From NCBI GenBank assembly GCA_973895155.1, contig OZ316893.1, positions 12,230,359-12,294,358 on the forward strand: DNA of 64,000 nucleotides, written 5' to 3'. A model generated the notes under the pieces. That model was not told the DNA's origin and ran no database searches. It was given only the letters and a program-made list of their open reading frames with translations. The position numbers and the translations under genes are program-made. Numbering within the stretch: the first letter of the stretch is position 1; each line of letters starts with the position of its first letter. This document shows positions 1-64,000 of this stretch, piece after piece. Source of the stretch: Marsupella aquatica (taxonomy: Eukaryota; Plantae; Marchantiophyta).

Positions 1-955
1 TCTAGCCTAGATAAGCGTGTATTTGTTGTTTTATTTACATTAATTCACATCAAATATAATTCATTTGTTTTTTAGTCCCTTCACTTTTTGCAGTTTCTAT
101 TTTTTTCACCCATACAGCCACTCCAAGTTTGAATGACGTCCACTGCATAAAAGGCGGAGGTAGAACATTGTATGTATTGTAGTTAGTGATTGCACATCAA
201 TTCCAAAAGAAAGACTCCACATTGCAAGAGGAAAGATGAATCATACACTCTGCATTGATGTTTGGGTGCTCCTACAAAATATTCTCAGTTCCTTAACGCA
301 GTTATCAGAACCTTTAATTATTGCTAAACTTACGTCTGTCATGACATATCAAACTTAGGCGAATAAAGCTGTGCAAGCTGCGTTTTGATTAGTAAGGTCT
401 CACACAAAATTGTTCATGACCTATCAAACTTATTATAGTGGCTTTACAAGAAGTCAGGGGCCCATTGCTTCTGTTTATTCACTATGAGATCAAATCTGGA
501 TGGTGGACTTATCTCTACAAGCACTCAAGGGCCCACTCAGATCTGGTATCTACCAGTGAGTACTACATGGCAAGGGACTTGCAACAACTTGCACTATTGG
601 CAGGGGCAAAATTTTGAAGCCATAGGCACATTTGAAACAGTACCATCTGCCAAGGTATTCTATAATGAAAGCAAACAGGAATTTTGTTAGCGAGGGGAGT
701 GTTGTTAGCGAGACACTTGTGGTATTAAATTTCTTTTGCTTTTTGTTGCCTTTTATATTTTTTGTCCATTTTTTATGACTCCAGATGGGTAGTGCGATCC
801 CTAGCAAAAAGAGGAGTCCCCAAAATGAATGTTATCAACCAGGTTACTGTTAACAAGGCAGTTGCTTATAGAAAAATTAGTGGTCATGTGAGGAAAATTT
901 TTGCTCATGTGAGTAAAATTTCTACAGTTTCCTCGCAGGCTACAATGACCCCCAA

Positions 956-1295
956 CTGACCCACTAATAAAGGGAGAGAAACAAAGGGAAACCCCAGAGA
1001 GTCCCAACAAGAACAAGGCAAAAGAACTAAAGCCCTAATGAGTGACAAATGTGCATTTATGGTGCATGTTTCAAGTGTGGGGTTTGGGGGAAGTGAGGAC
1101 TGAGGAGTACCGGACCCTCATTTTACCCGATCCTACTCCTCAGTCCTCACTCCCCCAAACCCCACACTTGAAGCATGCAGGATAAATGCACATTAACCTC
1201 ATTTTGTCACTCACTAGCGCTTTAGTTATTTTGTCTTGTTCTTGTTGGGACTCTCTGGTTTTCCCTTTGTTTCTCTCCCTTTATTAGTGGGTCAG
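956..1295. repeat. Long inverted repeat / foldback (about 155-bp arms, about 25-bp loop)
   Basis: ctgacccactaataaagggagagaaacaaaggg...gtgaggactgaggagta (956-1109) is the reverse complement, with a few mismatches and indels, of tactcctcagtcctcac...ccctttgtttctctccctttattagtgggtcag (about 1134-1295). Confidence 0.92.
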
Positions 1296-1544
1296 GTGGA
1301 TGTTTCAATTCCCTCCCTTGAGTGGGTCCTTTGGATACTGTGCACGATGACATAAACGCCACCGTATCGTGACGCAAGTGTGATGAGATTATGAGAATCA
1401 CGAGATCTGCTTGAAGTCACGAGCCACTAGTCATCAGCTACAGACTAACAAGACTGCTCCCTGGCCTACGATTGCTACATGGGTAATAAGTTGCTGGATG
1501 ACGACCTACAGATCCCAGCTGACGACAGCTGAGCTACAAGGGTT

Positions 1545-2330
1545 CGGAAAAGTCATACAGTCGTTCGTCTACTTTACATACCAGCAGGACCAAAGTAATT
1601 GAGGGACTGGGTTTGAAGTGCACCCGTTTTCATGCCCTTTAATTGTGAGCACTTTGTCGATAGATGTCTTCACCTCTCTCCTTCAGACAAGTGTTCCGTA
1701 AAAGTTGCGAGAGGATAAAGAGTTCTCATGTATGGTTGGAATACTTTACATACAAGCAGGACCAAAGTTTGAGCACTTTTTTTGGCAAATGAAATCGTCA
1801 GCGGGAACTCGGTTTCCATCACGATTTTCTACCCTCGAAAGGGTTATTTATTTGTTTTTTCAGAGCACAAAACCCTGAACTTACTACTCGGGACTTGCAC
1901 CCAGGATCTAGGCTTTGACCATGAGATACATCTCAAGTTAGTTCTTGAAAAGAGAACAAGAGGTACAAAAATTTCTCATACTCGGAAAAGTCGTAGTTCT
2001 TCTACTTTACATACCAGCAGGACCAGTTCATTGATGTACTGGGTTTGAAGTGCACCCGCTTTCGTGCATTTTGTGGGCACATTTCCAGTAAATGTGTTCT
2101 CCTCTGTCGTTCAGACAAAGTCTTCCATAAGTACGAGAGCTGCTACAAGGTTCTCATGTTCGGAAAAGCTAGTGGTCTACTTTACATACTAGCAGGACCG
2201 AATTCATCGACGTACTGGGTTTGGAGTGCACCCGTTTTCATGCTCTTTGAGATCAGTCAGTCGGGAAACTTGTTCTGAATCCTCTCTCGCTCAAGACAAG
2301 TCTTCCAAACAAGTCACAAGAGGTATAAAA
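1545..2330 (+). pseudogene. Degenerate internally repeated coding-like sequence, possibly a decayed LRR gene
   Basis: The motif tactttacata-c/t-agcaggacc recurs at about 1570, 1743, 2002 and 2178; three copies are followed by ctgggttt-gagtgcaccc-like text. It translates as TLHTSRTK..GLGLKCTRF-like repeats with stops and frameshifts. The LRR identity is a weak guess. Confidence 0.3.
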
Positions 2331-3265
2331 AGTTGTTATCCTTCTGAAACGTTACGAATCCAATCTCATGCACGTCATCGGGGTGGCGTCCATTCTCCTA
2401 AGGCGGTCTAAAGGATTGAATGAATCCTCAGGAGACGGGTCTGTGAATCAGAAGGTTTTCCAATAGTGATAGGTGGGTTCCGGGATCTCACGGGTTCTCA
2501 TGTCTCCAAACCTCCACGTACTTTGCAACAAACGAAACATCGGTATTCTTCATACAGGTGTAAAGTTAAACCGCCACTATCCCAAAAGTTGTGTGAATAG
2601 AACGTAATCACTTTTTTCTCACTTCTTGACTCTGTGACTAACATTCTTGGCTAATTATGGTCACCTGAATACAGTTAGGTTCTAAAACTGCAGGCGGTCT
2701 AAGAACACTGCATGCTGATGTAATTGCTTTTGTGATGCAAGAACAATACGTAAACAATCCGAGTCTGGAAAAGGAAGAAGTAAAGACATTACTGGATATT
2801 AAGCAGAAAACATTTGTTTGACTTTCAAAGATACTGTGAACTGGCGACGACTGGGTCCAATTCGCCACCAGTTTAGTGCCCACTAGAAGTCAGCCGGCCA
2901 ATGAGCTCTGGACCCTCTTTCGCCACCAAGGAGACAAACTAGGAGGATGGAGAAGCTGGATTGGGCACAGAATATCAATTTCATGCAGTTTATCGTTGAT
3001 GTTCCAGATAATTATAAGGGATATGGTCGAGATTCGATTATGTTGCATCTCGCGCCAAATCCGATTCTCTCGATCCACCACGTGTTCAGACAGAATAAGC
3101 TCCTCGATCGGCTCCTGTTTCTGCGGATCCCTTGCGAGGTCCCTTGATGTCTCAAAATGTGTACACATTGATCGAGATCATAGTATGAATTTCAAAACTT
3201 AAAAGTACAGTGAATTGTACATGCGGATTGCCACTGGTGTATACCAAAGAGCTTCACAGATTAAC

Positions 3266-3451
3266 TGACCTCAGCTTGTTTGACTGAATGATTTGATTTC
3301 CACGTTGGAAAATGAAAGAACGTCCGTCTGTGCAAATCTGTGCCCACGTACTGTGACCTCAGCTTGTTTGACTGAATGATTTGATTTCCACGTTGGAAAA
3401 TGAAAGAACGTCCGTCTGTGCAAATTTGTGCAAACGTACTGTGACCTCAGC
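3266..3451 (+). repeat. About 88-bp tandem duplication
   Basis: tgacctcagcttgtttgactgaatgatttgatttccacgttggaaaatgaaagaacgtccgtctgtgcaaat occurs twice, back to back. Confidence 0.9.
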
Positions 3452-5084
3452 CTTCAATTTAGGGGAGAGTTGGTATGTCAAGGTACCATCGTCTGTTATC
3501 TCATACTGAAAACAATCATGGTTCACAACGAGGTTATTAATAGCAAACCGACTTATTCCTAATGTTGAAATAGAAAACCAACTCATGTATCAGATGAGTT
3601 TTCTTATATAAGTTTTCCTTTTTGCTACAATGTGTTCTCTTTTCCATTTGCATCTTGTTGGACCCTATTGTAGCAAACGACGGCAAGTTTCTTCATCACG
3701 AAGCGTGTCTCTCTGAATAAGTAATGTCATTATTGGAGTGCAGACTGAGTAATCTTCCCACTTAGGTCGTCCCGCCGGACCTCAGGGCTGAAGCAGGTGA
3801 ACAGGTATGATCTAGACCCGGCCCACCATTCTACCAAACCTGTTTCCCCAATTTCGATAGTTCCAGTCTGACTCCTGAAGGTGTGAGCTAATTATATTCT
3901 AGTCCATAAAGTACAGTTAGTGAGCATATATATGGCGTCTGCCCTGAATCGCTCAATCAAAAAGACCATTGGCATTCAAAAAATTAGTGGTACTCAGATG
4001 TACGTAATCACATGGTCTTTGTAATCGACTGGACAAATGAACAAGAGATTCTAGAGTCACATCAATTTCAAGTATTGAGTGGATGTGAAGCACAAATGAC
4101 CCTGTCCATTCGAAGCTCCATAAATGGACTCAATGTTGACTGCCAGTACCTTCCATAACACGTCTGCCTTCCTCAATCATAGAAATTCACAAATCCCTGG
4201 CTTTTGCACTACCTTACTTTCTTAGAAGGGATTGAGGTTGTTGATCAGGCTGCGCTTGATAAGATATACGAAGCTCCAATGGAAATTGATTGCATGTAAC
4301 CCGTAAGCCAATAGTACTTGACCCCCTCATCCCGCCGACTGTAGACGGTTGCACTCCAAGTGACGATCGGTTCGTGCAGGGAAGGGCTGCTGCGACCCAA
4401 CAGCTCGGTCCAGATACAACAGGTCCAGGTATGCGAATTGCAGGACATCCGTGAACAACTGAACATGATGCACGAGAAATTGCTGTCCAAAGACGTCACC
4501 TGCAATGTCAAGTTATTAAAGCAGGACAAACGTCAGCCCGCTCAAGGACGTCATCCTTGACCCCTCACACAATACAACCCCTACAGGACGTCATCTGTCT
4601 GCCCTCCCTCACAGACTCACAGTCTCATGCCCTCCCTCACAGTCTCACATATATACTCCAAACAGCTTTAAGTACATTGGAAGTACATTGGGAGTACATT
4701 GGCAGTAACCCCCTTTATTGGGTTATTTCATCTTTGGGGCCATGTCTTGGGACCATGTCTCCTGATTTGGCGTTCCTATCTTTTTGGCGGCAGTGTGATA
4801 TATATGTAAAGATGTTTGAATTGAAAATATCATAGCTTTTTTTATTTATAAAAATATCATTGCTTACTTTGGTGAACTTGGCATTCATATACTAAACTAC
4901 CTTAGTTGATGAACTTGTCATTCATATACTAAACTGTGTCAGTTTAACTTGTCATTCATATACTAAACTGTGTCAATTTTAAAAATAAAAAAAATCGTGA
5001 CAGTTTTGTCAATTAGAATATCTTAAATAGTGACAAAGTACTAAAAAACTAATACTCAAAATGGTACACCTCACAAATGTAAAG

Positions 5085-5815
5085 TGGTACTTGATGGACC
5101 CCATGAGTGTTCTGGACTCTTGATCAACCATAAATACACCCAAAACCTCATGGGGTAACACTTATGGGGTCATAAGTAACACTTTTTCATTTAGGGGTCG
5201 ATACGGATATACTTGATGGAACCTCAAAATGTAAGTGGTTCTTGATGGACCCCATGAGTGATGACTCTTGATCAACCTTAAATACACCCAAAACCTCTTG
5301 GGGTAACACTTATGGGGTCATAAGTAACACTTTTTCCATTTAGGGGTCGATAGGGATATACTTGATGGAACCTCAAAATGTAAGAGGTTCTTGATGGACC
5401 CCATGAGTGATCTGGACTCTTGATCAACCTTAAATACACTTACACAAAACCTCATGGGGTCATAAATAACCTTTTTCATTTAAATAGGGGTCCATAGGGA
5501 TATACTTGATGGAACCCCAAAATGTAAAGTTGTACTTGATGGACCCCATGAGTGATCTAGATTCTTGATAAACCGTAAATCACTTACCCAAAATCTCTTG
5601 GGGTCATTAAGTAACACTTTTTACAAAACCTCATAGGGTCATAAGTAACACTTTTTCATTTAGGGGTCGATGGAAATATACTTGATGGAACCCCAAAATG
5701 TAAAGTTGTACTTGATGGACCCCATGAGTGATCTAGATTCTTGATCAACCTTAAATCAACTTACCCAAAATCTCATGGGGTCATCGAGTAACACTTCTTC
5801 ATTTAGGGGTCTATA
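5085..5815. repeat. Tandem array of about 140-170-bp units (about 5 copies) with internal inverted motifs
   Basis: Repeating cttgatggaccccatgagtg...cttgatcaacc...ctcatggggt...cataagtaacactttt...atatacttgatggaacc. Each unit contains accccatgag and its complement ctcatggggt (or ctcttggggt). Confidence 0.88.
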
Positions 5816-8800
5816 GAGTACATGTCCCCCTCCATGCATGATTGTATCTATCTTTTAATTGGAGTGAAGTTGATCCCTGGAGATGGACCACAATTAGGGG
5901 TCTCAAACCTCAAAATATCACTGACCTTAACTTATTAGTTAAGGTTAAAGTAAAATTTCTGGACAGGCAAATTCATGATCCATAAATATTTGCCACAGGA
6001 TTGGTCATATCTCATGACCCGAAGTCACTGGAGAGGCTGGTGAAAAAAACACAAAAAAGAGTTAAGTAACCCTGTGAAAAAGCTATGGCCATTATTTTGT
6101 TTATGGCCAAAAGCCATGTTCCGCAACTTTGAATCATTGAGACACCCTAATAGTTTATTTGTTGACTCCAATAAACATTTTATTGATTTACATATCACAC
6201 TGCCAAAGAACATCAAGTGCCAAAAAAGGAGACAAGGTTGAGGCCCAATAAATGGTACAAATTGAGTGCAAAACCCAGGATGATCAAAGAGCCAAAAAAG
6301 TCCAAAATTCACCCACAACAGCAAAGACATAAAGCCCTGCTCAGCAGTACAATGACAAGGCTGGTAAAACTCAGGAGCAAACTGCACAGGAGGGTCACAA
6401 AGAGGACAGCGGATAGCGCCACCCGCAATGGTTCTGAGATGGTTCCAAGCCCACAGCACGACACTCCACCTTTGACTGACAGCAGAAGAGGCAAGAACAG
6501 AAAAGGAGAAGAAAATTCCAGAAGTAGTGGGGTTGTACCCTGCAAACTACTGGAAGGAAGGTGCCGGGTACCTGCACAGGCCCCCCCCCCCCCCGCCTTG
6601 ACAAGAGCGCATAGGCAGGCCCCACCCAGAGTCCCACCCAAACCCCGCACCCCCACCCTTGCCTGACAGGCCTCTCCCTTCCCTCTTGCTGATCTAAGTC
6701 CAGAGATCCTGAAAAAAAAGTTTGTAAGGGCAACTCCAAAAGGATTAACACTTATGCAAAGGAAAGATGTTATCTGAAAAAATAAAGAAAACTCTTCAAG
6801 AGTGATCCATGCAAGTTACCCATATACACAAGTCTATATCACACTGCCAAACAACAAAGCAAAAGCAGCAAATTGGGAGAAAGAATCCCAAAGTCAAGAA
6901 ACCGAAGGAGCTTCAGAAACAACTTCAATCCTAAATTTCAATATTAGAGGAGACCAGCGCATCACAGTAGTAGTAGTAGTATAACCAGACATCATAGATG
7001 TGTCAAAAATGGAAATAAAAGCATGGCATAGGACCACATACCCTCCCCTTGGTACACAAAGCTAAACAAAGAAATTTTTTGTGACATTCGTGTCATCTAG
7101 ATACTAGTGGTGATCCTCCTCAATCTGGAGCAAAAGCAAATCCAATTGAAGAGACTACAGGAGGTACAGTAGCTATGTAGATCTCCTTTGACAACCAAAT
7201 TTCTCATTCCCATAAAGTTATCGTGGGATATCATCTCTCGTGGGAAAGCGGCCCCATGAAATCTTCCTCGAACTTGAGACTGCATTCGAACAGGAATTCT
7301 AAATAGATTTAAACATGCCCCCATCCGGTGCGGTACAACAGTTATGGTAAGATTCCATGGGCAGGAGCGAGGTCGATTTGGTACTGACACCTCGCCTCCC
7401 ACCGTTGCATGGATGTTGTTTGCGCTGTACGAAAGGGTACAATGCAATTAATGAAGATTTCAGGCCAAATACAGGTTCTAGCCCACCAATCTGTGGAGTA
7501 GCAAAACTCGTATGTGCGGAAGCATGTTGGAGCCCTCTTCTCGTAGCTGGAATCGTAAGCAAGGTAGCTTTGATACGTGTAGGAATAGAGGTACCGGCAG
7601 AAGCATTCCTTTGTTGAACAGTGGTTTCCTTAGATTGGTTCTCTTATACTATTTGATGAGCGGATTCCATTGATGACTAATTTTTGTCGTGCTCACAAAC
7701 ACAGATCGTGGGTTTTTTTCAGGCATGCCCAAACCAATTCTCAAGAACTGGCCTCGGAATTTGTTGGGTCGGCAAATTCACTCTACGGTTGTCTGAATGG
7801 AGGAATTTACAGTCCAACGAATGTGATTCTCTTTAAGACATTCCTAAGTTGTAAGGGGAGTTGATGGCCGTGATACCTTTTTACGAGAATCCCTTTCTTG
7901 GGTTAGCTGGTTGCTTACTACGACCAGTGGAAAATGAAGAAGTTACTGTTCCAGGAAAATAGGACTCCACCAATGCTGTGAACATATTTAGATTGCTATG
8001 GTACTCGCACGACAAGGGGGCCAATTGATCCAATGTGGAGAGAATTACCTATGAGAAGTTAGTAGATTCGTATGGTTTCTCCTGCACGAATTGGGAGCCG
8101 AATCATAGACACAAAGCACAGCAAGGCGGATCTTGAGAGGCACTTGAGGCTTTTCGGACAAGAGCAACTATTGTAGTCGTAGTGTAGAAATTCTAGATTA
8201 GGTGGGTGAGCCCAACATGCTTGGGATTAGCTTCGTCTGTCTTCTGGATGCAGTACTTTGTGTTCCCTGGAAGTTTAGGGGTTTATTTCTTGCACAAAAA
8301 TTCTAAACATGAAAAGTGTCCTTACAGCTAAGGTTGCCGGGACAAAGAGATGCTGTAGAGGCCAGCGAGAAACACACACGTTCAAGGAAAACGCATGTAC
8401 CAAATATCAGAATTAGCCTGAAAGTGACAGTGCTGAAGAAAGTGAAAGAAAGAGAAGTGATGGTCGCCCCCAGTCTTGCTCACTATATGATCATGCACGC
8501 CTGGAAGAAGACAAGCTTTGTTGCAGAGGTTATTACCGCCTCCCTGAACGTTAACTTTCAGATTCAGTTTGGGTCCCTTCCGCATCCTTTTGCCTAAGAG
8601 ATACTGAGGACAAAAGCCACCTGACCACAAATCTGGAGCCCCAATCTCTCTGGGAGACCAAAGTCCAAAGAAAATTTAGTCTTGGCACCCATCTTTGTGA
8701 CTGTTCAGCCTACGGGCAGTGCAATTCAATTTCAGCAACAAATTGTACATAACTGTGGTAAAGCCTCAGGAGACCGCTTTCAAAGAGTAGGAGTGGTGAG

Positions 8801-9811
8801 TACCGCAGCAGTTGCAAGGGGGGCCCTCTAGGCAAGCTTGATGCTTTGAGCTCACTTGACACATGATGTCTGTTGTGTGATGTCGACGATGGGACATTGA
8901 GGAACTGGGAAGATAAGCAAGAAACCATCTGAAACGAAACTTCCAAGGGGTAATGACTAGACAGCCCATTTCGATAGCAAATTGTTAAAGACACTCGAGA
9001 AGAGATCCATTTGAATGTAAGTACTGTACTTGCACTGTCGAAGAATGCTCAAGGGAAAAGAGAGAGATCATGATGATCCTGTAGAGGATAGAAACGAGGA
9101 ATCTGTTGAAGGCTACTCATAGCATGCCAGGGAAAAGAATTGCCTGAATACCAACCACACGACGAGGTAGACTCTGTCAAAGACAACGAGCTCGCTATCA
9201 CAACCAGTGTTCGAGAAGGCATTTCTTGAAATGTAGCAACTCCAAAACTATCTCCAAGGCTCATGATACGCTCGTTTTACGTCCGTGAACAAACCCTACG
9301 AAAATCTAGGATTTAACACACATAGAGTACAGTCGTAAGACTCTTTTAACTCACAGTCCTCTGATAATATCTAGCAGTCACGAAGGCCAAGAAGCTACCA
9401 TTCCTTGCTCCCCTCCTGTGGAATAAGACCGAAAGGCGGATAAAATTCGGACTAAATCTCTCCAAAGAAGTGCACTATCCCAAGTCTCTTTCAAACTGAG
9501 TCTTAGGGTAAAATATCAAAGGAGTGCAGATTTCTACACTTAAGCAGTCAGAGTAACGAAACGCCTTTCGTAAATGTGACATCAAAACCTGGCATTTCAG
9601 CCACAGCCTTCGACTCGATGAGGGTAATCCGGTCCCCCAAAAAGAAATATTGATAACTTCAAATTGGCGATACCTGTCTTGATATACGCTCCTTCATTCT
9701 CTACAACCGTCCCCCTAAAACCGAAACCCGAATTTTTCAAAATTAATTCCCTTTCCTGTCGGTTTCCTATATTTTCTAAAACTGTTGGTTCTTCATCGTG
9801 TACGTTGGATG

Positions 9812-10985
9812 TCACGACATGTACTTGGTTTCGGGCCCGAATTCTTCTATGGTACGTGTAGCCAAAATTAATAAGTCCATAAACGAACTGAACGAGGCCC
9901 TCAAAAACCTTGCCTCTGTCGCAGTAAAATTGCTGTACCACAACACAAAGCATCCCGTCAATGGATCAGTTCCGCTTCAGATAAATCGCAAAACCCTAAG
10001 AGAGATCACAGGGCACCTCTGAACTAGATGAAAAAGGTTTTGTATGAAACTGCCCCATCGTCAGCTTAGGACCTACACTGCCAACCTTGTAGCGGTTCTA
10101 ATTTCGATCCACTAACCTTGCAGCTGAATTCATGAATACTGCATAATGTTCTCATTTTCGTGCATGCAATTCTCGAGCGCAGAAACTGTAATGTTGTGCA
10201 TCGAGAAAAATTAAGGTTGAACATGATGAAGTCATGACAAAACTGCTTTCTACCGTAGCTTAATGGACTGCAGGGCTTTCGCAAATTTTAAATGAAAGAG
10301 CTGCTGAATCGTTAGGACTCAGGACTTACATCTTAAGTCGTTGGCCTTCCACTGTCATCTCCCTCTTCACTGTATCAGGCTTTAGCTGTTATGCAAAACA
10401 TCCTAATCAGTCCCATTCTTTTGAGTACGGCTAGTTCAAACTAGTCAGCGATCACAGAACCCTAACAACAGCTCAAGAACATGGGACTTCAGGAAATGAT
10501 CGAAAAATTGAGAATTTACGCAAACGGTCAAGTAACAGTTGTCCAAGGGAATCATTATGCTAAACACGACGTGGTCTGTACCTCTGGATCAACTGAAAGA
10601 GTAACCATTACAATTCGTGCCAGCTCTTCTGTTGGATAGTCTACTTCTACATTACTGCATTCCACGGATTCATTAGCGTCCTTCAGAAAGTAAAAAGCAT
10701 GCAAAAATTACTCCTCAAAGGAAGCATTGGTACAAACCTTGTCAACCGATTCGGGGGGAATTTCCAGAGCTCAACTTCAATTCATGAATTGGATTCATTG
10801 CCAATTGCCCTACGCTGCTCTGAGGTAACGCAGTGCAGCAAATTTTGAGGGGAGACAGAGCAAGCTAAGTCGTGAGGAGCTTCGTACCAGGTGAACTGAG
10901 GACGTTCCACAATTGGATTAGCATGGCCGTTAAGTTGAGGCTCCACAACAGCAACGGCTGGCGGTGGACTTGTAATTGTTGCCAT
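9812..10985 (-). CDS. PCC1: EKC/KEOPS complex subunit PCC1 (LAGE3 family), 115 aa, 4 exons: 10985-10888, 10654-10582, 10385-10330, 9932-9812
   Basis: Manual splicing at GT-AG sites with consistent phases gives MATITSPPPAVAVVEPQLNGHANPIVERPQFTCNVEVDYPTEELARIVMVTLSVDPELKPDTVKREMTVEGQRLKINFTATEARFLRASFSSFMDLLILATRTIEEFGPETKYMS*. The motifs LSVDxELxP, VKR and EARFLRASFSxFxD...TIEEFG are characteristic of plant Pcc1. Confidence 0.92.
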
Positions 10986-11292
10986 GACCACCACCCTCTG
11001 CGTATCCCTACCACGGGTCGATCTAAAGGAGGATCCTCGGCCCCAAACAACAGAAAAAAAACCACACTTCACCGCAATCACCCTTCAACTGCGAATCTCC
11101 AGTGTCATTTCTCTCTCTCTCTCTCTGGGACTTGAGATGAAGTGAATGCACTAATTCAAAGCTCCATCCCAACCCACAAACCTCAATCGGATTCTCTCAC
11201 TCACCCACTCACTCGAATAGAACGAGGTTTAGTTCAACTCCCTTATTAACAGGCGGTCAGAGCTTCTAAACCCTAAACATATATATTTCAAA

Positions 11293-11655
11293 CTAGTCGA
11301 GTGCCAGTGCATCGCACTAAAGTTGTTGTCAAGGTCATAAAAAGATGTAGAGCACTAAAGAGCACTAAAGATAAGGTGATAAAAAGATGTCAAGGTGATA
11401 AAAGATATCGAGGAGGAAAAAAAAAATATTGAGATGAAAAAAGATGTAGAGATGAGAAAAAATATCAAAGTGATCAAAAGATGTCGAGATGATAAAAAGA
11501 TGTTGAGGGTGAAAAAAAAATGTGGAAGTGATAAAAAAATGTCAAGATGATAAAAAATGTTGTAGTGAGAAAAGATGTTGAGGAGAGAAACTTAAAGATA
11601 TTGAGGTGATAAAAGATGTCGAGTTGATAAACCCATTGCCCATGCACTGCACAAT
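11293..11655 (-). mobile_element. Helitron-like 3' end(s) with purine-rich repeats of about 19-20 bp
   Basis: The minus strand reads agtgcgatgcact (hairpin) ggcactcga CTAG|T, ending at 11293. A second hairpin, ttgtgcagtgcatggg, lies near 11640-11654. gatgtcgagatgataaaaaa-type repeats fill the space between them. The 5' end was not located. Confidence 0.6.
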
Positions 11656-14104
11656 TGTCATTATAGCCATTTTATTATTGCGACTATTTTGTTATTTGCA
11701 ACCAATTGTCATTGTGACCATTTCATTGTTGTGGCCATTTTTATGTGTGGGGCCATTCATTTGTGTCCTTGGTCAATATGGCTATTGCAAAAAAGAATTA
11801 GGATTTAGTGTTAAATAATGTAAGTTGGAAGAAATTTTTCATAAAGAGAATAGAAAAAATCAAAAAAAATAATTTTAGTTCTCTCCTCAGTAGCCTTTTC
11901 TCCACTTTCCTATGAATGATGTCTTTTAAACTGAAAACTCTAATTTGTATTGTTCTTTATCTATATGTTTACATTAATTGCATGTGACAAACATGTGTCC
12001 AAAAGTGATGTGAGTCTACTTAGATTTTCTTGTTAGACCCACCTACCCATTATAGCCACATGTCAACTCACATTCAATTTCCAGTCACCTTGATATTAGA
12101 ATCATTTTATGGATGTTAGTGCCAAAGTCTAGGTGTGGGTGGAAGCGCATCCCGGTTCCAAGCTAGGAGAGTCTTTATTCTTCCTTTCACCCAATCTGAT
12201 GGACAGGAATATTTAGGCCTTAAATCCAAGGGTCATAATGAGTTCCCTCCAAAACTAATTTTGTAAACAGATGATAAGTAAAAAAGGGCCGGATTGTATA
12301 TTATAATGAGTAGATTGCCAAAAAAACAAAAGGCATCCTAAACTGGGAGCCATGATCTCTAGCAAAACACCCAATCAAAGGGGAACAAACAGGTGGCCAA
12401 AAAGCCAGAATGACCCAGGCAGAAGCCCCCAAAGCCAGAACCCCCAAACCCTAAACACTTACAAATAGAGAAACCATATTGTAGGTTTTAGGGACTCTAG
12501 ACAGATTTGTGTTAGTAAACCCTAAACACCTAAAGTATTCACCCTAGTAAGTGTTATTCAAACCAATTAGAGCAGGAATTTGAGAGGACATTTTCCGGAT
12601 CTACTCATGAATTTGCGTTACTCACATTAAACCTGTCATAGCACTAATTCCGTGCACATGACTTTTCTGTTTGGCATTTTGGTTCTTTGGAAGTGTGATA
12701 TATAACGGAAACTAAAATTTCAAATCTTACTACGCCAACTGAAGTCTACTTTTAAGAGCCTAGGTCTAGAGTGAAGCCTCTAGACCGTAACTATATGGCC
12801 ATCATGTGCATGGGAGAAACTCATGACATGACTATGATGTATGCAAAATAGTACATGCAATGTGATAATTTCTAAGTATTTACATTCAAAAAATATGGGC
12901 ACTATGGCCCCACCACAACATATGTGCATAGAAGATGGATGTGCACATAATGGAGAATGATATATTATATATGACTATTAAAATGATGAATTTTTTTATT
13001 ATTTCATTAACTTTCAAAGAATATGAATAGAGTATATATTTTGATAATACTTTTATTATCCTCTCCGCTATTCATGTTCAAAGAACAGGCAGTCGGGGCT
13101 AGTCATCTTTAAAAGAGAAACCCTCAGATCATCACATTTACTACGTTGTACTTTTTTTGCACTGTTCAATAATTCGTTCCTTTTCTCTTACCTACACAAA
13201 TAAAATCTGGCTGAAATGAAAAGCAGTCAAAGCCTCTTTGACTCCATGTTCGAGCTCTCAACACTCTCCTTCAGCAAAGCAACCCTCCATGCTACTGCAG
13301 ACTTGTCTGCTCCTCAGTTCAAACTAAAGCCCTCTTCAAGAGTGTAGTTTGTATCAGGTATCAATTGCTCCTATCAGCCATTTGTATGTCAAACTTTCTT
13401 ACTAGGACAGACCGCCAAAATGGCTCAGCAAGGGCAGCCAAGAGCAATTTTTTGAACTAATGTGGCCCTGGATGTGGCCACAAGAGAGAAAAGCTGACCA
13501 AAATATTGATGTTCAAGTTGGGAAAGGTCACTAGTAAGCTTCAGTGGTATTGGTGACCTATAAGTGATGGGGTTAACAACCTCCCCCTTAGAGGAAGTCC
13601 ATGTCCCATTTGCAAACTTATTTAGGGCACTAGATGTGGACCATTAGCTCACGACTATATCCTTTCCTGTTATTTTTATTTTTCTTCCTCCTAGGTTTTT
13701 AGGGTTTTCATTTGCCCACTTCTTTATTTTAGGCTAACTATCTGGTAGTGTTACTTCTTGAAATTATATTTTATATCCTTTTTAGAATATTCCAAAAATA
13801 AAATATACTTTAAAGGTCTTTTGTTCACTTATTATGGTCCTTAGCCATTTACTCTTCTCCACGTGTAGGTTTTAGTTTCTCATTGCAAGTCATATTGTCT
13901 GTACAATGTTGAGCCAGGCAAACACAACAAAAATGTCAGCAGGTCCAATCAGAAGTAAGCATAGGACACGAAAGTACGATCAAATGCATCCAATATCCTT
14001 TACAAGTATGTGGACGCCCATATTTCTCCCCGCATATGCTAGTCAAGATCCGGTTGCCGTGTATCTTGTAAGCCAAACTGTATGCCCTTAATCCTACAGT
14101 AGAC

Positions 14105-16270
14105 ATTGCGTTTCGCAAACACTACCTAAAATTTGTCTCACCTCTCACAATTTCACTATACATTGAATTTCACAAACAGTACCTAAAATTGATCTTGCCA
14201 CTCAAACTTTCACTGTATATTGAGTTTTACAAACACTACCTAATTTGTCTAGCACTCAATATTTCACTATGCACTGAGCTTTACAAGCACTCCCTAAAAT
14301 CTGTCTGACCACTCAAAATTTCACTAATTGAGTTTTGCAAACACTACCTAAATTTGTCTCACCACTCAAAAGTTCACAAGTTGAGTATCACAAACACTAC
14401 CTAAATTTGTCTCGCCACTCAAAATTTCACTAATTGAGTTTCATAAACACTAACTACAATTTTTTCTGCCACTCACAATTTCACTAATTGAGTTTCACAA
14501 ACACTACCTACAATTTGTCTCGCCACTCAAAAATTCACTAATTGCGTTTTCACAAACACTACCTAAAATTTGTCTTGCCACTCAAAATCTCACTAATTGA
14601 GTTTTTCACAAACACTACCTAAAATTTGTCTCCCCACTCAAAATTTCACTACTTGAGTTTCACAAACACTACATAACAGTTTTCTGGCCACTCACTACAC
14701 TCTTTACAGTATTTAGTCTCACACACTCTAATTAGTGTGAGGTTAGATTTGAGGTAAGTGACGGTAATTAAGGTGTGTGACACTAATATGGTATGACACT
14801 AATTGTGGTCACAAGTCAAATAATGTCACACACACTTAAGCTAAAAAAATAGAATGGACAATAGTCAAAATTTGTTTATAAAAAATTAAAAACTGTGCAC
14901 AATATATGATTACAGTTTACAAAATTTACTACTCATACAAACATTGAGAAAACTTCAGAGATTTAGAACTCCTTCCACATATTACTCAAACATTGAACAA
15001 ACTTCCAAAATTTATAATTCCTTCTCACATAGCACAAAATTGCAATTTGGGGTACTCAACCACATTGAGCAAACAAGATCTGTTCGATTCACTTCTATCA
15101 ACTATGAATAACACATGCAGTCTCACATAAGCTACAACCTGTCCCATGTGTCTCATCCTTGCAAGACGGTGTACAGCCCAAGAGAAGTGGGTTGAGCTGG
15201 CTCTTCACCTGGTTCACCAACATCAGGAGCCACTTCAACATTAGCATCAATGTCAAGGTCAACTCGACTCCCTTCAAAATTCACTCAATACTTTGCTATG
15301 ATATTCTGAAGCTCAGGTGTAAGTTGATTTTCAGACTATACACCATATTGACATTTAGAGACAAATCGATGTTTATCATTGAATTTTGTGCATAAGACAT
15401 GCCATGTCTGTCAACAAAACTGTCCACCTCAATTACACAGTCCCTCGCCACCCTTGCCAATGTCAAAAACCAATGTTTGCTTGTATTTATCAATTTCCTA
15501 GATATGCCACGTGTCCCAATCCCCAAATTTTTTGGGTCTTCATTTATTATTTTTTGAAGTGTAGCAAGGATAAGCCAAAGGAGATGCAGATTAATTACCA
15601 GTGACATTTTGACAGTCTTGATTCTCTTTCCCTTGCTCCAGCAAATTCAGCTATGATGGCCAATCCATTCCCGCCATGTTATCAATTTGTCAACCTCATT
15701 TCACAAAGACTGACAAGCTAAAAGATAAAGAAACTTTCTAAGAACATACACACAAAGAGATGTTGTTGGTAGCCTGGCAAACTTTGGAGTGGGTCCAGTT
15801 TAGGGTTACCACCACATTGTCACCTCTAATTATCAATATTTTCAATATATTAATTTATTTTTCAAAATTAGGGGTGGCCGTAAATAGTGTCATTTGGCTG
15901 AAAATCAAGGGCTACCCCTAATTAGTGTGTGTGACACTAATTGTTTCATGACACTAAATACTGTAAAGAGTGTAGTTGAGTTTCTCAAACACTACCTAAC
16001 AATTTTCTAGCCCCTTAAAATTTCACTATTTGAGTTTCACAAACCCTACCTAAAATTGGTCTTGCCAATTTGTCTTGCCACTCAGAATCTCACTAGTTGA
16101 GTCTCACAAACACTACCCTAAAATTTGCTTAGTCACTCGAAATTTCACTAATCGAGTTGCACAAACTTTGTAGCGCCAATTTGTCTAGCCACTCAAAATA
16201 TCGCTACAGTAGTTGAGTTTCACAAACGCCACCTAAAATTTCTCTGGCCGCTCAAAAATTCACTAATTAA
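14105..16270 (+). repeat. About 55-60-bp tandem array split by a TIR-element insertion (array parts 14105-14697 and 15973-16270)
   Basis: The unit gagtttcacaaacactacctaaaatttgtctcgccactcaaaatttcactaatt occurs about 10 times left of the insertion and about 5 times right of it. Confidence 0.9.
14698..15972 (-). mobile_element. Non-autonomous TIR DNA transposon with TA target duplication (Tc1/mariner/pogo-like), 1275 bp, with a probable transposase C-terminal remnant
   Basis: Perfect 20-bp TIRs, CACTCTTTACAGTATTTAGT (14698-14717) and ACTAAATACTGTAAAGAGTG (15953-15972), flanked by TA on both sides. Removing it restores the array motif cactagttgag. The minus strand has a frameshifted remnant FVDRHGMSYAQNSMI..SLNVN..ENQLTPELQNIIAKY.VNFEG. 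Confidence 0.8.
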
Positions 16271-16850
16271 GTAGTCTTTGTGCAAATTAATGAGGATCGC
16301 CGATAATTATGCGAAGGTCGTCGCTTTGCTTCGTTTTTCGAGGAGTTTTACAGGAGTACAGAAAACGCATCGATTCTTTGCGTATCATCTTCCTGTGCGT
16401 TCCTTCCTTTCGAGAGGGCGAGAGCTCGATCGATTTCGATTCACCATCGCCGACATCCTTTCTTCGTCTTCGGCTTCGGCTCCTGCTGCGATTCATCGCC
16501 TTTCTCGACACGCGATTGCGCGCAATTCTTTTGAAATGAGCGTTTGTGTGGAGGAATAAGAGTATACGGAAGAAGAAAGTACGTCCGGCGACGAAGCGTG
16601 GAGAATTAGGGTATTGGCCAACAGCAGCACTTTCTTTCTGTCGGATTGGGTTTCCTCTGCTCTCCTCTCGTCTACTCTCCGGTGCGTCGTTTTTTCTCTT
16701 TTCGGTGTTGTGGAGCAGCTCACGAGAGCGTTGGAGCGGGCTGGGGTGAGACCTCGTCTCCCTCACTTTTGTAGTAGAGTAACAGAGAAGTGTCGCGGAT
16801 TTCAATCGGGGCTCGGGGAAAGTGTGTGGAGGGAGTAGCTGGATTTTGAA

Positions 16851-17112
16851 TAATCCAGTCCTTTGGAAACCTAGTAGAAGGGTGCGTCGTGCTCGAACTT
16901 GAACATGTAGGTATGTTCGGTTGGGCTTGAGCTTTGAATTGGTGCATTTCGGTTCGTCTGAAGCGAGTGTGAGAGAGATAGGAGAGTAATCCAGTCCTTC
17001 AAAACCTAATAATAGGGTGCGTCGTACTCGAACGCGAATATTTAGGTGTGTGGATTGGGCGTGAGCTTTGAATTGGTGATTCGTCTGAAGTCCGACAGGG
17101 AGAGAGAGATGG
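16851..17112 (+). repeat. About 130-bp tandem duplication in the RPN6 promoter/5' leader
   Basis: taatccagtcctt..aaaccta..agggtgcgtcgt.ctcgaac...gagctttgaattggtg..ttcgtctgaag...gagagagat occurs at 16851-16986 and 16987-17112. Confidence 0.85.
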
Positions 17113-18479
17113 CACTCGAGAATCCACCGTCTGCTGTTTCGCCCTTCGGAACACCCACGTCGCCACGGCAGACAGCGAAGAAGTCGTCGTTCCCTCGAGC
17201 AGCACCGTCCGTGGCCGCGTACCGCGCGACGACAGAATGTTTAGCCAAGGGGCAAGAAATCCAGGACTCTCGGCCCGACGAAGCCAGTGCAATTTTCCGC
17301 CAAATCATCCAAGACCCGTCCTCCTCCACGGAAGCCTTGCGCGTGAAGGAGCAAGCCATTGCTTCGCTCTCGGACGTCCTGTCTCGCCAAGGTAAGGGAG
17401 AAGAGCTCCGCGGACTCTTGCAAGACCTACGGCCTTTCTTCCTCCAAATTCCCAAAGCCAAAACGGCGAAGATTGTGAGAGGTATCATCGATGCCGTAGC
17501 GAAAATCCCTAATACCTCAGACTTGCAGATCTCCCTTTGTCGGGAGATGGTTGGGTGGACTCGAACACAGAAGAGGACGTTTCTGAGGCAGAGAGTGGAG
17601 GCAAGACTCGCAGCATTACTCATGGAGAATAAGGAGTACTCTGAGGCATTGTCGCTACTCACCAACTTGGTAAGAGAAGTTCGCAGGCTGGACGACAAGC
17701 TCCTTCTTGTGGACATCGATCTACTGGAGAGCAAACTGCATTTCTCCCTCAGGAACTTGCCAAAAGCCAAAGCAGCTCTCACGGCCGCTCGAACTGCTGC
17801 CAATGCTATTTACGTCCCTCCTGCCCAGCAGGGGACAATTGACCTTCAGAGTGGGATCTTGCACGCAGAGGAGAAGGATTACAAGACCGCGTTCAGCTAC
17901 TTCTTCGAGGCTTTTGAGGCCTTCAACGCCTTGGACGATCCGAGGGCAGTCTATAGCTTGAAGTACATGCTTCTCTGCAAGATTATGATTAATTCAGCTG
18001 ATGACGTTGGAGGGCTGATTTCTTCCAAAGCTGGCTTGAAGTATACTGGTGTGGAGCTCGACGCAATGAAGGCTGTTGCAGAAGCGTACGGGAAAAGGTC
18101 TCTGAAAGACTTTGAAGAGGCTCTTAAGTCTTACAAAGACCAATTAGAGGAGGATCCCATAGTTCACCGTCATCTGTCAGCTCTCTACGATACATTGCTA
18201 GAGCAGAATTTATGCCGCCTGATTGAGCCCTTCTCTAGAGTGGAGATCTCTCACGTCTCCGAGCTCATTGGGCTTTCCATAGATGCCGTAGAGAAGAAAC
18301 TGTCTCAGATGATTCTTGATAAGAAATTTGCAGGAACTTTGGACCAAGGGGCAGGCTGTTTGATAATTTTCGACGATCTGAAGCCAGATGGAATTTATCC
18401 ATCAACTTTAGAGACCATTGCTAATATCAGCAAGGTAGTGGATAGTTTGTACTTGAAATCAGCTAAAATCATGGCCTAG
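17109..18479 (+). CDS. RPN6: 26S proteasome regulatory lid subunit RPN6/PSMD11, intronless CDS (456 aa from ATG 17109; 422 aa from in-frame GTG 17211)
   Basis: Hallmark stretches PKAKTAKIVRGIID, KRTFLRQRVEARL, DDKLLLVDIDLLESK, KAKAALTAARTAANAIY and HAEEKDYKTAFSYFFEAFE, plus the PCI domain LLEQNLCRLIEPFSRVEI...LSQMILDKKFAGTLDQG. Confidence 0.97.
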   Translation: MALENPPSAVSPFGTPTSPRQTAKKSSFPRAAPSVAAYRATTECLAKGQEIQDSRPDEASAIFRQIIQDPSSSTEALRVKEQAIASLSDVLSRQGKGEELRGLLQDLRPFFLQIPKAKTAKIVRGIIDAVAKIPNTSDLQISLCREMVGWTRTQKRTFLRQRVEARLAALLMENKEYSEALSLLTNLVREVRRLDDKLLLVDIDLLESKLHFSLRNLPKAKAALTAARTAANAIYVPPAQQGTIDLQSGILHAEEKDYKTAFSYFFEAFEAFNALDDPRAVYSLKYMLLCKIMINSADDVGGLISSKAGLKYTGVELDAMKAVAEAYGKRSLKDFEEALKSYKDQLEEDPIVHRHLSALYDTLLEQNLCRLIEPFSRVEISHVSELIGLSIDAVEKKLSQMILDKKFAGTLDQGAGCLIIFDDLKPDGIYPSTLETIANISKVVDSLYLKSAKIMA

Positions 18480-21039
18480 GTCTCATTACTGTAAGGGTTT
18501 AGGGTTTAGTAAATGTGTAGGTGTAGGACTTATTCCCCATCATTATCATCATGGCTTCAAATTTGTCAATAATAATTTTTGTGGATTCGAGATGTTCAAA
18601 AAATGCTTTCCAATGCACCACGTTTTGACCCGACCCACTTGTTTGCTCCAAGAATGGATTCTTGAAGTGAGATCAGAATCAAGTAGCTTGTCAACTTTCA
18701 GGGTTTGGAGATTTTGAAAGATTGTATTTGCTCATCTGTCTGATGGGAGGATCACGCCTGATAAGCAAGCAGCAGCCCATACTGATGGGTTTCTCAGCGT
18801 TTATGGTTATTGATTTCCCGTTTTCTAGTATTCTTGCCGAAGCATGAGCTTGCCGAGCAGGGCATCGGGCTCCTTATGGTTACTCTCGCGGATGGAGCAA
18901 TTGATGTGATTCCTTGTAGTGTTTTGATGTCTCGAAACTTATTTACTAATTGTTTCCAATGTAGGTTCCTTTTGTAACTAGTGGTAGTGTCCGTTGTCAC
19001 ATGACCATAACGTAATGTCGAATTGGTCGACTCCTGATGCGGAAGCAAGAGAGTCACTACTTATAGCAGCACGACCAAGTTTGGTGCCATGGTTGCCTTC
19101 TTTAGAGCCCGTTAACAGTGCTTCATGTGAGCTTGGATCCTGATACTCTAGTATGGACCTTTGTACCAGCTCATGACTGCGTTTTAAGTTCAATTTGCGC
19201 AATAGCTGAATTGTGGTGCCTATTGACGTCCAATATCTTTCAGAATTTACTTAGGTCAGCGGTTTGGAGATCTTATGGGGTGTATATCTGCAGAGCGCTG
19301 TTCTTGTGTGTTGTGTTAGAAGCCAGACAAAATCGCTACAATTCAAGTATCATTACAGTAGGCAGGCGGATACCAGCAAACCTTTGCACTTTCTGCAAAT
19401 ATGGAAGTGTAGGACTAAAGTAAAATGTTTCGTAGTGTAGGGTCCGCCTTCGCCCACTAGATGTGCCCCGGATTGCTTTTCATGTAAGTGCACTATCCAA
19501 GTTTCCTGAACCTGATCTCCTCTGTACTAATAAGGTAACAAGTCGACTTTGTGAGTGAAGAGTAAGGTTACTTTCAAGTACAGAATCACAGTTTGTGGGC
19601 TTTGGTGGTATAACCTGTATGAAAGAAAACAATTTTTACATCTACTACGAATCATCTACGCGCATTCAGAGCTATGCATTTTAGCCCCAATTGATATGAT
19701 GGTCTGCTGTTAGTGGGCATGATCCGCTGGACTACTCTAGTGAGAATGTCAATACGTTGGGGAACTGCACCGTTAGTCCACTGCTTGTAAGGTAAAGTTA
19801 GGAACACACCTATCTTGAAACGAAGCAAAGACGGAGGATTTGAAGGGAGTTGGGCAACCTATCTTCAATTCTGGAGTTCAGTCATTCACTGTGTATAGCA
19901 ATGTGAAGAACTTGGCAAATGCTATGTTGATCGAAGGAAAGCTGAAAACACCACGCGTTGACAATTAACCTATGCATGGACTCGTTGTTGTTGGGTTGTA
20001 ACTCCAGGGACAAAGTTGACCAGCAGATCGCCGTTTGCAAACTAAATCAATTGGTTTGTTTCAGAATCTGATCTAAAAATGGCAATCCAGCGGTTTTGTC
20101 TGACTTTTTCTACACTGAAAGCGTAGACATGGCAGCCCCATGAGCTTCTAGTAGACTGTCCAAGGTGGTCTCCTTATATTTGAGCTGCCTGTATCTATTC
20201 TTGTCAAGGTGCAGTAATGTAGCGGGTGCTCAAATCTCAGACTGCTCAGAATTGCAAAGACCTTTTGGGTCTATCCCACAGAGCCTTGAAGTACAAAATA
20301 CAAGGAGGCCCAGACCATAGCTGTCAAATCTGTGAACCATTGTTCTAACCTCACGACGTCTAAATCATATCAAAAAACAAAAACCATAACCTATAAACAG
20401 TCAAATCTAACCACTGCATTCAACGACAACGCTGTTCCGCATTCTGCCGTATGCAACAAAATGGACAGAACCAAGCAGGCTTTACTGCTCCCTTAGACAG
20501 GGTTGAAAAAGGAACTGTAGTATACACTGCCATGAGATTTCTGCAGTTGTACATCTCTAGTGTATGGTCCGTAAAGATGATGCGCTACGAGTGCAAATTT
20601 CAACGATATGGGCAGCGAACGAGCGGTTAAATCTATACACAATGGCCACGCATGCATTACAACAATGCCCCGCACGTGACTACTTCAATCGGAAAGATTT
20701 GCAAACAAGCTCCAACGTCGTTTGATGTGGACTTGTGATCTGCAATCATAAAGTCCACCTGACCCTTCCTTTCATATCAGATGGCTGCTACAGAACTGAG
20801 GAGGCAAAGCCAAGCTATCGTGACTTTAGTTAACCTTCATTACAGATGGTGATGCTCCACCCATGCTTTCACTTGCTACGATCCTAATCTCCCTACCTTT
20901 ACACGACCCTGATCAGAGTCCCATTATAGCTTACATGAAGCTTTTGACCCTTGCCGAAAAAGTACCATCAGGAAAATCCCTCAACCAATTCATCAAGGAA
21001 AGAATAACTACACTTTTGGCTAGACATTATGAAAGAGCG

Positions 21040-24000
21040 CTAACTCGACGCATTAAGACCAGAAGCCTCGTTGCCGTTGCCGAAGAACTCCTGAATCATC
21101 CCATTTGTCGACAAAAGCTTCTCTCGTTTATTTATTTGAGGGATATCCATCGTTGGCCCCCAGACTTCACCTTCGCAAGAGCCCATCAAAGACAGATGTT
21201 GGTTGGTCCCTTCCACTGGTTTCTTGTACAAACCAGTGGAAAGAGAGAGAGAAAGGTCCCTCTCTGGTATTTGATCGTCTTTAGAGGAGATACCTTTTGC
21301 CACTGGATCATGCCCCAAGTCGTCATGATCTGCTTCATCCCAATGAGAGGCTTCCCATGTTTTAACCTCCTGGAGCTCTTCCTCTCCAACCACTGAGACA
21401 TGATCGTCTTGAATGTGTTTCTCGTCTTCATGCTCATCCTGACTCCATTTGGCAGTCATGTGAACTGTGCCCAGTCGCACATCTATTTCTTCTTGGTGGG
21501 GATCATGATACCCCTGCTCAACATCTTCTAGGTTCATCAGACGAGCAGTGCGCACAGTCATTTGCATGCCCTGCGCTTCATGTAGTGGACTGGTTACACC
21601 CATTTTACTGGAGTAGCCTTCAAGGTCACAAAAGCTCGTGTCCTCCAAAAGCTTGGCTGAACTATCACTCCCAGATGGGCCATCGTCCTCCTTATCTGTT
21701 TCGTCTTCATCCTCACTTGCATTTGGGTCGTCTTCTTCATCATCTTCATCTCCAGATTCATAATCATCTTCACTGTCTCCGCTGTCATATTCTGGGTAGT
21801 TTGTCTCATCGTCATCACTGTCCACGTGTTGTACATCAAGCCGATTCTGAATTGCTCTCCGTCTCAACACAAAAACATTGAAATAGAAACTCACCAATTC
21901 TTTCATGCTCTTCCCTGGGAATGCTTCAGGGAGCTGATCCCAAAAGTTTTTACCCCGAGACGGTGGGTTCAACTGGACCAGTGATTGGTATGTATGCTGT
22001 TCATCTTTTGTCCACTCAGCTGCGACGCTCTCTCCCATTTGATCGAATTTCCATATGTAAAAGGCTTGGCCGAGTTCTTCTTTTAGACGGTCCCGTTCTT
22101 CCTCGATATGTAGTCTAACACAAGTTATCGATTCTGGGTTGAGGCAGGAACAAAAACAAGGCCTGCTTCGACCGAAATAGTGATCATTGTAAGCGAACAT
22201 CTTCCCTCCTGGTGGGGGCCAAATCTGCTTTCCTAGCCACCTGCTGTGATCTTCTTCATCGTTCCCATCACTGCTTTGAGTTTCGTCTCCAGTGGGACCT
22301 GCAACTCCACTGGCACCAACCGCGCCGCGATGAGGATCCTCAGACCTGAAAGTCGGTATATCGGCCTGAAAATCTTCTCCGATGGGTACTCTCTTGCGAT
22401 TCTTCGGGATATCTAGTACTTCATCAGGATATCGTTCTTCACTGTAGTAGTGGTGATTTTGACGCGATAACCGCTGACTTGTTTGAGGAACCCATTGCGG
22501 TTGTTGATTAAACGTAGGAGAAGAGCTGATATGGTTATTCAAAGATTCATTGAAGGGCCTTTGCGCACTAGTAGAACCATGATGTGCAGCCCGTTCTCTT
22601 GTGGGCCTGGTTCGATCCGGCGCTTGATGCTCCGGCCGAGTTGAGTCCTCATAATATTGAGACGGTGGAGGAATTTGCTGCTTGACCTGAAAGAGTGATA
22701 AGAGATCAGACAAGAGACACCAGACCCAAAATTTCAAATGACAGGCAGGTAGGAATACATATCCATGGGCTGCCCAGCGCATCTTTGAGTTTATCAATTC
22801 AAAGGCAGGCTTGCAATCCTTGGCCTAACCACACCAGAATTCCCTACCACGGTACCCTTAGAAAATAGAGCTCTAGTGTAGGATCCCGGCGAATCAAAAT
22901 GTGGGAAAATTTCAAGTTATAGGCTCGATGGAATGCACTTGCAAGTGCTGACAACCTCAAACACACCTGTTCGGCTATCAACACACACAGCTGGACAGCA
23001 TTGGAGATTTGTTACCTAGACAGCGATGAGAGTTCGCTAAAAGCAGTCAAATTGCAAGAAACAGGATTTTACCTGATGCGAATGTGCATCACCCGGTCTG
23101 ACATCATCTTTTTGCCTCCACAACACGGTTCGGGCTTTCTGCGCCTGGGAGGCACAATCTCTAGCCCACTTCTCATCCTGACCTGTACCTTCTGGACCCT
23201 GTCCCATGCGAGGATTTCCTGGCTCCACAGCTGTTCTCTTTATCCAAGTCAGTGTATCGGCCAATGACTTCTTAAACCTTTCTATTGTAGCTACATCATA
23301 TACAACCTGCTCTTCAACATTTGTTTCGAGCTCGCTCTTTTTCTTAGAGGGACCGTCACCATGGTGATCAACGTGTGCTTTGAACACTCGGTGATCGGCA
23401 AGGAAACCATCTGGAAAATCCTGACATTCTTGGGAAAAGCTACAATTGCCCATGAAAGGATAACCGCCTGTCCTATACGGTGAACATAACTTTGCTGATT
23501 CCCTACCTCGTTTGACAGACCTTATCTCAGTTTCATCATCAGAATGATGATCATCCAAAGGGTCAACTCTACTGACATTAGAGCTTCTGCAGTTCACTGG
23601 CTGTTCACCTAACTTTTCGTGGAAGGGCTCACTTTCTGCAAACTGTTCACTGCCAGTAAGGGAATAATTCTCACCCTTTTCATCAAGCAGTCCGTTCCCA
23701 GTTAACAAAGCGGGCCGCCTTATATTTACAGCATCAAGAAAATCACTCTCTTGGTGACGTTCCAACAGAAGCCCTCTATTTCTCTCCAAACGCCTCAAAT
23801 GCTTAAAGTAGATAAGTTTCACACCTGGTCCACAATGTGACCCCAATCCTAATGCCTCTGCAATGTTGCCCCACGAACCCTCAGAGGTGACTATTTCGTA
23901 GCCTCCGTGACCCTCCACTTTTTCATCCATCGCATACAAGTCAATAACCTTATCATTCAAAAGGATAGGCAGAGATTGCGTATAAGGAGTTGATGGATGG

Positions 24001-24731
24001 CAAACTGTTCCCTGAACAGTTGCGTGAAAGGAGTCTCCTTCAGCATTATTACTATTATCGGCAGTGCTTGGTATATTTAGATCCTGATCATCGTCGATCA
24101 ATCCTAGTTCCTCCTCATCTCCAAATAGTTGCACATGCAGATCTCTTGCAGGGCTTCCAAGAGCGCACCATTTATTCGTGTCATTCTCCTCACAAGTTGA
24201 TACACCTGACCCACTTGGCGGAGAGCACCCTGCACCCCTAATCCATTGACGCGCTCCTAAAGTTCCACGGCCTTGTAATTCGATGAATTTGTCAGAAGAG
24301 TATCCCACGTCTTCTCCACAATGTTCAACTGTACATTCCTTGGCACTCTGAGAACAAAGATCATTTGCTGTTATAACAACTTTTCGTTCATCTGATAAGG
24401 CAGACTTGTCATGAAATCCAGAACACACCCGAGTTTCCGGCTCTGAGGTATCTCTGTCCTTCTGTAGCATGTGCTTGATCTCAGAAGTCGGCACTCTTTC
24501 AAATACCTTCATTGAATCACTGCTGGCACCAGGGGAAACAGAAAAGGCATTTTTCTGTGAAACTCCAGAAAAATTATGCTCGAATTCAAGTTTCTTCTCA
24601 TCTGTCAGTGATGCTACCCTTGTATGGGCATCACACGATTTGTCATCAGAATGCTTTTGGTACTTCACCGGCTTTGATGACGCAGTATGCTCAAGCAGAC
24701 GTTTCTGTTGCCCAATCATGGTGCCAAACAT
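21040..24731 (-). CDS. AT-rich interactive domain protein (ARID + ELM2 + SANT/Myb-like; plant ARID1/ARID2 type), 2 coding exons 24731-23073 and 22686-21040, about 1101 aa
   Basis: ARID motif IDLYAM..VEGHGGYEIVT..GSWGNIAEALGL...KLIYFKHL; ELM2 motif RVPIGEDFQADIP; CSCLNPESITCVRLHIEEER..LKEELGQAFYIWKFDQMGESVA..WTKDE; SANT-like KNFWDQLPEAFPGKSMKELVSFYFNVFVLRRRAIQNR. The GT-AG intron 23072-22687 is phase 0. Confidence 0.9.
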
Positions 24732-25884
24732 TACTATCTTATATCTGCGTCAAGAGGTAGGAGCAGAGTTCAGCGAGACATGATTATCACTGCACGGTAA
24801 AGATAAAACAAGCGAACAATTGTCCACAGATTAGTCACTCAACGCAACTGTTTATAAATTAACTCCAAGAAAAAAATGAACATAAGGCGTTAACAGGAAT
24901 TCAAATCCGTTGTATGAGGTTGAAGGTTAAGCGTTCGATCTGATGATCTTCTTAAAATCCAGACCATCCTGAATTCCATGTCGATATTATAGAGGGACGA
25001 CCAGAATCTTCAAATGAATTGAAAGAACACAGGTGGTGACAGGGGGAAGAAAAGCGAATGTACACAAAGATGTGCAGCCAGAAGTCCTCAGAATTCTCGG
25101 GCTCTACAAGGAATCTAATTTCAACCAACTCTGTTAAGTGCTAGCAAAACAGGTCACATGGGGATGACTTCCCTGAATCGTAAGTGTGAGCTGTAAACCT
25201 ACTACACTTGTGTTTTCTAATGACCTTGGCGTGACTGGGTGTAGTCCTCGTGAACTTTAAAATTCCACTTTTTCATTGAACTGTTGGTTTTCGTGGGCAG
25301 GACATCCACACTCAAAAATATCCAGTATTTATCAGACTGACATGACCGGTTGCTGGTCCGGACGTTTGCAAGAGCTGAGGGGAATCTCCTTAACAATAAA
25401 GGCACCCCTACACTTACACATATTTACACCTGTAAGCACAGTCCTCAGTCCACAAAGCAGCTCATGAGCTTGAAGCTGTATGTTTTACAATGTCACTTAG
25501 CTGGAACAGGTGAATTGACACCTTCCACTTCCTTAAAAAAAAATTGGTTGTACCCTGATAAACTGTAAATGTAATAATGCGCTTATAAACAAAGAAACGT
25601 AGTAGGATGGCTATGAAAAGAAAGTATGAAAAAAATCGTTGTGCGAAGTAAGAAAGAATTATTCCAGGAAGCCATAAAAACTCGCAACCGTATAATCATT
25701 GACGAAGTGAGATCGAATTGATATCTCTAAAGTCCACAGGGCGTAATTGATACAAGACCTCCTGAATTTGTGACATAAAATTAAGGGCGTGACCAAGAGA
25801 AAATTGGAAATTCACCAAACAGAAGAGTGGTTTCTGACCATGAGAAAGCTATAAGCCAACAGCCACCTCTGTAGCTCAGAAAAA

Positions 25885-26187
25885 ACGGTACTGCTCGAGG
25901 GAACGACGACTTCTTCCCTGTCTGCCGTGGCGACGTGGGTGTTCCAAAGGGCGAAACAGCAGACGGTGGATTCTCGAGTGCCATCTCTCTCTCTCGCTCT
26001 GACTTCAAACGAATCATCAATTCAAAGCTCACGCCCAACCCACACACCTAAATGGTCGCGTTCCAATACGACGCACCCTATAATTAGGTTTTGAAGGGCT
26101 AAATTAGTCTCTGTCTCTCGCACACTCGCTTCAAACGAACCGAAATGCACCAATTCAAAGCTCAAGCCCAATCGCACACACCTACAT
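25885..26187 (-). repeat. Inverted diverged copy of the RPN6 leader and first about 33 codons (16905-17208)
   Basis: The minus strand encodes MALENPPSAVSPFGTPTSPRQTGKKSSFPRA, nearly identical to RPN6 17109-17200. DNA similarity extends through the upstream tandem unit. Confidence 0.93.
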
Positions 26188-26201
26188 CGACAGGCCAAGG
26201 A

Positions 26202-26636
26202 CGATCGATTTTGATTCACCATCGTCGTCATCCTTTTCTTCGTCGTCGGCTTCGGCTCATGCTCCGGTTCTTCGTCATTCTGGACGCGCGATTGCGACCC
26301 AATTCTTTTGAAATGACTGTTCGTATCGAGAGGAATAAAAAGTACACGGAAGACGAAAGTACGTCCAGCGACGACGAACCGTGTACAATTAGGGCATTGG
26401 CCAACAGCAGCACTTCGTTTCTGTCGGATTGGTTTTTCCTCTGCTCTCCTCTCGTCTACTCTCCGGTTCGTGGTTTTCGCTCGTTTCTGTGTTGTGATGT
26501 AACAGAGAAGTGGGGAGGGATTTCAATCGGGGCTGAGCGAAGTGAAGCGTGTGGAGGGAGTGGCAGGTTTTTTCCTACGGGTGGATTTTGAATAATCCAG
26601 TCCTTTGAAAGCTAGTAGAAGGGTGCGTCGTGCTCG
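26202..26636 (+). repeat. Direct diverged copy of the RPN6 upstream region (16427-16895)
   Basis: gatcgatttt/cgattcaccatcg, aattcttttgaaatga, ggccaacagcagcactt, gtaacagagaagtg, ggattttgaataatccagtcc and agggtgcgtcgtgctcg are shared in the same order. Confidence 0.9.
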
Positions 26637-26854
26637 GAGTCGAAATTGGACACGGGAAGGAACGCAGAGGAAGGTGAATACAGTGTAGTTCAGAGAGGTC
26701 ATGTGGGTGACTCCTAGCTTTTCGGTGGTTTAGGCTGGTGCCACTCAAGGCATCATTATGTCTCATTAATTTCTACCATATTCAGTATGGTCTACATTCC
26801 AAGTATTCAACACAAAGTTAACTACTGTAGTTAAGATCGAACCCTGTAGCCAGG

Positions 26855-27305
26855 CATGTTGGACATGAGACCGACGTGTATAATTGAGTGTTTGAATCAC
26901 TCAAGCACCTTTAATGCATAGGATTAAGGGAGGATAGTTTGCTTTAAGAGATACAGGGTGATCATTTATTGAGAAATGTTGGACATGAGACCGTGTATAA
27001 GCGAGTGTATGAATCACCCAAGCACCTTTAATGCATAGGATTAAGGGCGGACAGTTTGCTTTACGAGATACAGGGTGACCATATATTTAACATGTTGGAC
27101 GTGAGACCGTGTATAAGTGAGTGTCCAAATCACCCAAGCACCTTTAATGCATAGGATTAAGGGTGTACAGTTTGCTTTACTAGATACAGGGTGACCACAT
27201 GTTGAGAAATGTTGGACATGAGACTGTGTATAACTGAGTGTCTGAATCACCCAAGCATCTTTAATGCATAGGATAAAGGGCGTACAATTTGAGACAGGGT
27301 GACCC
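26855..27305 (+). repeat. About 115-bp tandem array (4 copies)
   Basis: atgttggacatgagacc..gtgtataa..gagtgt..aatcacccaagcacctttaatgcataggattaaggg..cagtttgcttta..gatacagggtga repeated four times. Confidence 0.9.
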
Positions 27306-30294
27306 AGTATGACCAGGCATATATTGAGATCCATGTATCCAATATTGTATTCAATTTCCTTTATTTGTCATCCGCCACTCTCCATCTCACAATTTCCGAA
27401 TGTGAATACTAATAGGGGTCCGTGGATTCCACTTTTTTTCACAATTCCAATAAGAATTCAACAAAAAATGTGGATCCCATTTGATATTCATCCGCCAAAA
27501 TTTTCCCTTGTCACACCTCGCACATCAATATTGAGGTTTGAATACCAACATTTATCCATGGATCCCATTTTTTCCCAAGTCCAAAACAAACTTAACAGGG
27601 ATTCACCCACCAAAATTTGCCCTTGCCACACCTCAAACCTTAATATTGATGTTTGAATACCAACACGTATCCATGGTTCCCATTATTTTGTCAATCCAAC
27701 TCTAAACCAATTTCAGATTTTTCCTTGCTCATCACAACCCCAATCACATCCAGTTTTATTCTCTTGAAATTTGTACAAACCCATCAACAAACCTACTTGA
27801 GAATGGAGACAAATACCAAGTGGGTCTGTGGACCCCACCTCAAATTCAAAGTTCCGGATTGGCCTTCGACCAAAAGCCACTCATCCGTTTTCACATTTGA
27901 ATGTCAAATTGGATCACATTTGGTCTTTATAAAGTACTTATCACTCTTTGTAAAATTTTAGATTTGTAAAATAACATGTTCTTATACCAAATGGGATTCA
28001 TGGATCTCACTTAGTATTTATACAAGGTAAATTTTATTACTTTTTCTTTTCTAGAATTGTGAAATAACATGTTTGAATACCAAATGGGATACGGGTGGGA
28101 TACCACTTGGTATTCTTCTTAAAGTTTTTATGTTTTGTTGATTATTTGAGAAAAGTAATCTTATTTTTTACAAGATTTTTCCTGGTCTCAGATTTTCTCT
28201 TTTTCTTTTTTTGGTAGTGCGGAGTGAAGAGGTTGAAGCGTCTAAAACTCTTCTTTCTAACGATATCAATTATAAAAAAATTGGATAAATAAAGATAAAG
28301 ATATGGCTGCCAAAGCATGCAAGGGTACAAACTTAATTTTCTATAATTTTGTAATTTTATGTGACAACTTATATTTCATCATATATCTTAGTCAATTTTT
28401 CATCATTTTGGACTCTTTATGTGCTATGATGAAAGCTTTTCAATCCACTATTTGGATTTGATTGAGTTACAGATTGAAACACATATTCTTGTCACAACTA
28501 GTGATGAAAAAGTTAAGTATGAATTTGTATCATCTCAAGACTATCAGCCAAATAGGGTCTTTGGATTGACTTTGGAAAAATAATTGAAAGCTTATGGATT
28601 CAAAGTTAGGAATGACCTGGTATTTTACTTTGGATTGAATTTCTCAAATTTATGGGTTGTTCCAAAAGACTCATATCCTTGGGTTGAATCCAAAATCCCA
28701 TTTCACATTCCTCCTTCTAGTTTGAGCTAATTTGAGTCCTTAGTGTGCGTCACAGGTCAATGCATTGCCATCATTAGTGCAATGTCTCCTTGCCCACAAG
28801 TCTCCCCTTACTTAGTCCCCACTGGATAGCTATCTAGGGAGCCTAGATCATAGAGGTGCTTGACGGCAAAGTCAATGACACTGAAGCTAAGTGATAGGGT
28901 ACGTAGTCAAGTTCCACAACTCATATGGTGAGACCCTCAAAGATTTCAATTTATATGAGTGGCTGATAATTGATGGCATTTAAACTCTCAACACCCAAGA
29001 TAACACTATTTGGACTTCAATTTTCTATGCACATTGTGTAGCCCTAATATGCATTTATCTTATTTTGAGCAAAGTTTCATAAATCATAAAAAAACAAAAC
29101 AAGTTACCTACAACATACAAATAGAAAGTAGTCTTTATTATAGACCTTTAATAAGCAATATCGGTCATTTAAAATTTAAATTCAAAAATTTTCATAATAA
29201 AAATATGGATCACACGAGATATTTAAGAAACTAGACTAAGTAAAACCCTAAATCCTCAAAAAAAAACCTTGAAAGTATGCTTTTAGGGTTGAATTGTATT
29301 TACAAAATATCACTCTTTAATGCTAAAATGTCATTTGTGCACACTCATAATGACAGAAGCTTAACATGAGATAAATTAGTTTTGTTTATTGCAATTATGA
29401 TCATGTATCCTAAATTATCCTAAACTATAATACAAGGTTGTGCCTTTTTATGAAGTGGTCATCATTCAAATTTGCAGTGTCCAAAAAACATTAATCGTGT
29501 CAAAGAGAAGGAATAAAAGTTATATTAAATTTAGTGTGCACCAAAAACATAATAAATACATTCCAAACAAAAGGGGAATCAAATGGGGACACAAAAGTAG
29601 GGAGCCAATGCTAGAACCAATGGGGCACACAAAACAAGAGAGTGTATGTACATGCATGAGTATCAAGGAGGTGTACACATGAAATACAAAAGTACATAAC
29701 ATATATGATACTATATATTATTGCAAGTATTACAATATTATAAAATATAATAATGATAGTAATTTAATTAAAATAGGTTAATTAAAAATAGATTAAATTA
29801 CAAAGACCATATCAAAACCTATAATAAAATGTTACTTTTTTTATTATAGTAGTCATTCAAATTTGCAATATCACAAAAATGAAAAACATGAAAGAATGAT
29901 TTCTTTTGTGAATGAAAATGGAGAGCAATGTTTCCAAGAAAAAATGAATTTAATAGTACAAAGAAAATAAGGAGGGTCTCTAGCAATGCAAGAATATCAA
30001 GGAGACATCCCTTTACCATGTACCACTATAATCAGATCCTGTCCCTTTACAAACTAAAAAAATGTGACAATCAATCTTGAATGTTCATCAAAACATAATT
30101 TTTTATACACTTTAAGATCCATCCATACACCCCTTCTAAAAATAAGTTCCTGCCCAAGCTACCCTTTAATACCCTTCCCATACCTGCCACAATTGAAAAC
30201 ATTAATCAAATTTTAATTAATTTCATTAATATATAAATAATTATAAATTTTTTGAAAAATAATTTCAAATATAAATAAAATATAGATAAAATAT

Positions 30295-31519
30295 TCTCTC
30301 ATTTTGACATCTTTTTTCATATTAAGATCTTCTCACCTCAAGATCTTTGCTCATCTTGACATATTTTTCTCACCTTGAGATCTTTTCTCACCTCAACATA
30401 TATATTATATTTGTCTCATTTTGCCATATTTTTCTCACCTGGTCATCTTTATCTCACCACAACATCTTTCTTCACCCTCAACATTTTTCCTCATATTGAC
30501 ATCTTTTTCTCATCTCACCATCTTTTTCTCATCTCACCATCTTTTCTCTCCTTGACTTATTTTTCTCACCTCGGAATGTTTTTCTCTAATATGACATCTT
30601 TTTCTCACCTTGCTATATTTTATTTCCTTGACATATTTTTCTCAGCTCGAAATGTTTTTCTCTTATCGACATTTTTTCTCACCTTGATATATTTTCTCAC
30701 CTCAACATGCATCATTTGTGCAATGCACAGGTATCAGGCCCGATATGTACTTAGCAACATCTTTTACTTCACAACATTGTTTAGTAATGACATACTTTAT
30801 CTATTGACCATTTTATACTTAACAACATCTTAATACTTAACGACTTCTTTGGCATAACGACATAGTTGGCGACATGACATCTACTTACTTGACACAATTT
30901 TTTACTTGATGACCTTTTGGGCAACATGTCATCTTTGGCAAAATGACTTCTTTTTCTTAACAATATCTTTTTACTTCATGACATTTTTCACATAAGAACA
31001 TCATTCTTGGGAAACACAACATATAATTCTCTTAAGAGCATTTTGGGCCCCACAATACTTTCCTCTTAGTGACATCTTGGGGGAGACTACATCTTGGGCG
31101 CCACAACATTTGTTTTCTTAACAATACTTGGGCGCCATGAGATCCTTATTTTAATGATATTTTGGGCGACATAACATTTTTTTTCTTAACGACATCTTTT
31201 GTGCAATGCATGGGTAATTTCCCTCAATGATGTCTTGGCCGACACGACATATTTTCTCTCAATGATGTCTTTGCCTTCATGACATCTTTTTTTCAACGAC
31301 ATCTTGGCCGACATGACAACTTTTTTTTCAATGAACTCTTGGCCAACATGACATCTTTTTTACTCAACGACTTTTTTTTCTCTCAACCACCTCTTGGCCA
31401 ACATGACATTTTTTCTCTTCACAACCTCTTGGCTTACACGACATCTTTTTTTTCTCAACGACATCTTGGCCGACACGACTTCTTTTGTGCAACGCACAAG
31501 TATTGAGCTCGTTCACTAG
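30295..31519 (+). mobile_element. Helitron-like region with serial 3'-end hairpins and short pyrimidine-rich repeats
   Basis: gtgcaatgcac (about 30718), gtgcaatgcat (about 31201) and gtgcaacgcac...cactag (about 31486-31519) are separated by acatcttttttctcacc / ttggccgacacgacat repeats. The first repeat type is the complement of the one at 11340-11630. Confidence 0.5.
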
Positions 31520-34500
31520 AATACTAGATGTCCAGACTAGATTATTATAATGTACTATTTTATAAAGTATCTAACATTTTTGTGTAAGATGAGATTTGAC
31601 AGCATTCATGTAGATACATTTTGCATTTGCTTCATAAGATCAAGAAGGTGATAGTAATCTACAAACCGTCTAGAGAAGTACAACATACACCGTACACAAA
31701 AAATAGAACAAAAATAATATGTTTTGCAGTCTAACCAAGCTATCCAGTTTTCCATCAATAAGACATTGGAGCATATCACAATTGTTACAATATGCGCTGA
31801 CGAAGTCTATGGAAACCACAATAATATTTGTGACCTTCATGAAAAAATTTATCTCCACAAAAGTTTCTAAGGTGCTTACAAATAATTACGGATCCCCATT
31901 AGGGTTCCTTTCCAAAATTCCTGGCTTCACAGCGCGCCACATCATCATGGCATGCTCCAAACAGGAAGAGACTTGTTTTTGGATAAAATTAACTTCTACA
32001 TTCGTGTTTGTGGCAACTTTGCTGTAAAAACTGGGACGCCATGCCATAAAAAAGAATGTAAAAAATTGACATGCAAATCAAAAGACAAAAAGATTGAGGT
32101 AAGATTGCTCCCAGTAACGGTTCTATTTACATTTTGATTTTATTCAAAACATAAAAAAAATTGGGTAGCAATATTTGATTTGACATTGCTGAGTTAAATC
32201 ATAATGGAAACTCACGTATAATATGGCGTTGGAAAGATCTTGAAGAGACGGTCCTAATGAGCTCAGCATTGTCACCATTCGATAAGAATTGAGTAAGTAA
32301 TTTGAAAAATAAATTTTACCCATGATTTCATAATCTCTAACGTGAATATAAATCTATGTTGTACAATCCCTGAAATATTGACCTCTTCGATGAGAATGAA
32401 CCTAAAATTGACAGACTTTATCGAGTACTAAGGAGATTATAAATTTTATAATTGCTTTAGTTTTTTAATGAACTTAACATTGACAGATTTAGTTGAGTTA
32501 ACCAACGAGCACCTTCTTGCTAAAGTGGGCAATTAAGTTACCCACACATTAAACAGTATGATTTTGCAATTGATATTAATTATGGTTGCCTTGATAAGTT
32601 TGGCAACTGTTTCAAGTGTCAAACATGGACTTGTCCATTTTTGAATTTTTTTTCTTTAGATTTGGAGGTCCACCTAGGCTTCAGCTTTTAGATAACAGCC
32701 TCTAAAATAACATGGGGGTCCATGGATTAATTGCAAGAAAACAATATATTTAAACCATAAAAAAAGCTGAAGCATGGCCTTGGTTTCAGATGCAATTTTT
32801 TATATGAGGCATAAAAAAATAATACAAAGGGATTTGTTATATTTGAATGCAATGTGAGTAGCAAAATAATTATATCCTCAGTGATCTCACTATGTATAGT
32901 CTCTCCATCACCTACAACATTTTAAATCCTTAGACCCCCTAAAATATAAAGAAAAAGTAAATTTTTGTACCTTTAATTTAAAGTTTGATTTTAGAATATT
33001 CCAAATATTTTATTGGAAAGATCCTAATGTCCTTACAAGGCTCAATATTGAATGTAAAAGAGCCTAATGTTCTTCCACAAAAACATTTAAGTAGTTTCAT
33101 AAAATCAATAAAATAATCTTGTTTTTTTCACCTGATGTGTCAATCTGTGGACATGAAACCCTCAAGATTATATCTTAGATAGAAATTTTGTGACAGTTTT
33201 GAGCTTGATCAATACCTGAAATTCAATATGCTCCTCTCACATTTATGGGCTGGCTTTGTAGCTAAACAGTCATCCCATGTGATGTCACTGGATTTGAAGC
33301 ATGTATATAAAATTTTCAAAAAAACATTGGAGCTAAATCTTGAAGTAAGTCAAGGTCTAGCTTTCCACAAGAACATGTCTTTTCCATTATATGTTTGCAT
33401 ATGTAACACCATATTCTCACCATAAAACCATTTGGATGGTCTTTATAATATTTTCTTTATTTGGAAAATTTGTAGCTATATATGTTTTGCTAATTTGCAA
33501 AACAAGATTGTCTACTTTGAGCTATTTATAGATCAGTTCTCATATGCATATCTGGGGCCACCTTTGAAATTGAAATATAGAAATTAAGTAATCCACATTG
33601 CACTAAATGGCATTGCTGTGTGGTAGCAGTTCACTTTATTTGAGACTCATAGGTCTAAAGTTTAAATGTTGTGACTGATTTCAATGCTCAGGTTGACTGT
33701 CCCTTTTGGTAGGGCTTCACATATTTTCTCCATAAAACAAAAAAGATAAAATTATTCCCATATTAATTGCAAACTTCTATCAATCAACCATCAAGTGCGC
33801 CTACCAAAATCCTAAACTACCTAAGAGATTTGAACCTAAACTTTCAATGTTACACTCTTATGCAGTCAAAGCTTTATATTGCATGTTGGAGATTAAAATC
33901 TCTTATGATCCACTTACGGTATTCACCTCTGCCAACTTGTTTATGTATGAGCCTTTCCAATATCCCAGGCAAATTATTTTGTCTAAAAGACCCTAAAATA
34001 AGTGTGAGAAAAGTCAATAATTTTTTGAACTATTATATATATTTTTAATTGAACTTTCAAGTGCCTTCAGTATATAAGTTTGGTTATAAGTAGTAGTGTG
34101 ATTGAGTAAAAGTTATGTTGACACCCTATAAGTAGGAGTTTGATTGAATGAAAGATTATATTCATTTATTCACACATTATTCTGAATAAATTAAAATAGG
34201 AAAGTGTTAGAACTAAAATGCTATACCAATGATTCGAAGAGCCAATATTCAATACAAACAATGGAATGGATGTCACATTGGAAACCTGGTTACAACCAAT
34301 GGCATGGAACTTCATACAATTCACCTGCCAGAATCTCCAATGAGTGCCAAAGGGCGCCATTGCTTGACTCAGGAGGCAATGCAATATGTAAAATGCAAAC
34401 TTTTCATAAAACTTAGTATTTCATTGGATGACAGAGTGAGCTAGATTTGAGGTGAAAATTGTTTGGTGCCATCTATGATACTCTAATTAGATACTGGAAA

Positions 34501-34749
34501 AAGTTGGGGACTTTTTGGACGTCTCCAACACTCATCATATATCCTCAAAAATCACTTTTTCACAAATTGCAATTTACATTCAGGCATTTTGCAGTAGTTT
34601 ACTTATAGTTTTTTTTTCAATTACCCAGAGACAAAGAATACCTTGTCTTCTCGAAATGACACTGGAGTGTGTGTGATGGGCATTGTCCTCCATAAAATTC
34701 AGACACATGGGATTTAAGAATATAGTACTGTCCTGTTTACAGACCATTA

Positions 34750-35469
34750 TTGTGGGCAATTGGGAATTGCTTTGGATTTGCACCGCCCCTTCATAGTCTT
34801 CCTTAGAGAAGACAATTGATTTGGGGACCTTGTAATCAGTGACATGTCAAACGCTAGTTTTGACCAGGCTGACAACAATGAGGGGTGGAAGCCTAAACAT
34901 GGCATTGTGAGCAATTTGGATTTGCGTTGGATTTGCTTTGGATTTGCACCGTCCCCTTGAGTTTTTCCGCAAGAAGGCAATTGATTTGGGGAACTCGTAA
35001 TCACTGACATGTCAAGTGCTAGTTTTGACCTGGCTGACAGTAACTAGGGGTGGAAGCCTAAACAGGGCACTGTGATTAAAATTTGGATTTGCACTGGACT
35101 TGCACCGTCCGTTTGACAGTCTTCCTGCAAGAATACAATTGATTACTCGTACATAATCACTGACATGTCAAGCCCTAGTTTTACCCGAGCTGACAGTAAT
35201 GAGGGATGGACACCCGCGTTCACACTGGGGGTAATGAGGTCCGGAAATCGGCTAAATTTGAGCTCTCTTCTCCTCCTCTCCTCCTCTCCCCCTCTCCCCC
35301 TCCTGTCCCAATGACATGGTTCGGTAGGCAATTGATTACTCTCAATCACTGACATGTCATGCGCTGGTTTTGACCGGGCTGACAGTAATGAGGGGATGGA
35401 CACCCGCGTTCACACTGGGGGTACAAGATCCGGAAATAGCTCGATCTGAGCTCCTGTCCTGTCCCAATT
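34750..35469 (+). repeat. Degenerate tandem array of about 160-190-bp units (4 copies), target of the large transposon insertion
   Basis: caattgatt...aatcactgacatgtca..gctagttttgacc.ggctgacagtaa.gagggg.tgga recurs at about 34815, 34980, 35137 and 35330. Confidence 0.85.
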
Positions 35470-35495
35470 TACGGTGTTCGAAATGTTGCGGGGAG
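35470..35495 (+). repeat. Left terminal inverted repeat
   Basis: tacggtgttcgaaatgttgcggggag. Confidence 0.93.
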
Positions 35496-38400
35496 TTTTT
35501 TCCAGAAAAAGAGTCTAAAAAGAGAAAATATTCAATATTTCACAAGAAAAATACAAATACCCCAACTTATTTTGTAGGATACCCTAAAGTGTAATTTGCA
35601 CGCGTTTGAAGTAATTTGAAATAATTTCTCACTCACTTCAGTAATTCAACAAAAACATTTTGAACATTATCATGTGATACATAATATCATTTACACATGA
35701 ATTATGTTTTTAAAATATTCTAACAAAATTGATATTTTTTCTCCACTTTTTGAAATTCAAAAACTATTTCATCCTTCATTTTTGTATACAATATTTTGAA
35801 ACTTTTCAATCCTTGAAATCACAAGAATTCTACTCATGAGTGAAAACTCACAAAATATTTCCTACACCGAACAAAAAAAATTCAAAGAGCAAAACATAAC
35901 ATTCAATCAGAGAGTTGGAGAGTAAAACACATTTATATACCAAATCAATGAAGAAGCAAAAAAAGTTGACCAAAATAAATCATCTTGAAAAGTGTGAATG
36001 TTTTTTTTCTCTCCTTACATAGTTGTTTTTTCTCTGTACGGTTCTGTAAAGTGAAAATTTCTCCCCTTATCTACAAGCCAACCAGAAATGTCCAACTGTC
36101 CAACTGTACTTTTTGTTGGCTCGAAGACATGGGGAGAAAATTTGTACTTTACTCAGCCAATACTTTTAAGTTTCAAGGAAAGAAGAGGCCAACCTGAAGG
36201 ATTAGGTTAGTCATCTGGGAAGAATGTTGTTACTCCATATCTACAAGTTCCAACCATGGCCAAGTAAGTCTGCATGTTGGTTCAACTCCTCCATTGATAG
36301 ATTTACTCTTCCCAATGGATTTGACTCGTCTATCATTGGGACATGGGCCTTGATCACAACAGACAAGCACCTCCTTCTTGCCTTCTATTTTTATGAAATT
36401 TATTAGTCCACTCTAATTGAGATAGGGAGTATATCATTCTGAGGTGGGTGGGATCCTCAAAGGACAAATCGTGCATCCCTCAATGGCAAAATTAGAGATG
36501 TTATGGAGCAACTAGAGGCCTGGTGTTGAATGCTGAACAAACAATTACCCCCAAATGTTGACATGCTTAAAGTTACTAATTATATAGGTCTACAAGTCCT
36601 TTATACCTCTGCATCCTTCAATGCTTGTCTTTTGGATTGGAAAATATTGGGCATCCAAGCACAGGATAGTATTGGGCTTAAAAGTGTCTTTCTTGTTGAA
36701 TCATGATGAAAATGTTTATGTCTGTGCATCCTGCAATGCTTGTCTTTTGGACAATATTGGCCTTAGAAGTGCCTTTCTTGTTGAATCATGATGAAACTGC
36801 AAGTACTCCTCAAGGTTTAAGAGCTGACAGTTTATTTCTTTGCAAGTTCTACAAAAACACTCTTGTGCCACTACTTTCAATGGAACGTTAATATATTTAC
36901 TAATGTGTCAAAAATATTTTGAACTGCCTCTTTGGTAGAAGTTTTGGGATTCAAAATGATCAATTCCATCCAGGCGATGATAGAGACATTATTGTGAAGT
37001 TTGAACAGTCCAAAGTCTTTACCAAACATTACACAAGATAGATTAATAAATAGCAATTTCTGTCAACTTTGAAATGAACTCTCAATCACATTACTTAAAA
37101 TCAAAGTACATTGTGTTGCCTCCAAACTCAAAGATAAGTAATTTTTGCCTTAAATACTAATTCTTGATGATTAGCAAGCTAGATAAAAAATAACTATTGG
37201 AGGCTGTCTGGTATCCAACAATGTTTTCTTTTGTGATCCTTCCAAGCCATTGCATTTCTATCGTCTCTTGTAGAGTGTATAACCTGAAAATCCTGAAAAA
37301 ACAACATGAAATATATTCACATTAATGATACTGAGAAAAAACAATACGAGTTTCCACAATACAATTAACACATGCAACGGTTGAAAAATTACCTTTGTTG
37401 AATCTTATCAGAAGATAATAATCCTTATAACTTGCCGTAGGCGGTGTTGAAACTAGCCATGACCAACTTGGAGTGCATCACTTTCACATTTGGATATGCA
37501 GGAATATCAATTTGTTTAGAACAGGTGGATGCAATAGGCAAAGAGCTGGAAGGTCGACTAGGGCTAAAATTCACATGACATATTGTACCTGCATTGTATT
37601 TCTCATCTGTAATAAACCTATATAATCTATAGGTTTCAACACCAGAAAATTGACCAATTGCTTCTTGAAATAAGTCTTTCAATGCTGGTGGAAAATCTAT
37701 TGAATATCTGACCCTTGACAAAAACTCTCTATTTGTGATTCCTTGTTGCGCACTGAAAAATGCTTGCATGGCTTTCACAGAGACATCTTTAAATGTAGTT
37801 GTCAACACAAGCTTCTTTTCAGCCTCGTTAATGAAGGGAGATGCCATCACAGTCTTCGCCAATGAGAAGAATCCGTCATGAAGTAGTGCACCAACCATGC
37901 TGCAAGCTCCAAATAGAGTCTCATATATGATATCTGCATACAATTTTGTAGTTGCTTTCTGAAATGCTTCAGTTGACCAGTTTGGGTCAAGTGTTACAAC
38001 CCTGCAATAATATTCAGGCATTATATCCTCCATGCTGTCAATGAGACCCTCTCTTGATTCTTCTGGAGCATTAATCAAAGACTGCATGAAACCATACCTG
38101 CAATAAAAAGTCTGATCATTACCTATAAAATTAAGATCACAGTATAAAATGAAAAGACAATAATATCATAGAAATAATGTATAACAACAAAGTGCACGGT
38201 TCCCACTAGGTACATTTACATACCATGTTGGTCGAACAGCTCAAAAATCTTCTATATAAATTGATCGTTTTGTTTTTTCTTGTTGCACTTGCATGTAAAT
38301 ATCTTCACGGGAGGGACATTTACCCATGGCATGAGCAATTGTGGCCATTGTGATTGGACGATGAACTTGTTTCTTTTTCAATATGAGAAGAAACATGAGT

Positions 38401-39300
38401 TGACCAACAAGTTGAACCTGATGGAATATGACAAGTAAAAACCTAGTTAAAATCAATAACATTAAAAAAATTGAAGCAATGATATAAACCACTGAAACAG
38501 TTTGGAACACTACAATTGAATAATATTTTAAAAACTTTACATTGTTATTTATGACTTACATCTTTCTTGGAGATTTCTGTAAACTGTTTTTTGGAATTAA
38601 GATGATGAAGTCCGCCACATCCCTCTGTGAAAACTGCATGGAATTCCTGCATTGCATAAATATGTTAATTATGATTCAAGGTTGAATTGCATGACTAGTC
38701 CCCAGACTAGTCTTGAACAAAATTATTGATTCATGATCAAGAAAACTTACTGCACTTCCACTAAATAGAGTCTTCCAAGCCCCTGTCAACAATCTACTTG
38801 TGACACCCCCTGCATCTACAGTTTCAGATTCCTCCAGTGTTACTTCTCCACTATGTGTTGTGTAGATTAACTTTGCTGCAAAATCTCCAAATATCTCTTG
38901 TCTTCTCAAGGCTTCTTGGCACATCTTTCGAATAGCAGTTAACTCATCATCGTCATAAAACTGCACAAACAAAATAAAGTTATTTAGATGTATAAACTTA
39001 AATGCAAAATGACATTAAATACAACAAGGCTATAGATAAGTATGAACATTTTCAAGACCGGGTTTCTTTTGTTTCTACATTACCTGAATTCGAATTTGGG
39101 GAACCTGCCTATAGAGTTTCCGAAAGTGAGAAAGTCCAATGTCAGAAATCTGATGGACCCTTAACAAGTATTTTGTCCTTTCAGTTTCTTTTTTGGCTTC
39201 AATGTACATATTTTCACAACTTGTAAGCGTCGGTTCTTCAAGCTGACATTTTCCAATCCATTCAATGTATTCGTCGCGCAGAGAGATAATGCGGGCTTCT

Positions 39301-39756
39301 TGTTGGGTATTTACTCTTACGTCTAGGTAGGTATGACGTGGTTGGTACAACAACGTGGGTTGGTACAACTACGTGGTTAGGTACAACTACGTGATTAGGT
39401 ACAACTATGTGGTTAGGTACAACTACGTGATTAGGTACAACTATGTGGTTAGGTACAACTACGTGATTAGGTACAACTATGTGGTTAGGTACAACTAAGT
39501 TGCACACTATATCATAAGAGGCATGTGTGCTTGGAGAGGTAGAACCAAGGCTCATTGTTATGGAGCCACTTGAGAGATAGGGAGAGCTTACACTGTGGAG
39601 ACTCGGTATAGCCGACGGGCTTAGAGTTCAGTAAAGCTCTCTTGTGTGTTCCCGTGGACGTAGCCTCAAGGAGGTGAACCACGTATCTCTTGTGTCGACT
39701 ATTGTGCGTTGGATGGTTCATGGGCTTGCCGTTGCGATCGTCGTCTATGCTCAACA
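39301..39756 (+). repeat. 5' LTR (456 bp) with internal 18-bp tandem repeat
   Basis: tgttgggtatttac...tatgctcaaca; gtg(g/a)ttaggtacaacta(c/t) repeated about 8-9 times. Confidence 0.97.
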
Positions 39757-39758
39757 AT

Positions 39759-39770
39759 TGGTATCAGAGC
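39759..39770 (+). promoter_or_regulatory. Primer-binding site for initiator tRNA-Met
   Basis: TGGTATCAGAGC, 2 nt after the 5' LTR. Confidence 0.95.
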
Positions 39771-40907
39771 ATGCTTGGGAGGTGACGTGTGTTCGTGACG
39801 GGATTTCATGACGGTTTTTCCAGCATTGAGTGTTGGTGGATTTTCCAGAGTTCCATCGCATGGAACTTGGAGTTTATGGGCTCAACGGATAGATCGGGGC
39901 AAGAGCTTTCTAACGGTGTGAAGAAATCGCTGAACGGAGCTCGTGGTGCAGAGAGATCTAAGTTTTCGTCATTCTGGATTTTGTGAAGAAAGTTGGCAAT
40001 CGACTCGGAGGGAGAAGCGTCAAGTGTTTTGACTCAACGGAGAGATTGAGGCAAGACGATTGTTTTGAGTCCGGGATTGGCTCTTTGATGCAAAGAGGAA
40101 GGCTAAGCAAAATCAATTACCTTGTTGGATTGGTGACGGCACCAAGTGCAATTGATCAACATTCGTTGTTGACAAGGTACCATTTTTTCTCTTTGAAAAA
40201 CTAATTCGAAATTGGCTATGACAATTGAGAGAAATCTGTCATCTTTACCAATTTTTTTCTCCCTCGTTCTTTCCTCGTTTTGGGTGCTTCTTATATCGAT
40301 CTTCACCGCCTCAAAGTCTAGTTTCCAAATCTGAAATCAGATCTTGATTTCGTCAAAACCCGAGTGAGATATCTTGCGTTTGGTGTCGAGGGGTACATTC
40401 TGCCGTGTGTATTTTCTGCGCGCGCGACCAGATTTCGACGACGAAGGGTGGTAGGGGGTTTTGGGGGTTCGAGGACACGTGTCAGCCCCTCGATTGTTCT
40501 TCCAAAATTCCCACAGGGCCTGTACAAGGGTCATAGAATATTCCAAAAAACCAGAGAGCTATTTTTTGACCGTCCGACAAAGATTTCATCCACCGAACGG
40601 TAACTTTTTTGGTTATTTTTGGGCGAGGTCGTAGCCATTGAAGTTGGCAATGCAGCGCACCAATCACATCGCAATTCCGACAACGGGTTGTACTTGGTAT
40701 TTCGGTTATTCCCTGAGGTGGTCAAAAAGGGGGAGTTTCCCAAGGTTTTACCCACCTCGACCGAAATTTGAATAACTTTTCCGTCAAATTTTGATTTTCA
40801 TTTTGGTTTTCAGTATTGGACTCCTAGCTTTGTGGGCTACGCGGCGGTGTTGAGTTTCGAGTTTTTTGAGAAGTTGTGAAAAACAACATTTTTTGTGACT
40901 TTCTCAT

Positions 40908-43900
40908 ATGAGTGATTCGGAGGAGTTTTTCGAAGACGTGGAACTTGAAGCACGAGGATCACCGCGGAGGTTTCAGGGGCAGAGAGAGGAGCAGGAGGAA
41001 GAGCATGTGACACCGATACCATCACCGGTGCGGCGTATGGTGGAGGAAGCAGTACTACTACCGGAGCTCACGGTAAAGAAGAAGATGGGGACTTTCAAGC
41101 TTGGGGGACCCAAGTATGAAGTGACAAAGTATGATGGGCGCTCTGACTACTTGCTATGGGAGAAGCAGGTGAAGGGAGTGCTTTATGCGTCAGGGATGGG
41201 CCAACTGCTGAGCCCTCGTGAAGACGATGTTGATGAGAAACAATGGAACCGCATGCAGGAGCAGGGAGTGTGGTGTGTTACACTCTATCTCATGCCTCCC
41301 ATCATCAAGCAGTTAGGTGCACATAAGGATTGCATGTCCTTGTTTGCGGAATTGCAGAGCAAATATCACCGCAAGGAGTTGTCGAACCGGCTCTACACTT
41401 CCTACAAACTGATGAGTTTCAGGATGAAGGAATCTGGTACGAAGTTGCAAGACCATGTGGATGCTTTCAACGACATGGTCGTTGACTTGGAAAACCTTGG
41501 GGAGACTTTGAATGATGAGACGAAGGCTCTGCAGCTTCTTAGTTCATTGCCTCCATCTTACCAGTCCCTATCACGAGTGTTGTTGCATCGTGATAGGGAT
41601 ACCATTTCATACAATGACATGGTAAGTTCTCTGCTTAGTGATGATCTTCAGTAGAAGATGCACATCACGTCACAGCCTTCATCATCTGGTGCTGCCCTCA
41701 ATGTTAACCGTGGGAGGAGTATGCAGCGACCAATTGGGGACCGTAGAACCCAGTTTAGATCTAAATCCAGATCTAAGTCCAAGGGTAAATCCCCTCAGAG
41801 GAGGCAGGTGACATGTTGGAAGTGCAACCAAGTTGGACACTGCAAGCGAGATTGTAAGGGAAAGGCAGCGGAAACTTCATCGGCAAATGTGGCTAGGGCT
41901 GATGGAGAAGCTGATTTACTCAATGATGAGTATGTTTTATGAAGCTGGGGGTATGCCCTGTGCACGTCATCTAGGAGAGCAGATGATGTGTGGATTCTTG
42001 ATTGTGCTTGCTCTTTTCATATTTGTTACATTCGTGAGTTTTTCAGTTCTTACTCTGTTTCAAACGGTTCAGTTCTAATGGGAAATGATCACTCCTGTCA
42101 AATTGAGGGAATTGGGTCTGTGAAGATTCAAATGTTTGATGGCGCTGTGCGCACAGTGTCCGGAGTCAGGTATGTACCTGGCATGCGTAAGAATCTGATT
42201 TCACTCGGTGTGTTGGATTCAAATGGTCATCAATGGAGCGTTATTGATGGTGAACTTCAAGTCAGGTCGAGAGAGACAGTGATTTTGAAGGGGAGTAGAC
42301 AAAAGAATTTGTATGTGTTACAGGGCAATACTGTATGTGGAGAGGCCAATGTAACCAAGTCTCACGAGGAGATGACTCAACTGTGGCATTCACGGCTAGG
42401 CCACATGAGTGAGAAGGGTTTGGCTATCTTACGGAAGAATGGACTCATTTTTGATTTGCAATCTTGTAAATTAGAGTTTTGTGAGCATTGCATTCTTGGA
42501 AAGCAGCATCGTCGTGCTTTTGGTGTTGGAACTCATCGTTCCAAAGCGGTTCTTGAGTACATACATAGTGACGTGTGGGGTCCATCCCCGACTCCCTCAC
42601 ACTCTGGAAAGTTGTACTATGTATCATTTATTGATGATTACTCAAGATTTGTGTGGATTTATTTCATGACGCATAAGTCTGATGTCTTGTCCATTTTTAA
42701 GAAGTGGAAGGCCCAGGTGGAGAATCAGACTGGAAACACGATCAAGTGTTTGGATACAAGGGTGAAGAGTCTGAGGTCAGACAACGGCGGGGAGTACACT
42801 TCAATGGAATTTGAAGAGTACTGTTCAGAACAGGGGATAACTCGTCATCTCACCACAGTTTATACTCCGCAGCAGAATGGTGTCGCTGAGAGGCTCAATC
42901 GGACACTGTTGGAGCGGTCACGGAGTATGTTGAGCCAATCAGGTTTACCACAAGAATTTTGGGCAGAAGCTGTCAATACCGCAGCTTATTTGGTAAATCT
43001 TTCTCCTTCTAGTGCTATCAATTTCAAAACGCCATTTGAGATGCGCTATAAGCGGCAAGCAGACTATCATGGCTTGGTAATTTTTGGAAGTGATGCATAT
43101 GCTCTCACACCAAAGTAGAATAGGACCAAGTTGGATCCTACCTCCAGGAAATGTGTTTTTCTTGGGTACCAGAGTGGTGTGAAAGCCTATAGGCTATGGG
43201 ATCCTATTGCCTGTAAGCTCGTTGTCAGTAGGGATGTTTCCTTCAATGAATCCAAATTATTGAAGGAGGGGGAGAATACTCAGGTCTCCGGTATTGACAA
43301 AGGAAAATCTCCTATCCCGGATCTCGTTGAGGGGGAGATTGGTTATGAGGTGCATGACCGGAGAGAAGGAGTTGCTCCAATTATGGAGCTGGTTCCTGTG
43401 CCAGAGGAACCAGAGGAGTTTGTTGATGCTGGTGAGCAACAAGTGGATATTGTTGAGCTTCAAATTGTACCAGCACACGCAGATCAACCGGAGTCATCGG
43501 CTAGAAGAACATCTGGTCGCACTGTACGCGCTCCATCAAGGTATGGACAGTGGGTTGATTCATCTCAACTGCAAGAGGATGATTTTACAGCTGATGATGA
43601 GGGTGATGCGTTAATTTTGGAAGAAGGAGAACCTTCTTCATTTCATGAGGCAAGTGCTTCAAAAAAGAAGCAGAAGTGGACTGCAGCAATGCAAACGGAG
43701 ATGCAGTCACTAAAGGACAACAAAACTTGGGAGCTTGTTAAGCTGCCTAAGGGTCAGCAAGTGGTGGACAGCAAGTGGATTTACAAGCTGAAGGATAATT
43801 CCATAGGAGGTGGATCGAAGGTCTACAAGGCTAGATTGGTAGCAAAGGGATTCACACAAGAGAAAGGTGTGGATTACAATGAGGTCTTCTCACCAGTTGC

Positions 43901-45215
43901 TAAGTACTCTACAATACAACTATTGTGTGTACTTGTTGTAATATTTGGTCTGCTCCTAGATCAGATGGATGTTGTCACAGCTTTCCTCTATGGCACATTG
44001 GAAGAGGTGATCTTCATGAGACAACCGCTAGGTTTTGTGAAGAGAGGACAAGAGGAATTGGTTTGCAGATTGCTGAAATCCTTGTATGGGTTGAAGCAGT
44101 CACCAAGACAGTGGAACAAGCGGTTTGACGATTGGATTCGGTCACAAGGTTTTCACAGAAGTGTATTTGACCCTTGTGTGTATTTGAAACCGGTGAAGAA
44201 TGTTGTCTTTGGGTTCATTGTTTTAGTACTTTATGTGGATGACATGCTAATTGTAGCCAAGGATAGGTCTGAGATTGTTAAGCTCAAGGCACTGCTTAGT
44301 GCAGAGTTTAAGATGAAGGACTTAGGGCCAGCTAAGAGGATTTTGGGTATGGAGATCACTAGGGACTTGGAGGCTGGCAAGCTATGGTTGACGCAGAGCA
44401 GTTATGCGAGGAAGGTAATTGCAAGGTTCAACATGGGGAATAGCAAGCCAGTAAGTACCCCGTTGGCTCCACACTTCAAGTTATCATCAGCGTTCTGTCC
44501 TACGGATGACACAGAGAAGGGGTTGATGTCAAAGGTTCCATATGACAAGGCAGTGGGGAGTCTCATGTATTTGATGACTTGCACTAGACCTGATCTTGCC
44601 ATGCCTATGGGCAAGGTGAGCAGGTACATGTCGAATCCAGGGAAGGTACACTGGGAAGCAGTGAAGTGGATTATCAGGTACTTGAAGGGTACCGTGGATC
44701 ATGGTCTTTTATTTGATGCGAATGCAAAGAATGCTAGATCATTGATTGGCTATGTAGATTCTGACTATGGACAAGATTTGAACCGAAGGAGATCAACAAC
44801 AGGATACGTGTTCACACTTGGCGGTGGATGCATAAGTTGGAGGTCTACTTTGCAGAAGTGTATTGCTCAGTCTACTACAGAAGCGGAGTATGTTGCAGCT
44901 GCGGAAGCAGCAAAGGAAGCGATTTGGTTGGATAGACTTATCACTGAAATGGGATTGCCACAGGGGAATGTGAAGCTCCATTGTGATAGTCAAAGTGCGC
45001 TCCACCTTGCTGTGAACCAGGTGATGGACAGCAGAGTGAAGCACATTGACGTCAGGTACCATTTTATCAGGCAGGCTGTGTCTGATAATTTGTTTGAGCT
45101 AGTCAAGATTGATGGTAAACTCAACCCGGCTGACGCATTTACCAAAGTGATTCCTTTGGAGAGTTTCTCTAGACACCATGACGTATTGCAGGTTTTGCAA
45201 TTGCATCACAAGTAG
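40908..45215 (+). pseudogene. Copia gag-pol in one reading frame with three in-frame stops (TAG 41652, TGA 41940, TAG 43116)
   Basis: Zinc knuckle CWKCNQVGHCKRDC, protease WILDCACSFH, GAG-pre-integrase LWHSRLGHMS, integrase HSDVWGP/LRSDNGGEY/PQQNGVAER, RT YKARLVAKG/LYVDDML and RNase H YVDSDY/STTEAEY. The four ORF pieces share the same frame. Confidence 0.95.
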
Positions 45216-45395
45216 AGTTTTCTTAAACATTCATTGTAATTACTGATATATGCTCTTCCTCATTCCTATGTATTAGGCTACGGCTTAGTTCTGGTTTGCT
45301 CTAGTTAGAGAGGGAAACCGGTTTGGTTTCTGTCCAGAACTTCCCGCTGAGGGATCATATACATTGGCAGTATTACTCTCCCCTAGACCAGAGTC

Positions 45396-45405
45396 AAGGG
45401 GAAGA
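45396..45405 (+). promoter_or_regulatory. Polypurine tract
   Basis: aaggggaaga immediately before the 3' LTR. Confidence 0.85.
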
Positions 45406-45406
45406 T

Positions 45407-45863
45407 TGTTGGGTATTTACTCTTACGTCTAGGTTAGGTATGACGTGGTTGGTACAACAACGTGGGTTGGTACAACTACGTGGTTAGGTACAACTACGTG
45501 ATTAGGTACAACTATGTGGTTAGGTACAACTACGTGATTAGGTACAACTATGTGGTTAGGTACAACTACGTGATTAGGTACAACTATGTGGTTAGGTACA
45601 ACTAAGTTGCACACTATATCATAAGAGGCATGTGTGCTTGGAGAGGTAGAACCAAGGCTCATTGTTATGGAGCCACTTGAGAGATAGGGAGAGCTTACAC
45701 TGTGGAGACTCGGTATAGCCGACGGGCTTAGAGTTCAGTAAAGCTCTCTTGTGTGTTCCCGTGGACGTAGCCTCAAGGAGGTGAACCACGTATCTCTTGT
45801 GTCGACTATTGTGCGTTGGATGGTTCATGGGCTTGTCGTTGCGATCGTCGTCTATGCTCAACA
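45407..45863 (+). repeat. 3' LTR (457 bp)
   Basis: By eye it matches the 5' LTR except for one extra T (aggttagg) and one C/T change (gcttgcc vs gcttgtc). Confidence 0.97.
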
Positions 45864-48800
45864 CTTCTGAAAATTTCCCTTTCCCGTATGATGGAGTAAG
45901 CAAATAATCTCTGAAATAATGCTCAACAATCCACAGCATGTTGTTAAATTCAACAATGAAAACTATTCACTTTAAATTTACAAAATCATAATTTTAATGG
46001 AATGCATTCAGCTCACTGCATCTGATGAAAATGAACACTGAAATAAACATGTCAACCATTAATTACCTGAAGATTTGTAATGATCTGTCCAAATCTTTTT
46101 GAACAAACTCAGGAACAAGATCGGGTATGAGTTTTTGCAATTGTTCCCACATGTGCCACCTTGGAATGGCTGCTGCCTCAAAATAGTATCCAAAGTCATA
46201 CTTGGTATACGAACTTAGGCCTTCTAAACCATTTAACACTGGTGTAACAAAATCTTCCAGCATTGCATCTGATAATCCCAATTTTGCTTCTCTTCGATGT
46301 TGAAGGAATTCCAGATCTGCACAAGCAACTGTAGCATCCATTTTATTGCGTTCCTCTACTAAAACGGCATCAAAATTTTCCCAAAAGATTGCCATGGCTT
46401 GATTTGGTGCTTGATCCACAGGCAACTTTATGCCTTTATCCAATTTTTGAAGCCGCTCTTGTGTTGCACAATACGCATCTAGCAGGGCTGATGTCTCTGT
46501 CTCACTTGTTATAAGATCGGCCTCAAATCGGTCATTCTCGGGTGTGCCTGTACAATCACAAAATAGTTCTAAAAATATTCAACCATCCACTCAAGCCTAC
46601 ATATTGTAAGAATCAATCCAAACCCGAATCAAAATCCTGAACTCTAAATCCTGAACCCTAATCAACACACAATTCTGACATTTTCACTTACGTCTTTGTA
46701 GTAATCTTGATTGTCTTTCAATAACCTCTTCATTTTCCAATATAATGGGACTATGAACAGTCCCTACAAGGCTTACTTCATTCTCATGTCTTGAAGATCC
46801 AAAGACTAGGGCTCCTTGTGCAGGTATAGCTTCGTTCAAAACACCTCTGGTTCTTGAAGTTTGAAATGAATGAGCTCGTAAAGGTAAAGTTGGCAGTAAT
46901 AATGCACCTGTATCATGTTTCACAATTACCCAACACATTAGGGTTGGATTGTCAGATTGCTGTCACTCACATAGCCACTCTGTACCCTTTTTAATATATA
47001 TTATGATTTCATGGCAGCACTGTTAACCTACTAACGCCTTACTGTAGACATCTTGAAAAGCCTTACATACTACAGTAAAGCATCTCAAAGCTTGGTATCC
47101 AGATTGAGCTTCGGCCATAACTATTACTCAAGACTTAGATATATAGAAACTTTACAAAAGTTGTATGAGGTCAGGCAAGGGAATCCACATGAAGAGACCA
47201 GAGCATCTAATGGAGAGCAATAGAGCAATAATTAGCACGCTGAGAAAAGCAAAATAATGTCTTGACAATTCCTTATACAAAAGTTGACCAAAAGACCGAT
47301 GACTTAGTATGCCAATGATTTACCATTTAATTACTCTACTCTCCTAAATGCAGGTGTACATTATGATCAGAACTGTGATGAGTGCGATATGATTTCATTT
47401 TACTCAGCAGAACTAAAGAATGTTTTTTGCTTCAAAGCTTTGGCTGGCTGCACACAAGCCTATGATGCTAGACACTCCATTTGTTCCTCATACTAATCAG
47501 CGTTGATGGAAAATACCATGGCTGCTATGGCTTGAAGTGTGTACTAAGGGTCTTCCTCTTGAGCTAAGAAAACATGTACAAACTTGCTTCAACACGCTTG
47601 CAATAAAAAACTCATTGGTCGGTAGTCGATCTTGAAGTGGCCAAACTTTCAAGATTCCCCAATGCTTTCATCAGTTAATTGTTTTGTTGCACTAAAATGC
47701 AAAAGAAGGAAACACCTGAAGCGGGATTGGGACCACAAGTAAGCTTTGGAGCATCAATCACCCCACAACAAGGCAGACAAACAGAACACCACCAGAAGCG
47801 CACAACAAAAACCATGTTGGTCAAAAATTGAGGGGATGCGGTACAAAATGCACAACCAAGAAGAGCAATCATTTGCAGCCCATAGCCTCATTCAGAACAT
47901 GCTTTCATAGATCTTACATATGCATGCTGTGCAATACTAATTTCATAGGTACACCTACAAACTAACCCCCACCCATGCTAACATGTAAGAAATTGAATAA
48001 TTATTAAACTAAAGTGATCTATGGTCAAGGAAACTCAAAGGATGCACGTACTTGAGTCACCATGGGGTGAAGACGAGCTGTCATTGGGCTGGGTTTGAAA
48101 CTCAGAAGTCGAAGGGTTTCCCAATTGAGGTGACGAGCTCGTTAATGGAGATGACAAATTAGAGGATCTTCTTGACAGATTTTGCGGGGCTTCAAACCAG
48201 AACAATGCAATAAGCAATTAGATACCTAATTTGATCAATTACATAGAAGTTACACTGTATAATCCATAAAGCTTCATGGTGTATTTTTCACATCAATGGA
48301 GCTAGAAATGATTTACCTGTTACTCAATATTACTTGTGCATCGATCAAGACAAATGAAGTTGATATCCTTACCTGTCAAAGTTATTGTGGGGTCGTGCAA
48401 GTTTTCTGTCTCCTCAATCCCTTCAGACTCAGAAGCTGCAAAGCTCGAGTTTGAGCTCTCTCTTTGAGTGTTAGAATTCCATGACTGTGAAGGACTTTGC
48501 ACATGTTCTGTTTCATTTTCAAATGCCTGACGATGCTCTGTCGTTGGAGAATCTTCTGAATAGACAAAAGTTTCAACTAATATGCAAATCATATCCAAAG
48601 ACTTGCTGGGAAAGAGCAGAAAAATGTCATAATCTAAGAATCTAGTAACAATGATGACAAAAATGTTTGCTTGCTTTACCTGAACGTGCAGTCGAGTGAC
48701 CATGGATATTTCGTCTGGTATCTCGTTTACATCGACGTGTTCCTTGTGAAGGCACAATAATTGTTGCACCTGAACAACCAGCCGCCTCAACATGGTAATG

Positions 48801-50504
48801 TCTTATTTGTTGTGGCGTCATTTGACAAGAGGGGTCTGGAATGTATACTACTTTATCAAACCGAGACACGTTTCTCCATTCGGTGTCCCCCGATAGAAAA
48901 TATGAATCTAGTGTTGCACCACCTAGTTTGTCCAGGTCGTCTTTGTGTTGCCCAACATTTGTCATTCTCAAAAAGCATCCTAATATGTCAGCGTAACCAG
49001 TATTTTGGGCCCATTCTTGAGATGCCACAATTTCCCGAATATGCCACTGAGCAGTATTTTCCCGGAATTGACCTCCATCATAGACACCACCCCAAGGCGT
49101 TGACCCAGGTAGACTAACATATATTGGAGGCCTGAATTTTTTCACTCTTCGCATGTAGCAACTCTGATTGCCTGTGTCCACTTGTTGTGCCTCCCAAATT
49201 TGTTGAGGACAATATATAGCACGACTCACTGGTTTATCATAATTCCTTTGATTGCAAATTATTGGAGGAGGTCTCGCAATCATCTGTCTCCTTCCTCTGT
49301 TTGCCCCACCTCCACCTCTGTTCCCTCCACCTCCACGTCTATTTGATCCACGTCCAGATTCTCCTTCAGGTTGATAATTGTATTGGTGATACGAGGTTGG
49401 GAATGTTGGAAATTCATATAGTGGAAGTGTCACTGGCTCAGTAGTTTCTCGAGGACCCGATTGTGTACTAGTTCCTAGTGGGATCATCCTTGAATTTCTG
49501 TTGTATCCTTGGACAGGGTTTCTCTGACGAGGATCTCGACTATCAGTAGGTTCATCCATATTGCAATTCTGAATGCAACGCAAGATTGAAACCCAAGATC
49601 CAAATGGCCAAGAACCTGAGGCTCTGCTCTAGTTCATTACTACTTTTGCGAACAGAGTGCAAAGTGTCAAGCTCAAAGGTAGAATCACCGAGTAGTACAA
49701 ATTATCTTATATTATGAGCAGAAAGTAATAGATGTTGTTAGAGTACAGCCACCATTTCAAGAATTTGGTGAACATTAGTATCACATTAACTTCCAGTACA
49801 TATCATATTTGTTAAAAATCATCTCATCATAATGAAGACTAGCTACCGCAGCTCTTTTTAGTAGCTCTTTTTAGCCCTCGGATACATAATTGCCAAAAGC
49901 AGGTTACCGTATTTCTTATTTTCTTTAGAAGACACTGCTACGCATGTAAGATGATTGAACTATTGTAAACTATAGTATTGTAGCTAGTAGTACACTCCAA
50001 ACTATTCAAAGTTAGAGACATGCATGAAAGAAATAAGTATTTTAAAATTGTGTCGATTATTAAGGTCCAATTAGAGACATGCAAAATTTATAATTAACAA
50101 GAACTTTACATGTCACCAAACAATTATGTTTGTTGGATTTGACTTGTCAATGGTGAAGAGTGGGCATCGTGACTTATTCCCCTAGTGAAGGTTGGAAAAA
50201 CTAGTGTGAAGAATATGATTGGTTCATGTGCACGAATGATACATATTTTTTGGTGCCAAATTCCAATAGAAAGTTTGATAGTAAACAAGGCAATAACTAT
50301 TACAAAAAAATCCCTACCATTGATATCTATTGATGAATGGTCAGTAATTTGTAACATTGGTTAGTATGCATGAATTTAATTGTAAAAAACAAACATGATG
50401 TGGTAGCTTGTGTGACAGTTATAACGCATGTGGGATTCATGCCATTTGCCACTTGCAAAATGACAATTAATGCTTGTGACAAATTGGGTTGAGCCTCTTA
50501 TGGG

Positions 50505-51245
50505 ATTCAGGGAGACGCTTCAATGATTTGTCATTCAATGCACCTCGATTCTCCCCCACATCGGGAAATACCTAATGCTCTCTCCCCATTTTTGTGGCCC
50601 CGTTCAGTCTTGTGAAGGGCACAGATTCTGGAGGAGAATCTAATGCTCGATTGTTTTAACTAGGCTATTATAACTGAATGTAGTCGGGTGGCCGAGGGAT
50701 GGAGGCGCAGGGCTGGCCGTGGCAGGGTCCGTGGCAAGTGGTGAGTCAGGCAAGGGTGCTGGGGCTGGCCGTGGCAGAAAGGAAGGAGGGCGGCGTGTGG
50801 GCTGGCCGGGGCCGTCGTGAGTGGTGAGGCAGGCGAGGGCGATGGGGCTCGCCATGGCAGAAAGGAAGGAGGGCGGCGTGCGGGCTGGCCGTGGCAGGAA
50901 GGAGGGAGGTAGCCGGGTGGCCGAGGGAGGGAGGGACTCAGGCGGCCAAGGGAGAGGGGCAGTTGTGCGGCCAAGGAGGAAGGGCGCAGGGCTGGCCGTG
51001 GCAGGAAGGAGGGAGGAAGGTAGTCGCGGCCGAGGGAGGGAGAGACTCAATCGGGAGTCGGTAGTCCCGTGCATTCAGGGAGACGAGTCCCTGCATTGTC
51101 ATTCAATGCACCTCGATTCTCCCCCATAGCCCACCTGAATACTCTCTCCATTTTTGTGTCTCACTTTCAAGCCAGCCCCATTTTTGGGTCCCAGTTCAGT
51201 TTTGAGGAGGGCACAGATTTTTGATTGAGGAGTTCTAATGTTTGA
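50505..51245 (+). repeat. GC/G-rich repeat island bracketed by degenerate direct repeats
   Basis: gggctggccg(tggcag) occurs about 5 times with gaaggagggcggcgtg. The flanking block attcagggagacg..tgtcattcaatgcacctcgattctccccca..gggcacagatt occurs at about 50505-50630 and 51073-51220. Confidence 0.8.
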
Positions 51246-52869
51246 TGGTTTTAAGTTATTCACAAATAATGTAAAACTATAATATTAATTTTAAAAATAT
51301 CAATATATTTAATAAAAAATATATAATTATTATAAAATATTAAATGGTAATGAGCATGGAGAATTGATGCACAGAAGTAGTGTGTGACCTAGTGGTATTG
51401 GAGGTCAGTTGAGACTAAGATGTGGCGTGTTAAAGGCACACGATGGGCAACTTTTCTTTTCTTTGATTGAGGGCATGGAAAGGAATGAACTTTGGAGGGG
51501 GCGGGGGTGTCTCATTGTATTTAAAAATGAAAATGGTAAATGAGATATATATGGTTCAAGTAGTTTGGAGATAGCAAAAATAACAAAGGAAACACCCATG
51601 AGAGCCAGGGAGATAAATTAACCTCTTTTGTTAATTTCCTATACCTGCTCATTGTTGTGAGGTGCCAATCATGTTCCTGGTGGGTAGTTGCTTTCAGTTT
51701 TAGGAAGAATCCAACAAAAGAGGTTAGCACAAGAAGCCAACAAAAGAGGTTAGAAGTCAAAAGGCAAACAATATTAGAGGTGGTGTTGACAAGAGAAGAA
51801 AAGCCTTGTGCAACAAGCTGAGAAACCAGTAAGACAAACGAAAGCCCCTATGAAAAAGGCACAAAAACCAACCCAGCACAAGGCCCCTATGAAGTCCAAA
51901 AGTGTGTGGTAGAGAAGACAACAGGGCCAGGAGTGGTAAGTGTGCTCCAATTGACAGGTTTTGAAAGTTTGCAAGGAATTGGTGCAAGCATGGGTCTGAA
52001 TTCTTTGAGTGTCTTGACAAATGTGACAACACCTTTGGTACACTTGTTTCCCAGGGTAGCCAACTTAGACTATTTCCAACCTTGTATGTAGAAAAGATAT
52101 GTGATTGAGTGATTAATTGTAGGGTGGTAGACTGCCGTTGGCTTCTAGGTTTTCTATTGATTTGAAAACAAATTTCATGAATAAAGTTTTGCTTCTTATA
52201 CAATAAGATGTGTGCTTACCATAAATGGTTTTGAAGATAAATGGTTTTTTATGTGATCATGTCTCCTCAACTTTTTTGTTGCTGCTATATGGCGCATCCT
52301 TGGTTCATATCCCCAAGTCCAATTTGTTTGGACATTATTTACAGACCCCCATGGGAAGTTCCTTCCAAAATCCCTAGCACCACGTTGAGCCACATCAGCA
52401 GGAATGGGCCACAAACAAGAAAATGTAGATGTGAAAGAAGAACAAAACCTGATGGTTCGTGTTTGTGACAAGGCAAAAAAAACTGTCAATCCCGGTAACT
52501 GTAAAAATGATAAAAAAAACTGAAGAGTAAGTTGAAACAAACAAAGAACGAGGTAAAGAGTAATTAACACTTGGAAGTTCTAGAATTGATATATCAGTGT
52601 TTGCATTAAATGTTAGATTTTTTCTAATTTTAAAAGATTTTTAAATAAACACTGCTAGAGGACATAGAAACAAACTGTTGGGCTTCAATTCCAAGATTTT
52701 GTAATAAGTATTTGGTGAAGTAACAAATTGTTGGGTTTCCAAAGTTTTGTAATAAATATTTGATAAAGTAAAAACAAACTGTTGGGTTTCCAAGCACTGG
52801 TAACTGCAGTAAGTTGTAGATGGTACGTTTTAGATAGCTTGAGATGACAAAGGGAATGGCTTGATGACT

Positions 52870-53875
52870 TGAGAAAACATGACAAAGCTAATGGCTACCC
52901 TTATACTCTTAGATCTGGCAATTTGCCCCCTCACCCAAGCCAGTTTTTGGTGAATTTAGTAGGAATATTAAATCACTCCTACAAGTTACAAACAAATCCT
53001 GCTACTTATATTATTTGGCAATTCCTCCTACTAATAGATGGATTGGGACACAGGGCACATCTGGGAAATTGATAAATCCAGGCAAACATGAAGGCAAACA
53101 TTGATTTTTGACATTGGCAAGGGACTTTGTAGCTGAGGTGAACAGTTCTGTTGACAGACATGACATGTCTTATGCACAAAATTCAATGATAACACCAATT
53201 TGTCTCTAAATATCAATGGTTTATAGTCTGAAAATCAACACCTGAGCTTCAGAATATCATAACAAAATATCGAGTGAAGTTTTAAAGGAGTTGAGTTGGC
53301 CTTGACATTGATGCTACTGTTGAAGTGGCTCCTGATATTGGTGACCCAGGTGAAGAGCCAGCTCAACCCTTGGGGCTGTACAATGTCTTGCAAGGATGAG
53401 ACACATGGGACAGATTGTAGGAGGTTGAAAAAAATGTTAGTTTGTAGCTTATGTGAGACAACATCTACTATTCATAGTTGATTAAAGTGAATCAAAGAGA
53501 TCTTGTTTGCTCAATGTGTTTCAAGAGTACCCCAAACTTCAAATGTGAGGAGGAGTTATAAATTTCTGAAGTTTGCTCAATATTTGAGTAGTATATGAAA
53601 GGAGTTATAAGTTTCTGAAGTTTTCTCAATGCTTGAATGAGTAGTAAGTTTTGTAAATTGTAATCAAATATTTTGCACATTTTTAGCTTTTTTATAAGCA
53701 AATTTTAACTATTGTCCATTCTTTGTTTTTAACTTAAGTATGTGTGACACTATTTGACTTGTGACCACAATTAGTGTCATACTATATTAGTGTCACACAC
53801 CCTAATTACCATCACTTACCTCAAATATAACCTCACAGTAATTAGAGTCTGTGAGACTACATACTGTAAAGAGTG
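52870..53875 (+). mobile_element. Second, oppositely oriented member of the 14698-15972 TIR family nested in the large transposon (left end not found)
   Basis: It ends ...atactgtaaagagtg|TA. 53300-53875 is the reverse complement of about 14698-15260, and it carries the same VDRHxMSYAQNSMI remnant at about 53150-53190. Confidence 0.8.
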
Positions 53876-55214
53876 TAGTTACCCTTGGAAATATTATAAT
53901 GGATTAACTAGTAAAACATGCAAGCTGGGAAGCAATGGGGAACCATTGGCTAAATGACACTAAGAGAAAATATCTCTTTTTGAATTATAAGTGACCTAGC
54001 AATACTTCAGTTGTTAGTGGCCTATAGGTGTCATGCTAATTACAAGAGATTTAATCCCAAGATTTTTATAGATTACATAAAGACATGTTAGTGACTAGTC
54101 AAACACTGAATCATGTAAATGTTAGTGACTAGTCAAAAAGTCACTCATGTGACCATGGTAGGTGAGTCCTAAGGAAGTCATATAAATAGCAGAAGTAGAC
54201 TTTAGTTGCAAGACATCAGTATACCTTACACCCATTTCATGCAAACTAATTTAGACTACACATTTTTTCATGTACACTTGTGAAATAGTGTTTGAATTAT
54301 TTGTATACCAACACTATATATAATCACAACATTTAGTGTTATATCCATTGCTTTTCTAGGTCCACAGGCATAACAAAGTTACAACTTGAGAATTCCTCCA
54401 AGCACTATTCTTCCTCCTTCAACTTCTTCCCTCCTTTTGTATTTCAAACTTGTCTTTCTCAATGAATGTATTGCTCACTATGTTAGGGTACAAGGCCTTG
54501 GAGGCAGTTTCATTGTTTTTTCACCAGAGCTAATTAATCTATCAGCCATGTAACATCCTAAAGCTAGATAGTGTACCAGGGCTCAAAAGGAAAGTCTAGA
54601 ATTATTTCGTGGTCGCTCGTTTATTCAGAATTTATGCAGGTCTTTAGTGGAGTCTTCTCTATCTAATCACAGTTCACGTGCTTTTGATTCAAGGTAAGAT
54701 CCATCCAAAATGTTCCTTTCTTAATGCCCTTTGCAAGTTTTCCATTTGTATTTTTCAGGACATTCTTGGAGCATTATGCCCACCACAAGATCTGGATCAC
54801 CTCTTGAGTAAGATTGTCCATTACTTTCACTAAATCAAGAAAAAATAAAATCTCTCAAGCCTTCAATATAATAAGGTTTTATTTGCTAGACCATTAGGGA
54901 AACAACCCCTGCAAATGCAAGCTAAAGCTCTCATTTTTTGGTCATATTCCATAATGCCAACTAAACATGACTTTACTACATACTTCTAAAGTCTATTTTT
55001 TGCCTTCAATATTGTGTTTGGTTTTTTATGGTTTACTGGATTTTAATGATCCATGCTCCATATTTTTCAATATGGATGCTAAGGCCAGTTGTTCTTGAAT
55101 ATTTTCCAGAAAAGTTGACATTATTTGCTCAATAATCTTGGAAACTTTTAGTCAATTTTATCAATGCATATGTAGTCGTATAAAATTCAGGAGTCGTAGT
55201 GTTTCTTAAGTCAA

Positions 55215-56130
55215 ATTTTGATTCTAAGCTTGGTTTCCCTGAAACTTTGTCAACATAGTCGTGGCTCTTTTTTCCAAAATCTGGCAAAGTTTGAGTGCAT
55301 TCCATGCAGCAAATGTTGCCCTATAAAATTTGAGCAACTCGCAGCTTTTTTTAGGTCAAATTTTATCGAGTTCATATCTCTTGATCGTTTTGTTTTTTCA
55401 ATTTCGATTCTGAACTCGGTTTTCCCTGAAACTTTGCCAGCACAGTCGTGACTCTTTCTTTTAAAATCTGGTAAAGTTTGAGTGCATTCTGTGCAGCAAA
55501 TGTTGCCCTACGAAATTCGAGCAACTCGCAGCTATTTTTAGGTCAAATTTTATCGAGTTTGTATCTCTTGATTGTTTTGTTTTTTCAATTTCAATTCTGA
55601 GCTCGGTTTTCCCTGAAACTTTGCCAGCACGGTCGTGACTCTTTCTTCTAAAATCTGGCAAAGTTTGAGTGCATTCTGTGCAGCAAATGTTGCCCTACGA
55701 AATTCGAGCAACTCGCAGCTTTTTTTAGGTCAAATTTTTTCGAGTTCGTATCTCTTGATCGTTTTGTTTTTTCAGTTTCAATTCTGAGTTCGGTTTTCCC
55801 TGAAACTTTGTCAGCACGGTCGTGACTCTTTCTTCTAAGATCTGGCAAAGTTTGAGTGCATCCTGTGCAACAAATGTTGCCCTACGAAATTCGAGCAACT
55901 CGCAACTTTTTTTAGGTCAAATTTTGTCGAGTTTGTATCTCTTGATCGTTTTGTTTTTTCAGTTTCGATTCTGAGCTCGGTTTTCCTTGAAACTTTGCCA
56001 GCACAGTCGTGACTCTTTCTTCTAAGATCTGGCAAAGTTGGAGTGCATTCTATGCAGCAAATGTTGCCCTACAAAATTTGAGCAACTCGCAGCATTTTTT
56101 AGGTGTCATTTTTTGGCAAAGTTTGAGTGC
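55215..56130 (+). repeat. 187-bp tandem array (about 4.5 well-conserved copies)
   Basis: Near-identical ORFs recur at 55461, 55648 and 55835 (period 187). Unit: tctggcaaagtttgagtgcatt..gcagcaaatgttgccctac.aaatt.gagcaactcgcagc...ctgaaactttgccagcac.gtcgtgactctt. Confidence 0.95.
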
Positions 56131-57072
56131 ATTTCATCATGAGAATGCTGCCCTAGAAAATCTGAGAGAGTGACAGGTTTCCTTAGGTCCAATACTATCG
56201 ATTTCAATCTCCCGATCACCATGGCGTTTGACAAGACCACCACCATTGTTGATGTGGATGTTCTATTCACAATCTTCAATGGAGAAAGATTTGTAAGTGA
56301 AATAATGCTTTCTGAATTTATCTCTTTGGATTAGGTTGTGTTATTTCAGTTTGTTTGTCCATGAGCTCATTATGCCCTGTCTGTTACAAGTCGCTTTTAC
56401 AGATGCAACGTTGACTCTAAAATCAAGTCTCCCATTGCTAAGTTCATGCACTGGATGACACCCTACTTGATACACCGTATCTTCAATTTTTAGGTATGTT
56501 ACATACTACCATAGGAGAAATCTTTGTGATTCACATTTTGTATGGTGGGCTAATGTTAGCTTTGAATGTGGCTGCTTGCCGTCCAACATAATTTTTGAAC
56601 TCGGATGACAAGAATTCATTCTAAATTTAAGCTTTTTCCTAGGTCATAGTCTTTCTATTGCACATAGTTTGACAAATCATTGAGAATTTAAATCATTTTA
56701 CAGGTTACTCAATATGGAAGGACTGAAAGACAAAATAAAAAAAAGAAGAAGTGAGACTCCAATTCTAAAGGTAAGATATTTTCTCACTACTAATATACTT
56801 TGAGATCATAAAATGTTTGGAATATATTTGAAACCAGTACACATTTTGTGAGGCCAATTCATTGTCAGGTGAATATATTGATCGTTGACCTACTGGGGGG
56901 GCGTGACTTCCCGTATAGTGGAAGAAACCTCATTATCCGGTGGCCGATACAGTCTATATTCTATGGCTGTGTTTTGTGTCCGAAATGTTTAGCATATATT
57001 TGATACTCATCGTAGGTTTATATTTGTTATTATTACTGCAAATTTAAGATGAAACTCGTTTTTCTTTTATAG

Positions 57073-58413
57073 GGCAAAAAAATAGTGAAGGTATCTTCCG
57101 AGAGGTTCTCTGCAGCATCTCTTTATTTCTGTGAAATCATCAAGCTTGCTCAAAAAGCTGGCGGGAAAGCAGGACATTTTCATACTAAAATTCTCTATAA
57201 GTGGTAGTTAGGCGAATACTATCTTTTCGAATATGGAGTACAGATATTATCCGAGGGAAACCTAAAAGGAAATCAGTCAACCTTTTTTGATGGTTTTCAC
57301 AGTTTAAGAAGAGATGGAAGTTGGATTGCTTGGTTTGATGAAAAATAATGGAGTAGCATCAATCATATGATAATGAATCGTTACAATCTATCATCTGTTG
57401 GGAGAGGCTTATCAGATCGGATATAGAAGTTCCGAACTGATCCAGACATGTATCTAAGAAGTAAGAAAGATCATTACCAGAAATTTGAAAAATCCCGTAT
57501 AAAGTTTACAAATTTCACCAAGAAATCTTTCGATTTTGTTGGTAGATTTTCCTCCAGCTATTTGATTGAGGAAGATTTGGAAACACCTTGGGCAAATCGA
57601 ATTATAGTCTGGAGACCGATGATCGAGCCTTTCTACAAGATGAATATTTCATCAAGAGTGGAGATTTGGATGGATGGTGATGAAATCATTGGAGGTCGGA
57701 TGAAAGGAGGTGTTCCAGAGAAAGATAGATCTTTTGTTCAGTTGTTTGTGGAAGAAATATGGAATAATAAATATACAGTGAAGAGGTCAGATACACGATC
57801 TGCATTGAAAAATGTCATGAGGGCAATTGGCCCATTAGTGAACTGGCGAGAAGGGAAAGGTAATCATTTTGTGAGCTTCTACCGTAACAAGTTGAAGATA
57901 TCACAAACACAGGATCCTACTGTGGTTCAATTAGAATTGCTCTATGAGCAATGTGCACATCGATTACTGTTTGAAATTATTTTTGTTCTTTTCTGTGAAC
58001 ACTTTTGGCCAGTGGTGGAGAGTTTTATTGAGATTATGCCTCCAATGATGGAACTTAGCAGTGAGCTTTTGGCTTGTTTTTCAAAGCCTGAACTCATGAA
58101 AAAAGCCATTCATGCATATCCTTTATTCATCACAAAGGATTATTGCAATGAAGTTCATACAGATGTAGATGAAAGCGAGTTTACAATGTTCATGGCATGT
58201 AATCCATCGAATGAAAGTAGAGGTGGAGATTTAGTGATGCTAAAATATGGAATTAAAATTCCAATTTTAGATGGAGATTTGTTTTTTGTTCGGGGTCAAG
58301 ATCCTCATGCTACATCGTATAGAAGTCCACCAATGAAACCAGTATATGTAGTTGGAATTGCCGTAAACCAAAAACTTGGCAATGCTTATGAGTTTCAAGG
58401 TGAAAATAATTAA
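57073..58413 (+). pseudogene. Fe(II)/2OG dioxygenase-fold gene, TET/JBP-like. ORF 57448-58413 is open; the same frame extends back to a splice acceptor at about 57072 through three stops.
   Basis: C-terminal double-stranded beta-helix pattern CNEVHTDVDESEFTMFMAC...RGGDLVMLKYGIKIPILDGDLFFVRGQDPHAT (HxD...H triad, GG-L and GD motifs). In-frame stops at 57205, 57346 and 57424. Short candidate exons lie upstream from ATG 56221. Confidence 0.65.
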
Positions 58414-58854
58414 ATAAATTTTGTGATACACTAAGATTAGCTGTGCGGGTTTTCTTTTGGTCTATTTTTTGTTTATTATTATGGTGGATTTGGTTATAAT
58501 GGTGTACTATATAATTATATCCTCATGCTAAAGTTTTTAGTTTATCTTCTTGTTATAGAATTTTTGTTCATTGGTGCTTGTGGCTGTAATATGACTTGTG
58601 AGTTTTTAATAGGTTCAAGAAAGCCAATGAAAATTTTGAAAATGTCATCTGCTTCCAAATTGGGAATCATCAACAATTGTTTATGAACAGGCAGCGTTGG
58701 GGCCAAGCTTACAAGAGCAATAGTCCATTGTTGTAGAAAACAAAAATTGAGTGACTACTGTTATTTGTATTTGTATATGGTTGCAGGTGTTAAAATTGTT
58801 AGTTGATGAAACTGTGGAGTATAATCTATACTCAACCCACGCTGGACAATCAAT

Positions 58855-60520
58855 ATGAATGATCCAGATTTTCAACAGTATACAGATGTAAAAAGAGCTC
58901 TCGACCTAGGGTACACTATGAATGAATGTGCAGATGCACTTGGTGTACATAGAGTGACTCTATGGAAATGCCTCAAAAACTTTGATATTGAGCATAGAAT
59001 ATATCCCCGATATACTTTAGAAGATGTTTGCTCTCTTATTACTGAGATTGTACCAATCCATGGATATGCTGAAGATTGGGGAATACGTTTCGTTAGAGCA
59101 CGTTTAAAAAGGGCTGGTTATAAAATCTCACTAGCACTTGTCAGAAATGCTTTGGACACATTACTTCCTGGTGTACTTGAAGGAAGGGCACGAAGATGCA
59201 TCATAAGAAGATTTTATGATGTAATTGAGCCAATGCATCTGTGGCATATGGATTGTAAGTAAAACATCTATGTCTCTTCTAAATTTTCCCTACTTTTAAT
59301 TTGAAGTTAACTTTAGAATAGATCCTCAATACTAATAGATTGTTTGGAAATTGAATGCAGCATATGATAAATTGATGCAATGGGGATTCAGAATTCATGG
59401 TGCAATTGATGGGGCTACACACTTTGTTCCATGGATGCATGTGGCATTGAACAAGAAAGCGCAGACTCTATATGTGGGATATAAGACAGCCATACTTAGA
59501 TTCGGTCATCCATTGATGATTCGTTCTGATTATGCAACAGAGCATGTTTTGGTAAGAAGAAACCTTGAAAGAGCAAGACCAAACACAAATTGTTTTCGCA
59601 CGGGGTCTTCTGTTCATAATCAGGTAATGTTTCTGATTAAAATATATAGAGTGGTTCATTTCATATTTCATGTCATCAATTGCAGCTTGGAAATTCTGTA
59701 AATTTGAAATCAATTTTGTGCAGGTACTTATATTTGTATCCTATCATATGTTTTGGCAGAGAATTGAGGCATTTTGGAACTACATGAAACAAAAAGGAAC
59801 TAATCACTTCAAGAAGACTTTATATGACTTATCATGTGTGGAAGGATTTTTACAAATTGATATCCCACTTCATAGATATTGTATGGTTACTGTGATTCTT
59901 CCTTTACTGCAAGAGGCTGTAAATGATGTGGTTTTAACATGGAATGCACATACTGTGAGAGTTGTGCGGACTGGAGGTATGTTGAGACCATCACATATTC
60001 CAGAACTTGTATTTCAATCACAAGAAAGAGAAGCTAGAATTATTCAGCCTCCACCTTATGCCGAAGAAGCTCAGGTGGATATCGAACAAGAAGATGACAT
60101 CATCGATCCAATGGGAATTGATTATTGGAATCACAACAATGATCGTGGAAACTTTGAAGATCGCATAAACGATTTGAATGATGAAGTAAACATTGTTTTG
60201 TATTATTATTAATGTTCATGTGAATTATGAAATGATGATATAAGAAATACTTTTGTTTATATGCCCTTATTCATGTTTTATTTCTTTTGCAGAATTTACA
60301 ATACATTCGTGATATTGCATATGAAAGAAACCAAGTGAGAGTCACAATTGCAAAAGACAAATTGCGAATGCATCTTCTTCTTTCTATAGAGTGTCAAAAT
60401 AGTATGGACGCTTCATTGGACTTGGAGGACTATGTACAAAATGAATTAGGGCTACCTAATTTGTCAGATGGTAGATTATGGGCCTTAAGATCCTTGCAAC
60501 AAACATTACAGATTATATGA
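58855..60520 (+). CDS. IS3-like (IS3EU-type) HTH + DDE transposase, 4 exons (58855-59254, 59361-59623, 59760-60185, 60293-60520), 438 aa
   Basis: HTH GYTMNECADALGVHRVTLWKCL; second HTH WGIRFVRARLKRAGYKIS..VRNAL. Spliced core: RRFYDVIEPMHLWHMDSYDKLMQWGFRIHGAIDG...GHPLMIRSDYATEH...GSSVHNQRIEAFW...WNAH. All three GT-AG introns are phase-consistent and there is no internal stop. Confidence 0.9.
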
Positions 60521-60639
60521 CTGACACAATATGTGAGGTAATATAATAGTTTACCAGTGACACAAACACTTCTTCTTGAGGCTTTAGCAATATTCGAAGA
60601 AATTATTTTCTAGTCTATTGGCTTGAGAGATATTTGTTC

Positions 60640-63020
60640 AAGTTTTGAGCCCATAATTTTGCTCTCATCCTAGTATTTAACCTAGCTTTGGACCCTTGTC
60701 TGAAAATGCCAATAATTAAATCCTTGATTTTTTTCATAAATTTGCATCCAAGACTAAGCATGCTTGGTATTTTGATTCCAAATCCACTCTCACATTGTTG
60801 GTTTGAAATCTCCTTGGCCAGTTGTAGTGGGGCAAGTTTGATTCAAGTCCTTTGTATTTTGTTATAATGGTCCTCCTATTTACCCTAACTTTGGACCCTA
60901 ACTAGCTTGTCTCAAAAAAATGCCAAGAACAAATCCTCAATATTTTGTTGTGTATTTATAGCATAGACTGAGCCCAATCAATATTGTGATTCAAAATCCA
61001 CTTACACTTTGAAGGTTAAATCTTTCCTAATGGTGGTGGTGGAGCAAGTTTGTGATCTACCTTTGTATTTTTTGTCATGGTAGTCCCATTTACCCTACCT
61101 TTGGACCCTTGACTTAGACAATGTCAATAAATAAATCTTCATTAATGTAATGTGTATTTACACCCTAGACTAAGCCCAGGACCAAGCTTGACCTGGTGAT
61201 TCCAACTTTGCTCTCACTTTGTGGGTTCCATCTTTCTTTGCTCACTTGTGTGGTGGAGCTATTTTCTTTATTGTCCTAAGTTGTATTTTTGTTATTTACT
61301 CGCAGTGACCCTAGCTTTAGACCCAACCCAGCTTGTCTGAAGAAACCAGATCCTTATAACTTGTTTATGTTGTACACCCTCCATTACAATGATTGTTGTC
61401 ATTGGACAAGCTCTCATTTTGTTGGTTTCACCTTTTTTAAGTCACTTCTATAGTGGAGCAAGAGTATTCAAGTCATTTCTATATTTTGCTCCAGGAGAGT
61501 TTATTGTCCTTTAGGCCCTTGTATCAAAATGCCAAACGTCAAATCCTCATAATTTTGTCACAAGTTCACACCCTGGACTAAGCATGGTATTTTCATTCAT
61601 AATTTGCCTGTCACATTGCTGGTTTGACATTTTCTTGGTCAGTTGTGTGGTGGATCAAGTTTGTTCTCATCCTTTGTATTTTGGATATGATCTTCTCATT
61701 TACCCTACCTTTAGACCTTGATTGAGAAAAATCCCAAGATACAAATCCCCATAATTTTGTTGAGTATTTACACCCTTAGTAGACTGAGCCTGGCTTGGGT
61801 CATTCCAAATCCACTCTCACTTTGCTGGTTCAGCATTTTCTTGGCCAGTTATGTACCATGACAATATACACAGTACCATGACAAGTATACAATAAATGGA
61901 GAAATTTACTTGTCATGGTCTTGGCCAGTTATGTACCATGACAAGTATACAAAGTTAGGGTTAAATGGGAAGACCATGACAAGTAAATTTCTCCATTTAT
62001 TTACACCTTTGATTGAGTCTGGTTTGGTGATCTCAAACCCACTTTTATTTTGCTGGTTGCACATTTTCTTGGGCAGTTGTGGGATGGAGCTCGCTTATTT
62101 AAGTCCTTGGTATTTGTGTTATGGTTCTCCCATTTACCCTACTTGACTTTGGGCCTTTGTCATAGAAAAATGCCAAGAAACAAATGCTCATGGTTTTTTT
62201 TTTTGCATTTACACCTCATGCTCATAATGTGAATCAAAATCAGTTCTCGTTGATTTCATTTTTCCTTAGTTAGCTATGTGAGGGAGCAAGTTTGTTCACG
62301 TTCTTTGTATTTTGGTGAATGATGATCCTTCCATTTACCCCACTTAACTTTGGAGCCTTGTCTAAGAAAAATGCCAAGAAACAAATTCACATGATTTCTT
62401 TGTGTATTTACCCCTAAGGCTAAGCCTGATATTGTGATTTGAAATGTGCTCTCACTTTATTGGTTTCATTTTTCATAAGTCAGTTGTGTAGGGGAGAAAG
62501 TCATTTGTATTTGGTTAATATGAGCTTCCCATTTACCTTAGCTTTGGATCTTTCTTTCAAAAAAATGTCAAGAAGCAAATTAACATAACTTTTTACACCC
62601 TAGATTTAGTGGGCCTTGGTGATTCCAAATTTGTTCCCACTTTGCTGTCAGTTTGGCCAATTGTGTGGTGGTGCAGGTCAATTCAAGTCCTTTGCATTTT
62701 TGTTGTGCTCTTCCCATTTACCCTAGCTGTGGACCATTGTCTTAATAAAATGCTGAGAAACAAATCGTCATATTTTCTTTGTGTATTTACACCATAGAGC
62801 GATACCCAAATGTGTTCAAGTTATTTGTATTTCTAAACAGTGTTGGTATTTACTCTAGTCTGGACCCCTTTGAAAGAAATTGCCAAATAATAAATGCTGA
62901 TAGTTTCTTTGTGTATTTTTTAAGAGACACAGCATGACCGACCTTGTGATCGCAAATTGGTCCTGACTTTGGTGGTTCTACCTTTCCTTGAACTGTTGTT
63001 GTTGTGGAGCAAGTATGTTG
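60640..63020 (+). repeat. Degenerate tandem array of about 200-230-bp units (about 11 copies) in the right subterminal region
   Basis: Recurring tttacccta(g/c)ctttggacccttgtc..aaatgccaa.aa.caaatcc..tgtatttacacc..gactaagc..gtgattccaaatccactctcac..gtggagcaagtttg. Confidence 0.85.
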
Positions 63021-63952
63021 AAGCCTTAGTTACGCCTTTTTTTCTATGGTGATGGTTAGTCATAAAATATGGTTAAGGTTAATATTTACAAAACTAACTT
63101 ATTTATCAATTAGTTATGAATTAAAGTGTCAATGGACCAGGGTAGTATGGACAAAGTATCATGAGGGTTTGATGTGAAGGGGGTTCCAAGAAACACAGAT
63201 AGATAGCGATAGACCACATTATCCTTACCAGAATAAAAGTTATTTTTTTAATAAAATGAGTTAAGTTCATATAGTCATCTGGGCATTTTGTTAAGCATTT
63301 AAGTGCATGAGTTTTAATTAGTTCCTATTTATTCCCTATTTAGAAATTGGATAATCGGTTTTTCAATGTGTACAGTAGTTTGTTCAATGAATCACTTCCC
63401 CCCCCCCCAAAAAAAAAAAAAAACTCCCGCTTGAAAACTATTGCATGTTTCTCTCTTGAGAATGAAAACCATTTTTTAGTTCTCTAAAATAAAATAAAAC
63501 CTTGGTGGTGGTGTATATTTTGTGTGTTATTTTTTCTGGATGTGCATTGTTTTTTGGGGTGACTTTTCCTGGAGAAGGTATTTTTTCCGTGAAATTTGTT
63601 CTCCCTTCAAAATGCTCCATTTTTGTTATTCCCCTAACTATCATTTGGAGTAAAACCTTTTACTTTCTCCAATATCTCAAAATGAATTTTCTCTGTAGAA
63701 TATTTTGAATTTTTTTACTCTTTATTGAATGCTTCAAATATTTCTCACCTTATGTTATTTCCAATTTTTTCCAATGTTGTGTTTGAGAAGAAAAATTATA
63801 ATTACACTATGTAGTGACCCATTTGATTATTTTTACGCATTACTAGTTATGTAATTCTGTTTTTCTCCCTTTATCTTTCCAGTTCCGAATCCTCTCTTTT
63901 CAGACTCTTTTCCGCAGATATTTTCTCTCGGTTCAACTTTTTAGCAGATTTT

Positions 63953-63978
63953 CTCCCCGCAACATTTCAAACACCGTA
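63953..63978 (-). repeat. Right terminal inverted repeat
   Basis: ctccccgcaacatttcaaacaccgta, the reverse complement of the left TIR with one mismatch. Confidence 0.93.
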
Positions 63979-64000
63979 CCCAATTACATGGTTCTCGTCT

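Follow-up and report, generated by a model that had tools for sequence, protein, structure and literature searches.

In the window (the whole 64,000-nucleotide stretch of DNA that was analysed), a divergent HECT-type ubiquitin ligase gene lies inside an IS3EU/GingerRoot-type DNA transposon of the liverwort Marsupella aquatica. This superfamily is already known; what appears new is a whole HECT ligase as its cargo in a plant. Among the openly accessible papers searched, none was found on a HECT ligase in an IS3EU element or, judged by title, in a liverwort transposon. The element is defined by the following features:

35463–35469, plus strand: left TSD CCCAATT, identical to the 7 bases at 63979–63985
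35470–63978, no strand assigned: IS3EU/GingerRoot-type DNA transposon, from TIRs and TSD, with a depth step and varied flanks at 35470
35470–35495, plus strand: left TIR, starting TACGG, equal to the right TIR at 25 of 26 bases
55214–56104, no strand assigned: 187-bp tandem array of 4.8 copies within the element, from repeat analysis
63953–63978, minus strand: right TIR, ending CCGTA, pairing with the left TIR
63979–63985, plus strand: right TSD CCCAATT, copy of the left TSD

The transposon measures 28,509 bp, or 21,941 bp without a copia retrotransposon residing in the ligase gene. Its termini, TACGG...CCGTA, have the TA...TA form of IS3EU/GingerRoot elements (TAYGG...CCRTA in fungi), and the 7-bp duplication flanks both ends. 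TSDs of this superfamily are mostly 6 bp, although five of the 77 Selaginella copies have one of 7 bp, as far as the consulted part of PMC6839031 describes them. Beyond the 26 paired bases the similarity of the two TIRs is patchy; the yardstick is more than 30 bp in fungi and 100–150 bp in Selaginella. Public contigs display a depth step and differing flanks at 35470 in all four runs. In run X2, contig depth was 13 outside the element and 52–67 over the HECT gene. Loose-ended contigs at the left end numbered one (X1), three (X2), five (X3) and two (X5), and the flanks were mixed wherever a run had more than one of them. The element is multi-copy, TIR/TSD-bounded and present at several insertion sites, and the ligase gene between its TIRs is transposon cargo, as the sequence-only reading had proposed. 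Instead of the fixed low-copy host locus typical of UPL genes, the gene occupies a TIR element with several flanks. The mobile end with different flanks contradicts the locus part, and only that part, of the alternative that the gene is a UPL orthologue at a conserved locus.

The ligase gene runs on the minus strand from an ATG at 49559 to a TAA at 37425 and comprises 10 exons (3,321 nt, 1,106 codons). All nine introns are GT–AG with matching phases, and the reading frame continues unbroken across the empty site once the copia is removed, in line with the roughly 9–10 exons expected beforehand. The model consists of:

48680–49559, minus strand: exon 1, with the start codon, an RG/GG tract (49358–49284) and a conserved globular domain (about 49277–48774), from homology
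48373–48555, minus strand: exon 2, Ser-rich linker, from GT–AG signals and phase only
48052–48189, minus strand: exon 3, Ser-rich linker, from GT–AG signals and phase only
46692–46907, minus strand: exon 4, from GT–AG signals and phase only
46067–46547, minus strand: exon 5, helical region, from similarity to Calypogeia and Riccia proteins
45864–45910, minus strand: exon 6, part before the copia; a Calypogeia protein aligns through the insertion point
39084–39295, minus strand: exon 6, part after the copia, from the gene model and the Calypogeia alignment
38751–38960, minus strand: exon 7, where the HECT N-lobe begins, including DAGG (38816–38805), 60% identity to the Calypogeia protein
38560–38646, minus strand: exon 8, from GT–AG signals and phase only
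38224–38417, minus strand: exon 9, with an in-frame TGA (38243–38241), from the gene model
37425–38097, minus strand: exon 10, end of the N-lobe and HECT C-lobe, with the Cys codon (37523–37521) and the stop at 37425; Pfam HECT E 3.2e-8, Cys aligned with HUWE1/HECTD3

The motifs named in the sequence-only reading are all present on the minus strand: DAGG at codon 768, LPIASTC at codons 1069–1075 and a terminal YGKL. The same applies to its RG/GG tract (codons 68–92; 28% R, 44% G), globular region (exon 1) and Ser-rich linker (codons 295–402; 25% S). The RG/GG tract coincides partly with a 21-bp tandem and is missing from all 10 aligned homologues. A 1-base gap occurs somewhere within 45864–46085 in all four runs.

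The exons from 49.6 to 37.4 kb form one gene, because one Calypogeia protein spans the N-terminal domain to the start of HECT. This protein of Calypogeia fissa (CAM6102184.1) matches exons 1, 5, 6 and 7 in order and brings the N-terminal domain together with the helical region and the HECT start in an alignment that crosses the copia insertion point. Within exon 5, the Calypogeia protein is 38% identical over a stretch of 77 aa, and a protein of Riccia 28% over 92 aa. It might be objected that the 46–49.6 kb exons are a separate gene, wrongly linked in the model to the exons beyond the copia, as 5 of the 10 exons are supported by splice signals alone. However, besides the homology on both sides of the insertion and the continuous frame, contigs from X2 (2,495 nt), X5 (2,451 nt) and X3 (505 nt) bridge the empty site, covering both sides with a 5-base overlap that equals the copia TSD. 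This leaves a separate gene with hardly any probability.

The window copy of the ligase gene is a pseudogene, with a copia in exon 6 and a stop in exon 9 (codon 877).

39301–45863, plus strand: Ty1/copia LTR retrotransposon in exon 6, TSD CTTCT, gag and pol interrupted by stops, from LTRs and TSD

The copia LTRs are identical at 455 of 456 aligned bases, plus one gap, and the insertion is young; copia-free copies are present in two organisms. Position 38243 is absent from the variant rows listed (40 of 148). Alternative splicing around the exon 9 stop was considered and rejected, as a 4-base insertion at 38108, found in three runs, argues that the stretch is an intron. The exon 7 acceptor (38961) is lost in X1 and in part of the X3 copies. 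The ten exonic substitutions listed (four synonymous, six non-synonymous) are too few for a test of selection and mostly private to the window copy.

The ligase is very probably a long-standing gene of the element and not a recent capture. Its N-terminal domain recurs, at 25–53% identity, in four Calypogeia proteins, each encoded on a contig of its own, and in one protein of Riccia; every homologue with a named source comes from a liverwort. The homologue set of 10 comprises 8 of 13 matches and two cluster members; the other five matches (P0008, P0009, P0011, P0012 and P0013), all of them repeat proteins, were set aside as chance hits. No relatives of the domain appeared in the viral contigs or metagenomes searched, and word-index protein searches gave no match for the last exon (935 candidates) or exon 1 (2,926 candidates). 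The Calypogeia annotation stops after the equivalent of exon 7, and none of the homologues found is full-length with a C-lobe. Indels of other copies are intronic: all three listed rows within 37425–39295, an interval that is 74% exon, fall in introns, as does an insert of 435 nt at 47767. That the domain is conserved in two liverwort classes, and that indels keep to the introns, points to selection.

The last exon alone scores 34 bits on the Pfam HECT profile (PF00632; cut-off 23.9), with E 3.2e-8, over profile positions 162–299 of 306. This match bears out the divergent HECT domain claimed from the sequence and contradicts the absence of any HECT profile match, which had been named as grounds for rejecting it. 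Exons 7 and 9, each scanned singly, yielded no HECT profile match, and solved HECT domains match at only E 0.001–0.9, far from canonical HECT ligases. Cys1075 of 1,106 aligns with the catalytic Cys of HUWE1 and HECTD3 and stands about 32 residues before the C-terminus, the position used here as the HECT criterion; the TC motif and an upstream FIT motif align likewise. However, the match to these two ligases reaches only E 0.001–0.07, and their N-terminal architecture is not shared. The DxGG motif of exon 7 is kept in Calypogeia. The -4 position at the HECT C-terminus, usually Phe, is occupied by Tyr. Judging from the aligned Cys, TC and FIT motifs, the ligase of intact copies is probably catalytically active.

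The N-terminal region, which could not be named from the sequence, comes out of per-region structure prediction as a ubiquitin-like fold.

48831–49244, minus strand: predicted ubiquitin-like beta-grasp with about 55–60 inserted residues, part of exon 1, AlphaFold2 pLDDT 73

The alignment-based AlphaFold2 model is alpha/beta (pLDDT 73), whereas a single-sequence prediction reaches only pLDDT 32. Model residues 13–150 superimpose best by Z on the TBK1 ubiquitin-like domain (79 of 82 residues, Z 7.2, a middling value, rmsd 2.9), and UFM1 aligns over 77 of 79 residues (Z 6.4, rmsd 2.5); the structural tool sets Z 8 as the level for more than a common arrangement. The top matches are tied within 1 Z unit and single out none of the named beta-grasp families (ubiquitin, UBX, PB1, RA and UFM1); RING1B, SAP18 and USP7, which are associated with chromatin, also occur among the fold matches. 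Foldseek gave no match with E < 0.001, exon 1 and its profile had no match at E 10 among PDB sequences, and the region has no Pfam ubiquitin match. On the strength of the model, the region quite probably folds as a ubiquitin-like beta-grasp that carries insertions. A viral origin, as a captured capsid protein of the single-jelly-roll type whose Arg/Gly arm was retained on fusion to the ligase, was suggested by ESM Atlas feature matches, all to viral clusters of which the Pfam-assigned ones are capsids (0.87–0.89), and by the RG-rich tract upstream of the domain. However, Atlas scores below 0.9, a recognition value of 1918 (below 2300) and no more than 160 features in common amount to a lead only; the Calypogeia homologue has no usable Atlas match, the RG tract is unconserved, and the alignment-based model matches beta-grasp domains. 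No capsid jelly-roll is among the matches listed from PDB, BFVD and 48,161 representatives, and a capsid origin is very improbable.

Two further genes of the element lie on the opposite strand:

56221–58413, plus strand: dioxygenase-like gene, multi-exon, HxD...H motif, TET/JBP-like by eye, from the motif only
58855–60520, plus strand: transposase gene, 4 exons (58855–59254, 59361–59623, 59760–60185, 60293–60520), from Pfam rva_4

The transposase has an open frame of 438 aa with an integrase-type DDE triad (D133, D190, E224), and two of its exons match Pfam rva_4 (59.5 and 31.1 bits, cut-off 26). Its catalytic core, compared by eye, equals the printed Sl-GR-005 at 47 of 93 positions; against the collected loci, a transposase exon found two short loci with an 18-residue match only, which are too short to show neighbouring genes and were left out. 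The dioxygenase-like gene, placed between ligase and transposase, contains three in-frame stops in its long last exon. Its triad and spacing resemble the PU-type TET/JBP row by eye; no match was obtained in Pfam, PHROGs or NCBIfam profiles, among PDB sequences at E 10 or in a word-index search of 128 candidates. With this gene the element has three genes, of which the ligase is one, a correction to its first reading as the element's second protein.

Among known systems, GingerRoot of Selaginella lepidophylla and IS3EU share with the present element TA...TA termini, TSDs of 6–8 bp and an integrase-type DDE transposase (consulted parts of PMC6839031 and PMC10045372). The element differs from the Selaginella copies, as PMC6839031 presents them in part, in length (22 kb without the copia versus 3.9–12.9 kb), in its near-perfect TIR (26 bp versus 100–150 bp) and in carrying two whole accessory genes versus short host fragments. 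The text of PMC6839031 examined and one supplement mention neither HECT nor ubiquitin, and its Table 2 lacks liverworts. The IS3EU families that carry TET genes in rust fungi and Tuber are similar in their TAYGG...CCRTA ends and in a three-gene layout with a dioxygenase between the transposase and an opposite-strand protein-modifying enzyme (PMC12730594, in part). However, that enzyme is an alpha-kinase in fungi and a HECT ligase here, the host is a plant, the TSD is 7 bp versus 6 bp, and the dioxygenase here is identified from its motif alone. In plants, HECT subfamily VI (UPL5) likewise combines an N-terminal ubiquitin-like domain, predicted in our case, with a C-terminal HECT domain (PMC3712016, in part). 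Unlike UPL5, the element ligase is multi-copy inside a transposon, lacks a Pfam ubiquitin match, has a beta-grasp with long insertions and exceeds the HECT cut-off only barely. No Pfam match to UPL subfamily domains (ARM, IQ, UBA or canonical ubiquitin) was found in eight exon stretches or in the liverwort homologues.

We tentatively propose that in intact copies the ligase is an accessory enzyme of the element, most likely ubiquitinating the transposase for hand-over to p97 and the proteasome; the transposase itself is a possible, by no means assured, substrate. The N-lobe would bind a host E2, ubiquitin would be transferred to Cys1075, and the helical region and beta-grasp domain could dock the substrate and the degradation machinery. 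The predicted ubiquitin-like domain may then pass the ubiquitinated transposase to the host p97/proteasome system, so that transposase would be removed from DNA after strand transfer or held at a low level. When the N-terminal domain was modelled together with the products of three transposase exons, without an alignment, the score of 0.02 spoke neither for nor against such a contact.

Alternatively, the ligase might ubiquitinate host chromatin or silencing proteins and, with the TET/JBP-like dioxygenase, keep the element unmethylated. All three element genes retain 0.46–0.51 of the expected CpG, compared with 0.81 for RPN6, a host gene; this depletion indicates that the element has been methylated; this agrees with such a role, as do the HxD...H gene in the same element and the layout of the fungal families, in which TET has been proposed to act against silencing by methylation (PMC12730594, in part). 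Several of the fold matches do have a ubiquitin-like domain that docks chromatin proteins, yet these matches are no better than unrelated beta-grasp domains, profile scans detected no chromatin-reader domain, and the dioxygenase has no profile match and three stops. We consider an anti-silencing function rather unlikely. Less likely still, the ligase is a passenger, derived from a host HECT gene, e.g., of UPL5 type, that the element took up in the distant past and that has since diverged and brings it no advantage. The ubiquitin–HECT architecture of subfamily VI would offer a source (PMC3712016, in part), and 22 of 77 Selaginella GingerRoot elements hold captured host gene pieces with introns (PMC6839031, in part). 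Three cargo lesions in the window copy also fit a passenger, and imply that the ligase is not needed in cis for transposition or persistence. However, the captures described in the same part of PMC6839031 are fragments of 84–1,654 bp, 79–98% identical to the parent and never whole genes. The present gene is whole and as remote from solved HECT domains and Pfam ubiquitin as noted above, and the signs of selection on it speak against a mere passenger.

Beyond the proposed accessory role of the ligase, we speculate, with some doubt, about a liverwort IS3EU/GingerRoot lineage of three enzymes. Besides the transposase, it would encode a DNA dioxygenase resembling TET/JBP and a HECT ligase whose beta-grasp domain is new and confined to liverworts. 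The HECT gene would have descended with the element as a seventh, transposon-borne plant HECT group, and a land-plant transposon would possess its own TET-like demethylase. Plant HECT ligases have been described as six conservative host subfamilies, evolving without large amplifications (PMC3712016, in part); a whole conserved ligase in a GingerRoot-type element adds a transposon-borne type to them. The system allows testing how ubiquitination serves transposition. In addition, an unannotated liverwort domain now has a named predicted fold, and multi-copy "unnamed" liverwort proteins of this kind are probably transposon genes, a warning for genome annotation.

The HECT ubiquitin-ligase gene follows a ten-exon model of 1,106 codons running from 49559 to 37425 on the minus strand, in keeping with the nine or ten exons expected from the sequence-only reading, whose quoted motifs were all located on that strand. 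All nine introns are GT-AG with agreeing phases; exons 2–4, 8 and 9 are placed by splice signals only. The expected terminal HECT domain was recovered in the last exon by Pfam (34 bits against a cut-off of 23.9). A PDB sequence search with this exon matched 13 sequences at E ≤1, and the predicted catalytic cysteine lines up with those of HUWE1 and HECTD3, at E values of only 0.001–0.07. Among the six plant HECT subfamilies, as presented in the available part of PMC3712016, subfamily VI comes closest in architecture.

The gene had been proposed as transposon cargo, and it is indeed contained in a unit with inverted ends and a target duplication. The features of this unit are as follows:

35470–63978: the element; 26-bp inverted ends (TACGG...CCGTA), 25 of 26 matching; 7-bp duplication CCCAATT
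39301–45863: Ty1/copia retrotransposon; LTRs TG...CA, 455 of 456 aligned LTR bases identical; target duplication CTTCT
56221–58413, plus strand: dioxygenase-like gene; multi-exon, HxD...H motif, three stops
Plus strand: transposase gene; open frame of 438 aa with D133, D190 and E224; Pfam rva_4 match

Termini, target duplication and transposase fit the IS3EU/GingerRoot type, an already known superfamily, as characterized in the accessible portions of PMC10045372, PMC6839031 and PMC12730594. Compared by eye, the transposase core is identical at 47 of 93 positions to the Selaginella GingerRoot transposase in the excerpt of PMC6839031. We found no paper placing a HECT gene in this superfamily, a point to which Repbase records and the supplementary files of both PMC10045372 and PMC6839031 may be relevant.

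Other copies were compared through public contigs from four runs and two organisms (seven runs listed). Contig depth rises at 35470 (in run X2, from 13 to about 60) and stays high over the whole HECT gene; this is consistent with several element copies, depth being no copy count. Loose contig ends occur at 35470 in all four runs (1, 3, 5 and 2 contigs), and the flanks differ between copies, since pooled contigs agree at 0.5–0.6 where several were pooled. A further mobile element ends at 52338–52344, as the many different flanks there show. High-copy repeats are nested at 50856–53975, 53040–53879 is an inverted copy of 14694–15522 (82%), and degenerate repeats spaced about 200 bp apart occupy 60650–63000, between the transposase and the right terminus.

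The copia splits coding exon 6 and is very recent, given its near-identical LTRs and CTTCT duplication; an 18-bp unit occurs nine times in each LTR (39336–39497; 45443–45604). Together with a single in-frame TGA at codon 877, this insertion makes a full HECT protein impossible from the window copy. Three contigs, recognised by equal length and depth on either side of the copia, span the site with a 5-base overlap equal to the target duplication (X2, 2,495 nt; X5, 2,451 nt; X3, 505 nt), so copia-free copies are present in both organisms. The exon 7 acceptor (38961) is mutated in run X1 and part of X3, which implies decay in other copies as well. Among the 12 of 25 indels listed, all three from other copies in 37425–39295 fall in predicted introns, as does a further one at 47767. 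Contigs at 37617, 37683, 38047 and 38313 match the window briefly and then become unlike it; two of them, judged by eye, appear to run on as diverged HECT coding sequence, which suggests further families in the same genomes.

That the 46–49.6 kb exons form a separate gene is contradicted by the three contigs that span the copia site and by Calypogeia protein CAM6102184.1, whose collinear matches are to exon 1 (54%, 169 aa), exon 5 (38%, 77 aa) and exon 7 (58%, 80 aa), its alignment continuing over the copia insertion point. An exon 1 HMMER search of 1.84 billion representatives gave 13 matches; five repeat proteins were dropped and eight true homologues kept. Those with organism names are all liverwort: four belong to Calypogeia fissa, each on its own contig, and the fifth to Riccia sorocarpa. 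The helical region is kept in both genera, the RG/GG tract is not conserved in the homologue alignment, and no C-lobe was seen among the exon 1 relatives because the CAM6102184.1 annotation stops after the exon 7 equivalent.

The conserved N-terminal region following that tract matched no Pfam, PHROGs or NCBIfam profile and no PDB sequence. Its AlphaFold2 model (pLDDT 73, pTM 0.70; 11-sequence alignment) brought ubiquitin-like domains to the top Foldseek rows, none at E 0.001. The TBK1 ubiquitin-like domain ranked first in two independent VIA-align searches, of the Foldseek matches and of 48,161 representatives (Z 7.2, rmsd 2.9, 79 of 82 residues). The best 50 of the wide search, none at Z 8, comprised 44 beta-grasp domains, some assigned by title and others by what we take their fold to be, and six not assignable. 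The region is thus modelled, quite probably correctly, as a ubiquitin-like beta-grasp fold, with no one family favored by the matches; because about 138 model residues cover some 80 aligned ones, it would carry long insertions. A viral capsid identity is very unlikely: the ESM Atlas lead lay below its threshold and was not reproduced with the Calypogeia homologue.

In HECT domains ubiquitin moves from the E2 to the C-lobe cysteine, and ubiquitin-like and UBX domains frequently dock to p97 or the proteasome. On indirect grounds, we tentatively favor the transposase as the likeliest substrate of the ligase, ahead of host silencing factors, which are a rather doubtful target, and of the still less probable case in which the gene is a passenger.

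Between the ligase and transposase genes, the dioxygenase-like gene bears a motif resembling, by eye, that of TET/JBP dioxygenases; profile and sequence searches gave neither a profile match nor a homologue. In the part of PMC12730594 available, fungal TET-carrying IS3EU families have identical gene order, with an alpha-kinase in place of the ligase, and some of their TET genes share its position and orientation. A 187-bp tandem array (55214–56104; 4.8 copies, 92% match) adjoins the start codon of the dioxygenase-like gene on its upstream side.

Outside the element lie an intronless gene for the proteasome subunit RPN6 (17109–18479, plus strand; Pfam RPN6_N and PCI), whose 5′ region is resembled by inverted sequence at 25885–26187, and a host gene with ARID and Myb/SANT-like domains (21040–24749, minus strand).

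What the first reader, a model, noticed from the sequence alone, without database searches (positions are those of the whole stretch)
57073..58413. Transposon-borne TET/JBP-like Fe(II) dioxygenase with an atypical final strand
The HTDVDE...GGDL...DGDLFFV...PHAT pattern gives an HxD...H iron triad with spacing like transposon-associated TET/JBP domains. The gene lies about 440 bp upstream of the transposase and in the same orientation. The last strand (KPVYVVGIAVNQK) lacks the Arg that normally binds 2-oxoglutarate. This suggests either an inactive enzyme or a different co-substrate; algal CMD1, a TET homolog that uses ascorbate, is a precedent. Any role in oxidising 5mC, T or 6mA on the element is inference.
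Basis: partly seen in the sequence, partly recalled or inferred. Interest (0 to 1): 0.88.

Follow-up and report, generated by a model that had tools for sequence, protein, structure and literature searches.

The report
Plant transposon carrying TET-like DNA oxidase
A complete 28.5-kb DNA transposon in a plant genome carries a broken copy of a gene whose intact relatives are predicted to be TET-type iron enzymes that likely modify methylated DNA, a class that recent papers say has not been found in land plants.

Summary
The HxD...H triad, the Arg-less last strand and the 441-bp gap to a same-strand transposase are real. It sits in a complete IS3EU/GingerRoot-type element (35470-63978; TACGG..CCGTA inverted ends, 7-bp target duplication) with an intact DDE transposase and an opposite-strand HECT gene split by a Copia. 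A profile search found 38 proteins; the triad is near-invariant and Arg is absent at the 2OG site in 19 of 19, so its loss is a family trait, not decay. The family profile's best solved-structure hit is algal CMD1 (E 6e-4); ESM Atlas and weak Pfam hits agree on Tet-like. Both AlphaFold runs failed, so the fold is unconfirmed. Arg loss is not unique: only 6 of 14 fungal IS3EU TETs that I viewed keep it, and CMD1 keeps its Arg. TET-bearing IS3EU elements are known in rust fungi; a land-plant family appears new. Likely role: anti-silencing modification of 5mC; co-substrate open. Interest 0.75.

The parts
35470..63978 (.). Complete IS3EU/GingerRoot-type DNA transposon, 28,509 bp (about 21.9 kb without the nested Copia)
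   Evidence: Best TAYGG..CCRTA pair of 7220 tested: 25 of 26 bases complementary, next best 18; flanked by 7-bp duplication
35470..35495 (+). Left terminal inverted repeat, begins TACGG; preceded by target duplication CCCAATT (35463-35469)
63953..63978 (-). Right terminal inverted repeat, ends CCGTA; followed by target duplication CCCAATT (63979-63985)
57073..58413 (+). Main exon of TET/JBP-like (CMD1/PU-type-like) dioxygenase gene; three in-frame stops at 57205, 57346, 57424; iron triad codons His 58156, Asp 58162, His 58306
   Evidence: family; CMD1 hit; only match of the family profile in the window
56714..56770 (+). Tentative upstream coding exon (basic, NLS-like peptide) in phase with the acceptor at 57073; further small exons at 56.2-57.0 kb are possible
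   Evidence: GT donor and phase read from sequence; no transcript support
58855..60520 (+). DDE transposase, model of four exons and three GT-AG introns, 438 aa, no internal stop, D133/D190/E224, N-terminal HTH-like part
   Evidence: Pfam rva_4 PF24764 59.5 and 31.1 bits, cut-off 26; model; about 51 of 112 positions identical by eye to the GingerRoot DDE sequence printed in PMC6839031
37425..49628 (-). Multi-exon gene on the opposite strand ending in a HECT ubiquitin-ligase domain (HECT exon 37425-38165); 5' exons tentative; interrupted by the Copia
   Evidence: Pfam HECT PF00632 E 3.2e-8, 34 bits; exon-sized frames
39301..45863 (+). Nested Copia LTR retrotransposon with 5-bp duplication CTTCT, inserted in a reading frame of the HECT gene; not part of the ancestral element
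55214..56104 (.). 187-bp tandem array (4.8 copies, 92% matches) about 1 kb upstream of the TET-like exon; CpG observed/expected 0.95 against 0.03-0.77 in 1-kb bins of the element
   Evidence: deepest bin in read laying
60650..63000 (.). Degenerate repeats of about 200 bp in the right arm of the element
   Evidence: families D12, D15-D17, D19

Best explanation
This is a likely pseudogenised copy of a transposon cargo gene whose intact relatives are predicted to be TET/JBP-type Fe(II)/O2 dioxygenases that likely modify 5-methylcytosine in DNA and so would help an IS3EU/GingerRoot element escape methylation silencing in its plant host. Shown: the element, the intact transposase frame, the three stops, the conserved His-x-Asp-x-Asp...His-x-Thr core and the family-wide absence of the canonical 2OG-binding Arg. 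Inferred: the double-stranded beta-helix fold (about 0.9), iron binding, DNA 5mC as substrate (about 0.6) and the anti-silencing role. The co-substrate pocket is remodelled: either 2OG held by another residue, with the conserved Arg five residues after the distal His as the candidate (about 0.35), or ascorbate as in CMD1 (about 0.25). This copy would rely on intact sister copies.
For: Element: TIR and 7-bp duplication; termini match the TAYGG..CCRTA ends of TET-bearing fungal IS3EU, which place TET between the transposase and an opposite-strand enzyme gene (PMC12730594 sections 3.1.3 and 4.1), as here with HECT. Family: 38 proteins at E<=0.001; triad near-invariant. Homology: family profile A6 hits CMD1 7CY4 first, E 6.1e-4, aligning Thr(H-8), HxDxD and distal H-G-T; Atlas top clusters Tet_JBP, score 0.97, 25 of 30 hits, 17 of 30 for P0001; Pfam Tet_JBP E 2.9e-4 for P0020 and Tet-like PF20515 E 0.0014-0.049 for 4 of 35 proteins, plus P0005; catalytic-half profile scores 9 of 10 phage Tet_JBP proteins above the best of 2200 shuffles; the distant member P0035 (Planoprotostelium) keeps the canonical R-Y-S strand and bridges to ordinary TET/JBP. 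Motifs D-F-x-N-x-x-H-x-D, distal H-x-T and Q-I-N-x-x-L of fungal PU-type TETs match by eye. Multi-copy in 4 runs of 4 studies, three coded organisms; one contig of run X5 spans catalytic half and transposase start. CMD1 itself lies in a DNA transposon (bioRxiv 2022.06.16.496473).
Against: No structure: both AlphaFold models failed (mean pLDDT 35 and 40) and Foldseek found nothing. No family member reaches a Pfam cut-off (best 20.6 vs 34.9 bits); window ORF and P0001 have no Tet hit in Pfam, PHROGs or PDB. The CMD1 hit is modest: an unrelated protein scored E 1.4e-3 in the same search, and profiles A3 and A5 missed CMD1, A5 giving a beta-hydroxylase at E 1.1. Atlas recognition values (2273, 1867) are below the 2300 guide. 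The 5mC-reading residues of TET2/NgTET1/CMD1 are not kept: no aromatic at the stacking site in 19 of 19, no Asp at H+5 in 21 of 21. Phage seeds were chosen because they hit P0001, so those scores are biased; P0005 gave no Tet hit among 18 phage matches. Genomic context and host of the homologs are unknown. The element is CpG-depleted like other repeats, which shows no lasting protection.
Confidence: 0.6

Rival explanations
1. CMD1-like hypermodifier: the family uses ascorbate rather than 2OG and writes a bulky mark such as glyceryl-5mC on DNA.
For: CMD1 is the best solved-structure hit; two essential ascorbate contacts of CMD1 (Thr337 at H-8, Thr399 at distal H+2; PMC7854593) are Ser/Thr in 19 of 20 and Thr in 17 of 21 rows, where phage TETs have Asn and Val; no Arg at the 2OG site; small residues on the last strand leave room.
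Against: CMD1's Trp358, Asp350, Phe416 and Arg418 are not kept; CMD1 keeps Arg410; Thr at both places also occurs in fungal PU-type TETs of untested chemistry.
Confidence: 0.25
2. An active 2-His-1-carboxylate oxygenase of the TET-like branch that acts on another substrate (thymine, 6mA, RNA, or a protein such as a partner of the HECT ligase).
For: Base-stacking aromatic and N4-reading Asp/Asn are absent family-wide; CcTET shows that transposon TETs can shift to 6mA (PMC12730594); profile A5 also reaches a beta-hydroxylase weakly.
Against: All named close relatives act on pyrimidines in DNA; plant transposon silencing is by 5mC; a conserved N-terminal Arg (14 of 16) and basic motifs fit DNA binding.
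Confidence: 0.2
3. A catalytically dead fold used as a methyl-DNA binder or shield (VANC-like anti-silencing factor), possibly acting on the 187-bp array together with the HECT ligase.
For: Distal Arg and aromatic lost; CpG-retaining tandem array upstream; plant Vandal precedent cited in PMC12730594.
Against: All three iron ligands plus a further Asp are near-invariant in proteins only 20-30% identical, which argues for metal chemistry.
Confidence: 0.1
4. The resemblance to TET/JBP is superficial, and the gene is an unrelated cupin-like passenger.
For: No Pfam cut-off reached; structure prediction failed.
Against: Atlas, Pfam, PDB profile and motif comparison all point to Tet-like families; P0035 bridges.
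Confidence: 0.07

Closest known systems
TET-bearing IS3EU transposons of rust fungi, PU-type TET/JBP (Kojima 2025, PMC12730594; main text parts 1-5 of 7 read, 14 IS3EU rows of Table S1 seen; Pfam PF20515)
   Same: TAYGG..CCRTA ends; TET gene between the transposase and an opposite-strand enzyme gene; D-F-x-N-x-x-H-x-D, distal H-x-T and I-N-x-x-L motifs; Arg often missing on the last strand (8 of 14 rows)
   Different: Plant host; HECT ligase instead of alpha-kinase; 7-bp rather than 6-bp duplication; about 22 kb against 8-13 kb; separate sequence family with Arg absent throughout, H-x-D-x-D, and a conserved Arg at distal H+5
CMD1 of Chlamydomonas (PDB 7CY4; PMC7854593 sections 9, 10 and first part of 11 read), carried by DNA-1_cRei (bioRxiv 2022.06.16.496473, passages)
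   Same: Best solved-structure hit; Thr at H-8, HxDxD, distal H-G-T; transposon-borne; green-lineage host
   Different: CMD1 keeps Arg410 and has Trp358, Asp350, Phe416, Arg418, none kept here; different transposon
GingerRoot elements of Selaginella and mosses (PMC6839031, parts 2-4 of 7 read)
   Same: Closely similar DDE core (about 45% by eye), TA..TA ends, 7-bp duplication in 5 of 77 elements
   Different: Those are 3.9-12.9 kb with 100-150 bp TIRs and captured host fragments; the text has no mention of TET, dioxygenase or HECT
Phage Tet_JBP (PF12851) and Naegleria NgTET1
   Same: His-to-His spacing of 50 as in the phage proteins; similar G-x-L...G-D-x-x-F-x-x-G core
   Different: They keep the last-strand Arg and aromatic; they form a separate, fully supported branch in the tree

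Membership tests
TET/JBP dioxygenases | HxD/E...H iron triad | tested here: met
   His 28/28, Asp 28/29, distal His 24/24
TET/JBP dioxygenases | Double-stranded beta-helix fold like TET2/NgTET1/CMD1 | tested here: inconclusive
   AlphaFold failed twice; sequence profile hits CMD1 at E 6.1e-4; Atlas Tet_JBP
TET/JBP dioxygenases | Pfam Tet_JBP or 2OG-FeII_Oxy_6 gathering score | tested here: not met
   Best 20.6 vs 34.9 and 19.1 vs 27 bits; an annotated phage Tet-like protein also falls short at 32.2
TET/JBP dioxygenases (canonical 2OG type) | Arg on the last strand binding the 2OG C5 carboxylate | tested here: not met
   0 of 19 family rows; present only in the distant P0035
TET/JBP dioxygenases (canonical 2OG type) | Base-stacking Tyr/Phe six residues after that Arg | tested here: not met
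   Ala 7, Thr 7, Val 5 of 19
TET/JBP dioxygenases | N-terminal Arg (TET2 R1261 / CMD1 R244 type) | tested here: inconclusive
   Arg in 14 of 16 rows at P0001 position 271; equivalence not shown without a model
TET/JBP dioxygenases | Oxidation of a 5-methylpyrimidine in DNA | not testable with these tools
   needs assay
CMD1 type (ascorbate) | Thr337 and Thr399 equivalents | tested here: met
   Ser/Thr 19 of 20; Thr 17 of 21
CMD1 type (ascorbate) | Trp358, Asp350, Phe416, Arg418 equivalents | tested here: not met
   No Trp or Asp in 21 of 21; no aromatic; Asn in 17 of 19 at the Arg418 site
IS3EU/GingerRoot | TA..TA (TAYGG..CCRTA) termini with TIRs | tested here: met
   definition from PMC10045372 (passages) and PMC12730594
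IS3EU/GingerRoot | Target duplication, usually 6 bp | tested here: met
   7 bp here; 7 bp in 5 of 77 GingerRoots
IS3EU/GingerRoot | Integrase-like DDE transposase without HHCC | tested here: met
   rva_4 above cut-off; D133/D190/E224; motif identity to the printed GingerRoot core by eye
IS3EU/GingerRoot | Phylogenetic placement among Repbase IS3EU transposases | not tested
   reference sequences not available as tool inputs

The most novel reading that the evidence does not exclude
Land plants do have TET-type enzymes: a transposon-spread family that has abandoned the canonical 2OG clamp and uses ascorbate or a relocated Arg to write a modified cytosine (5gmC-like or a new base) on IS3EU/GingerRoot elements, teamed with a HECT ligase as a two-part anti-silencing kit.
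Probability: 0.25. Interest if true: 0.92.

Novelty: new variant of a known kind. Interest (0 to 1): 0.75.

Why it matters
Two recent papers state that TET-like enzymes have not been identified in plants although oxidised 5mC is reported (PMC11317529, passage; PMC13638503, passages). A transposon-borne family gives a concrete candidate source in at least some plants and makes the question testable with intact members (P0001, P0010, P0012, P0025; 427-479 aa). The remodelled pocket also offers a natural test of how TET enzymes switch co-substrate, so far known only from CMD1, and extends the 'transposon carries its own methyl-eraser' strategy from fungi and algae to land plants.

Tried and rejected
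Single-sequence Pfam, PHROGs and PDB searches of the window ORF and P0001: no Tet hit. Related-locus scans of viral and metagenome contigs found no relatives, so no context for homologs. No RNA holder was listed: no evidence either way on expression. Whether other copies carry the three stops was not settled: one search showed only 40 of 495 difference rows. No host genome is held. Cluster look-ups named only P0035. P0033 (1219-aa repeat surface protein) was dropped as a false hit before counting. The Vibrio phage methyltransferase match of P0005, hexosaminidase, USP16 and PHROG hits were treated as chance or uninformative. Rejected: that an intron removes the stops (homology to P0001 runs through them without gaps), although a shorter product from the ATG at 57448 holding the whole catalytic half is not excluded; that basic residues at distal H+9/+10 replace the Arg (not conserved). 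Earlier scan findings: none returned. Literature searches without a plant TET-transposon report. The Iyer/Aravind surveys (2009, 2013, 2014) could not be read, and Repbase was not searchable, so a prior mention there cannot be excluded.

Full report
1. Observation. The motifs, the Arg-less last strand and the 441-bp spacing to a same-strand transposase are as described. The region is not an open frame: stops lie at codons 45, 92 and 118. An intact 479-aa protein from a public assembly (P0001) aligns over 441 residues at 53% identity straight through the stops, with identity highest (60-72% per 40 residues) in the C-terminal half. The copy is therefore most likely a pseudogene; a shorter product from the ATG at 57448 cannot be excluded. 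Position 57073 follows an acceptor-like tract, and a short basic upstream exon at 56714-56770 is in phase (tentative).

2. Host. Neighbouring genes are RPN6, an ARID/ELM2/Myb gene and a Copia. RPN6 scores 668 bits against PDB 8AMZ chain Q (a plant proteasome; recalled) against 452 for human and 355 for yeast, so the window is from a plant. A non-seed plant is inferred only from the reported range of GingerRoot (lycophytes and mosses; PMC6839031); it was not tested.

3. The element. Of 7220 TAYGG/CCRTA pairs in the window, one stands out: 35470 and 63978, 25 of 26 bases complementary (next best 18), flanked by the same 7 bases CCCAATT. Inside lie, in order, a minus-strand multi-exon gene with a HECT domain split by a Copia with its own 5-bp duplication, a 187-bp tandem array that retains CpG, the dioxygenase-like gene, and a transposase whose four-exon model is open for 438 aa with D133/D190/E224. 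Its core matches the GingerRoot DDE sequence printed in PMC6839031 at about 51 of 112 positions by eye. IS3EU and GingerRoot are one lineage with TA..TA ends and usually 6-bp duplications (PMC10045372); 7 bp occurs in 5 of 77 GingerRoots. Contigs of 4 runs from 4 studies and three coded organisms cover the region in many variants, including internal deletions, and one contig of run X5 spans 58141-59090, linking the catalytic half to the transposase. The deepest X1 contig over 58300-58678 has three differences, all from 58406 on, so the last strand is as in the window; X1 may be the window's own source.

4. The protein family. A profile of 6 sequences found 38 proteins at E<=0.001 among 1.84 billion; one, P0033, was dropped as a repeat protein. 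In an alignment of 40 rows the first His is kept in 28 of 28 rows with a residue there, the Asp in 28 of 29, a second Asp two further on in 28 of 30, and the distal His in 24 of 24. Among the 21 rows holding both His (P0035 set aside), the 2OG-Arg site has Val, Ala, Thr or Ser in 19 of 19, the stacking site has Ala, Thr or Val in 19 of 19, Asn stands at the base-reading site in 17 of 19, and Arg stands five residues after the distal His in 14 of 19. Several members are full length (427-479 aa). Only the most distant, P0035 from Planoprotostelium fungivorum, keeps an R-Y-S last strand; it scores 58 bits on a profile built without it and groups with the family, on a long branch, apart from phage TETs. 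The rest are unnamed Logan, ENA, NCBI or JGI records, so their hosts and contexts are unknown.

5. What it resembles. ESM Atlas: top clusters Tet_JBP at 0.97 for the window ORF; for P0001 the top cluster is an unnamed Mucoromycota set at 0.95, with PF20515 and Tet_JBP clusters at 0.93; recognition values are below the guide value. Pfam: Tet_JBP E 2.9e-4 in 1 and Tet-like PF20515 E 0.0014-0.049 in 4 of 35 proteins and in P0005, none at cut-off. PDB: profile A6 finds CMD1 first (E 6.1e-4) with Thr(H-8), HxDxD and H-G-T in register; an unrelated protein follows at E 1.4e-3, and profiles A3 and A5 did not find CMD1. Phage: 5 of 6 weak tblastn hits of P0001 fell in Tet-like genes, but 0 of 18 for P0005; profile comparisons reach 83-85% probability and are biased by how the phage seeds were chosen. 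Two AlphaFold runs failed. Together these make a TET/JBP-type fold likely (about 0.9) but not shown.

6. The missing Arg. It is a family trait, so it is not decay of this copy. It is not unique: reading 14 IS3EU rows of Table S1 of PMC12730594 by eye (14 of 27 such rows), Arg starts the last strand in 6, His in 6, Pro and Ser in one each; those PU-type proteins share the F-x-N-x-x-H-x-D, H-x-T and I-N-x-x-L pattern and fix the register used here. The paper's Figure 7 legend lists only H, D/E and H as common to all lineages (figure not seen). The family shares CMD1's Thr337 and Thr399 ascorbate contacts but not Trp358, Asp350, Phe416 or Arg418. The conserved Arg at distal H+5 is a candidate replacement clamp or DNA contact (inference).

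7. Mechanism. Most likely (0.6): intact copies express an Fe(II)/O2 enzyme that modifies 5mC on DNA, loosening silencing so that the neighbouring transposase can be expressed; the HECT ligase may be a second anti-silencing or regulatory cargo, in the slot that an alpha-kinase fills in fungal elements. Shown: element, gene order, conserved metal site. Inferred: fold, substrate, role. Rivals: ascorbate-based hypermodification (0.25, overlapping with the main reading), another substrate (0.2), dead binder (0.1), unrelated fold (0.07). The element is CpG-depleted overall, so any protection is partial or transient.

8. Novelty. TET-bearing IS3EU elements are described in rust fungi and one truffle (PMC12730594), and CMD1 and other algal TETs lie in transposons. 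The GingerRoot paper does not mention TET, dioxygenase or HECT, and 2024 and 2026 papers say TET-like enzymes are not identified in plants. Nine searches of the open library gave no report of a land-plant case; the Iyer/Aravind surveys and Repbase could not be consulted. Because the canonical Arg and aromatic tests were not met, I file this as a TET/JBP-like lineage, not a canonical member: a new variant of a known kind. Interest 0.75.

Noticed in passing
window:37425-49628 (-): HECT ligase gene as cargo of an IS3EU/GingerRoot element; a search for IS3EU with HECT found no paper. Its 5' exons (46063-46578, 48320-49628) have no Pfam match.
   Followed up: partly
window:39301-45863: Copia with near-identical LTRs (300-nt core 100% identical) and an 18-bp tandem array inside each LTR; inserted in the HECT gene.
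   Followed up: partly
window:55214-56104 and 50690-51060: Two CpG-retaining repeat islands (o/e 0.95 and 0.78), upstream of the TET-like gene and of the HECT gene; possible promoters or target arrays.
   Followed up: partly
window:53040-53879 vs 14694-15522: About 800 bp inside the element match a segment outside it in reverse orientation at about 90%: probably another small repeat inserted in the element; CpG o/e near 0.03.
   Followed up: no
window:16860-17208 vs 25885-26187: Inverted duplication (92%) of the upstream region of the intronless RPN6 gene, bracketing RPN6 and the ARID/ELM2 gene.
   Followed up: no
window:34763-35460: 165-bp degenerate tandem repeat directly left of the insertion site; 18-19-bp and 35-bp simple arrays at 11.4 kb and 30.3-31.5 kb.
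   Followed up: no
P0035: Planoprotostelium fungivorum hypothetical protein PROFUN_13478 appears to be an unannotated TET/JBP-like enzyme with an intact last-strand Arg.
   Followed up: partly
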